Origin: Mobula birostris
Taxonomy: Eukaryota
Length of the DNA stretch: 64,000 bases
Direction of reading: 5' to 3'
Assembly (NCBI RefSeq): GCF_030028105.1
Contig: NC_092380.1
Span: forward strand, 83,945,717 to 84,009,716
Within the stretch, counting starts at the first letter, position 1, and each line of letters opens with the position of its first letter. This document shows, in pieces, positions 1 through 64,000 of this stretch. Both the position numbers and the translations under genes were made by a program. The notes under the pieces were generated by a model. The model was given only the letters and a program-made list of their open reading frames with translations. It made no database searches and was not told the DNA's origin.

Positions 1-87
1 AGAAGGGATCCGTATGCTCCACGACCACTGGACTAAGTGTGTACACGTAGGGGCGGGGCGGGGGGTGACTATGTTCAAGAATAAATG

Positions 88-175
88 TAACACACATCAA
101 AGTTGCTGGTGAACGCAGCAGGCCAGGTAGCATCTCTAGGAAGAGGTACAGTTGACGTTTTTCAGGCCGAGACTC
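88..175 (-). mobile_element. Penelope-like element terminal-repeat fragment, truncated inside the hammerhead motif
   Basis: Near-identical to 45123-45210. Minus strand reads GAGTCTCGGCCTGAAAAACGTCAACTG; the CTGANGA box is missing. Confidence 0.75.
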
Positions 176-633
176 TCTTGATTGTCAAAAATAAATGTAC
201 TAGGTTTTCTAAAATTGATTCCTTCTACCTTAGGTCACAAATTTATCAATCACCCCTTAAGTACAGAGATTAATTATAAGTTATATATTTCATTCCATTT
301 AATTTGATCATCTTGAATTGCCCCCTCCCCAACCAGAATCTGCTGCCTGGAGTGCCTGGTCTTCACTCCATACCCAAGAAGCTTCCCAGTAATGGAGCAG
401 AGCCCAACTGGCAAGGAGCTTTTAGGAGGTGGATTCTCGAACTCCAGGAATGATTTTTGATTTCTTGTGTCTGTGGATTATTTCCAAATGCTTCCAATAG
501 TCATAAACATTAAAATTATCCAAATAGATTTAACTCATTACAAAAGATAAAAATGTAACAAATAATCTAAAACCTACATAGATTATTATATGAAGATAAG
601 GTAAAACAAATAGAGGACTTACTTGAATTAATA

Positions 634-762
634 AACACAAGAGGTTCTGAAGATGCTGGATATCCAGAACAATGCATACAAAATGCTGAGGGAATTCAGC
701 AGGTTAGACCATAGAAATGAATAAATAGTTACAGTTTTGGGCCAAGGCCCTTCATCAGGACT
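634..762 (-). mobile_element. Penelope-like terminal-repeat fragment with degenerate hammerhead motif (726-762)
   Basis: Minus strand AGTC-CTGATGA-AGGGCCTTGGCCC-AAAA, followed by the shared CCTGCTGA..CAGCATTTTG..CCAGCATCT tail. Confidence 0.75.
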
Positions 763-1454
763 TGCATTTCCTCTTTTACTCTGGCTTGTGAAATTTTGCT
801 GAGCAGTGGATTTTTTTCAGGTGACTATTTACATAATTATTTATCTGATTATTTAAAGTGTAATGCCGTTCAAATTTATGGGGTTACTCTTCTTCTATCA
901 GACATCCTTGATGCACTCAGTCGTCCTCACTTCAGTACAACTGTGCTGCAAACAGCTTCTAGAAGAGATTGTCATTGAAACCAATAGCGTAAGTGGTTCT
1001 AAACGTTCCTTAAGACATTTTAAGGAGGTATGGGATTGAAAGTAGTTAAGATTATATTGATTCATGGAAAGGCTATTTTCTTTCCTAAACATTTCTATGT
1101 TTAGTGTTCTTGTACTATTTTATATCTTGACTAAAAGCTTCTGAAGCCACATCAGTGGCAGCTTTAAATTAGAGTCAGTAATAAAGAGTTGGGAATAGTT
1201 GTAAACTACCATTGTAATTAATAAAGCTTATACTGTTATTTGTTTGCACATACCAGTGAGGACAATAAAATCTGAGTTGTGGATTTTTCTTCTGGTGACC
1301 ATTTAACAACATAATGATTTACCTAATTATTTAAAGCCAATGATGGAACTGGATGGACAAAAGTTAAGCATGCATTAACTACTTTATTAATTGATTTGGG
1401 AAATAGAATGAACAAGTTAAATAGTTCAGTTAATTAAATAAAACTTGTCAATAT

Positions 1455-1735
1455 TGTGGTAATGGTAGTGCAGTGGTTAGCGCAATACCATTACAGCTCA
1501 GAATGTACCAGAGTTCAGAGTTCAATTCTGGTGGCATTCTATAGGGAGTCTCTGTATGTCCTCCCCATGGAATGTGTAAGTCCAGCAGTTTCTTCCCACA
1601 GTCCAAAGATGTACCAGATATGTCAACTAGTCATTGTAAATTGTCTTGTGATTAGGTCTAGTTTAATCATTGGGACAGTGTGACTTGAAGAGGTGTATAG
1701 GCCTACATTGCGTAATATCACTAAATAAAATAATG
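1455..1735 (+). mobile_element. tRNA-derived V-SINE (HE1-like)
   Basis: A-box/B-box-like head (TAGTGCAGTGG...GAGTTCAATTC) and V-domain-like TTTCTTCCCACAGTCCAAAGA; related copies elsewhere in the window. Confidence 0.7.
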
Positions 1736-2329
1736 TGAAGGCCTATATTGAACCAGCAGATATCGGAATATTGGATCACAATGAGGGTAATAAGGCAGCC
1801 GTGGAACGATAGGCCATTGATCCAATCTCTGTCACCAATTAAAATCAAGGATGGAATAGAAAATAGAAGATAGGTTGAAGATTTAAATTAGACACATTAA
1901 AATGCCAGTAAAAATGGATCAATGGATTAATGAAAAAGTAAGAACAGAATTAAAACACATCTAGGAACATTTACTACCAACAAGCAAAACTACTGCCTTT
2001 CTAGGTCTCTCAGCTTGAGTGCACATCAGGACCATGAACCATAATATTAGCAGTATCCTTTAGCTGAAGAATGGCCTTCATTTTCTGTAGTGTGCTTGAT
2101 TTGTATTTATTGTACAAAACCAGCAATTTCTTGAAACCAACAGGGAAGTCAAGCATGAATTTTAACAGTAAAGAACACAGGTTGTCCAGAAATGTGAGTT
2201 GACTCATAATTCATCACCTGTCTCTATCTTGCCGCAAACTACTGCACTTTGTTGGTAATTGTAAATATGGTAAATTTTTCATTAATTTTCTTGTTTTGCA
2301 GATAATGAAGAAACCCATGCCCTCTATAT

Positions 2330-2660
2330 TTCAAGACGTGGATAACATTCGAGCATTGGATGATATGTATAACATTCACTAAACTGCTTCTTGGCAAAGT
2401 CCGTCTCCACTGATGGGGATTATTTCCTCTTGAGCTGCAACAAGGGAATTCCAGTGTCAGCCTCTTGCTGTCATAATTGACCAGTAATTTAATTTGGCCA
2501 GGCATACATATGCTGGAAAGGAATGGATAAGAGGGTTACATGTGGCAAATAACTCACCTTCTGATACTTGGAACATTTGTTCCACCATAACAAATGTGCT
2601 GGGGTATTATCTGTTGGTCTGGATAGTTGCAGCTCCAACAACAGTCAACAAATGCAAGGA
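2330..2660 (+). mobile_element. Ancient CR1-group LINE RT C-terminal fragment
   Basis: Broken frames resemble QDxDNI, VIIDQ and WIVAAPTTV motifs of CR1/L2-group RT; related to 10230-11350. Confidence 0.45.
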
Positions 2661-2679
2661 GGAGAATACAAATGAATAG

Positions 2680-3010
2680 AGACAAGTCAAGTGAAAGGTT
2701 GAATAGACGGTAAAAGCAACACAACGAGGAAAATTGTGAGATTATCCACTCTGGTGCACAAAACAATAAAATAACATTTTAAATGTGGTGAGAGATTGAA
2801 AACTGCTGAAAGTCAAAGAGACCCAGATTTCCTTGTATGCCAGCAAATTGTAAGGCAAATGATATGTTGACCTGTGTTATGTGATGATATGAGTTCAGGA
2901 ATAAAAATGCCTTACTATAGTTGTATATGGCCCCAGAGAAACTGAAACTATATTATCGTATGTAAATTTGATCTTCTTACCAAACAAAGGGGTTGGAGAG
3001 TTTGAGATAT
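2680..3010 (+). mobile_element. Old CR1 LINE fragment
   Basis: Degenerate CEIIHSG and downstream CR1 RT region; appears to resume near 3556 after a younger insertion. Confidence 0.55.
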
Positions 3011-3014
3011 GAGG

Positions 3015-3555
3015 ATATAGAACATAGACGGTAGAACAGTACAGTACAGAAACAGGCCCTTCGGCCCACAGTGTTGTGTCAAACCAATGAAATTAGTAAT
3101 CAAATGGTTAACTGAATTATTCTCTTCTGTCTACACAATGTCCATCCATTTTCCTCATACTCATGCATCTGTCTAAAAGTCTCTTTGAAGTCTCTAATGT
3201 TTCAGCCTCTACCACCACCCCAGGCAGCACATTCCAGGCACCCACCACTCTCTGTGTAAAAAACCTTTCTCCTCACATCTTCTTTGAAATGATCCCCTCA
3301 CATCTAAAATGCATGGACTCTGATAATAGACCTTTGAACCTTTGGAGAAAGATATTGTCTGTCTGCTCCAGCTATGCGGCTCATAACTTTATAAACCTAT
3401 ATCAGATCTCCTTTTAGCGTCCATTGTTCCAGAGAAAACAACCCAAGTTTGTCCAACTTCTTATTATAGCACATGCCCTCTAATCCAGGCAACATCTTGG
3501 TAGGCCTCTTCTGCATCCTCTACAAAGCCTCAACATCTTTCCTGCAATGGGGTGA
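3015..3555 (-). mobile_element. CR1 LINE 3' end
   Basis: Minus strand encodes FFTQRVVGAWN; CR1 3' UTR GGGCCGAAGGGCCTGTTTCTGTACTGTA. Confidence 0.85.
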
Positions 3556-3799
3556 ATATGAAAAAACTGAATAGATTAGATCTGTATTTTCAAGACTTTA
3601 GAAGAATGAATGGTGATTCCAAAGAAGCTTTTGGAAACTAGTTAATAATCTCATTGCTGAAGAACGGAATCTTATTAATTAAATAATCTGGAATTGAATA
3701 AAGAAATAGTTTTAGTAGCAATGATTATTAACAATAGGATTTTAGTGAACAGCACATAAATCCCAATCCTCATCTCCAGCAGCACATTTGGCCCATATT

Positions 3800-4490
3800 C
3801 CCTCCTCTAGCTAGGGATGTGGAGCTAATCCTCAGAATTAAAGGGAACCCACAGTGACAATGCTCTAGAATCACACAAACCACAGTATGCAGATGATGCT
3901 TGTGTGTGTGCACATGCAGGGGCTGAACAAAAAGCTATTATTGACTCACTTACCAAATGACAAACCACAGACAAAGATCATCTACCAGTTTACCCCTGCT
4001 GCTCCATATTATCCTTCTATGATAAAGGTTCACAGCAAGACCCTATAAAATATGGATCACTTCCCATATCTTGGGAGGCACTTATTTGTGAAGGGAGTTA
4101 TTGATGATATAGATTGACCATCTCTCTCAATGTACCACCATGCCTTTTGGCTATTTGTAGAAAAGAGTATTTGAAACTGACAACTTCAGACCTGGGACAA
4201 ATCTAATGGTAAGCTGGTACCCGGTGATTCCTGACCTTCCTTATATGACTGACATCTGGAATATCTGCAACAGGCACCACAACGTAATTATAATCTATTA
4301 CCAATGCTGTCTCTGTAAAATCATCCAAATTCACCCAAATGAGATGTGAACAAGTATAAGCATCCTCCTTCAGGCTAACAGCCCCAACACTGAGACTCCT
4401 AGCTGTTCTCAGTTAGCTATGTTAGGTAAGTCATGTTGTCTGCACATCTGACAATTTTGAAACAGATTCTTTATTTTGAGCTTGGCATTT
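3800..4490 (+). mobile_element. Degenerate RTE-clade LINE RT fragment; resumes at about 5571-5660
   Basis: CAGTATGCAGATGATGCT (QYADDA), FPYLG and AFGxLxKRVF-like motifs; split by the Rex/Babar insertion. Confidence 0.6.
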
Positions 4491-5570
4491 AATATGTCAT
4501 CCCTCAGAAGCTGGTGGGTAAACTGTTCTAGTTGGGTCTCAACACTACACTCTGCAAATGAATCCTGGACCTCTTGACAGAAAGGCCACAGTCAGTGCGC
4601 ATTGCCGGAAACATCTCTAGCTCTATCACGCTGAGGACCAGTACCCCTCAGGGCTGCATGATCAACCCACTGTTGCTAGATCCAGTTCAAACTAATGACA
4701 ATGACAATGAGATGGCATACAGAGAGGAGGTAGGGCAAGCACAACAATTTGAGTCTCAAGATGGACAAGACCAAAGAGATGATTGTGGACTTTAGATAGG
4801 TGCAGGCTGACCACTTCTCACTGCACAGACACAGCTCATCTATGGAGAGATTAAGAAGCACCAAGTTTCTAAGGGTGCACATAATGGATGATCTCACATG
4901 GTCCCTCAACACCACCTCTTTGCTCAAGAATGCTCAGCAGCATCTCCACTTCCTGAGGATATTGAATTGAGTGAAGTCCTCTCCCACCATTCTAACCAAT
5001 TTTTACAGGAACGGAACATTGTTGAGAGTGTTCTGACCAACAGCATTACCATCTGGTATGGGAATTCTAAGGCATCTGACCACATTTCCCTGCAAAGTTT
5101 TGTGAGAATTGATAAGAGAATCATCAGAGTCTCTGTTCCATCCATTAGAGATATTTATCAGGAGCTCTGCATAGACAGGGCCCTAGGGATTGACAATGAT
5201 CCTTCCCATCCACCCAACAATCTCTCTGACCCCCTACCTACCACCAGGCAGAAGGTATAGCAGCATTACAACAAAAACTGTGAGGATGCGAAACAGCTTC
5301 ATCCTTCAGGCTGTAAAACTAATGAATTCCCTGCCACCACCCACATCTCATCATGTATGAGATGCCAATAGTGATATGCTGTTTACTTTTTAACTTGCGT
5401 CATAAATGCACCTCATTATTTGTTAATTTACTAGTTGTAATATTATTTGTGTTATGAGTTATGCATTGTGAGTTATATGTACTGTGTTGAGCACCTTGGT
5501 CCAGAGAAATGTTTTTTCGTTTGACGACATACATTTGTACAGTTGAATGACAATAAACTTGAACTTGAAC
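4491..5570 (+). mobile_element. Rex1/Babar-like LINE, 5'-truncated
   Basis: ORF fragments TERPQSVRI..SSSITLRTSTPQGC and ESVLTNSITIWYGN; 3' tail AATAAACTTGAACTTGAAC. Confidence 0.8.
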
Positions 5571-5677
5571 TTTGTCAAGAGAAGAGATTACCTGGTGGAG
5601 AGGGAATAATACTTAAGGACGCTCAAATCTTCCCTTGAAGAACCGTAGTATTTTCTCTAACTCCTGGGTTTCTCTAA

Positions 5678-5853
5678 GCTGGCTGGTGGCTTAGTGGCAT
5701 CAGCACTGGACTTTGGAGCAAAGGTTCCCAAGTTCGAATCCAGCTGGCTTAGCAACTCAGCCTCGTAAAAATAAGAAAGCCTGCTTAAAAAATGCCGTCA
5801 CGATGGCATCCCAATGACTCCACTCGGAGTTAAGGGCGTTCTTCTTCTTCTTC
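5678..5853 (+). mobile_element. tRNA-derived SINE with (TTC)n tail
   Basis: A box TGGCTTAGTGG, B box GTTCGAATCC, ends in TTCTTCTTCTTCTTC; related copy at 18260-18410 (-). Confidence 0.7.
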
Positions 5854-7199
5854 CTGGGTATCTCTGGCCCACTATTGCTCAAAATGGAGAAGCAACATTG
5901 GGGTGGTACTGAGAAACTTGAAGTAATGATAGTTGGGATAGTCAAGAAAGTTTCTGCCAGTAAGCAACTTCTGTATAAAATTTGAGGTGGCTATATTAAG
6001 TAATGACTTCAGCAGATTGCATGAGGAGATGATGTGCATTTATATTAATTGTTTCTGAATCCTTTTACAACTTTGAAAAATAAATTTAAAGTAAACATTT
6101 AACTTGTTAATAAATATGTGTCATCAGCATGGAATGTAATATACTTTCTTACAGCATATTAGCCATGAAGAGTTATTTTTAATATTACAAAAGTAATTAT
6201 TTTAACCTTTTTTAAAATGTTACAGAAATATGAATGTATGTTTAAGAGGTTGTGAGGCATAAACAGTCTTTTATCTATAATATGTAGGTGTAAAAGCATT
6301 CTGTAAATTTGGAAAGGTGGAGTAATCAGAGATTATCTGATGTGGGAGTTTCTATATAAATATAAGTATTATTATAAGATAGCTACTAGCAAATGTTTAG
6401 TTAGTTTAATACCTAATTGACTTATATTAATCTTGTAGACACATCAACTACATGGGAAATTAAATGATTTAATAAGCAAATATTAATACATACATTTACA
6501 TGCATATCATTCTTCACTTTATAATTTTTCAAAGTTTATTGGCTGAAACTTAGTTTCAAATAAATTGTATGTTTAAGTTAAAAATCAAGTCACTGCTCAA
6601 TATGCAGTATGTAAGTATAAATCATCGAGGCATACTCTGCTGTGATATAACATTAAGGGTTACTCCAGGAGGAAATTTCAAATGATTTCCAGATCTTAAA
6701 CCAAAGCTTCAACCAGAGCTGTAATCAAATTAGAAGTATATGTCACTGTTAATCATTTTTAAGATCTATATAAATTTATTGCCTGTAAATGGTCTTTATG
6801 AGGCAGCTGTAGTTTCTTTTCTTTAAATTAAAATACTAAATAACACTATAATTTGCATTCAATTCAAGAGGTCGTTGAACAAAGAAAATATATATTGTTA
6901 ATTTTGAGAACGCTGAGGTAAATTTTTCATGTGGTAGTATGTTTGGACATTTTACTGATTCACTGGTTGTCAGCAAAATACTCATAAATGAATTACTTCT
7001 TTCAGTTAAAGCTTTTCACTTTCCAGGTTTATTATCTTTGAAACCCGGCATAGAAGTTCCATTAAAGTTTAGAAACCATGTGAGCCAGGAGACCATTCAA
7101 TTAAAGCAGGCCATTTTGTAATGACTGGCCACTGAAAAGGCCAGTCATTATGGTTTGCAAGCAAAGGACAGAGCTGTCCTGCTATTTTTGTTCATTGTG

Positions 7200-10100
7200 A
7201 GTGCTGCCATTTGAGCCTGGCTTGAAAACATTATTAGTGAAAGGCTATAGCGTGTGTTATGAGAAAGAGTTTTTGCTTCAGGAATAATCAAGGGTCTGAG
7301 AGTAAATTGTGACCAAAATAACGAGTGGCCAAGCTTGGAGCTGAAGCCCCAAGCACTGCCGCAGGCTTTGCATAATGTAATTAGACTGAGGGGTTGATCG
7401 AGAGGACCTACAGAGAGGTAGTTACACCCAAGGTGCAGGACACAGGTAACAGTATGACCATCAGAGGGAGGAAAGGGGATAGACAGCCAGTGCATCGTGC
7501 CCCCGTGGCTTCTCCCCTCAACAACAGGTTTACTGCTTTGGATACTGTTGGGGGGGGGGATTTCTCAGCAGAAGAAAGCCACAGTGATCAGATCTCTGGC
7601 ACTAAGTCTAGCTTAATGGCTCAGAAGGGAAAATGAGAGAAGAAGTAAGCTGTAGTGATAGGGGGTTCATTGGCTAAGTGAACAGACAGGAGATTCTGTG
7701 GATGAGGATGAAGTTCATATTAGTATGTTGCCTCCCAGGTGCCAGAGTCAAGGACGTCTTAATCAGTGAGACTTGGTTGCAGAAGGGGCAGACTGTGGAC
7801 TGGCAGCTCAATGTCCCAGGGTTCCACTGTTTTAGGTGTGATAAAGCGGGAGGAGTTAAAGGCAGAGAGGTAGCATTACTGGCCAGGGTAAGTGTCACGA
7901 CAATTCTCAGTCAGGAGAGACTGGAGAGCTCATCTTGAATGACGTAATGGGTAGAACTAAGGAATAACAAAGATATGACCATGTTACTGGAATTATATTA
8001 TGAACGCCACAACGGTTTGCAGGATTTAGAAGAGCAAATTTGTAGAGAGTTTGCAGACTCTTGCCAAAAAGGTAATGTGATAGTAGATGATTTTATATTT
8101 CCGAATATTGGCTCTTACTCCCATACTGTAAAAGGACTAGGTGGGAAAGTGTTTGTCAAATGTTTTTCAGCAAAGTTGTCGTAATCAGTACATAGAAGTC
8201 CCAACTAGAGAGAGGGTGATTCCAGATCTCCTATTAGGGAATGAGACAGGGTATGTGACAGAAGTTTGGAGAATACCTTACATCTAGTGATCATAATACG
8301 ATCAGTTTCAAAATAATTATGGAAAAGGATAGATCTGGCCCTTGGATTAAGAAACTGAATTGGAGAAAGGCCAGTCTTGATCGCATCAGAAAGGATTCAG
8401 CAAGAGTAGCTTGGGATAGGTTATTTTCTGGCAAAGATGTACTATACTTGGTATGTGGGAGGTCTTTAAAGATGAAACTTTGTGAGTATAAAGATAGTAT
8501 GTTCAGAATAAAAGGCAAGGATAACAGGTTTATAAAACCTTGTTTTTTGAGAAATACTCAGGCCCTGGTTAAGTAAAGGAGTTGCATAGCAGGTATAGGA
8601 AGGTAGAAGCAACTGAGGTATTTGAGGCATATAAGAAATGCAAGAGAACCCCTAAGAAGGAAGTCAAGAAAGAATAAAGAAGACATGAGGTTACTCTAGC
8701 AGAGACATTTTGAGGAGAATCTCAAGGGCTTCTGCAGATATATTAAGAGCAAAAGCATAACAGGGGGCAAAACTGGCCCTCTGGAAAATGAGTGTAGCCA
8801 CTTATGCATGGATCTGAAAGAGATGGGGGATATCTAAGATGGATTTTTTACATCTGTATTTACTCAGGAGATGGACACAGAGTCTAGAGAAATGTGGCAT
8901 AGCAACAGCGAGGTCATGAACCCATTGCAGATTACAGAGGAGAAAGTGTTTCTGCCTTCAGACGAATAAGGCTGGATAAGTCTCCAGGGCCTGTCAAGGT
9001 GTTTCCTTGGACCCCCTGGAAGATTAGTAATGAAATTGCAGGAGCCTTAGCAGAGATACTTAAAATGTCCTTAGCAACAGGTGAGGATAGGAAGGTAGAT
9101 AATGCGGTTCCATTGTATAAGGAAGTCTCTAAGAATAAGCCAGCAAATTATAGACTGCTCAGCCTGACATCAGTAGTGGGAAAGTTATTGGAAGGTAGTC
9201 TAAGGGACATGTTATGTAAGTATTTGGATAGACAGCAACTGATTAGGTATAGTCAACACAGCTTTGTATGGGGTAGGTCATGTCTAATAGGTCCTAGAGA
9301 GTTTGTCGAGAAGTTGCCAGGAAAGCTGATGCAGGCAAGGCAGTGGATGTTGTCTAGATGGACTTTAGCAAGGCTTTTGACAAGGTCCTGCATGTGAGGT
9401 TGGTCAAGAAGGTTCAATTGCTTGGCATTCATGATGGGTTACTAAATTGGATTAGACATTGGTTTTGTGGGAGATGCCAGAGAGTGATAGTAGATGGTTG
9501 CCTCCCTGACTGGAGGCTTATGACTAGTAGTGTGCGCAGGAATTGGTGCTGGGTCCATGGTTGTTTGTCATCTATATCAATGATCTGGATGATAATGTGG
9601 TAAACTGGATCAGAAAATTTGAAGGTAACGATTGGATTGGGCGTGTAGTGGACAGTGAGGAAGAATACCGAAACTTGCAGTGTGAACTGAAGCAGCTAGA
9701 ATAATGGGCTGAAAAAAAGCAGATGCAATTTAATGCAGACAAATGTGAGGTGATGCAGTTTGGAAGGATTTACACAGTGAACAGCAGAGCGCTGAGGAGT
9801 GCGGTAGAACAGAGGGTTCTGGGAATAAAGATGCGGCCTAATTTGGAGTATTGTGTGTAGTTTTGGTCACCTGCCTACAGGAAAGATTTCAATAGTTTGT
9901 AAGGGTGCACAGAAGATTTACAAGGATATTGTCAGGACCTTAGGACCTGAGTTACAGGGAAAGGGTGAATAGGTTAGGACCTTATTTCTTAGAGTGTAGG
10001 AGATATTTGATAGTATAAAATATTATGAGAGATATAAATAGGGGAATGCAAGCAGGCTTTTCTACTAAGGTTGGGTGAGACTAGAACTAGAGGTCATGGA

Positions 10101-10210
10101 TTAAGGGTGAAACGAGAAATATTTAAGAGGCAGATTAATAGTTTGGCATGGAATAGATAGGGCAAACAGCCTGTTTCTGTGCTGTAGTATTCTGTGACTC
10201 AATTCTATAA
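7200..10210 (+). mobile_element. Degenerate, internally deleted CR1 LINE (ORF1 remnant plus APE-RT ORF2)
   Basis: PLNNRFTALDTV and VCCLPGARVKDV (ORF1) joined directly to ISETWL (APE); NYRLLSLTSVVGKLLE and MDFSKAFDKV (RT); many stops and frameshifts. Confidence 0.88.
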
Positions 10211-10229
10211 CTTAGTGGATTAGCCAGAA

Positions 10230-11350
10230 CAATCCCCAGCTCTGAAATTCTTCTGAAATGCTGTGATTAATGATAGTGGCGACACCCCTCTGTTTTGTTG
10301 AAGACATTACAGATTTTAATATCCATAACATTCATAAATATTTAAAAACTATTTAAAAATAAGGCAAAAAATACTTGCAGTTGAAGAACAGCATAGCTTT
10401 TCAAACATCTTACATTGACATAAAACCTTGAAAACAAAAAGTTGATGAACTCTAACCATATCCAACTAATTACAGATACATCAGCCTCTGTGAATAATCA
10501 GCAAGGAAATTGAAGGTGTGATTAAATACATCATCAAGAAGTAAGTATGCATGGTAACTTATGAATGTTCCTTGTTTCCAGACAAGAATGGGGAAAAATG
10601 GAATGGGTTTCCATTGCTGAATGAGAGCAATTTGCAGTAAGATAGAAGTGGAGTTTGATTGAATGATGCATCAAATAAAATGGATACTAAAATGGATGTC
10701 AGTGAATTGCAAAGGGAGAACATTGCCCTGGTTGTAGAAATATCATGAATAATGGAAAACAGTTTTGGTAATTGAAAGTCAGCTATCATGACCTCATATT
10801 AAACGTGCAGGCATTTCTCCACAATATCTTGGGCCCAGCTATCTTCAATTTCTTCACAGAAACCTTCCCACTATCATAATATATAAAGTAGTAATGATTT
10901 CTAAAAATTGTTTGATTTTCAGTTTTATTCACAAATCTATACATCTGTGATTGTTAATGCAGTTTGTACCACATGCATCAAGATATAGCTAACACTCAGA
11001 CTGAACATTTGCACCATCAAAATTCCAGGCAAAGGTAATATTGAACGAGAGTTTATCACCTCCCTTACAGTAGGTAGTTACCAGCCTTACTGATACTGAA
11101 TCCTCCACTCAACTGGTCAAATCTTAGTTGGACCAACTGCATGAAAATGATTTTCACAAGTAGATCGGAGGCTTGATACCTGGTAGAAAATGCTTCCTTC
11201 TCTAACATACAATATGTCTTTTTTTAAAAAATTTCATTTCTAAGGCTAAAACCAGAAGTCTGGTAAAATATTCACCATTTTCTTGGTTGAAAGAACTGCC
11301 GCCAAGATTTTTTAAAATGACCCCATCCAAAATAAAGCCAAGTCTTTAGC
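10230..11350 (+). mobile_element. Ancient CR1-group LINE RT remnant; continues at about 12121-12445
   Basis: NYRYISL..IISKEIEGVI and ILGPAIFNFF motifs in broken frames. Confidence 0.55.
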
Positions 11351-11353
11351 ATC

Positions 11354-12120
11354 TTATCTGAATGGTGGCCGATTAGGAAAAGGGGAGGTGCAACGAGACC
11401 TGGGTGTCATTATACACCAGTCATTGAAAGTGGGCATGCAGGTACAGCAGGCGGTGAAAAAGGCGAATGGTATGCTAGCATTTATAGCGAGAGGATTCGA
11501 GTACAGGAGCAGGGAGGTACTACTGCAGTTGTACAAGGCCTTGGTGAGACCACACCTGGAGTACTGTGTGCAGTTTTGGTCCCCTAATCTGAGGAAAGAC
11601 ATCCTTGCCATAGAGGGAGTACAAAGAAGGTTCACCAGATTGATTCCTGGGATGGCAGGACTTTCATATGAAGAAAGACTGGATGAACTGGGCTTGTACT
11701 CGTTGGAATTTAGAAGATTGGGGGGGAATCTGATTGAAACGTATAAAATCCTAAAGGGATTGGACAGGCTAGATGCAGGAAGATTGTTCCTGATGTTGGG
11801 GAAGTCCAGAACAAGGGGTCACAGTTTGAGGATAAAGGGGAAGCCTTTTAGGACCGAGATTAGGAAAAACTTCTTCACTCAGAGAGTGGTGAATCTGTGG
11901 AATTCTCTGCCACAGGAAGCAGTTGAGGCCAGTACATTGGCTATATTTAAGTGGGAGTTAGATATGGCCCTTGTGGCTACGGGGATCAGGGGGTATGGAG
12001 GGAAGGCTGGGGCGGGGTTCTGAGTTGGATGATCAGCCATGATCATAATAAAGGGCGGTGCAGGCTCGAAGGGCCGAATGGCCTACTCCTGCACCTATTT
12101 TCTATGTTTCTATGTTTCTA
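11354..12120 (+). mobile_element. Young CR1 LINE 3' end
   Basis: Open 211-aa ORF2 C-terminus (LVRPHLEYCVQFW...FFTQRVVNLWN); (TTTCTATG)n tail; nearly identical to 31345-32110 in the opposite orientation. Confidence 0.95.
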
Positions 12121-12444
12121 TCTCTTCTCCACATTAAGCTAATTTTAGTCCCCTTTATTAGCACGTTATAGCCACTGTGAGAAGCATTTATAGGAAATAT
12201 AGGAGGATTTTACCAAGATTTCTTAAACAGCTCCTCCTTTATCTATAACCACTAACACTTAGATAGATCGCGGAAACAAGCACTTTAGCATACCATTTAA
12301 ATACCTCTCCAAACCAGACATCATGATTTGTAAATGCATTATTGTTCTTCTCATTACTTGTTTAAAAAATCTTGGAACTTCCCACCTTATAAATCGTGGG
12401 GGTAATTTTACAGACTCCTAAGGCCCACAATATTCACTATCAAG

Positions 12445-12710
12445 GCAGCTAGTGGAGATGCTGCCTCACACTGACACAGTTCAATCCTAACGTCAGGTGC
12501 TTTCAGTGTGAAGTTTTCACTTTTCCCTTCTGCTCCACTTTCCTCACATCCCAAAGAGGTGTAGGTTAATCAACCACTTAAATTGCCCCCTTTTTTTATG
12601 CAAAATGATTGAATCGGGGAGCGGTTGATAAAAGTGTGGGATGAACAAAAAATGTGATTAACATAGGATTTGTGTCAATGGATGGTTCTGTGTTGTATCT
12701 CTCTAAAGCA
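12445..12710 (+). mobile_element. Degenerate V-SINE (HE1-like)
   Basis: GCTGCCTCACA..GTTCAATCCT head; GCTCCACTTTCCTCACATCCCAAAGA..TAAATTGCCCC body. Confidence 0.6.
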
Positions 12711-14929
12711 ATTGTAGGTAAGTAATAAATCTTGTTCTTGTTAGTAATTTATACTATAGAAGAGTAAGAAAAATATTTTCCTTTAGCTATGAAATTACTA
12801 CTCTCATAAACTTTCTTATCACTCCTCACAGCAGTTTGTAACTAATACACATTAATTACATCAAAATTTCAACTATTTAAAATATGGTTGATATATATTA
12901 TCAAAAGGATTGCAGGTTCATTCATTCTCACAAATATATAGCTTTAGTATGATCTGAATAACATCAACAGCTTTCTGATAGAAGAGAATATATTCAAATC
13001 CTATGTTTGGATTCACTGAATATGTAGATAATCTCGAATAAAGGTAATTGCAAGCTTTGGGCTGAAGTGCTGTTCATTCTCCATTTGCTAAAGATAATTG
13101 ATCTAAAATACTCAATGTTTATTCAGTAGTTTTTACCGTGTTCATTTTTAATCGGTGGGTGAATATTGTTTCTAGCTTTCTGATGGCCAAGATGGCCAAT
13201 GCTGATGCAGGGGCCAGACTGAGCAGTTTTAGATTCCAGAAGAACCGGCAGGATGTAATTCTTCTGTCACTCTTGTCATTTCAGTCGACAGGATGGTGGG
13301 ATGCTGCTACTGAAATCTCAGTCTGCGTCTAGTATGCCTGGAACAAGGACAGATATGAACATAAACTGGTGCAGAGTATGCAGAGCACTGATAAGAAAAT
13401 AGCCAACACTCTGGTATGACCTAACCAGTAAAATAATTACACAATTGAGCAAATCAGGAAGGTCAGTTACCTACATCCTAAATAATGATGCTCATACAAA
13501 TGAATTTCAATGGCTTTACTTTCACAATTGCCCGTAGGCACACCATTTGAACATAGAATTTCCATGGTAATCCCATTAAAGAAAGTTACTGTCACTATAG
13601 CAATCCATTAATTCTGATTGTAAGTGTACTTAGCTATGTTTTTTCCGATCTTATGCAGATGAATACATTTTTCAATCCTCAGCGGGAAGAATATCTGGTG
13701 AGGGTTATTCATAAATCTTAAAAAACAATTAAATATAATTTGAGAAGAAAATAAGTAGATTACCTCCTTACTAACATTATCTGATAAACTCACATATCAC
13801 AAGCAATTTGTAAATTAAAGTTATATCATTTGCATTATAGTGCTGTGACAATTGTTTACTTAGAAATGCACCAAGAAAAGTCAGTACATTGTTCCAACCA
13901 GTAAGCTGGGTCAACAAAGGTTTGAAAAATATTTGAGTGGAAATTGATTTATGAAACAACTGAGATGAACCTGTTCTACAATCTATCTACTCATCCAGAC
14001 GAAGGTTCAATCTCAACATTTCAGCCATGGATAAAGTAATATATAAATTCTGGCAGTATTGGAAAGGGAAGAGAATGGATGGAATGCAAAATTAAAACTG
14101 GAAAATAGTAATTTGGTACATTTGTTTGCATCTTACCTAATGCAAGGTTCAGAAACATGACGGTGCAGAAAAAGGTCTATTTGGCATTGTATGGAAGTTA
14201 TATTATATTCATAGATATTGTGCTGGAATTTGCTGGGGAATCCTATGGTACATCTCATGATGTGTCAGTTCAGAGCCTCTTCTAGACTTACATGCAGACA
14301 TGCATGTCCTAAGTTTAATAGTTCGGTTCCACCACCAGTGACCTCACTGTGCTCTAGTGGTGACTCCATTCAATCGAACAGAGGAATACTGTTAAATGTA
14401 ATTACTTGCTTTAACAGTTTTAATTGTTAATAGGACATCAGAATTTTTTTAACTGATTTAACCAGTCTATTACATTAAAATATATTTTAGAGGATGTGAA
14501 TTGATTATGAATGAAATTTAAGTACCTCAGGATGCTGCAACATTTCGAAGTATTCATAGAACATTGGACAGCACGGCAGAACAGCCCTTTCAGCCCACAG
14601 CGTCTGTACCAACTATTAAGCATAGAGGAGCTTAATTGCTCAGTCATGCTCCTATTTCTTAAGCTATTTTGTCTGTGTATGCATGGCAGCTCAGTTACTA
14701 TATTGCTCCATGCTCCATTAACCTGGCATGGTAATCAGGAAGAAAGAAGGTCTGCTATATCTTGTCCCCATTAGTCCAGTTCTAATTCAACAGCAAAACT
14801 ATCTCCCGTTTTGGACTGGCTGAATCTCAGCCAGGAGCGCTTATAAGACAGAGCAGTATTAAGTTATTTAGGCCATCAAATCAGCTCCAACCTTCGATCA
14901 TGGCTAATTATCCCTCTCAACTGCATTCT

Positions 14930-15810
14930 GCTTCCAGCAAGTTGGCAGAGCATGTGAACGCAGCAGTCTCTCAAAGGCCAACCAAAGGTGCTTTTTTTTG
15001 TAAATTTTTTAATATATGATTCAAATTGAATTCTACTGCAAGAATTTCGGGTACTGCAGGGCTGCTCCATCAATGAGCTGCTTGTTGACCGAAGTAGCTG
15101 GACTGGTGTTGGTGGCGGAGCCGGCCAGGATATTGGAGAAGAAGCCGGTCGAAGTATCGGAAAAGGAGACATTAGGATATCAGGTGAGGATATCAGAGGA
15201 GCTGACCTGGCTGCAGACCATGTTGTTGCCTGCTACTCAGAAGCATCAAAGTTGGTGCACTATAACCATTGGAGATTGTCCCAGATTTTCCCTTGCAATT
15301 GGAAAGCTCTATTGGGCAGTGATAATGTAAGCTGCCACAGGCCTGTTACCATTGTCTGAGGGAGGGAGAGACAACATGGGAGCTGTGTAGCCTCAGTTGT
15401 AGTGAGGATTTGACCTTAAGCCTGGGGCTTGCCTACTGCTACAGACCAGGTGAGAAGATGAGGAAGGGTTACAGTGTGGCGTCTGCACTCATCTGGGGCC
15501 TGGGGGGGTGGGGGGGGGGGGGGTTTCAGATCAGTGCTGCCCTCTGGTGTTCAAATAGTGGAATGACAGACTGGATTGCATGTGTCTGCAGACTGCCAGT
15601 ATACTGTACCATCAATTGTCAGACATTGTTGCTCAGTCTTGGGCTACATATAGGTTTTTCTTTGAGTGAATATGCTTCTTTGCTCATTATTTTGAATTAT
15701 GTTACTTGCTATTTTGAAATGTTTGCTTGCTCTTTTAAATATTTTGCACCCGGCCACAGAGAAACGCTGTCTTAGTCAGCTGTATCTATGTATAGTTTAA
15801 TTTGATTTGC
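14930..15810 (+). mobile_element. Non-coding insertion with a Rex/Babar-like 3' tail (probable non-autonomous retroelement)
   Basis: Interrupts the CR1 3' end. Its tail (TTTTGCACCCGGCCACAGAGAAACGCTGTC..TGTATAGTT) resembles the tail at 5490-5545. Confidence 0.5.
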
Positions 15811-16129
15811 TTCTCCTGCATATCCCCATAACCTTTGGTACCTTTACTTATCAGAACCTATCAACCTCCACTTTAAATATACCCAACGACTTGGCCTCCA
15901 CAGTTTTTTGTGACCATGAATTCTACAGAGTCTCCATCCTGTGAATGAAGAAATTCATTTTTATCTCTTTCCTAAAGGGATGTTCTTTTATTCTGAGTAT
16001 GTGGCCTCTGGTCCTAGACACTCCCACGATTGGTATCATCCTCTCCATGTCCTCTTTTTTTAAGCCTTTCAATATTTATTATGTTTCAATGAGATTCCCC
16101 CTCTCCACCCAATCTTCTAACCTCTACAG

Positions 16130-16209
16130 CAGGAGTTCCCAACCTGGGGTGCATGGACCCCTCTGTTAATGTTAGGGGTCCTTGGCATAAAAACGGTTGG
16201 GAAACCCTG
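16130..16209. mobile_element. 80-bp hAT/Charlie-like MITE
   Basis: TIRs CAGGAGTTCCCAACC / GGTTGGGAAACCCTG (13/15). Flanks CTCTACAG / GTCTAGAC resemble the Charlie NTCTAGAN target. Confidence 0.7.
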
Positions 16210-18259
16210 GTCTAGACAGTACAGGCCCAGAACTACCAAGCATACCTTTTCAGTCCTGGGATCATTCCTGCAAATTCCTCTGGACCCTCTCCAATGCCAG
16301 CGCATCCTTTCTTAGATATGGAGCATAAAATTGCTCAAGTTGAAATGAATGCTAAATCGTATTTGCCTTTTTAACTACTGACTCATCCTGCAACTTAACC
16401 TTTAGGGAACCTGCACTCCAATTTCTGTGCACCTCCAATTTTGGATTTGCTCGCCACTTAGAAAATAGTCTACACTTTTATTCCTTCAACCACTTGCATA
16501 CACTCTGTTCCATCTGCCACTTTCTTGCCTACTTTTACAATCTGCCCAAATCCTTCTGCAGGCTCCCTGCTTCCTCAACACCACCTGCCCCTTCACGTAT
16601 CTCTGTACCTGCAAACTTGGTCACAAAGCCATCAATTCCAATATCTAGATCACTAGTATATCATGTGAAATGTAGCAAACCCAACACCAACCACTGTGGA
16701 ACACCAATAGCCACTGGCAGCCAATTAGAAAGGACCCCTGTTATTCCCATGCTTTGCCTCCCATCTGACAGCCAAACTTCAGCATTTTCTTTTAATACCA
16801 TGGGTTCCAATCTTGTTTAGCAGCATCATGAGTAGCACCTTGTCAAATACATTCTGAAAATTTAAGTAAACAGCATCCACTTACTCTCCTTTATCTATCC
16901 TGCCATTATTTTCTTAAAGAATTCTAACAGGGTTATCAGGCAAAATTTCCCCTTGTCAGGAAATCATGAAGACTTGGCCTATTTTATCATATACCTCAAA
17001 GTTACCCTATAAACGCATCCCTAATAGTGACTAACTCTTTGCCAACCACTGAAGTCAGGCTATCTCGCCTATAATTTCCTGTCTTTTGTCTCCCTTCCTT
17101 CTTAAAGAATGGAGTGGAATTTGTGATTTTCCAGTCTTCTGAAACCATTCCAGAATCTAGCGTTTCTTACAAAATCACTGCCAATGCCTGCACGATCTCT
17201 CAGCTACCTCTTTCAGAATCTTGGGGTGTAATCCATCTGGTCCAATCAATCTTTAGGCCTTTCAGCTTCCCAAGCACCTTCACTTTAGTAATAAAGTTTA
17301 CTCTATCTTCTGCTCCCTGGCACGCTTGAATTTCTGGCATGTTACTAGTGTCTTCCACAGTGAAGACTGCCACAAAATACAGATTCAGTTTGTCCACCAT
17401 TTCTTTGTTTAATATTACGAGCTCATCTATATCATTTCCCTATGGTCTGATATCCATTCTTGTCTGTCTTTAACTCTTTATATGTCTGAAAAATTTTTTG
17501 TAATCCTCTTTTATATTATTAGTGATAGGCTGGGTGCTACAATTAGTACATAAACCTCAGAGGACGCATGGCCAAATTCCATCCATTAGTCTGTGCTGCA
17601 TTAGCAAGTTACAGCCTTGTGGTTGGAGGGCTGAAGGGATTGCGATAGTGGCTACCAAAGGCCCCAGTTCCCCCCGGGATGATGTATTGCTTCTCATAAC
17701 TAATGAGCAGGTTATAGAGTGATCTCCATGAATTCTCACCTCCCTCAAAAGCATATTCTCCAACAGATGATGTGTTCAACTCTGGGCTTTCAACCAATTA
17801 TGTATCATGGCAGGTAAAAAAGTGAGAGTCACTTATTACCTCCAAAGAGAGTGCTTGAAATTTTTGTCATATGGCATATCTGAGCCTTAACTGAAGTAGC
17901 TGTCATTTTTTAAAGTAATTTGATTTTATCATTTTGTTTTTCTATTATAATGCATACCATCCTGACTTTGCAAAGCGCTTTGGCATTTTGTGGTGGTACA
18001 TAGCACTGTCACTAAATGTCAGCTGCAGATGCAAGGTGTTCACTATTATCAACAAGTTCTGGTCCATTAATCTCAGTTAAAGATCATAGCAAAGAGAAAA
18101 CTTATTCTGCAGTAGTAAACCTATCATTGGGATTTTCAAAGCATATCAGAAATAATGCAATTTTATAACAAATGAATCCCTCCCTTCCATACTAATATGA
18201 ACTACTCTTTGCATGTTATTGTTGTTCTGCACCATAATGTGGTGCATTGGGTGGAAATC

Positions 18260-18410
18260 TTGCTGTTTCTTTAGCATTTATTCTGTTTTGTTTTTATGAG
18301 GTCAAGTTGCTACCTCGACGCTCAACCCAGCACGGATGATAAGTGTACAAGGAGCCGGCCAGATTTGAACCTCGAAGTCCAGTGCCAATGCCACTGCACC
18401 ACCAGCCAGC
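18260..18410 (-). mobile_element. tRNA-derived SINE fragment, same family as 5678-5853
   Basis: Minus strand GCTGGCTGGTGGTGCAGTGGCATTGGCACTGGACTT...TAGCAACTTGACCTCATAAAA matches the 5678 copy. Confidence 0.65.
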
Positions 18411-18858
18411 ATGCTTTACAAAATAAAACCTATGACAAATTGACAACCACATTTCTCATATTGAGCAATTAAATGTGATATGGCACAAAGTATAAAATAT
18501 GGTCTCTGTGACTGTTGTTTACAGAGAGTTCTGCTTTCTTGCTGGAATTGTTACTGACTGACCTTTCTTAAGGTATTTTCTAGATCAGTGGTTCATTCAT
18601 ATTCATAGATCAGGTCCTGACTACTTTCAAAGATCTTACAGCATGCCACCAAAAACCTCCAAGCATCCTTAGATGAACATTTAAATCTTGATTGCAATAC
18701 TACACTGTCCAATAGAATATCCCTCATTATGAATCAAAAACTCTACTAAGTAATATACAAACATTCTTTATTATTGTGGTTCTTCAGTTACAATAATAAA
18801 AAAATAAGGCTTCTCTGTTCTCTTCATCACTGTGAATGTACACAGACTCACTCCAATT

Positions 18859-19171
18859 TTATACAGGCATCCGTTAGTCTCGTGAGACCATGGATTTGCG
18901 CCTTGGAAGGTTTCCAGTGCACAGGCTTGGGCAAGGTTGTATGGAAGACTGGCAGTTGCCCATGCTGCAAGTCTCCCCTCTCCACGACACTGATGTTATC
19001 CAAGGGAAGGGCATTAGGACCCATACAGCTTGGCACCGGTGTCGTTGCAGAGCAATGTGTGGTTAAGTGCCTTGCTCAAGGACACAACACGCTGCCTTAA
19101 CCAAGGCTCGAACTCGCGACCTTCAGATCACTAGAGGAACGCCTTAACCACTTGGCCACACGCCAACACTT
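18859..19171 (-). mobile_element. Full-length tRNA-headed SINE with a CORE-like domain and 9-bp TSD
   Basis: TSD ACTCCAATT at 18850-18858 and 19172-19180. A box TGGCCAAGTGG, B box GTTCGAGCC, CORE-like GTGTCCTTGAGCAAGGCACTTAACC. Confidence 0.85.
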
Positions 19172-19344
19172 ACTCCAATTGTGCTCTTAGAATATGCCCT
19201 CAGAATATCTGCTCACTTACACAGCAATATTTGTGCATTGAGGCAGGCTATCCTACAGAGAACATAACACAAGAAGAAATAGAAACAGGAGTAGGAAGCT
19301 TGTCCTGCCATTCGATAAGCAATCAGAGCAGCTGGACTCAATTC

Positions 19345-19620
19345 TTCTTTTATTTTATGTTGAGATGGAGTGGAACAGGCCCTTCCGGCCCCACGAGCTA
19401 CACAGTGCAGCAACCCACGATTTAACTTTAGCTCATCAGAGGACAACTTATAATGATCAATTAACCTACCAACGGGTACGTCTGTAGAATGTGGGAGGAA
19501 ACCAGAGCACCCGGAGGAACCACACCTGCTCATGAGAAGGACACACAAATTACTTCACAGATGGCATTGGAACTGTACTCTGATGCCTTGAGCTGTAATA
19601 GTATCTTGCTGACGGCCACA
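19345..19620 (-). mobile_element. V-SINE (HE1-like)
   Basis: Minus strand TCCTCCGGGTGCTCTGGTTTCCTCCCACA V-domain; CR1-like tail GGGCCGGAAGGGCCTGTTCC. Confidence 0.75.
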
Positions 19621-19629
19621 GTATCGTGG

Positions 19630-20230
19630 GTCCCCTCTTATCACAGTTGCCCATAACCCTTTACTTTTCAAATATTTATCCAGTTTTACTGTAAATATAT
19701 AAAATGATATAGTATACACCACCCACAGGGGCAGAGTATTCCAGAATTTCATTGATCTCTATGGTAGATGTGGATACAATAAGGTCTTTTTAGAAGTCCT
19801 TAGATAGGTACATGGAACTAAGAAAAATAGAGGGCTATGAGGGAGGGAAATTCTAGGCAGTTTCTAGAGTAGTTTACATGATTGGCATACCATTGTGGGG
19901 TGAAAGGCCTGTAATGTGCTGTAGATTCCTATGCATTCTCTGAGAGAGGAAAAAAAGCTTCTATGCACCTCAATTTTAAATTAGTTACCAATGAAAACAT
20001 CTCAACATCTACTTGCCATGTCCTCTGGGCGCCTTATACGTTTAAGTAAGGTAACCCCTCATTCTTCTGAACTCCAAGGAAGACAGACTCAAAATGCGTA
20101 GTGTTTATTGTTAGGACAACTTTCTCTTCCCAGAAGTAAGTCTGGTGAATTTCCTCTGGACTGCCTTGAATGCTACTATAACTTTTAAAGTAAGTAGACA
20201 AAAACTGTTCACAGTGTTTGCTGAACAACA
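19630..20230 (-). mobile_element. Old CR1 3' fragment containing a plus-strand CR1 3' end (about 19760-19935)
   Basis: AFKAVQRKFTRL and FWNTLP motifs on the minus strand. Confidence 0.6.
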
Positions 20231-20236
20231 GTTGCA

Positions 20237-20345
20237 AGTTCTGATGAAGAGTCTCAGCCCAAAATGTTGCCTGTTAGCTCCCCTCCATAGATGCTGCCTG
20301 ACTTGCTGTGTTCCTCCAGCATCTGCAGAATCTCTTGTGTTTATG
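20237..20345 (+). mobile_element. Penelope-like terminal-repeat fragment with degenerate hammerhead motif
   Basis: CTGATGA-AGAGTCTCAGCCC-AAAA-TGTT, then GATGCTGCCTGAC...CCAGCATCTGCAGAATC. Confidence 0.75.
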
Positions 20346-20535
20346 GCTGGCAATTTACAGTGGCCAGTTAGCCAACCAACCTGCATGCCTTTGTTATGCA
20401 GAGGAACTCCTGGAGGCAACCTGCGTGATCACAGAAGGACCATGCAAACTCCGCACATGCAGTGCCAGAGCTTAGGATTAATCCTCGGTCTTTCGAGCTG
20501 TGAGACAGCACCTCTTCCAGCTGCACCACTGTGCC
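20346..20535 (-). mobile_element. V-SINE fragment
   Basis: Minus strand TGTGCGGAGTTTGCATGGTCCTTC V-domain with a tRNA-like head. Confidence 0.65.
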
Positions 20536-23049
20536 AGACAAGTTCCTTCAAAATTTTAGAGACCAAATCATCCTTAGCTTTTGCTGGTGTTAATGAAGAG
20601 AATTGCTGTTGAGTTCTCCTCAAGGGTCAACATATTCCTATTTCCCACCCTTGCACATTGAGGTATAGAGTTTTAGAACACATTGGAGTCAGATAACAGT
20701 CCTCCAGACATTCTGAGCATTGAAACAACTTATTTCTGACTTCCTAGCAGGACTATCCTATGAAACTTCATTCACTGGAATACCAGATTAGATTCAATAA
20801 TTGGATGAAGGAATGTGATTTTCTTTAAAAAAATATTTAATTAATTTTATTTGATTCACAAACTGCCAAAAGACAGCAAGGACAGTTTAGGAGCAGGGTT
20901 ATAGCTTCCATTGCCCAAGAACCACTCTACATGTGGCCACGCTGCTTTGTGACAACTAGGTTCTGGACGAGATTGGATCTGTGGGGTTATGTCGAAGAGT
21001 TTACCGTGATTTATCACATTTACTGTAAAAGAATTTCATCACCAAATTACTGTCAGAGACTTTACTCTTCTGGAGAACAGAAATAAAGACATAGACCTCG
21101 GTATATGGTTTATGCTTTAAGAAGTGATCATAGGGAGGTGTTGGCTTACGATTCTGTCGATGTCCGGTTATATCTTAAATTTATGCAGTAAATTTCGGGT
21201 AATGGCCAACAGCCAAACATACTTGGTCAGCGATTTCAAGAAGCACTTGTTGGGTACCAGCAAATCTACAAATGTACTTGTGTGATGCACAAAAATAAAA
21301 TTGCACATATATAGTCTGTTCCTCTGTTAGCTAGACAATCTCGGACAAAGGTTACAATACCTCATCACTGGCATGATCTATTGCTAGCTATTGTTAGCTC
21401 GCACAAGACAGGCAGCATCTGCATCTTATCCTGTCACCCTTATGACCCAAGTCTTGAGTAATACTTTGCTAGTCAAGCTTGATAACAAAATTTAATTCAA
21501 AATTTAATTTTGCTCTTAATTTTCTTCCATAGGTTATAAGGGGTTAATGAAACATGAGGATCATGCAGTGTATGAACACCATAGAGTGTAAAGGCAATCT
21601 GCTCAATATATCTTCATAATACAACCCCATTGTATGGAAATCATGCCACCTACAAACGAAATATGGTTGTGAATTTAACAACAGAAGGGTGTTCGGCCCA
21701 AAACATTGACAGTTTACTCATTTCCATAGATACTTCCTGACCTGCTGAGGTCCTCCAGCATACAGTACTGTATCCATAAATGATGATTCAAGCTTCAGAA
21801 ATGACTAGTTTGTGGAATTTGTTGGTGATTTTCCTCCAGCTTTCTTATTATTCACCAATTAGAGAAAAACAGTCTTCAAAGGAAGTCAAATTAAAGCAAT
21901 GGAAGTAGTTGCTAAACCATTACAAATTTGTTATTAGGGTAACCTAATTTAATGGAAATTAATCTTATTTCACAGTGATACATAGGCCTACAGCATTTTT
22001 ATCTAATATGATATTGGAATTATATTGAGATACTACTGAGCAAATAACGCATTTATTTGAAATTCTCTCTATTTATTATGTGCAATGTAACTATTATTTC
22101 GATTGCAATGCAGAGCTAATATATCCAGTTCTTGTAAAAGAGCAGAGCATAAAATTCTATTTACATAATCTTTGCGATCATGACAAATGTCAAAAATCAT
22201 AATGCAGTCACAATCAATGAGATGGTCACTGATGCACAAAATGTTACAAATGCAAATAGCATTTCATTACAGTAAGACACCACTATTTGTCTGTCAAAGT
22301 CTAATCAGCGATCACTTTGCTGCATGGCTGGTTTTAATGGCTTCTGATTAGCTATTTGGAAGAGAGTAAAATAAACAATAGAATGCTATCATCTGTATCT
22401 GGAAATAATTGTCTAACACCAACAATTCAATTTCAGTTATAGTAGAAATAGCAATTAAGGAACTCTGCCCGTTCCTATTACTAGGTGTTGGCATCGACGA
22501 AAGACTAGGGTGGGTTATGGAAGTGCCTGGTTTACCTCCCATCATGTATTCAAGCCTACTGACAGTTTTTCAATCTGTTTCTGCAGATAAGGTAAAATTA
22601 ATTTGACAAACATAATTGCCACAATGTCTAAGAAAATATATACATGAAGTATGGAAAGATACATATTTTATCGGTTGCTTATCAAACCTTAGACAAGAAC
22701 GTGGTTCATTTGCAATTCTCTTTCATTGTTACTTCAATTCCCCTTCTCCTATCAATAGTTCCACATAACATTACTACTGTAATAACACATATATTTTTTC
22801 CAGTCTGTGCTCTCTTCATTTTCTCCTTGTGCTGGGATTAATCATCAATACAACTTATATTTGTATGTAGACACTCTTGCTAAGACACATGAGTTCTAAA
22901 TTATTATCGAAGGACAACAGGTGAAGGAGAATGAGATGGAGAAATCCCACCCAGCACCTCATCACCAATCATTTTAGTGGCTGCAATTAACTGCCAATCT
23001 CCTCTCCACCTCATCTCCACAGTCTCATCCTATTTCTGCCTCCATTTGT

Positions 23050-26000
23050 TTTGATCTCGTTCAGTGCTCTTCCACAGTTTCTCGAACTGAAATCTAAACT
23101 TCCTATCGGATCCTAACTGTTGCTACTTTTCTTTGTTCTTCCAGTCGCTACGCCCTCAGCGATTGTGGCTTGTGGACTTTCTCCTTCAACATCCAGTTTG
23201 GTTCCCTTGTCATTCCTGTCATTTCTGCACCTTCATTCATAGGTCCATATATCATTGGTTTCTCCATGACTATAAACTAAAGTATCAAATTGTGCAATGG
23301 TGGTGGAACACCCCAAAAAAGTAATTAAAGTGACAGTTTTTTGCGATGCGTTCCAAGAAATGTTTTGACGAGCCATCATTACTGAGGAAGATAAATGATC
23401 AACTATTTCCCCACAGTTTGCTAAGTATGAGGAAGACTAAAGGGTTCCAGTTACACACTTAACCATGTCCTAAGTCTCTAGCTCTTGCTTCCTTCCTAAT
23501 TATGTTGCTAGTCCCTGTTTCCAGATAGAGTATTAAGCACATTCCTGGTCCCTGGTTCTGGCCACACAGCTGACTACAGTTTGAGTCTTTGGTTCTGGCC
23601 TTCTGCCTAACCATATTCCCAATTTATGACTACTAACCACATCCTAATGTCTCGTTTCAGCTGGAAACATTGATGCTTGCCATATACCTAACCACATTCC
23701 TCTCCCCAGCTGTAGCACATATCTGATCATTTCCTGAACCCAATTCTAACAAGATCTTTACCCAACCCAGCAGAATAATCAGCATTTCCAGGCTTCATGC
23801 TCCAATACCAGAACAATCCCTGTGAAACATTTATAAAATATACCTTTTCAATATACTTATTAATGACAACTCTGTTTCCATTTAACAGATTTGCTTTGTT
23901 CACATCTCATATTGTGGATGATGGTATGTTTTCTGCATTTATCTAGAAATTTGACTGATTCAATCCAGTCAAGTCTTTGTGCTTGTTCATTTAAGACAAT
24001 ATCATTTTATCTCTTCTTAGTTATCTCCATTGTTTTCACCAGAAAATCAATTTCCATTGTTGTCAATATGAAGATTATCTTTCACTCCTTGTACCTGAAT
24101 TATCATAGAAATAACCTTGACAATGCATCTGACATTGCATTTATTTCAAGTTTTATGCTTGATCATGTAATCATATTGAGATTATAAAATGTTCCTCTTT
24201 GTCTTTTTGAAGAAGACAATGTCAGCATTGCAGTGTTATAACTAAAGAATGCCAACAAAGATGTGTCAACTGAACCAAGTGAAAGGTCTGCCCAATAGAA
24301 ACTGGTGAAGCTTTATCACTTGAGTCAATTACTAATGTCTTTTGCTCATCTGAGCAGTTTTTTTCCTTACACTTCATGAACACTATTGAATTTCCTTGAC
24401 CATCATCCACTGCATGGCTGATTATGGCTCCCTGTTCATAACTTGTAGCTTCACAGGCAAGTTTCAATGCACCAGATAAGGCAAAATGAACCAGCAATGA
24501 ATCACTCCCTAGATTCTTCCTGAATAAATCATTTGCCACTTGCTGTTCCCTGACCAAATTCTATTCCTCCCCCCCCCATTAGAAACTCAAGTAATGGTAT
24601 CAATCCTTTTGCAAAAACTGCCAGAATGTTAGAAATCTAGGACCATGGCTGAAAATAATCTTTCAGACTTTATTGCATTCATTTTGCTTCAACTCCACCT
24701 TTGACAATTTGCAAAGTGTTAGCTTTACTTTTAGCCAAAGGTATATTGTTTCTTTCTGAACAACTGTGTGCAAACTTCTTCTGAAGCTTACATTAGGTTG
24801 CTTTAGGTCCCTGAATACCGCTTCTCATAGTCACAGACTTTTCTCTTTAATACTTGTGGGTATCAGTACATCATTTTGACTGCATGGTCTATTGTTTGTA
24901 CTACCTTGTCCTTTATGGCTGGTAAGATCGTTAATAGCTTTACATCATAAAGTAGATAATTGCAGGAGTGAAAACACTTATATGCATTAATTATCAAATT
25001 TTTCTGACATTCTCTATCTATATTTACTGTAATAGATCTTGTTTAGTGAAAACTTTGATTCCCCTCAAATACACATATAAATTTTGTGAAACAGGCAATG
25101 TTTGAGGCCATTTGTCTGGTTCAACATGTCCTTGTAACCATCAGATAATCGAACAATCCCGTATACTTTAAGCACTATAATTAGTACCGTTTATCACTCG
25201 GGCGAGTTGCCACTTGAGCAGCATTTCAATCCAGTTCATCACAGTCTTGGATTAATTGACTCTTCAACACGATGCATTTGGTTAGATATAGTTATTGTGA
25301 CTGGTATCCTTAAATATTTTTGCAAATATCTTCAGTAGAATGTCTAAAACCTCTATCCACGTTGAAAACCTCTATCCAGTCTTGCTTCACTCAACTTTTG
25401 TCGCAATGTTTGTCAATCAACTTTTGTTGCAATGTTTGCAAATCAATTTTGGTCCATTATTTTAATCAATTATAAATATTAATATTTCTGTATGTTGCCA
25501 TGGTAAGCGTCTGATATACCCTACAGTTTTCAATACTTAATGTTGTTAAATCGACAATATTCTTTGTCAGTGGTACATGTGCCTTGCCTGTAATTGAGAA
25601 TTATATTAACCATGGCAGAACTCATGTCAATGCACTAACTATACTTTTGTCTTAAAATATTCTGCTTTCCATCCAGCCTTCCATTATCTCATTGGCTTCA
25701 ATAGTGTGTGACAGTTCTCTCTAAGGGATTTTGCTTAACTACCTTGGCTATAGACATACATACTGAGGTTCTGGCCAATCTTCTAAAGTTAAAACATTTC
25801 GCTGTTCTGAGTTGATGTGTGCAGTGGTTAATTTATTCTAGCCTCATCCACACATTTCAGGTTCTAATTTGAAACTCCAGCCTCACCATTGCACTATGAA
25901 TGTAAACTAGCATCCTATTAGTAGTTGTGTTTGACAAAATTCTTTGGCATTCCTCATTTCTATATCAACAGAAGTTGCAATTTTGCTTGTAAGTTCATGA

Positions 26001-26950
26001 CTGGCCTTTTGTGCATTTAATTATGAGTGAAAATAGAAACAAAATCATCAAATAGTGCATAATCCAGGTGTAAGATAACCCATACCACATGATGATATTC
26101 TTCTGCTAGTCTTACCTGTGATCTGAACCTTGATTCTAAATTGGTGCCAATCCCTGTGCTTCCAATAAAAAGATCCTGTTACTTTTGTAATACTTCTAAT
26201 ACTTTACAAAATAAATCTTTTGCTTTCCATGGCCATCAAAGGTTGACTTAAATATGAGGTCCATTCTGAATCTTATTCCATTTGGAAGATTGACTTCTTC
26301 AAGTTCATTTTCAGATCAGAACTGTGAGAATGATTGTGTTAAAGACTGAGCTGTAGTTAATAAACAATTAGTATTGTCCAGGTGATCCAAGGCCACATGA
26401 TGGGCCAATGAGACCTATTGTAGCGATAGGGAAACTTCTGTGGGTCCAGGTCCTTGCTGAGACAGTTGATTCTAGCCATGTATGTACAAGATTACTCAAC
26501 TATGGCTGAAATATTATATAAACAACACTCTTTTCTACCTAGCTATAAACTCCAAGTCAATAGATAATGCTTCTCAACTATATGCAAAATATACTATATA
26601 ATACAACTACTATATATATGGACATCCCCAACATTGTAAATTTTAAATTGTCCCATTCAGGCCTAAATATTTAATCACTGTGGAGGATTTCTTACTCTTG
26701 TAGGATAACATCTTTCCCAATAAGGATGAACACTCTGCCTGGCAGGTGAGACTTACAGCTTTGAAACAATCTCAGGTTCTGGGACCTTCTCCATGGTGGC
26801 TGTAGGAGTTGGTTCTGATAGCGGTAGTCAGCTTTCTTCTCTAACAATTGACTCAACTAATCGATGTGTCGTCTTCAGATAATTATCAGATGCAGTCTCC
26901 ACTGTATAGGAGAGTGGTTCAGTTCTGTCTTTTATATTTCCAAGTACCCA
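23050..26950 (-). mobile_element. Highly decayed Ty3/Gypsy internal region (gag-pol relic)
   Basis: ORF 24222-24557 LLVHF..LKLACEATSYEQGAIISH matches the RT-RNase H motif LxxDASxxGxGAVxSH. Integrase-like remnants lie to the left and gag-like remnants to the right; boundaries are approximate. Confidence 0.65.
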
Positions 26951-28528
26951 CTTTTGAGTAATTCTGCAGTCGCTCACGAGAACTGCTTGTCCAGGAGTGT
27001 GGATCATTCAATTTGTCTCAGCTGTTTATCCTGCATATACATAGATTGGTTTTGAGGAGATCCAAGTGTGAGCTCAAGGGGCAACTCTTGACAGAATGGA
27101 GGTAGCCATTTTTTTTCGAGAGAGAGACAGAGCAGTAGTTTCAAGGAAGAAGGAGAAGGAAGAAAACTGGAAACAGACAGAAAATATAATAGGAGAACAT
27201 GTTGAAATGCTCCCAGACCAACTTGGAAGGACAGATACTGTTTTTGGAATATCCTCATGCAGAATTTAGTCTCACAGAGAATGTGCCAATAAATTTTAGT
27301 TATCCAGCTAGCACATGATATTGGAGAAAGTTTGACGCCTTTACCCTTAGATATTGAGTGGAATTTTTTTTGTGCTGGGACTGGTTTTTCAGTGCAGAAC
27401 TCTTTTGGTACTGTGAGTAAACAAAGAGTCATAACTGGATGTATTATGCGACAATGAGCTCCAATGATTACGTACAGATTATAGACTGTCTCGCTGTGCT
27501 TCACAGATCACTTAAATATTAAATACACTACACTGATGTTTGACTTACAGTCCTGTAATAACCTGACATATTTGTGCTGTCTTTCCTGAATAAAGGACCA
27601 CATTTACTATCCTCCTGTCATCTAGCACCTTGTAGCAATAGAACATAGAACATAGAATAGTACAGCACATTACAGGCCCTTTGGCCCACAAAGTTGAGCC
27701 GACCCTCAAACCCTGCCTCCCATATAACCCCCCACCTTAAATTCCTCCATATACCTGTCTAGTAGTCTCTTAAACTTCACGAGTGTATCTGCCTCCATCA
27801 CTGACTTAGGGAGTGCATTCCACGCACCAACCACTCTCTGAGTAAAAAACCTTCCTCTAATATCCCTCTTGAACTTCCCACCCCTTACCTTAAAGCCATG
27901 TCCTCTTGTATTGAGCAGTGGTGCCCTGGGGAAGAGGCGCTGGCTGTCCACTCTATCTATTCCTCTTATTATTTTGTACACCTCTATCATGTCTCCTCTC
28001 ATCCTCCTTCTCGCCAAAGAGTAAAGCCCTAGCTCCCTTAATCTCTGATAATAATGCATAGTCTCTAAACCAGGCAGCATCCTGGTAAATCTACCCTTTC
28101 CAATGCTTCCACATCCTTCTGTCACAATGGCGGAGGCATAGGGAGCAAGGGTGGAGCCAAATGCAAGACACATCTTGTAAGGTTACTTAGACTTAGTTTA
28201 TTGTTCGATACCAAGAGAACAAGGCAGGAGCAGGAAATAGCGAAATGGACAAGGAAAAGGACGACGACTAGGCTGGGACCAGGGGTCTGGGCTAGGACTC
28301 GGAATCGGCTCCCAGAACTAGAGGAGACATGAAGAGGCTAGGGCATGGATTCCGGGCCAGAGACTGGGCAAGGACCCAGTACCTGGGTCTTGCCTCGGAC
28401 TCGGACCCCAGAACCAGGCAAGGACATGGCATGGGCTAGGGAGAGGAGGGAAATGGGAGCACAGAGCCTCGGTCTCGGGGAGCAGGTACATGGAACCATG
28501 GACACATACACAGAACCCAGAGTCGAGA

Positions 28529-28680
28529 CCCCTCCTTGAGTACAGGACATAGGGCCGGGACTCACACACAGAACAGAGAGCCGGGATCCCTCCTTGAGTA
28601 CAGGACATATGGCCGGGACTCGCACACAGAACGGAGAGCCGGGATCCCTCCTTGGGTACAGGACATAGGGCCGGGATTCA
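28529..28680. repeat. 58-bp tandem repeat, about 2.6 copies
   Basis: CCTCCTTG(A/G)GTACAGGACATA.GGCCGGGA recurs at 28531, 28589 and 28647. Confidence 0.9.
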
Positions 28681-28780
28681 TGACCCTCCGCGGGGCAACA
28701 GCAAGACAGCCAGAATTACCCCACAGAGGCGAGAGGGGCAGAGAAGGGATTCAGACAAGGGGGTAGGACAGGAATCACAG

Positions 28781-29016
28781 ACCGCCAGGGCCAGGTCTTG
28801 ACTCAGAACTGGGAAACCGCCGGGGTCAGGACTTGACTTGGTGCTTGAATGCCGCCTGGGCCTGGACTTGACATGGTGCTTGAATGCTGCCAGGGAAAGG
28901 ACTTTACTTGGTGCTTGAATGCCGCCAGGGCCAGGACTTGACTTGGTGCTAGAATGCCGCCAGGGCCAGGACTTGACTTGGTGCTAGAATGCCATCAGGG
29001 CCAGGACTTGACTTGG
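28781..29016. repeat. 35-bp tandem repeat, about 6-7 copies
   Basis: Unit GCCGCCAGGGCCAGGACTTGACTTGGTGCT(A/T)GAAT. Confidence 0.9.
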
Positions 29017-31344
29017 AGCCTCTGGGTAGTGGCGAGCTCTCGACTCGGCCCGGGAACAGTAGACAGCGGTTCTTGATTCCCTCCGGCGGGTTAACTGACG
29101 GACCCACCTCGGTGAGGAAACTTTGTAGGCTCGCTTTGGCAAGGTAACTGGACAGGGTTGCTCCGGTGAGGAGAGGCGAATTACCAGCACTCGCTTTGGC
29201 AGAGACTAGGCTTGCTCCGGCCAGGTGACATCGGCACACCGTACCGTAGATGACTTTGCAGATGCTCCCGCGCCCAACAGCTGAAAGCTGGAGACTATAA
29301 ACTACCGGTTCAGCCGAGCGTTAATTGCCTCTAATCACCAAAGTCGGGGGACACGGGAAAACAGGGAATCAACGGTCCGGATCGTAACATAAACAAGGTA
29401 AATTTAAGTGGACCCCTTTCCGGACCATGACACCTTCCTATAGTGAGGCGACCAGAACTGGACACAGTACTCCAAGTGTGGCCTAACCAGAGTTTTATAG
29501 AGCTGCATCATTACATCGCGACTCTTAAACTCTATCCTTTGACTTCTGAAAGCTAGCACCCCATAAGCTTTCTTAACTACTCTATCCACCTGTGAGGCAA
29601 CTTTCAGGGATCTGTGGACATGTACCCCAAGATCCCTCTGCTCCTCCACACTACCAAGTATCCTGCCATTTACTTTGTATTCTGCCTTGGAGTTTGTCCT
29701 TCCAAAGTGTACCACCTCACACTTTTCCGGGTTGAACTCCATCTGCCACTTCTCAGACCACATCTGCATCCTATCAATGTCTCTCTGCAATCTTCGGCAA
29801 TCCTCTACACTATCTACAACACCAACCTTTGTGTCGTCTGCAAACTTGCCAACCCACCCTTCTACCCCCACATCCAGGTCGTTAATAAAAATCTCGAAAA
29901 GTAGAGGTTCCAGAACAGATCCTTGTGGGACATCACTAGTAACAATCCTCCAATCTGAATGTACTCCCTCCACCACGACCCTCTGCCTTCTGCAGGTAAG
30001 CCAATTCTGAATCCACCTGGCCAAATTTCCCTGGATCCCATGCCTTCTAACTTTCTGAATAAGCCTACTGTGTGGAACCTTGGTCAAATGCCTTACTAAA
30101 ATCCATATAGATCACATCCACTGCACTACCCTCATCTATATGCCTGGTCACCTCCTCAAAGAACTCTATAAGGCTTGATCTGCCCTTCACAAAGCCATGT
30201 TGACTGTCCCTAATCAGACCTTGATTCTTTAAGTGCCCATAGATCCTATCTCTAAGAATATTTTCCAACAGCTTTCCCACCACAGACGTAAGGTTCACTG
30301 GTCTATAATTACCCGGACTATCCCTACTACCTTTTTTGAACAAGGGGACAACATTCGCCTCCCTCCAATAATCGGATAGCATTCCCGTGGACAACGAGGA
30401 CGTAAAGATCCTAGCCAGAGGCTCAGCAATCTCTTCCCTCGCCTCATGGAGCAGCCTGGGGAATATTCTGTCAGGCCCCGGGGACTTATCCATCCTAATG
30501 TATTTTAACAACTCCAACACCTCCTCTCCCTTAATATCAACATGCTCCAGAACATCAACCTCACTCATATTGTCCTCACCATCATCAAGCTCCCTCTCAT
30601 TGGTGAATACCGAAGAGAAGTATTCATTGAGGACCTCGCTCACTTCCACAGCCTCCAGGCACATCTTCCCACCTTTATCTCTAATCGGTCCTACCTTCAC
30701 TCCTATTATCCTTTTGTTCTTCACATAATTGAAGAATGTCTTGGGGTTTTCCTTTAACTTACTCACCAAGGCCTTCTCATGCCCCCTTCTTGCTCTTCTC
30801 ATCCCCTTCTTAAGCTCCTTTCTTGCTTCCCTATATTCCTCAATAGACCCATTTGATCCTTGCTTCCTAAACCTCATGTATGCTCCCTTCTTCCACCTGA
30901 CTAGATTTTCCAGCTCACTTGTCACCCATGGTTCCTTCACCCTACCATTCTTTATCTTCCTCACCGGGACAAATTTATCCCTAACATCCTGAAAGGGATC
31001 TCTAAACATCGACCACATGTCCATAGTACATTTCCCTGTAAAAACATCATCCCGATTCACACCGTCAAGTTCTAGCCTTATAGCCTCATAATTTGCCCTT
31101 CCCCAATTAAAAATTTTCCTGTCCCCTCTGATTCTATCCTTTTCTATGATAATGCTAAAGGCCAGGGAGCAGTGGTCACTGTCCCCCAGATGCTCACCCA
31201 CTGAGAGATCTGTGACCTGACACGATTCATTACCTTGTACTAGATCTAGTATGGCATTCCCCCTAGTCAGCCTGTCCACATACTGTGACAGGAATCCGTC
31301 CTGGACACACTTAACAAACTCTGCCGCATCTAAACCCTTGGAAC

Positions 31345-34300
31345 ATAGAAACATAGAAACATAGAAAATAGGTGCAGGAGTAGGCCATTCGGCCCTTCTA
31401 GCCTGCACCGCCATTTATTATGATCATGGCTGATCATCCAATTCAGAACCCTGCACCAGCCTTCCCTCCATACCCCCTGATCCCCGTAGCCACAAGGACC
31501 ATATCTAACTCCCTCTTAGATATAGCCAATGAACTGGCCTCAACTGTTTCCTGTGGCTGAGAATTCCACAGATTCACCACTCTCTGTGTGAAGAAGTTTT
31601 TCCTAATCTCAGCCCTAAAAGGCTTCCCCCTTATCCTCAAACTGTGACCCCTCGTTCTGGACTTCCCCAACATCGGGAACAATCTTCCTGCATCTAGCCT
31701 GTCCAATCCCTTTAGGATTTTATACGTTTCAATCAGATTCCCCCCCAATCTTCTAAATTCCAACGAGTACAAGCCCAGTTCATCCAATCTTTCTTCATAT
31801 GAAAGCCCTGCCATCCCAGGAATCAATCTGGTGAACCTTCTTTGTACTCCCTCTATGGCAAGGATGTCTTTCCTCAGATTAGGGGACCAAAACTGCACAC
31901 AATACTCCAGGTGTGGTCTCACCAAGGCCTTGTACAACTACAGTAGTACCTCCCTGCTCCTGTACTCGAATCCTCTCACTATAAATGCCAGCATACCATT
32001 CGCCTTTTTCACCGCCTGCTGTACCTGCATGCCCACTTTCAATGACGGTGTATAATGACACCCAGGTCTCATTGCACCTCCCCTTTTCCTAATCGGCCAC
32101 CATTCAGATAATAATCTGTTTTCCTATTTTTGCCACCAAAGTGGATAACTTCACATTTATCCACATTAAATTGCACCTGCCATGAATTTTCCCACTCACC
32201 CAACCTATCCAAGTCACCCTGCATCCTCTTAGCATCCTCCTCACAGCTAACACTGCCGCCCAGCTTCGTGTCATCTGCAAACATGGAGACGCTGCATTTA
32301 ATTCCCTCATCCAAGTCATTAATCTATATTGTAAACAACTGGGGTCCCAGCACTGAGCCTTGCAGTACCCCACTAGTCACTGCCTGCCATTCTGAAAAGG
32401 TCCTGTTTATTTCCACTCTTTGCTTCCTGTCTGCTAACCAATTCTCTATCCACATCAATACCTTACCCCCAATACCGTGTGCTTTAAGTTTGCACACTAA
32501 TCTCCTGTGTGGGATTTGTCAAAAGCCTTTTGAAAATCCAAATATACCACATCCACTGGTTCTCCCCTATCCACTCTACTAGTTACATCCTCAAAAAATT
32601 CTATGAGATTCGTCAGACATGATTTTCCTTTCACAAATCCATGCTGACTTTGTCCGATGATTTCACTGCTTTCCAAATGTGCTGTTATCACATCTTTGAT
32701 AACTGACTCCAGCAGTTTCCCCACCACCGACGTTAGGCTAACCGGTCTATAATTCCCTGGTTTCTCTCTCCCTCCTTTTTTAAAAAGTGGGGTTACATTA
32801 GCCACCCTCCAATCCTCAGGAACTAGTCCAGAATCTAAAGGGTTTTGAAAAATTATCACTAATGCATCCACTATTTCTTGGGCTACTTCCTTAAGCACTC
32901 TGGGATGCAGACCATCTGGCCCTGGGGATTTATCTGCCTTTAATCCCTTCAATTTACCTAACACCACTTCCCTACTAACATGTATTTCGCTCAGTTCCTC
33001 CATCTCACTGGACCCTCTGTCCCCTACTATTTCTGGAAGATTATTTATGTCCTCCTTAGTGAAGACAGAACCAAAGTAATTGTCTGCCATGTCCTTGCTC
33101 CCCATAATCAATTCACCTGTTTCTGTCTGTAGGGGACCTACATTTGTCTTTACCAGTCTTTTCCTTTTTACATATCTATAAAAGCTTTTACAGTCAGTTT
33201 TTATGTCCCCTGCCAGTTTTCTCTCATAATCTTTTTTCCCCTTCCTAATTGAGCCCTTTGTCCTCCTCTGCTGAACTCTGAATTTCTCCCAGTCCTCAGG
33301 TGAGCCACTTTTTCTGGCTAATTTGAATGCTTTTTCTTTGGAATTCATACTATCCCTAATTTCCCTTGTCAGCCACAGGTGCACTACCTTCCTTGATTTA
33401 TTCTTTTGCCAAACTGGGATGAACAAATGTTGTAGTTCATCCATGCAATCTTTAAATGCTTGCCATTGCATATCCACCGTCAATCCTTTAAGTGTCATTT
33501 GCCAGTCTATCTTAGCTGATTCACGTCTCATACCTTCAAAGTTACCCCTCTTTAAGTTCAGAAACTTTGTTTCTGAATTAACTATGTCACTCTCCATCTT
33601 AATGAAGAATTCCACCATATTATGGTCACTCTTACCCAAGGGGCCTCTCACGACAAGATTGCTAATTAACCCTTCCTCGTTGCTCAAAACCCTGTTTAGA
33701 ATAGCCTGCTCTCTAGTTGGTTCCTCGACATGTTGGTTCAAAAAACCATCCAGCATACATTCCAAGAAATCCTCTTCCTCAGCACCTTTACCAATTTGGT
33801 TCACCCAATCTACATGGAGATTGAAGTCACCCATTATAACTGCTGTTCCTTTATTGCACACATTTCTAATTTCCTATTTAATACCATCTCCTACCTCACT
33901 ACTACTGTTAGGTGGCCTGTACACAACTCCCACCAGCGTTTTCTGCCCCTCAGTGTTATGCAGCTCTACCCATATCGATTCCACGTTTTCCCGGCTTATG
34001 TCCTTCCTTTCTATTGCGTTAATCTCATCTTTAACCAGCAACGCCACCCCACCTCCTTTTCTTTCATGTCTATCCCTCCTGAATATTGAATATCCCTGAA
34101 CGTTGAGCTCCCATCCTTGGTCACCCTGGAGCCATGTCTCTGTGATCCCAACTATGTCATAATCATTAATAACAATCTGCACTTTCAATTCATCCACCTT
34201 GTTACGAATGCTCCTTGCATTGACACACAAAGCCTTCAGGCGCTCTTTTACAACTCTCTTAGCCCTTATACAATTATGTTGAAAAGTGGCCCTTTTTGAT

Positions 34301-34671
34301 GCTTGCCCTGGATTTGTCGGCCTGCCACTTTTACTTTTCTCCTTACTACTTTTTGCTTCTACCCTCACTTTACACCCCTCTGTCTCTCTGCACTGGTTCC
34401 CATCCCCCTGTTGTGAACTAACCTCCTCTCGCCTAGCCTCTTTAATTTGATTCCCACCCCCCAACCATTCTAGTTTAAAGTCACCTCAGTAGCCCTCGCT
34501 AATCTCCCTGCCAGGATATTGGTCCCCCTAGGATTCAAGTGTAACCCGTCCTTTTTGTACAGGTCACGCCTGCGCCAAAAGATGTCCCAGTGATCCAAAA
34601 ACTTGAATCCCTGCCTCCTGCTCCAATCCCTCAGCCATGCCTTTATCCTCCACCTCATCGCATTCCTACTC
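31345..34671 (-). mobile_element. Young CR1 LINE (ORF1 C-terminus plus near-complete ORF2 with a few frameshifts) nested in another CR1
   Basis: DGLHLNPRGTNILAGR; CVNARSIRNK; 454-aa RT fragment; FADDTK; (TTTCTATG)n tail. Splits the host between IDWHL and SKGLD. Confidence 0.95.
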
Positions 34672-37544
34672 TCAGGTGCCAATCAATATTAGGGAAGTTA
34701 AAGTCACCCATGATAACAACCCTGTTATTTTTGCACCTTTCCAAAATCTGCCTCCCAATCTGCTCCTCTGTATCTCTGCTGCTACCAGGGGGCCTATAGA
34801 ATACCCCCAATAGAGTAACTGCTCCCTTTCTGTTCCTGACTTCCACCCATACTGACTCAAAAGTGGATCCTGCTGCATTACCCACCCTTTCTGTAGCTGT
34901 AATAGTATCCCTGACCAGTAATGCCACCTCTCCTCACCTTCTCCCTGCCATCCCTTTTAAAGCACTGAAATCCAGGAATATTGAGAATCCATTCCTGCCC
35001 TGGTGCCAGCCAAGTCTCTGTAATGGCCACTACATCATAATTCAATGTATGTATCCAAGCTCTCAGTTCATCACCTTTGTTCCTGATGCTTCTTGCATTG
35101 AGGTACACACACTTCAGCCCTTCTGCCTTACTACCTTTACACCGTTTATTCTGCTTCTCTTTCCTCAAAGCCTCTCTATGTGTTAGATCTGGCTTTACTC
35201 CATGCACTTCTTTCACTGCTCTATCGCTCTAGGTCCTATCCCCCTTGCAAATTAGTTTAAACCCTCCCGAACCATGCTAGCAAACCTACCTGCAAGGAAA
35301 TTGCTCCCCCTCGAGTTCAGGTGCAACCCATCCAATCTGTACAGGTTCCACCTTCTCCAGAAGAGATCCCAATGATCTAAAAATCTAAAATCCTGCTCCT
35401 TGTACCAACTCCTCAGCCACTCATTCAACTGCCATCTCCTCCAATTCTTACCATCACTGTCACGTAGCACTGGCAGCAACCCTGAGAACGCCACCCTTGA
35501 GGTCCTGTTCTTCAGCCTTCCTGACACTCACACTTCAGGACCTCATCCCTATTCCTGCCTATGTCATTGGTACCAACATGTATCGCGACTTCTGGTTGCT
35601 TTCCCTCTCATACCAGGTGCTATTAAATACAAGTGTTATTTAAAATAATTTTCATCGCAAGTCACTGCTGGATGTTGAGTACACCAAGTACTGCAAGCCT
35701 ATCTCACCAGTGAGTTGCTGGAGAGCAGAGGAGCTGCACAGTATGGACTTATTGCATACTGCGTCATCGCCTGCTGCAGCTACCTACAGAAGAAGGCATT
35801 GGAAGTGATGTGTGAGGAAACAGGAGCATGGTAGGCACGCTGGTATTAAAGCAAGGCTAAATGTGAAACCCTACAGGCCAGTTCTCCTGACTTGTAGTCC
35901 TTGGTGTTCTTAATATCCAGCACTGTCTTGCAATCTAAGCAAGACATAAACGATGAACGATTACACCATTAGATAGACTCAGGGAGGCTGTTGCGACTGG
36001 GCATGCTGACTTCTTGAAAGAAAGAGAGTGAATTAGAATCATGTTTATTATTACTGACATACAGCATGTGATGAAATTTGTTGTTTTCTGACAACCGTAT
36101 GGTGCAATACATAAAAAAAAACTGAGTTGTAAAATAATAGTGCAAAAAAAGAACACAATTTTGAAGTAGAGTTTATGGGATCATGCACTTCAAAATCTAT
36201 ACACAGCATATGTATCATTTATGAAAGCTTGGAAGTGGTATGGATCTGATTTACATTTAGAAAAAAAACATTCTGAAGGATTGAGTTATTGAATTTATAT
36301 GCAGTTACACAGAACTTTTTTCAGATGCAAGAGTGTGATTGCAGGCATAAATTTGAAACATTACCTCCAATAATTTCTTTACATTTCTCTTTAAGATAAA
36401 AACCAGCCGTAGATAATTCCTGTTCACAGCAATCTTGTTTTCCATTGTTCTCACCCATATATTTAGGGTAGCATGGTAAATCTGCAACTTGAAAAATATC
36501 CTTTGATACCTGTCTTCAATTGCATAATCATCATAGTGTCTATATAGTTCTAACATTGCGAACTTTACCGAAGCATGTTTTAAAAAGCTGAAGGGAAAAA
36601 TTTTCTTTTTATTCGCCCATAATGGTAACATGGCTTGACAACATTTATGAATATTTATGAGATCACAATGCTCCAGTCTCCAAAAGAGACAGAATCCAAA
36701 TTCTGATACACACAGAATTTGATTAGGTTTGCTACGAAAATTGACCGTAATGTTCCATGGAATTATAGGAGCTCTACATCCATGATGACATGGAGCACTG
36801 TTTCTCTGCACTGCAGATCATTACTGTCCACTTGTCAAGATAAATGGCTGCTGCTGAAGATATTCTCAATATGAAGTAGTGTGGAGGAATAGAAAAGCAA
36901 AATACCACAGACACTAAGAATATAAATAAGAATATAAAAAGGATGGAAGCCCTCAGCTAGTTAGGTAGAAACTATGAAAAGACACCAAGATAATATTTCA
37001 GATCAAGAACTTTTTATCAGCTGGAAAGACATTTTATGGGTTTCGCTCTGGAGGCTATGAAATTACAATGATGCACTCATCCTGACTTCAAAGTGGCTGT
37101 AGGACTAAAGAAACTTCCAGAAAAAGAAATTATTCAGATTTTTTTTTGTGTTTACAGTATGTCAACTTTTCTTTAAATCTCTCTATCTATGACTAGCCCT
37201 AAGATGCTGCTCTCCAACTGCAACACCTCTCCCTCAGAGTTGGTATTCATTTCATTCAGCCACTACCTTCTTAAGAAATTGTATCTGCTTGAATATTATA
37301 TTTGGCAGAGCAATGCAGGTACCATTATCTTTCTGATTAAAGATACTTCTCTCAGAATCTCTTCACTCTCATTGTGGCAATTTAAAATAATAAATGATAA
37401 ATAATAAACTCCCAGGTCCCTTTTAAAATTTTCTCCTCTCAACTTGAATCTTTGCCTCCTTGATTTAGATTCCCCTGCCCTTTGAGAAAGACTGTTACCG
37501 TTCACCTTATCTGTACCCCTCATAACTGTAAACATTTCTACATG

Positions 37545-38628
37545 ATTGCCCGTCATCTCCTCCATTTCCATGTGGGTTCACCTACATCTCCTCCATTTTC
37601 CGCACTTCGGCCCTCACCCCATCCTCCCGTCACCACAACAGGGACAGAGTTTCCCTTGTTCTCACCTACCAGCCCACCAGCCTCCGGGTCCAGCACATTA
37701 TCCTCCACAACTTCTGTCACCTTCAACAGGACCTCACAACTAAGCACATCTTTCCCTCTCTACCCCTCTCTGCTTTCTGCAGGGATCATTCCCTCTGCGA
37801 CTCCCTGGTCCACACGTTCCTCCCCACGGATCTCCCACCCACTTACCCCTGCAAGCGTAAGTGCTACACCTATCCCTACACCTCCTCTCTCACCACCATT
37901 CAGGGCCCCAAACAGTCCGTCCAGGTGAGGCAACACTTCACTTGTGAGTCTGTTGGGGTCATCTATTGAATCCAGTGCTCCCGGTGCGGCCTCCTTTGCA
38001 TCAGTGAAACCCGACACAGATTGGGGGACCATTTCGTCGAGCACATCTGCTCTGTCCGCCGCAACAGACAGGATCTCCCAATTGCCACCCACTTCAACTC
38101 TGCTTCACATTCCCATTCGGATATGTCCATACATGGCCTCCTCTACTGCCATGATGAGGCCAAACTCAGGTTAGAGGAGCAACAGCTCATATACCGTCTG
38201 GGTAGTCTCCAGCCCTTTGGTATGAACATTGAATTCTCCAACTTCCAGTAATTCCCTCCCCCTCCCTTCCCCCATCCCAGTTTCACTCCGCCCCCTCCTC
38301 CAGCTGCCTATCACCTCCCTCATGGTTCCACCTCCTTCTACTACCCATTGTGCTTTCCCCTATTCCTTCTTCACCTTTCCTGCCTATCCCCTTCCTGCTT
38401 CCCCTCCCCCACCACTTTTTCTTTCCCCTTACTGGTTTTTCACCCGGCACCTACCAGCCTTCTCCCTCCCATCTTCCCCTCACCTTCTTTATAGGGCCTT
38501 TGCCTCCTCCCTCTTCAGTCCTGACGTTGACTGTCCATTTCCACGGATGCTGCCCGACCTGCTCAGTTCCTCCAGCGTGTTGTGCGTGTGGCTTTGACCC
38601 CAGCATCTGCAGAGTCTTTTGTGTTTAC
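37545..38628 (+). mobile_element. Penelope-like retroelement 3' part (GIY-YIG endonuclease remnant plus terminal repeat)
   Basis: FTCESVGVIY*IQCSRCGLL..SET..RLGDHFVEH..PIATHFNS..EEQQLIYRLGSLQPFGMN, followed by a pyrimidine-rich 3' region and the shared terminal repeat. Confidence 0.88.
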
Positions 38629-38629
38629 A

Positions 38630-39285
38630 AACAGACTGTGTGGTCCAACCACGTTGATGCTAAGACCAGGAAAACTCAGCGCTTCCTCAGGAAACTAAAA
38701 AAATTTAGCATGATCCCTTTGATTCACCAATACTTATCATTGCACCACATAGAAATCATCCCATCTAGATGCATCAAGGCTTGGTACAGTAACTGCTCTG
38801 CTTATGACCACAAGAAAATCAGAGTGTGAACGCAGCTCGTCACGTCACGGAAATTAGCCATTTGTCCATGGACCTTGTCTATATTTCTCACTGTTTCAGT
38901 AAAGCAGCCAACATATTCAACAATTCCACCTACCCAAGACATATTCTTTTCTCCCTTTTTCCATCAGGCAAAAGATACAAAAGCCTCAGAGTGCATACCA
39001 CCAAGCTTGAGGATAGCTTCTATCCTTCTGCTATAAGACGGGATTCCTAGTCTGATAAGATAAATCTTTACCTTCAAAATCTACCTTGTTGTGAACTTGC
39101 ATCTTATTGACTACCTGCTACTCACTTTCACTGTACTGTCACACTTTCACTCTGGACCCTGTTATTGTTTCACCTTTTGCAACCTTGGTGCACTGTTGTG
39201 ATGAAATTATCTGTATGGATGGTGTGTAAGAAAGGTTTTTCACTGTAATTCAGTACATGTGCAATAATAATCAAATTTATCAATT
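38630..39285 (+). mobile_element. Rex1/Babar-like LINE 3' fragment
   Basis: FLRKLKKF..CIKAWYSNCS and LFPSGKRYKSLRVHTTKLEDSFYPSAIR. Confidence 0.8.
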
Positions 39286-40189
39286 CGCTAATTTATCAGA
39301 CAAGATATGCAGATTGAGAGACAGAGTCACCCAGAGGAGGAAAAGTTAATGTTCCGTTGGCAAAGCAGGCAAGTAAATGCACTTCAAGGGAGTACAAAGT
39401 TACATCAAGTATAGATATACAGTATTTTATTACAAGTTAAAAAATGTAAAATGAAGCTCGTGGCCCAGATTTATTCCTCTCTATAGATGCTACCTGACCT
39501 GTTGAGTTCTTCCAGTATTGTGTATGTTACTCTCGAACTCCAGCATATGCAGAATCCCTTGTGATTTTTATTGCAAGGTGTCTAAAATTATTTAGATAGA
39601 TGAACTCAGTGCTTTAACTAACACATGAAACTGTTCTTGTATTGTTGTCCTCACTAAGACATAGTTGAGAACAGGCAGGACAAGCAACTCAGTGTCATGG
39701 AACTTCAGGCAAGACTGAGGAGAATATAAAAGAGAAGGTGTCATTTTCACTGTTAGTCAGGGAATGCATTACTTCAGTATTGAGAGAGGATATCCTAGAA
39801 GGATCCTGAAATGATGAGATTAAAATAGAGATTTAGGAACAGCACATTCCTGATGGGCCGAATGGCCTAGTTCCATACTGTGTGACTCTTTGACTTTATG
39901 AACAGGCATGACAAATTTCATGATGCGCGCCGGTGATAATAAACCTCTGATTCTGATTCTGACCGGAAACATGCATGCAGAGGATAATGCATTGAACACT
40001 GAGGAAATCAATAATTCTACAAGAGCACTTAACTGTGACTTTGGAATGGCCAAAAGGTTGAAGGGCTTTATCTGAATAAGGCATCAATTAATTTTGCATC
40101 TATACCAGTTTAAGGATGAGAAAGAGACAACATTAAAAAATACATAATGCATCAGCTTTTGGCTGTATTTACTGATTGAACCAGATTGT

Positions 40190-40650
40190 CCAGAATGACA
40201 GGCTTGTTGTGTGAAGAGAGATTAGGCTGACTGGGAATGTACTCTCTTCTGTTTAAGAATGAGAGGTGATCTCATTGAAAAATACAAAATTCGTCTGAGA
40301 CTTGACAGGATGGATGTAGCTTCGATGTTTCCTCTACTTGGAATGACTAGAATCAAAGGCTACATTTTCAAAATAATCAATCAAGCATGCAAGGCAGTGA
40401 CAGAAAGAAATGTATTCATGCAGAGGGTAATGATTCTTTTGAATCTGCTTCTCCGAGAGAACTATGGAGGCTTGGTCACTGAGTATAATCAAGACAGAGA
40501 TTAATAGATACTTAGATATTAAGGGGATAAGGGATATAGAGAAAGTGCAGGGAAACAGTGCTATGGTAAAAAATCACTCATGCTTCTATTGAATGGCAGA
40601 ACAAGCACAAGGGGCAGAATGACATTGTCCTCTTTTTATTTCCAATGTTC
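40190..40650 (+). mobile_element. Old CR1 3' end
   Basis: MRGDLIEKYKI..LDRMD..MFPL..FMQRV. Confidence 0.75.
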
Positions 40651-40820
40651 TTTTGCTGAAGTTATATGTTGTTCAGTAAGACATTATCTGTGCGGTTCTT
40701 TCCTTCTGTGATTTGGTGTGAATCTTGTTTGATAAATTGGTGTACAGCCCTTCAGTGTATTTTGTGACATCACAAGTACTATGCATGAAAGTTATTGTTG
40801 TTATAATGAAGTTCTTTGGG

Positions 40821-42476
40821 GATGACCTCACAGTCACCACAGAATCAGTCCCAGGCTGCCAGAGGATTCTGCAAGGGCTCGAAAAGCTGGTGGAGTGGGC
40901 CCAGATACGTTTCAAACCTACCAAATCAAGATCAATGGTGCTGAGGAAAGGGAAGGTGGAGAACAAGTTCCGGTTCAGCATCGCAGGCACAGCCATCCCA
41001 ACCATCACAGAAAAGCCAGTCAAGAGCTTAGGCAAAGTTTTTGACAGCTCTTTAAGGGACACAACATCCATTCAGGGAACCTGCACCGAGTTGGAGGGCT
41101 GGCTGAAATCTGTGGACAAGTCTGGCCTACCTGGGAAGTTTAAAGCCTGGGTGTATCAGCATGGCATTTTTCCCAGAATCCTGTGGCCCCTCCTCGTCTA
41201 TGCAGTTCCGATCTCGACAGTCGAAACCTTAGAGAGGAGGGTTAGCAACCACCTCAGGAGATGGCTGGGGCTGCCAAAGAGCCTGAGCAACATCACACTC
41301 TATGGACACCACAACAAACTGCAACTGCCTTTCAAAGCCTTGGAGGAAGAATTCAAGGTAACAAGAGCCAGAGAAGTGCTACAGTATAGGGACTCAAGTG
41401 ACCCGAAGGTGGCTAGAGCAGGGATCCAAGTAAGTATTGGCAGGAAGTGGAGGGCAGAGGAAGCTGTTCAGGAGGCAGAGGTGAGGCTGCGTCACAGGAG
41501 GCTGGTGGGAGTGGTCACACGAGGCCGAGCTGGGCTAGGGTCATCTCCAACTCCCCAAATGGACACCAGAGGGAAGGAAAGGCGTCGTCTAGTTCAGGAG
41601 GAGGTGAGAGCAGTAGTGGAGGAGATGAGAGCCTGCAAGGCGGTAGGAATGAAGAAACAGGGAGCTTGGACAAGATGGGAGAATGCGGTTGAGAGGAAAG
41701 TGACCTGGGCTGATCTTTGGAAAGCCGAACCACACCGCATCCAATTTCTCATCCAGGCAGTGTACGATGTGCTTCCAAGCCCATCAAACCTGCACACATG
41801 GGGCAAGGCAGAGTCATCTGCGTGCCCACTGTGCTCCAAGCGAGGAACCCTGGAGCACATCCTCAGCGGCTGTGCAAGGGCACTTGGTGAGGGACGGTAC
41901 AGGTGGAGGCATGATCAGGTCCTGAAGACCATCGCTGAAGCCGTCAGCGCAGGAGTTGAGTGGGCGAAGCAGTCCCGACCCTCCAAGCAGACCATTGCCT
42001 TTGTCAGAGCTGGGGAGCAGCCAATACCTGCCAAAAGAACATCTGCAGGCATTCTGACCTCTGCAAGGGACTGGCAGCTGTTGGCAGACCTCGAAGGGCA
42101 GCTGAAGTTCCCCAACCATATCGCAGCTACCACCCTGCGACCAGACATTGTCCTAGTGTCTGAGTCTACTAAGCAAGTGGTGCTGCTGGAGCTGACAGTC
42201 CCATGGGAAGATAGCTTGGAGGAGGCCTTTGAAAGGAAGCTCTCCAAGTACGCAGGACTGGTCAGCAACTGTCAGCAGGCTGGATGGAGAGCGAGGTGTC
42301 TCCCAGTGGAGGTTGGTTGTAGGGGATTCATAGCCCGTTCTTTAGTTAGAGCCTTCAGCATTTTGGGCATTGAGGGAGAGAGGAAGAGGAGAGCCATCCG
42401 CAGTACCACCGATGCAGCAGAGAAGGCCTCAAGATGGCTGTGGCTCAAAAGAGGGGAGCCATGGAGTCATAAGTAG
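40821..42476 (+). CDS. Partial RT / CCHC zinc finger / PD-(D/E)xK restriction-like endonuclease ORF (no true start codon)
   Basis: DDLTV...FKPTKSRS...KSLGK; CPLC-x7-H-x4-C; RHDQVL; RPDIV...ELTVPWE...KLSKY; no stops over 551 codons. The first 32 aa of the tracked ORF are flank read-through. Confidence 0.85.
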   Translation, partial: DDLTVTTESVPGCQRILQGLEKLVEWAQIRFKPTKSRSMVLRKGKVENKFRFSIAGTAIPTITEKPVKSLGKVFDSSLRDTTSIQGTCTELEGWLKSVDKSGLPGKFKAWVYQHGIFPRILWPLLVYAVPISTVETLERRVSNHLRRWLGLPKSLSNITLYGHHNKLQLPFKALEEEFKVTRAREVLQYRDSSDPKVARAGIQVSIGRKWRAEEAVQEAEVRLRHRRLVGVVTRGRAGLGSSPTPQMDTRGKERRRLVQEEVRAVVEEMRACKAVGMKKQGAWTRWENAVERKVTWADLWKAEPHRIQFLIQAVYDVLPSPSNLHTWGKAESSACPLCSKRGTLEHILSGCARALGEGRYRWRHDQVLKTIAEAVSAGVEWAKQSRPSKQTIAFVRAGEQPIPAKRTSAGILTSARDWQLLADLEGQLKFPNHIAATTLRPDIVLVSESTKQVVLLELTVPWEDSLEEAFERKLSKYAGLVSNCQQAGWRARCLPVEVGCRGFIARSLVRAFSILGIEGERKRRAIRSTTDAAEKASRWLWLKRGEPWSHK

Positions 42477-42625
42477 CTAGCCATCTGGACACAAACTGGG
42501 GTCTGATCAGCCCCAGCTGGGTCACCTGGAGGAGGTTGTATGATGTTGAAAGACCCGAAACACCTGATGATTCCAGGAACATCACTGAAGATGTGTCCAG
42601 AAGCATCAATAGATGTACATACACA
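40821..42625 (+). mobile_element. 5'-truncated RLE-type non-LTR retrotransposon, HERO-clade-like
   Basis: Abrupt GC rise at 40821; open RT C-terminal half, CCHC finger and restriction-like endonuclease; about 150-bp 3' UTR ending near TACATACACA. Confidence 0.88.
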
Positions 42626-42644
42626 GGAGGACTGCATAACAGTG

Positions 42645-42800
42645 ACTCCTTCTCCCTTCCTTGCCAGTCCTGAAGAAGGATCTTGGCCTAAAGCGTCAAC
42701 TGTTTATTCTCATCCATAGATGTTGCCAGACTTGCTGAGCCCCTCTGGCACATTATGTGTACTACTACAGTTTTCCAGCATCTCCAATACCTCTTGTGCC
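42645..42800 (+). mobile_element. Penelope-like terminal-repeat fragment with degenerate hammerhead motif (42665-42702)
   Basis: CAGTC-CTGAAGA-AGGATCTTGGCCT-AAAG-CGTC-AACTG. Confidence 0.72.
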
Positions 42801-45122
42801 TGTAATAGTGAAATGTTTGAATTAGTCCATTTTTATACAAAAGTGAAATATTTGAATTAGTCCATTTTTACCATTTTATAATTGATATTTTGGCTTTTCT
42901 TTGAATGCCTATTTCACCTTAATCTTACAAAAATGTATGTTATCTAATTTAACTTTTCAATCTATCCTATTAATTAGGGAATCTAATGACTTACAACATT
43001 AGCATTCTCAGATGAATTCAACTTACAGTGATTTGGATTTGATGGAGAGATTAATTGCATGCTCTCATCATTGTTCTGCTCTTACACAGCGGCAGTCTGT
43101 ATGCTGCATTACACTGGAAAAGATATTAATAAAGGTATGCCAGTTGTAAACAGCTCTTTGCATATTCTCAAAGATATTTTTTTTCAGATAACAAGAATAA
43201 ATGTTTTGTAAGACATGAGAATGATTTCCTGCTCTATGTCAATGAAGACTCAGATGGAAACCTACCAAATTTTAAAATGGTAGAAAATGATGTAGGGTCC
43301 CTTACATACACAGTATATGCTCCTCCCACTCTGTTTTTTTATGTCCTGGCAAGATATTGTCATTGTTCAATGCCATAATTTAATTTAAATGATATAAAGT
43401 AACAATAACGAAAACTAGAAACTTTGATCACATATTTCCCTGAATCTGTTGATGTTCAAGGTCATGGTGATAATTTACATTCCAAGATTAATGATAGTGA
43501 AAATTATCTTTGTTTTATTTTAGTACTACAAGCTAAAATGAACCTTTCCAATAGCATTCCACAAAATTCCCTCTCTTAAATTATTCTTGAATATTTGTTT
43601 ACTGACACAGTGTCCTTCATTTAAAAGTTTAAGAGTTCTTAGTGGAAGGGTGAAATGCTTAGGGTGAGACTGAAGAGGCAGTTAAAATATAGAATTAGGA
43701 GTTACTAGCAGTACCTTTTATGAAGAAAATTGACTCTTTCAGGCATTATCATTGAAATAAATTAAGGTAAGGTTTAGCAAGTCTCTACACAATGTTAACA
43801 GGATCTATCACTTAATTAATCTACTGTGATCAGTCATCTTTCATACATCTGCTTTTTTCTGTCTACATGCTCTCTCCTCTACCAACGGTATGTGAATTCA
43901 GAATTAAATACCATCTTTTGCAGGACTCCTGTGTAATTCTTCAAGACAAAAGTAAGTCAAGGGGACTGCAGTATTTCTATTTCACTGAGTGGTACATCTA
44001 TCACATGCCACCAACCAGTTTTGGAAAATTAGACTTCTTGATGAACAGGTGGAGTTCTGCCACAGCAACAATGAAGCATAAATCTCCTCTTGATTGTGTG
44101 ATTTGCATTGGTGGAGTGTATCTTCTTAATTGGTCTTTAAATCCTTTGTGCAACAAACTACTATGCTGATTTCATTTTCACTTCAGAGATAAGAAGCCTG
44201 TTGTTTTCATTTGTTGCTGGCTTCTACTAGCAACGCACTGAGGTTCTGAGACCCCGGATCTCCTCAATTGTAGGTTGCCAAGCAGAGAAGGTGAATTATT
44301 ACACATTACAGTATTGGGTTGCAATGAGACCTGCAGGCGTGTGTGGGGCGCCAGAGAGCATTGGGCTCTGATGTTTTCAAAGCACATGAAGTGGTTAATT
44401 GTTGTTTAACAACAGTTTTTTATTGTTTGGAGTTTCTTGCACTTTTCTCAAGCGACTCGTTCTTTTTAATGTAGTCTCCTAGTGCTTTCTGTTTAAGCTT
44501 GTTAAGTTTATCTTGATAGGCTCAGGGATTCTGTGTTATTTGAATTATTTAAGCAGATATCCTATTAGTGCTAATTGCGGGGTCATAGTTTTGAGAATGT
44601 TACTTCTCACAGTGTCACTGGGCTGAGCCACCCATGTTCATTTGGAATTATTATGAATAAACTCTTATTACCACCTCTACATTGGAGTCTGTCTTTCCTC
44701 TGCACATGGGTTCCAATGTTGCCAGCACACATTGTGATGGAAGGGACCTGCCAAGTAACGGACCCAGCAGAGGTTAAGCAGCAACGTTTTGATATTCATT
44801 GGCTTTAGGTGAGAATACGATCTATTCTGAAGTCCATGTTCTGAGATTTTCCAGTCCATATTCTGAGGTTCTCCAGTTTCAGTTCAGTTTTTCAAATTGT
44901 AAGTACTGAGATTCCCAGCTTTGGGCTCCCATGACTCAGGTCTGCATAACAATTGAGTGCTTCAAGCAAGCTTACTGATAAAGTTCATTTGATGTAACAA
45001 ATCAGCATTCAAGTCAATAGTGCACAAGTGTCTCCTGAAACAGTAAATTGAGTTTGCAACCCTGTAGAGCCCTGCTCCAAATCTGGAGTTTGCAAACACA
45101 CAAGTAAAGTAACACTACCAAG

Positions 45123-45559
45123 AAACACACATAAAGGTTGCTGGTGAATGCAGCAGGCCAGGCAGCATCTCTAGGAAGAAGTACAGTCGACGTTTTGGGC
45201 CGAGACCCTTCGTCAGGACTAACTGAAAGAAGAGCTAGTAAGAGATTTGAAAGTGGGAGAGGGAGGGGGAGATAGGAAATGATAGAAGACAGAAGGGGGA
45301 GGGATGGAGCCAAGAGCTGTACAGTTGATTGGCAAAAGGGATATGAGAGGATCATGGGACAGGAGGCCTAGGGAGAAAGAAAAGGGGGAGGGGGGGAACC
45401 AGAGGACAGGCAGGGGGTATAGTGAGAGGGACAGAGGGAGAAAAAGGAGAGATAGAAAAAGAATGTGTGTATATAAACAAATAAATAAATAACAGATGGG
45501 GTACAAGAGGGAGGTGGGGCATTAGCGGAAGTTTGGGTAGCCTCCAACCTGATGGCATG
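45123..45559 (-). mobile_element. Penelope-like element 3' fragment with short 5' inversion
   Basis: Matches the 38240-38600 architecture on the minus strand; 45534-45559 is plus-strand GSLQPDGM-coding sequence. Confidence 0.82.
45184..45220 (-). ncRNA. Minimal type I hammerhead ribozyme motif, best-preserved copy (G12A variant)
   Basis: Minus strand AGTC-CTGACGA-A-GGGT-CTCG-GCCC-AAAA-CG-TC-GACTG: helix I AGTC/GACT, helix II, palindromic ACGT helix III, GUC cleavage triplet. GAAA is changed to AAAA. Confidence 0.72.
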
Positions 45560-47229
45560 TAATAGACCTTCAACTATCAAGAGTAAGCTTCCTTTTATGT
45601 AACCTCTTGATGAAAATCATGATACAGGCTGCAAAAATTGAACCTTCAGGGAGCAAATGAAACATATCTACAGAGAGCCAGATAGCTCAGTGAAAAGAAA
45701 TGCCTGTCTATGCTGTCTCAATCTATAAAATTGAGAGTCCAGCCTTCTGTATCCTAAATGCCTTTGGAAAATTAGTGAAGTGCAAGCCACTGTGAGAAAA
45801 ATCCTTCCAGGATCCTTTCTTAGGTTTTGAGTTCCATGTTTTCAAGGAATCAAGTTTCTGGGCTTTTTCTAGCTCTCGAAGCTTTATCACAGTCTAAGTG
45901 TGCCAGTCTAAATGCTCAAGGTCCTCAATGTTCTCAAGGATCTCAAGTCTCTCAAGGTTCTCAGTTCTCTCAAGGTCATCTGGACTGCTAAAGTAATCTA
46001 GGTTCTCAAAGTTTTTAGGACTTCCCAAAGTTTCCCAGAATTTTTCAATGTTTCTATTGTTTTTTCAATGTTTCCAAAATTTCTTCAATGTTCTTCCCAT
46101 CTTGATGATTCCCAAGTCTGTCTGCCTTTTGGCGTCCACATGTCTCTCAAGTCATCTCTGGATTTCAGATTCTCCCTGGGCTGTCTAGTACTGGCCATGG
46201 TGGTGGGGAGGATACTGCAATGAGTTCTTTGGGTCTGTGTGATAGCTCTGAGGTTTTTTAGAGTACCCGAACTGGTTAGTTGGTGTTTACCAAGAGTCAT
46301 TAATCATCTAGAGCTCCTTCTGTTTTTCTTGAGTGACTTGCTCTTTGCAAAGCAGTTCCAACGTGCTTTCTGCTTACGTTTTTTACGTTTATTTTGATAG
46401 GCTTGGAGATCCTGTGTTATGATGTTCATTTGGAATTATTATGAATAAACTAGCATTTTCATCTCTACATTTGAGTCTGTCTTTCCTCCAAACTTGGGTT
46501 CTGATATTGCCAGCACACATCGTGATACTAGGTGGTAATGTATAGGGTATCTCCTTTCCACCTCTAGTGCAAAAGATGGATCAAGAGGTCCTTTAAGCCT
46601 TTAGATGTATTTATTGTCTCTTAGGTGAATCAAATCAATCTTTCAAACCTTGTAGTATCAAATGTAACAATCTTGTAAATAATCAGTTAGTTTTGCATTC
46701 TCAGTGCGATTTCAGGAGCTTAATTTGAGTATTTAATGCAGCATAACGTATAAGCTGACGTAATTGGAAGAGAATGCTCATAGTTAAACCACAGTTGTTT
46801 CCACAGACTCAGTGTGACCAGTACATGCCCATAATTACCACACCAATACAAGCTTCTACGTTGTGAATTTAGTGGCTGGAGCTAATTGTAAACAATAATA
46901 AATAATACTGCAACTACTCAGCAGGTCAGGCAGCAAGTGTGGAGAGAACAAAAGACAGAGCCAATATATTGGATTGATTACTTCTAATCAAATAAATGAA
47001 ATGTTAGAAAGATAGTATGTTTTAAACTACAAAATAAAGGAGGTGCCTGTGCTCCGGTAATATTTGTAATAGGATAGAAACCGATTTAAGTGCTTTCATG
47101 GTGGTAGTTGCTGAGTGAGGGAGCTGGAGAATTCTTAACCACATTGTTCTTTCTGGAGAAAATATACGTAAAGGGAAATAAATGAAAAGAGAGGGAAAAA
47201 GCAAAGATTTGAAGTGTGAGATGCAGAAC

Positions 47230-47570
47230 CCAGTATTTGCTAGAAACTGAAAAAAAAATTTGCAGGTCAGATAGCATCTGTGGAGGAAGAATTACACAGG
47301 ATAATAAACTTGCATCAGAGCTAGCTAGCACTGATGCAGACTGGAAAGGCTGAAACTAATGATTTTGAACAAACGATGTTGAACTTTGAGGAAAATAGGT
47401 ACCTGGTATACAATCAAATGCCGACATTTGAGCTTATATTGGTCTTGATTGGAAGGATGGAAAATGCCAAAGACAAGAAGATTAGGGTGCAAGTCAGGTG
47501 GAGAATTAAAGGGACAGGCAACTAGAAGCTTGAATGGCATTTCCATATTTTCCATCTGGATTGGAGCAAT
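47230..47570 (-). mobile_element. Old Penelope-like fragment
   Basis: Degenerate LLVACPFNS..YKLKCRHLIV similar to the GIY-YIG C-terminus at 38085-38250; GATGCT..CTGACCTGC tail. Confidence 0.5.
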
Positions 47571-48329
47571 CCTCTTACATACATTTTCCACACATCTCTA
47601 CTGCTGTGTTAGACTATGAGGGTGCTTCTGCACGTCTTAAAGGGGAGCTCCCTGAACAATTGTGGGAAGCTAACTCGGGTGGGTCCCTTGCAGTTATTTA
47701 TTTAATAGTATTCCCATAGTCTTCAAAGTACCTACTATCACCATCCCCCAAACTTGCAGCACTTGCTATGCTCAACCCTCACCTCATCATCAATCACCTA
47801 GTTACCACCCTCTCCACACAGCAAGTACAGAGTTACTTGCACCTCGTCACTAAATTTCAGGATCTGTTCCTCGCAAAAAGCTTCCCTTCCGACTTCTAAC
47901 TTGAGACATCTTCCTCTTCTCGATACAGCCTTAGACAGGCAGTGCATTGTGGTAGCTGCAGAACCAGGAGATGGAAATTTGTTAATACTGGTTCAACAGC
48001 CAGCAGAGGGTTTGGCATACTAATGAGCAATCCAAGATTGGATGATTATATTAGCTAATATTATGAGGGACTTAATATGTATATCCATTGAAATCATTTT
48101 CTTGCATAATTTTCTTCCTTTTTATATGATTATAAATAAAATTCAGAAATGCTTTTCCCACTTAATTTCAAGAAAGCACTTGGTCTGCCAGTACACTTGT
48201 GCTATGCACTGGCAGCTTATCTGATCCGAGAATGTTGTTGCTGTTTGTTCGGGTGACTACTGAAAGCCAATCTGGACTTATTAATGGGTTGGTGCACTTC
48301 GGCGGCAGACAATTGATTCTGAAGATTAT

Positions 48330-48556
48330 CACAATGACTGATGCAGAAGGAGCTGCACATTATCCTTGTTTTGCAGGCAAAATGATTGCTGGACGATGAG
48401 GACAGAAAGAACGACTCCTTCTGTCCACAAGGTGGCAGGACGTTATCAAGGCAAGAAGCTTGGGCGCAGGTGGCCAGTGTCAGAAACATTGCCCTGAATA
48501 TATGATTTCAATGCAGTTAAGTTTGAACTGCCTCATAATATCAGCTAAGGTAAGCC
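48330..48556 (+). mobile_element. Degenerate Myb/SANT-like ORF remnant, Harbinger DNA-binding-protein type
   Basis: LLDDEDRKNDSFCPQGGRTLSRQEAWAQVAS then broken frame, ending at an AAG/GTAAGC donor; recognised by motif only. Confidence 0.35.
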
Positions 48557-48769
48557 TCCAGCTTCATGTCACTCATTAGTCTGCCTAGACTGTACCAGCT
48601 ACTGTCACAGTAATAATTACCCTTCTTTCTTCAGGTTACCTGTAATTATTATAACACACTTCCATTTCTCTTGGAATGAGCAGGTTGGCACTTGAGCGAA
48701 GATTGGAATCATAGAGTTGTATCTGCTAATATTTGTAAAGTAATTGAAATGTAGTAAATCTTGAGGGCT

Positions 48770-49070
48770 CTTGTGAGGGTGAATGTTTTTACTTGCTGCA
48801 GAAACTGGAACTAGAGATCACTGTTTAAAATAAGTCAACACACACTTAAGATAAAGATGAAACACTTGTTTTTCTCTTTCAGATGAATGTGCTTCAACAT
48901 GCTTTTCCTCAGAGGACAGTGGAAGCTAAATAGCTTTAAGGAAAAGATAGATGGATTCTGGATAAAAGGATGACAGTAAGGTTCCATTATTATCCATGAT
49001 CTCATTTGAATTTAAGAGCAGACTTGAAGGACCAAGTGATCTACTCCTGCTTCTAAATTCTATGTCTTTG
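48770..49070 (+). mobile_element. Old CR1 3' end
   Basis: CR1 3' UTR remnant GAAGGACCAAGTGATCTACTCCTGCTTCTAAATTCTATG. Confidence 0.6.
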
Positions 49071-49143
49071 TACTCATCTTCCAGTGTCCTGCATCTGTAA
49101 GTTTCCCTTACTGTCACTCCCTTTTCCTTTGCCACCTTTCTCA

Positions 49144-49810
49144 GGGCTGATTTATACTTCTGCATAGTAGCCTACGCCGTTGTGAGCATTTACACTGGTG
49201 TGACTGTGTTGCTCTGCAATTCACGGCCTAAATGCTAGTTGGCGATGGGGTTTCTATGCCACTGTGTTGAGTTTCTTCGTGTTGAAACTCAACACCAAGA
49301 AACTCAAACTTCAAACAATGGCGACTGAAGCTGAAGGAGGGTGAATTTTCTGTGCTTGTCCAGCCACTGAGAGACATGGACGAGGAAATGCATTTCAAAT
49401 ATTTTCGGATGTTGGCAGGTAGATTCCGTCGCGTCCAACCATTTATTTCGCATCAGTGTACGCACAGTGTACTCAGAGACTAGCAATCACCATTCGAGTT
49501 TTAGCTTCAGGTAGAAGTCAACAGGCTGTAGCAGCTAGCTACAAACCGGCATCAAGCACAGGGTCCTCCATAATTTCGGATGTCTGTAAAGCTTTATGGA
49601 AAGCACTGCAGTCAGAGTTCCTTCCCTGCCCTTCAGTCGCCCAATGGGAAGATATTGCAGCAATGCTACCAAGCAGACCAATCACAGTTGTTGCAGTCTG
49701 TGTCACCATGACACGTAGTTACATTTTTGGGGAGGTGCGTGTCAGGCTACACTGTAGGTATGGTGTAGGGTATGCGGCTATGCCGTACCTACGGCGTCAA
49801 TTTAACGCAC
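49144..49810 (+). mobile_element. Non-autonomous PIF/Harbinger element, right TIR lost
   Basis: Left TIR GGGCTGATTTATACTTCTG; transposase N-terminus [33 protein letters not shown]; paralog of 51306-52034. Confidence 0.82.
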
Positions 49811-49819
49811 AGGCCTTTA

Positions 49820-50345
49820 GCGTTTCAACAGCCTGGTATGGAAACACTAATGCTCTTGAAAGGAAAGCAGCATCCATCATCCGGGACCCCCACCACCCAG
49901 GACCTGTCCTCTTCTCACTGCTGGCATCAGGAGGAAGGTACAGGAACCTCAGGACTCACTCCACCAGGTTCATGAACAGTTATTACCCCCTAACCATCAG
50001 ACACTTGAACCAAAGGGGATAACTTCACTCAACCTCACTCACCCATCGTTGAAATGTTCCCACAACCTATGGACTCACTTTCAAGGACTTCATCTCATGT
50101 TCTCGATATTTATTATGTATTTATTTATTATTATTACTATTTCTTTCTTTATGGAGTGCAGTTTGTTGTCTTTTGTACACTGGTTGAAGGTCCACTTTGG
50201 TGTGTTCTTTCATTGATTCAACAGCATTATGGTTATTATTCTATTATGGATTGCGTATGCCCACAAGAAAATGAATCCGAGGGTTGTATATGTGACATTT
50301 ATGTACATTTGTAATAAATCTACTTATAACTTCAAACTTTGAACT
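49820..50345 (+). mobile_element. Rex1/Babar-like LINE 3' fragment
   Basis: [39 protein letters not shown]; tail AACTTCAAACTTTGAAC. Confidence 0.8.
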
Positions 50346-50669
50346 TCTGGAATACTGGTCCTTACTACTAAAGCTGGGTTGTTTTCTGGCCCCAAAATCT
50401 TTGCTGTATCTAATCTTCTTTGCCATTTATTGATAACTATGCAATGGCATAGACTCTTAGGATGAAGCAGAGGTAAATCATTTGCTTGGCATTTCATGCT
50501 AAATGTGGGGATGAAAGCTTTAACCATATGTTGGGTTCTGCCAATGCACATTATGGATCTTAATTATACAGTCTAATCTAACAGCACCAAAAATCATTCC
50601 ACAGTGAAAGTCACTTAGATCACATTTCTTCCTCATTCTGATGTTTGGACTGAACAACAATTGAACCTC

Positions 50670-50770
50670 TTGCAACACACATAAAATGCTGGAGGAACTC
50701 AGCAGTTCATGCAACAGCTACAGAAATGAAAAAAAGTCAACTTTTCAGGCCAAGACCCTTCATCAGGACT
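50670..50770 (-). mobile_element. Penelope-like terminal-repeat fragment
   Basis: Shared tail plus a hammerhead motif at 50735-50770. Confidence 0.75.
50735..50770 (-). ncRNA. Minimal type I hammerhead motif retaining both CUGAUGA and GAAA
   Basis: Minus strand AGTC-CTGATGA-A-GGGT-CTTG-GCCT-GAAA-AG-TT-GACT. Helix I is intact; the helix III palindrome is altered. Confidence 0.62.
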
Positions 50771-51305
50771 AGTGTTCTGATGTTCTAGTGTTGCCTTTTT
50801 TTGTTTCACTAATCTGAACTTGGCCAAAAACACAAAATAACAAAACAATTAATTTAATCAGGGCCGGGATGATTTACCCAAAGCAGGCCTGTTAGGTCCA
50901 GTTCTAGTCTCTAGAGTGTTTCCCTTAGAATGCCCATTGAATTCAGCTTTGCCTTCAGGTACTTGTGGCAATATTACCAAGTAATGTGGATAAGTTTATA
51001 GCATGTCCCTGATGAAATGCTGCTCTGATGTGCAGAGCAGCCACTCTCGTTTTATGGAATTCAGCTGTTTGGATCATGCATCTACTGGGATTATATTGAG
51101 TCAGATGCTGATTGGTCCTGGCGAAAGCAAAACTGGTTTGTGTCACTGTTAACATTGTCAATATCACTTTCTATTACTTTGCTAATGATTGAGAGTTGAG
51201 GCAAAAATTAGCTGCTCTGATCTATTAAGAAGGACATGCTATAAACTTATCTACACTACTTGGTAGTGGTATTCTCAGCTGGACTGGGACAGCTTGGTTG
51301 CGTTA

Positions 51306-52034
51306 AGGCTGATTTATACTTCTGTGTAGTAGCCTACGCCGTAGCCTACGCAAGTGGCCTACGCCGTTATGAGCATTTATACTACTGCATTGGTGCGTCT
51401 GTGTCGCTCTACAATTCACCGCCAAAACACTAGTTGGCAGTGGGGTTTCTATGCCACTGTGTTGAGATACTTTGTGTTGAAACTCAGCATGAAGAAACTC
51501 AAACTTCAAACAATGGTGACTGAAACTGAAGGAGGGTGAATTTTCTGTGCTTGTCCGGCCATTGAGAGACATGGACGAGGAAATGCATTTCAAATATTTT
51601 TGTATGTTGGCAGGTAGATTTGACGACTTGGTTCATCGTCTCCAACCATTTATTTTACATCAGTGTACACACAGTATACTCTAAGACTGGCAATCACCAT
51701 TCGAGTTTTAGTTTCAGGTGGAAGTCAACAGGCTGTAGCAGCTAGCTACAAACCAGCGTCAAGCACAGAGTCTTCCTTAATTTTGGAGGTTTGTAAAGTT
51801 TTATGGAAAGCATCGCAGCCAGAGTTCCTTCCCTGCCCTCAGTCGCCCAATGGGAAGCTATTGCAGTGTTGTGGAAATGCGATGCTACCAAGTGGACCAA
51901 TCACAGTTGCTGCGATCTGCGTCGCTGCAATGTGTAGTTACATTTTTGGGGAGGTACGCATCAGGCTACGGTGTAGGGTACACGGCTACACCGTACCTAC
52001 AGCGTCAATTTGACACACAAGTATAAATTGGCCT
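51306..52034 (+). mobile_element. Complete non-autonomous PIF/Harbinger element (729 bp)
   Basis: 22-bp TIRs with 19/22 match (AGGCTGATTTATACTTCTGTGT); flanks TTA/TCA; subterminal GCCTACGC repeats; HARBI1-like N-terminal coding remnant. Confidence 0.88.
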
Positions 52035-52464
52035 TCACATATTAACCACAGTGCTGCCAATAGCCCATGCCTAATATTTAAATAACTTCACCACAAGTGA
52101 TTCTGGATGCTGTTACAAGCAGTGGGGTGGAAATTCTATCCCTTCACACCACAGCCCATTAGCTAGGCTCCATGCCAGTAATCGACAATTTCACCTTTTG
52201 GGGGAGGAGTAAGGTTGGAACTTATTTAAAAAGTGTAATGGACTGATTAAATTGCAGCAAGTTCACTTAATGGGAGGACTGAGCTTATTATGTAATTCCT
52301 TTGCTTTGCATTATTGCCATATAATTACAAATGGTGCAGAATAAACTTTTATTATATGGTAACATTGAGCCAACTGTCCAGTTGTCTCTTTGCCAAAAGT
52401 AGATATCGTACTTGCATGCAAAACTTTACAATATTGCTGTTTTGTGCAATACATAGCAGTATTA

Positions 52465-52800
52465 CATGTTCAAAGTTCGATGTAAATTTATTATCCAAGT
52501 ACATATGAGTTACCATATACTGCCCTGAGATTCATTTTCTTGCAGGCGTTCACAGAAGAACAAAGAAATACAACAGAATCAATGACTGTCACAAAGACTG
52601 CCAAGCAACCAATGTGCAAAAATAAGACAAACTGCGCAAATACTAAGAAATACAAAAACAAATAATAAAAATAAATAAATAAATAAGCGATAAATAATAC
52701 TGAGAACGAGTTGTAGTGTCTTTGAAAGTGAGCCCCCAGGTTGTGAAATTAGTTCCGTGTTGAGGTAAATGAAGTTAGCCAAACTGATTCGGGAGCTTAA
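52465..52800 (-). mobile_element. Rex/Babar-type 3' tail fragment
   Basis: Reverse complement resembles the 3' UTR at 50100-50345. Confidence 0.6.
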
Positions 52801-53544
52801 TGGTATAACTTGGGTATGTAATCTATTTTTCATTCTAAAATAGATACTCTTTACAAATATCTGAACTATAATACAGACATTAATAAATAGGTTAAATGGC
52901 CCAAATCAGATATGTAATTCTAGATGCAAGGCTAAACATGAATTAACTACTAATATTCATCTGACTCACTGCACCTCTTGGAAATAATAAATAATTATAA
53001 GTCATTGTATTATTTTAAAATAGAAAAAAAATTCACCATTTCTATTTCACTGTGATGGTTTTTAAATTCCTGTTACATCCTTTTAAATGGACTAGCAGGT
53101 GGTTAAATAATCGCACCTGCTTAAGCTTAAATGAGATTTTAACAGATAATCTGAGCTTCAGTTTAGTTTGAAATCTATTTCACATTCTTGAGACAACAAC
53201 CAACAGCCAAATGTAACCAAAACTCTTTTACTCCTGGTTGCACATAAACTGTCACAATGGGAGGTGTTCGGAACGGACCCAAATGCAAGACACAGACACT
53301 GTAGTACAAGGACCAGGACTTGACTAGAGTAGGGACGAAACAGGATACAGACAAGGAGCAGGGACAAGAACGCAGACTTGGGCTAGGGCAAGGACTAGAC
53401 AGGGAACCCGGACAAGGAACTATACACTAGGAGCCTGGGCTTGAGCTCTGAGCCAGAGACTGGACAAGGACCCAGAACCTGGGTCTTGCCTCGGGCTCGG
53501 GCCCCAGAACCAGGAAAGGACATGACATGGCTACAGGACAGGAC

Positions 53545-53710
53545 GTGGCTGGGGTCTAGAGGCTTGGGCTGCAGGCTGAAGTCTTGGTCTTGAGGCTTGA
53601 GCTTAGGGTCTAGGACTTGAGGCTTGAAGGCTGGGGTCTTGGTCTTGAGGCTTGAAGGCTGGGGTCTTGGTCTTGGAATGTGGAGGGTGATAACTCGGAG
53701 GCTTGAGCTC
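53545..53710. repeat. Degenerate ~28-bp tandem repeat
   Basis: GGCTGGGGTCTTGGTCTTGAGGCTTGAA units. Confidence 0.75.
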
Positions 53711-53894
53711 GGAGACAGACTGGGAACTGTACATCAACAGAGAGCCGGGGACCTACCCTTCAAAAAGCCGGGACTCATCTTTAACTCGACACTAACATGA
53801 GACTGGACAGCATATAGACATAGAGCCAGGACTCATCCATAGACAAGCCAGGACTCAACTTTATCTCCACACCTAGGTGGCACAGGTCCACCTG

Positions 53895-54222
53895 TTGGGT
53901 AACGGCAGAACGGCTGGACTTACCCAACAGAGGCAAGGACAACACAAGACAGATCCCCCCGCAGGGTAATGGCAAAACGGCCTGACTTACCCCACAGAGG
54001 CAAGGACAAGACAAGACAGATTGTCCCGCAGGGTAACGACAGAACGGCCTGACTTACCCCATGGAGGCAAGGACAAGACAAGACAGATCCCCCCCCAGGG
54101 CAACAGCAAAATGGCCTGACTTACCTACGGAGACAAGGACAAGACAAGACAAGACAGGACCCCCCGCAGGGCAACGGCAGAAAGGCCTGACTTACCCCAT
54201 GGAGGCAAGGACAAGAAGAGAC
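53895..54222. repeat. ~67-bp tandem repeat, about 5 copies
   Basis: GGCAAGGACAAGACAAGACAGA...CAGGG(T/C)AACGGCAGAACGGCCTGACTTACCCC recurs at 53932, 53999, 54066, 54132 and 54204. Confidence 0.9.
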
Positions 54223-54894
54223 AAACACAAAGAATGACAGACAGTTCCACCTCTGCTCCAGGGTAGCTCCGAGTCTCAGTTCGGCCAGCAACTTCAGCTG
54301 GCTACAGAAACAGCCAGATCCCTACCTAGATTGGAGTGGCTGGTAGCCACTTAGTCAGCCTGGGAAACAGCTGAATCCTACTGCAAAGACAGCTCCGACT
54401 ATCGACAGCAAGGCTCCATGAAGAGATGATTCTTCAACACTGCCTGAAGTTGACAAGTGGCCATTCTAGCCTTCCACCAGCAGGTTGCTCTCAGGGGATC
54501 TTGACAAGACAAACCAGCCCCCCACACTCAACCCCAAGGCTACTTATATTCCAAGCCCCAAGATGGGAATCAGGTGCCTATGATTAACTCAACCAAAACA
54601 AGGGACAGCTGGAAGACCTGGAGTCCTGAGTCCACGGACCGGACCATGAACCGGAATGTGGACTTCACAGACCAGACCATGACATAAACACTCTTAAGCA
54701 CAATGAAAACAAAACAGACATACCTGCGATGAACTGAGCTGTATCCACTTTTCCATTCCAGACCACTAGTGTTTCCATATCAGACCACGATGCAATCAGT
54801 CAAATACTCTCCACTGTGTATCTATAAAAGTTTGTTAAAGTTTTTGATGACACGCCAAATCTGTGCACACCTCGAAGAAATTAGAGAGGACAGA

Positions 54895-55242
54895 ATTCTT
54901 GAACTTCCGGTAATGCCCCCTTTCCTTTACCATTCCCCATTCCTATTTTCCTCTCTCACCTTATCTCCTTACCAGCCTATCACCTCCCTCCTTTTTGCTC
55001 TACCATTGCCTTCTGTCCTCTACTGTCAGATTCCCCCTTCTCCAGCCCTATATCTCTTTCACCAATCAACTTCACTGATCTTTACTTCACCCCTCCCCTC
55101 TCCTGGTTTCACCTATCACCTTGTGGTTCTTCCTCTCTTTTCGGTCAGTCCTAATGAAAGGTCTTGGCCCAAAACGTTGACTGTACTCTTTTCCATAGCT
55201 GCCCTCTGGCCTGCTGAGTTTCTCCAGCATTTTGTGTGTTGC
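54895..55242 (+). mobile_element. Penelope-like 3' fragment with degenerate hammerhead motif (55146-55183)
   Basis: AACTTCCGGTAA ORF end, pyrimidine tract, CAGTC-CTAATGA-AAGGTCTTGGCCC-AAAA-CGTT-GACTG. Confidence 0.78.
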
Positions 55243-55311
55243 AAGAAATTAGAGATGCTGCTTTGCTTTCTTTAAAAAGGCACTTACGTGCTATTCGTAG
55301 GACAGATCCCC

Positions 55312-56887
55312 TAATAAGTCCCCAGGGCTGGACGTGATATACCTCAGGTTGCTGTGGGAAGTGAGAGAAGAGATCGCTGGAGCAGTAGCTATGATCTTTG
55401 AATCCTCTTTGGCTGCGGGGGGGTGGGGGGCAGTGCCGAAGGATTGGAGAATGGCAAATGTAGTTCCCTTGTTTAAAAAAGGTAATACGAAGAATCCTGG
55501 GAACTATAGACTGGTGAGTCTTACATCAGTGGTCTGCAAACTATTGGAAAGGATTCTTAAGAGGATCTACAAGCATTTGGAGAAGTACAATCTACTCAAG
55601 GATAATCAACATGGCTTTGTGAAGGGAAGGTCATGCCTCACGAGCCTAACTGAGTTTTTTGAAGAGGTAACAAAAGAAATTGATGATGGTAGGGTGGTAG
55701 ATGTGGTCTCCATGGACTTTAGCAAGGCATTTGACCAAGTCCCCCATGAGTGACTCATCCAGAAAGTCATGAGGCATGGGATCAGTGGAACCTTGGCTGT
55801 TTGGATTAAAAAATAGCTTATAGGAAGAAAGCAGAGGGTAGTAGTGGAAGGAAAGTATTCTGCCTGGAGGTCAGTGACTAGTGGAGTGCCTCAAGGATCT
55901 GTCCTGGGACCCCTGCTGTTTGTGATTTTTATAAATGACCTGGATGAAGAGGCAGAAGGATGGGTGAGTAAGTTTGTGGATGACACGAAGATTGGAGGAG
56001 TTGTGGATGGAGCTGTAGGTTGTCGAAGGTTACAAGAAGATATAGACAGGATGCAGAGTTGGGCAGAAGAGTGGCAGATGGAGTTCAATCCGGATAAGTG
56101 CGAGGTGATGCATTTTGGAAGGACAAACCAGAAGGCTGAGTACAACGTTAATGGTCGGTTACTTAAGAGTGTGGATGAACAGAGGGACCTTGGGGATCAA
56201 ATCCATACATCCCTCAAGGTCGCTGCACAGATTGATAGGATAGTTAAGAAGGCCTATGGGATGCTAGGCTTCATTAATAGGGGGATTAAGTTCAAGAGTA
56301 GAGAGGTCATATTGCAACTCTACAAATCTCTGGTGAGACCGCACTTAGAATATTGTGTTCAGTTCTGGTCACCTTATTATAGGAAGGATGTGGAAGCTAT
56401 GTAGAGATTTAGCAGGATGTTACCTGGATTGGAAAACAAGTCTTATAAGGCAAGATTAGCAGAGCTGGGACTTTTCTCTTTGGAGCCTAGAAGGATGAGA
56501 GGGGACTTGATAGAGGTCTACAAGAGTATGAGAGGCATAGCTAGGGTGGATAGCCAGTACCCACTTTCCAGGGCACGAATAGCAAACACCAGAGGGCATA
56601 TGTATAAAGTTAAGGGAGGGAAGTTTAGGGGAGACATCAGGGGTAAGTTTTTTACGCAAAGAGTTGTGGGTGCCTGGAATGACTTGACAGGGATGGTGGT
56701 GGAGGCTAAAGCATTAGGGGTATTTAAGTGCCTCTTGGACAGGCACATGGATGAAAGAAAAACAGAGGGTTACGGGGCAGTGTGGGTTTAGTACTTTTTT
56801 TAAGGAATATATGGGTCAGCACAACATTGAGGGCCGAAGGGCCTGTACTGTGCTGTAGTACTATAGTGTCTAGTGTCTGGTGTCTAA
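55312..56887 (+). mobile_element. 5'-truncated CR1 LINE (RT and 3' end)
   Basis: NYRLVSLTSVVCKLLE, MDFSKAFD, SGVPQGSVLGPLLF, FVDDTK, FFTQRVVGAWN; (TAGTGTC)n tail; several in-frame stops. Confidence 0.93.
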
Positions 56888-59699
56888 TATGATAATGCCC
56901 AGGAACTTGAAGTTACTGACCCTCTCCAACTCTGAGTCCCTTAGGAGCACTTGCTTGTAGACCCCCAATTTCTTTCTCCTGTAATCAATAATCAGCTCTT
57001 TGATTTTGTTGTCTTTGAATGAAATTAACTCTGGTCTCACCCTAGTAATCGTTCCGCTAATCCACCACCCCTTCTCTGAAACTGAAAATAGATGTATTTT
57101 CTCTCTTTTACAGTTCTGATGAAATGCCCCGGACTTGAAATATACATTCTCTTTCTCTTTCCACAGTGGCTGCCTGACTGGATGACTGTTCAGGAAAATT
57201 GGAATGTACAGTTAATTTGCCAAACAATATCCGCATTCCATGAGTGAATGAGACCAGACCTGTTCTGTCTTATCCTAGCAGAGATAAAATCCTTTTGTGC
57301 CAATAATATTTCTCCATCTTGGGATGTAACCTTTGTGGTGTTTACCTAGATTCTACAAGGTGCAACAAATGTTCTGATAAAACATCGATTGGGGTGAAGA
57401 TGGGTTAATTCCAATGGTGTCGTCTTAACCCTATGAATATTGATGTTCATTGAAAATGTTCCTGAATGTTTAAAAATGACATGAAAGTAGGGGATCATGC
57501 CAGCATATTCTACCTGAAACTGAAGGGTCACTGGGTCAGGTTCTGCAGTGGCAGTCAGGGGAAAATGAGCAGGTGATTAGGGAAATGACCATGACCTGGC
57601 TATGGGAGAGAGCAGAATTTTCATGATCTATAGGATTTTCAGCGTCACGGTCTATGCCATTTTGGTAATTTTTGGGACTGTGGCATATCAATCGGGGTGA
57701 GAAGGAGCAGCAGCAGGGAGGATAGCTGGTGAAAAAGGTGGCAGTTTGGTGAGGGGAATACTAGGGTTAAGGGATGAGGACAGAGATAGCATTGAATGAA
57801 AATGATACTGAAAATTGTAGCTAAGTATTTGAGCTCATTAATGAGGATTGACTCTAACCAAACGCCGAAAAAGGCACCCTCACCTCAAAACCTCTGGTAG
57901 GCTCCATTGTTTAAAATCCCTGTGACATGCCAACAAACGTGCCATACCTATTTCAGTGTTAACATTTAAGTCTGTCCTCCTGAAGTATTATCTTTCTGAG
58001 CTCGTTACCTTGTGAGTTCAAATGGGTGAAGCCATTAAGCTGCTACAATAATACATCATATTATTTCTTATAAATCTATAATGTTTTACTTTGAAGTGGT
58101 AGTAGATGTTAATCCTGATCAGACCTATTTCATATACGCATAACACAAATGAGTGTTCAGATTTTGGGTCATAAAGTCATTGGACTCAAACTCCATGGGT
58201 TTCCAATCAGCCCTTTATCAATCAACTCTTTAGGACACAAGCCTGTCACAGTTAAGTGTCTGGAAAGCTGAAAGTGCCTGCACTGATACAGAACAACTGT
58301 GTGCAAAAGTCCACCTGGAAGCCAACATCTGTCGAAAGGAAACAAACCCAAGGTGATGAGGAAGCTACGTGAGTACTGGAGTGTTGGAGTGCTGTTTGAT
58401 GATTCTGCAGCTGACAGCTTCCTGTGGGTTTGATTGACAGATCAATCAGGATGTGTAAGTCATTGACATGGGACATGAAAGACATGAAAGGAACAACAAG
58501 TATAACTAAAACACAACTCAGTGGGGAAAATAATATAAATATTCTGCTGAGGAAGAGATCTCAAATTTCAAAAGGTCAATCATTTTGCTATTAGCATAGG
58601 GAAAAACATGGTTAGAATACTGTGAGAGTTAGTGTTGAAATATGTATTATTATTATTATTATTATTGTTATCACTAATGGTTATTGTTATATGGTTAATA
58701 AATGCAGAGAACCTTAGCAAAACTGGGTTCCACCATTAAAGTTCAGCAACAGGGTAGCATGGCAGATGTCATAGCATCTGCAACTCAGCAACCCCATGGG
58801 CTTAAGTGGGCCTGCTTTAATCTGGGACTAATTTACACAGGAATGGTAAAATACCAGCGTTTCCTTTCAGAACCATCAGCCAAATCCCACCCATGTCTGC
58901 CACTTAGCCTTTTAAATTACTCTTTATGCTTGTCCACTTGCTTATATATCTGTTCCTTTTTATTATTATGAGAAAAGACCGATTCATTTCTCTTGAAGCA
59001 GAGGAGTTTGAATGACGATTTAACAGCTATTTACAAAATAATGCACAGAATAGGTGGCATAGGTAGTCAGAGGTGTCCAAAGCCATAGAGCATGCTCTTA
59101 AGGTTAGGGGTAAATTGACTTAATCAGATATGCATGAGTTTTGAACCTAGTTTTAGAAAGTGGGATTAGGTTGGAATGTTCCTTTTAAACTAGCACAGGC
59201 ACTCGTGCCGAATGTCCCCTTCTGTATCATTAATTTTCTGTGATTCTCACACCTCTGCATGTGTTGGACATGTGCCCACTGGCTTTTCCTGCAACTTTTC
59301 GGATGTAACCAGGGCTGTCATTCTACAAATTGCCAGCAAGCTTTCCTGAAAAAAAAACACTTGAAAATGTTAAAATTATTGGCCAAAGAAGACTTCATAT
59401 TGTAAAAACAGATCAAAATTCTTAATTATCAGTTCGAATTACAATGGTTTATGTTCTTGCGGTGTAATTCTTCCAGTGTATGAACATAAAACAAGAGTAA
59501 TGGAAATGCCTGAATGTTTATAGTCAAAGCAGATGGGCAATTTCACCAATATGAGACTGCTGATTTAAAACTATTTGCTATGGTTTATTGCTCTGCTCAC
59601 CAAAGAGATGTAATGTTCATATTTTCACAGTACCTTATATTCTCAAAAGTATTGTTTCATCTTGATGCTAACAATATGCTTGTATGTCTACATTAGTGT

Positions 59700-62650
59700 A
59701 GAGAACATCCACAAGAAAGAAAGAGAATTTGAAAACAATAATCTATAAAGGAGATCCAAAACACAGACAAATAAATCATAGGACTTAAGATGCTACATAG
59801 GTGGTCTTTCAGATGCCTGTGTCTGCTCTGGCTTTTGACTAGAGCATTGCCCAACCCTCTGCTCTTTTCCAAAGTCTCTTGAAGGTCAAAATGGAGACTG
59901 CCTCCATCACATGCAAGTACCATCTTCCAGAGTTCAACCATATAGAATGTAGAAAAGATTTTCCTCAAGTCATTATTAATTTTCTTCCCATTTAGTTATT
60001 TACAGTGTCTAGTACTCACTCTGTTCAGTGAATGGGTAAAACTCCCATTATTCACTGTATTCAAGTTTCTTATCATTTTATATATATTTCCATCTTCTGC
60101 CTACAACTTTTCCTTCTCCAAGGAAAACTGTCCCATATCTTCAAATCTATCATTGTAATCTTCTCTAGACACTCTTCTGTGCCTCCATATCTTTCCTATA
60201 CAGTATTGAAATAACTAGAAAATAGCTCTATTCTCTAGTTGAGGTTAGATTAGTATTATGTAAACACTCAATGCAATTTTCCTACCTTCATGCTGTATGC
60301 CTCTATTGAAAGTCCAACATTTTTCACACCTTATTAATTGCTCTATTATTTCTGCTATAATCAATGTTCTATGCAAATATATCCCCAGGAATCTTTGCTC
60401 CTGCACTCTTTTTACAACTGTATCCTATATTCCATATTGTCTCTTCATATTCTTCCTACCAAATTGTATCACTTGACATATCTCTACATTTAACCTTTGC
60501 CTACTCTGCCTATCTATTTATAAACTGCTGTGAAGAATCATTTTGCTCTTCACTTTTCAAAATCCTGCCATATTCTGCATCATCCACACATTTTATTTTG
60601 GTTTGCTTCTCCAGATGTTTGTCATTAATCTAGATCAAAAGTACTAATGACACTATTACCAATCACAGGAGAATACCTCCATTTATCCAAACCAAGAAAA
60701 TCCATGACTCTCTGCTTTCTGTTACTTAACCAACATTATGTCTGTGTTATTAACGTCTCTTTGCTCCTTAGCATTTTATGCAGCACTTTATCAAAAGCTT
60801 TCTAGAAGTCTACTGGATTACCTCATCAACTATATGCATAGTCCTACCAAAAAGAAATATCAAATTGGATCAGCACAATTGCCCTTAACAAATCTGTGCT
60901 TGCTTGCTTTAATTTGTTTTTCTTTGAGTGGCTATCGTTCCTATCCCAGACAACTGCTGGTTAAAGTTTTACCAACTTTGAGGTTATAATCAAAAGGCCT
61001 ATAATTGCTGGGCTTATCTTTGCTCCCCATTTTGAAGCGGGGATAACATTTACCACAGTCTTGTCTGCTGACAATATTCATGTTCAAAAGCGCATTGAAA
61101 GATTATGATCAGTGCCCATGATTTTTTTCAGTACTCTTCTCAAAATCCTAGCAGCAGTTCTATCTGGTTGAGATGACTTAGCTACTTTAATTTCAGCCAA
61201 CTTCTCTAATCGCTCCCTTCCATCCATTTTTATTATGGCTGGTGAATTAACCATCTTCCTTTTCACTACTAATTTGGAAGCACCTTCTTCCTTATGAAGA
61301 CAGATGCAATGTATTCACCTAGCATCTTAACAATATCCATCTATGTGCAAGTTACCATTTTTGTCCTTAATAATCTTTATATGCCAATAAAATATTCCCA
61401 TTTATCTTATCTAAACTTTCTAGAAATGTTTTTTTGTTGCCTTTCCTGTTTCGTTCTTTTACTTTCTCTCCAATTCTTTTGTTATTAACCTGGTTCTTTT
61501 TATTTTCAACCCCTCACTTGTCATACGCCATCACCCAGGACAGGCCCTCCTCTCATTGCTGCTATCAAGGAAGAGGTACAGGAGCCGGAAGCCACAAATT
61601 CAATGTTTAAAGAACAGCTTCTTCACCTCTGCCATCTATTGTTTTTTTTTGTATTATGTATTTAACTGTATTGCTGCTGCAAATCAATGAATTCCATGAC
61701 ATATACCTAATTCTAAAGAGGACTTCTAATATTTTACTTTGCTCTGTACCTCTTTTGTTATACAAAGTGTATAGGAGTTATTTGATTTTCCTTTGATCCA
61801 TGTATTCCTTAAATATAGACCATTGTTCTGACATTGTTTTGCCTGTCATATTTTGGTTCCAATATTCCAGGGCTAGTTCTATTAATGAATTATTCTAATC
61901 TTGGATCACCCCGTTGACTTTTCCATAACTAACATAAATATTTTGATTTTATGATCATTATTTTGTAAATTGTTACTGGATTGTAACTTGGTGTGCTTTT
62001 CCACCTTATTCCCTGGAACCAGATCTGCCATTGGCTCTTTACTTGTTGGACTAGAAGCATACTGCTCTAGAAAATTATTGAGAGCAAATTTTAGAAACAC
62101 TTCACTCTCTCTGCCCTTCCATATATCCTTTACATCCATATAATTACCTATAACTACACCTTTATTTTGCATTTCTTTAATCTCTCTACACGGCCCCTGC
62201 TTGAGGGTGATCTATAGAAATCACCGAGCGGAGTTTTGTTCCCTATACTGCCTCTTGGTCATAATCAAACAGATTCTGTCTTTGATCCTTCTCTACCAGA
62301 TTCTCTGTTCAGAATTATACTAATTCCTGCTGAGTTCCTCCAGCATTTTGTGGGTGCTGCTTGGATTTCCAGCATTTGCAGATTCTCTCTTATTTGTGAT
62401 TAGGTTTCACCTCTATTCATTTATTTCATTCCTTTTCTTGAACACTCTCATTTCGGAAATGTTTAATGCCCAATCTTATCCCTATTTGATCCAAATTGCT
62501 ATTACTGTCGCATCACATTCCCACACGTTACACATTCACATACAATCGAACCTATTCATATCATTTCCGTTTTGTCTGATCCTGGCAAAGTCCTAACATT
62601 GACCTAATCTAGTGTAAACTGTCTTCTCTATTGCTTTTTGCATTTTTGCC
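59700..62650 (-). mobile_element. Old, highly decayed CR1 LINE with small nested fragments
   Basis: VVIGNY..FLEQYASSPT..DLVPGN (APE), KVAKSSQPD (linker) and NYRP-like remnants on the minus strand. Confidence 0.65.
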
Positions 62651-63694
62651 TTTAATTTTATTTTAGTCTGACCTTGATTCTACTTACTGCCCTTTCCTAA
62701 TGGATTTAAGCTGCACTATTGCTTTTTTTATGCACCTCATGTAACCTCTACCCTTCCATAATCTCTGTGTCCAACCCCATACTTCTGACGCAATCAAGCT
62801 CTCATACTTCTACCAACTAATTTATAACCTAATAGGTATTCAACACAACTCTTATTATCTGACACATTTGGGACTTTGGAGACATTGATTGGCAATCATT
62901 CTGGACTATCATATTAATAATCCAACATAGTTTATATTCACATTGATTAAATGTTAAAGAGTACTAAGACATTTTCCAGTGAACTTGGTAAATTTAAAAG
63001 ATGGGCAGGAACCGGTGAACTGGTAATTTTTAAAGGAGTCCAGTAAACTGGGTTCCATTGACTTTCAGAGAATGCAGGCACCAGTGCCCTGCATAACTTC
63101 AAGGAAGCATGAGGTGCACTGTATGTCAGTGTCAGAAGACCAAGGGAATGATAATCTGTGAGCCAGGTACTGATACATTGGGATTTCTGGACAGTCAGAA
63201 AACAGATTATCAGAGTTTTACTGTGTTCAGTTATAACATGATCAGCTGGGTCAGGAAGTGAGAAGACAGGAAAGATGAACTGATTCAAGGCAACATAACG
63301 ACATAAAGTAGTTATAATTCATGATGCATTCAAATTAAGGAATTGGTCAGTCACTGTCATAGAGACAGACTAAGTGATATGAAAAGAAGAGGATGAAGAC
63401 TTGTGTAAGAAATTACAGTAAAAGAAGAGTAAAGAACATAAGATTATAATCACAGGACTTGCCTAGATTTTAGTCTGCCATTGCTTCAGTTTGAGAATAC
63501 TCAGATATGTTTTCAGATCCCTCCATGACCTCTGTCCTCCTACAACTTCCTCCAACATTATAACCAGGGAAGAACAGGCAAAACCATAGGACTTACGAAA
63601 GGTATTAGTTCTTCTAGAAATAAGATGCAGGAATTATTTTATCAAGACTGCATCACAGATAATTGATGATAAACCAAAGAATCAATGGAGATGT

Positions 63695-64000
63695 AGAACA
63701 TTAGAACTTTAGAAAGCGTTTGACAAGAACAGTCCATTCAGCCCAACAAAGCTCACCAAATTCCTATTCACGCAGTGTGTTAAATAACTATTGAGTTTAG
63801 GTTTGGACATCCCTAAGGTACTACTCTCAACTATATAACTAGGTAGCTTATTTTTCCATGTGTCCACAACTCGCTGTGTAAAAAAATGCTTCCTGATGTT
63901 AGTCTGAAATCTCCCTTCAACCCGTCTCCACCTATGGCCCCATGTTCTTGTTGAGGGATTAACTTTGAAGTAGCAGCTGGCATCCACCTTACTTATACCC
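63695..64000 (-). mobile_element. CR1 LINE 3' end, runs off the window
   Basis: RTWGHRW..FQTNIRKHFFTQRVVDTW. Confidence 0.85.

Follow-up and report, generated by a model that had tools for sequence, protein, structure and literature searches.

Penelope-like elements (PLEs) of metazoans carry minimal hammerhead ribozymes in their pseudo-LTRs, which cleave weakly and only as dimers, and descriptor searches have returned ~4,000 such motifs in the coelacanth and ~9,000 in Xenopus (Cervera and de la Pena, 2014; PMC4209133). Cleavage of PLE hammerheads as dimers is the subject of Lunse et al. (as cited in PMC6765202), and position 12 of the hammerhead core serves as the general base (PMC6155905). 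Among the PLEs, a CX2-5CxxC linker is a mark of Neptune and Nematis (Craig et al., 2021; PMC8557442). Work on PAc, a Poseidon element of Anolis carolinensis, tied the optional tail of PLEs to two internal starts of reverse transcription; cleavage took place solely with the PLE protein and was not needed for insertion, and RNA reads ending at the cut were absent (Frangieh et al., 2024; PMC11167929). In non-LTR retrozymes, units a few hundred bp long are repeated in tandem, with each unit spanning hammerhead to hammerhead (Cervera and de la Pena, 2020, PMC7229834; Li et al., 2026, 10.64898/2026.07.22.740005). The up to 120,000 motifs given for the axolotl in a section title of PMC7229834 mean that large motif pools have precedent.

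We analysed a window of 64,000 nucleotides from the ray Mobula birostris (NC_092380.1, positions 83,945,717 to 84,009,716), in which a sequence-only reading had listed ten hammerhead motifs and ascribed them to a very large, Penelope-derived family of short repeats. All ten were found again at the same coordinates and on the same strands (10/10), at a density of ~1 per 6 kb, nearly all of them decayed. We put at roughly 85% the probability that these motifs are the 3' ends of 5'-truncated PLE copies, which would have arisen by internal target-primed reverse transcription of an uncut hammerhead, often ending at its 5' edge, and then decayed neutrally. A 25-nt motif pattern with up to 3 mismatches matched the window 3 times, against 0 matches in 100 shuffles. 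A profile built from the ten copies recovered all ten and five extra family fragments (E<0.001; best match in the reversed-window control, E=0.23), which the first reading had omitted: 39470 (+), 62326 (+), 46916-46949 (-), 36943-37020 (-) and 47262-47287 (-). A remnant of the motif is kept in two of these (39437-39565 and 36943-37020), while the other three start downstream of it. Searched against Rfam with E<=5, the window gave no match to any hammerhead family, its 3 matches being at chance level and all under the gathering scores, and the motif pattern had 0 matches in the viral and metagenome contigs scanned. The size claimed for the family was borne out by public contigs, of which 51,699 in run X1 and 81,366 in run X5 matched the 801-bp stretch 44960-45760. 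Their summed depth, used below, is weighted to young copies and is not a copy number. Since the copies in the window are decayed, a count of them reflects relics and not working ribozymes.

The motif is described here from the anchor copy at 45184..45221 (-). It has a 5-bp helix I, a CUGACGA box (CUGANGA), an extra A, a 4-bp helix II from G10.1-C11.1, then positions 12-15.1, C15.2, G16.2, U16.1 and C17, with an ACGU palindrome and a GUC site; the cut is predicted between 45189 and 45188, and the core carries a mutation of G12 to A at 45196. The call of a minimal type I hammerhead thus stands, as the layout is that of the consensus in Fig. S3 of PMC4209133. Common to both are the type I arrangement, CUGANGA, the extra base before helix II, G10.1-C11.1, GAAA, palindromic positions 15.2/16.2, the lack of helix III and a pyrimidine-rich upstream flank, and in both cases most motifs are dispersed singly in truncated PLEs. 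The closest rows of that figure are Ixodes scapularis (1) and Strongylocentrotus (1), and the rows of Fig. S3 and Table S1 that were consulted hold no cartilaginous fish. The ray motif differs in its short helix II (4 bp), and the clustering of 5' ends at helix I described below does not appear in the available parts of PMC4209133.

The GAAA that the first reading had taken as the consensus holds for the family and fails as the majority in the window, where the 9-copy alignment has A at position 12 (G12A in 6/9 copies). In contigs aligned to 44960-45760, G at 45196 makes up 82% of summed depth in X1 (3.94M/4.82M) and 81% in X5, both DNA runs, 93% in X17 (presumed RNA) and 90% in X18, and this presence of G12 in 81-93% of the depth shows that the GAAA consensus is right for the family. 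The CpG at C11.1-G12 is kept in none of the nine copies (CA in 5, TA in 1, TG in 2, and a divergent copy at 57111), CpG decay having destroyed it after insertion. C11.1 is read as U in 38-59% of contig depth and G12 is changed in at most 7-19%, an asymmetry that would fit source elements which tolerate a wobble pair yet keep the catalytic base, the depth being weighted to young copies. No copy in the window has an intact core and palindrome together. A descriptor scan of both strands passed one of the ten, 50735, which has all 11 core bases; it has A at 15.2, so that the palindrome is lost and the self-complementary dimer helix cannot form. Helices I and II are complementary, with 74% of 77 cells paired across nine copies vs 20-44% in slid controls, but covariation in these nine decayed copies was no better than in shuffles. 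In single-strand folding, the anchor 47-mer alone formed helices I and II, with the core mispaired (z -1.9), and the other 6 sequences folded unremarkably. Judged by their sequences, the copies in the window are decayed and likely would not cleave.

The Penelope origin proposed for the repeats is confirmed by a linked GIY-YIG open reading frame (ORF), a tail, target-site duplications and a 5' inversion. The ORF was found in a 5'-truncated PLE at 37540..38627 (+; 5' end approximate), which also holds the core-deleted hammerhead at 38516-38533, with 20 nt gone between two ACG triplets, and a 3' segment with the tail. Its decayed ORF end (~37574-38251, +) has one in-frame TGA and encodes a Zn-finger linker and a GIY-YIG/CCHH nuclease, followed by a pyrimidine-rich UTR; the stop lies 265 bp before the core-deleted copy on the same strand. 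Translated with X at the internal stop, the ORF matched three proteins among 277 candidates at 67-78% identity, all annotated in rays (Hypanus sabinus and Mobula hypostoma), and 37574-38242 is 76-78% identical to P0002 and P0003. The ray homologues carry reverse transcriptase motifs, the CX2-5CxxC linker and a GIY-YIG domain, the Pfam scores of these fragments being just below the cut-offs; the window's own decayed protein had no Pfam match. Among cluster representatives, 1,006 relatives were recovered at E<=0.001, and five full-length proteins of 813-924 aa are 31-41% identical to the decayed ORF over ~220 aa, with P0086, the one of the five that was scanned, passing the Pfam cut-offs for both RVT_1 and GIY-YIG. 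Reverse transcriptase motifs are confined to the homologues P0002-P0004 and P0086, their absence in the window copy being due to its truncation, and the linker is seen in P0002, P0003 and P0005, its final Cys having decayed to Tyr in the window copy. P0002 and P0004, which are Penelope ORF fragments, are annotated as isoforms of ray host genes (kinase-domain and chitinase-domain proteins), in what looks like mis-annotation or exon capture.

By these motifs, the host element is likely a GIY-YIG Penelope-like retrotransposon of the Neptune clade, the linker being common to Nematis. It has in common with the Neptune endonuclease-positive PLEs of Craig et al., 2021 the C-terminal GIY-YIG with CCHH, the CX2-5CxxC linker, heavy 5' truncation, an inverted 5' piece, an optional 30-40-bp tail and a hammerhead near the 3' end. 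It differs from what the available text of that paper describes in having AT-rich duplications only, with no (TA)n target, and in the absence of a full-length or tandem copy in the window (PMC8557442). Neither a full-length element nor a copy with two pseudo-LTRs was found within the 64 kb. Three of the ten listed copies reach back to the ORF stop through a UTR of 260-280 nt, 70-100% pyrimidine.

The anchor is one of these insertions. Delimited by tblastn of P0003, its duplication and the contigs, it occupies 45124..45572 (-; ~449 bp) and consists, in order, of 13 nt of filler, an inverted piece, the last ORF codons, the pyrimidine-rich UTR, the hammerhead and a 3' segment without the tail. 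The inverted piece at its 5' junction is 27 bp of the ORF end (45533-45559, +), found by tblastn of P0003, and the insertion is bounded by a 10-bp target-site duplication with 1 mismatch (45573-45582 and 45114-45123). In public contigs of the flanking repeat, 45114 is connected to 45574, an empty site that agrees with the anchor duplication to within 1 nt. The anchor sits inside another moderately repeated element (44960-45113 and 45574-45760), which is covered by ~20-35 contigs per position, several of them joining across the insertion. A second long copy at 54893..55242 (+) runs from the last ORF codons through the UTR and a hammerhead at 55146-55183 (G5A, G12A) to the 3' segment, with an exact 13-bp target-site duplication at 54875-54887 and 55243-55255.

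The remaining copies are shorter. The copy at 90..184 (-) starts from helix II (motif 149-175) after 9 filler bases, within a 15-bp duplication with 1 mismatch (185-199 and 75-89); that at 630..762 (-) starts from helix I, with G12A and the tail, and has a candidate 9-bp duplication that overlaps its 5' end. Two others with G12A are at 20237..20343 (+), which starts from helix I and has a tail after an internal deletion, without a junction duplication, and at 21684..21761 (+), which starts within the CUGANGA box. The copy at 42646..42802 (+; 157 bp) starts 24 nt before the CUGA box and ends with the tail, its hammerhead (42665-42702) carrying G12A and A15.1G, and it is bounded by a 9-bp duplication with 1 mismatch (42637-42645 and 42803-42811). 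The copy at 50672..50770 (-) starts from helix I (motif 50735-50770) and has no tail, and 57097..57180 (+; ends approximate) is an old divergent copy with a hammerhead remnant at 57111-57147. Among those missed by the first reading, 39437..39565 (+) has a badly decayed motif, the 3' segment and the tail within a 12-bp duplication with 1 mismatch (39425-39436 and 39566-39577), 36943..37020 (-; nhmmer E=4e-4) is a very old copy with a hammerhead remnant, and 62326..62389 (+) starts downstream of the hammerhead and comprises 3' segment and tail only. The fragments 46916..46949 (-; E=2e-5) and 47262..47287 (-; E=9e-4) also lie downstream of the hammerhead. Junction duplications of 9-15 bp were thus present in 6/12 copies tested (149, 726, 39470, 42665, 45184 and 55146), each with P=0.013 to 0.0004 against a position-matched null, and were not found in the other six (20237, 21684, 38516, 50735, 57111 and 62326).

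Other repeats lie among these copies. The frame at 40722-42476 (+; 584 aa) belongs to another non-LTR retrotransposon, which we take to be R2/Hero-like; it has weak Pfam matches to RVT_1 and zf-RVT, ends by eye in a PD..D/E-type nuclease-like motif, and its 3' end falls just before the 42646 Penelope copy. Two LINE 3' fragments in opposite orientation (11354-12121 and 31345-32111) are 96.7% identical over 768 bp, which points to a young family, and long frames with reverse transcriptase and endonuclease are present at 30065-31414 (-) and 32497-34485 (-). Repeats of ~650 bp at 49166-49811 and 51353-52019, 82% identical and with frames that have no Pfam match, flank the 50735 copy. GC-rich minisatellites at 28500-29016 and 53547-54223 (periods 58, 35, 28 and 67 bp) overlap no hammerhead copy.

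The 3' ends of the copies take two forms, the ~35-bp tail being present in six and missing from four of the ten copies whose 3' ends were compared. PAc likewise has two alternative 3' ends beyond the hammerhead, separated by one tail length, as well as AT-rich targets and copies that include the uncut hammerhead (PMC11167929). The two differ in that Poseidon lacks the linker finger and belongs to another clade, and in that the ray 3' segment has no predicted conserved stem-loop: run on this segment from 10 copies, RNAalifold found 0 pairs, which gives no support to a conserved stem-loop for initiation.

The short copies near helix I are a real class, as the first reading had noted, although they measure ~78-157 bp and not 100-130 bp. 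Nine of the 15 5' ends, which were set by hand, fall between -22 and +5 of C3, a stretch of 27 nt around helix I; three are at +30 to +61, none lies between -25 and -250, and three reach the ORF end or extend past it. A uniform distribution of 5' ends is rejected (null P=5e-5, 13 ends in range) and clustering holds, spread over ~30 nt. A single-exponential truncation null gave P=0.003, rising to P=0.06 when the three long copies are left out; simple random truncation therefore fits badly, and a termination hot spot must be assumed. Because the profile was seeded on the motif itself, shorter fragments lying downstream of it are under-represented in this tally. In the papers searched, largely open access, neither this ray family nor a clustering of 5' ends at helix I was found described.

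Such a class might suggest a self-propagating, SINE-like non-autonomous unit: copies of 90-160 bp that descend from the terminal repeat of the PLE, have their transcription start at helix I and rely on the PLE protein in trans to move. The clustering of nine of 15 5' ends speaks for it, as do the duplications that bound 149, 39470, 42665 and probably 726, by which these copies were already short at insertion. It is also favoured by loose contig ends at 45218-45219 (231 and 304 contigs in X1; 300 at 45219 in X5), whose consensus turns AT-rich within ~13-17 letters, as flanking DNA would (agreement 0.32-0.35, top rows), and which hint at the same short class in public DNA contigs. A larger peak of loose ends at 45220 mostly runs on into the UTRs of other subfamilies (top rows). 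However, short copies group with long ones: 149 is 90% identical to the long 45184 (FastTree support 0.999) and 59-68% to other short copies, and 50735 is closest to the long 55146 (80%). The tree, which covers window copies only, resolved the pair 149/45184 and no other node, so that it leaves room for a short-copy lineage among older copies. The 5' ends moreover vary over ~30 nt, the tails are variable, a common head sequence is absent, and the DNA runs, in which young copies are favoured, retain 88-92% of the summed core depth at a point 12 nt upstream of C3. The short class does not behave as a separate element, and we regard mobilisation as a SINE-like unit as improbable.

The proposal of a retrozyme-like unit fared no better, the ends being scattered and no tandem array being present. 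Under it, tandem units would be cut at successive hammerheads, circularised and re-inserted as monomers. The likeness is not negligible, since both are PLE-related, non-coding and of type I, with dispersed monomers possible, and a preprint reports that one chondrichthyan has both tandem retrozymes and PLEs and that Xenopus has dispersed monomers (10.64898/2026.07.22.740005). There are also a few low-depth back-joints in contigs, one of which (X1, 45188 to 45141, depth 40) has its first base at G1.1, directly after the predicted cut. A monomer defined by cleavage would, however, start after GUC, whereas the ray copies are single, include the whole motif and form a continuum with PLE copies that bear ORF sequence. 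Most ends lie ~30 nt upstream of the cut, a position that self-cleavage cannot produce, and two small fragments begin close to +30 of C3. The 16 tandem repeats listed for the window are all clear of the copies, the back-joints have a depth of at most 80 among those listed against millions for the motif, and the motif is of the minimal PLE type, retrozymes carrying the canonical type in the parts of PMC7229834 available. We therefore consider a retrozyme origin very improbable indeed.

A third possibility, which is a sub-case of truncated copying from an uncut PLE template, is that the pyrimidine tract and YAG before U2.2 act as a 3' splice site or transcription start, such that the template RNA begins at helix I. 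All six copies with upstream sequence (6/6) have pyrimidines and then CAG or TAG at helix I, in Drosophila virilis Penelope the 5' strand of helix I marks the end of the intron (PMC4209133), and in an X17 contig of depth 43 a joint connects 45293 with 45218, which directly follows the AG. This joint is a single contig and as mapped has no GT donor, the AG is also part of helix I, which would account for its conservation otherwise, and the 5' ends are not precise to the base. No shared first exon was found upstream of the short copies, by eye or by self-comparison of the window. We hold such a defined start to be possible but doubtful. A bolder version, that ray and shark PLEs mass-produce hammerhead-capped minis of 90-160 bp through an RNA start at helix I (a promoter or 3' splice site) and run-off of internally primed reverse transcription, some minis perhaps being re-mobilised in a SINE-like manner, is somewhat less likely still. 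Also at the 5' edge of helix I, opposite-strand joints at 45177-45220 (one contig of depth 505 in X17, three contigs in X5) suggest inverted copies joined there.

We infer that internal priming on an uncut template would proceed as follows. The PLE protein would nick AT-rich DNA and reverse transcription would start inside the RNA, by analogy with the anole PLE. Two start sites, ~65 and ~100 nt past GUC, could give the observed copies without and with the ~35-bp tail. Synthesis would then pass upstream through the uncut hammerhead and most often stop at its 5' edge, which is the start of the pyrimidine-rich UTR, while less often it would extend to the ORF end or beyond. The products are bounded by duplications of 9-15 bp, at times with filler bases or a 5' inversion. 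In intact tandem source elements, going by the literature, the motif would act in dimeric form or be assisted by the PLE protein. The DNA runs have no depth step across the cleavage site (X1, 4.50M at 45180 vs 4.82M at 45196), which accords with unprocessed RNA as the main substrate (PMC11167929). The presumed RNA runs X17 and X18 contain the family too, and the depth change across the cut site is opposite in the two.

The class of motif has been known since 2014, and what is added here is a cartilaginous-fish family to the pairing of ribozyme and retrotransposon. Motif counts of this kind consist mostly of CpG-decayed relics. If the pile-up at helix I holds genome-wide, it would locate the end of Penelope reverse transcription and would mean that copying usually takes place on an uncut hammerhead, a point of relevance to the role of PLE ribozymes in vivo, and a genome this rich in copies would make the pattern of 5' ends directly measurable. 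A defined RNA start at helix I, if true, would account for the abundance of solo minimal hammerheads across animal genomes and would provide a genomic read-out of the 5' position of Penelope RNA.
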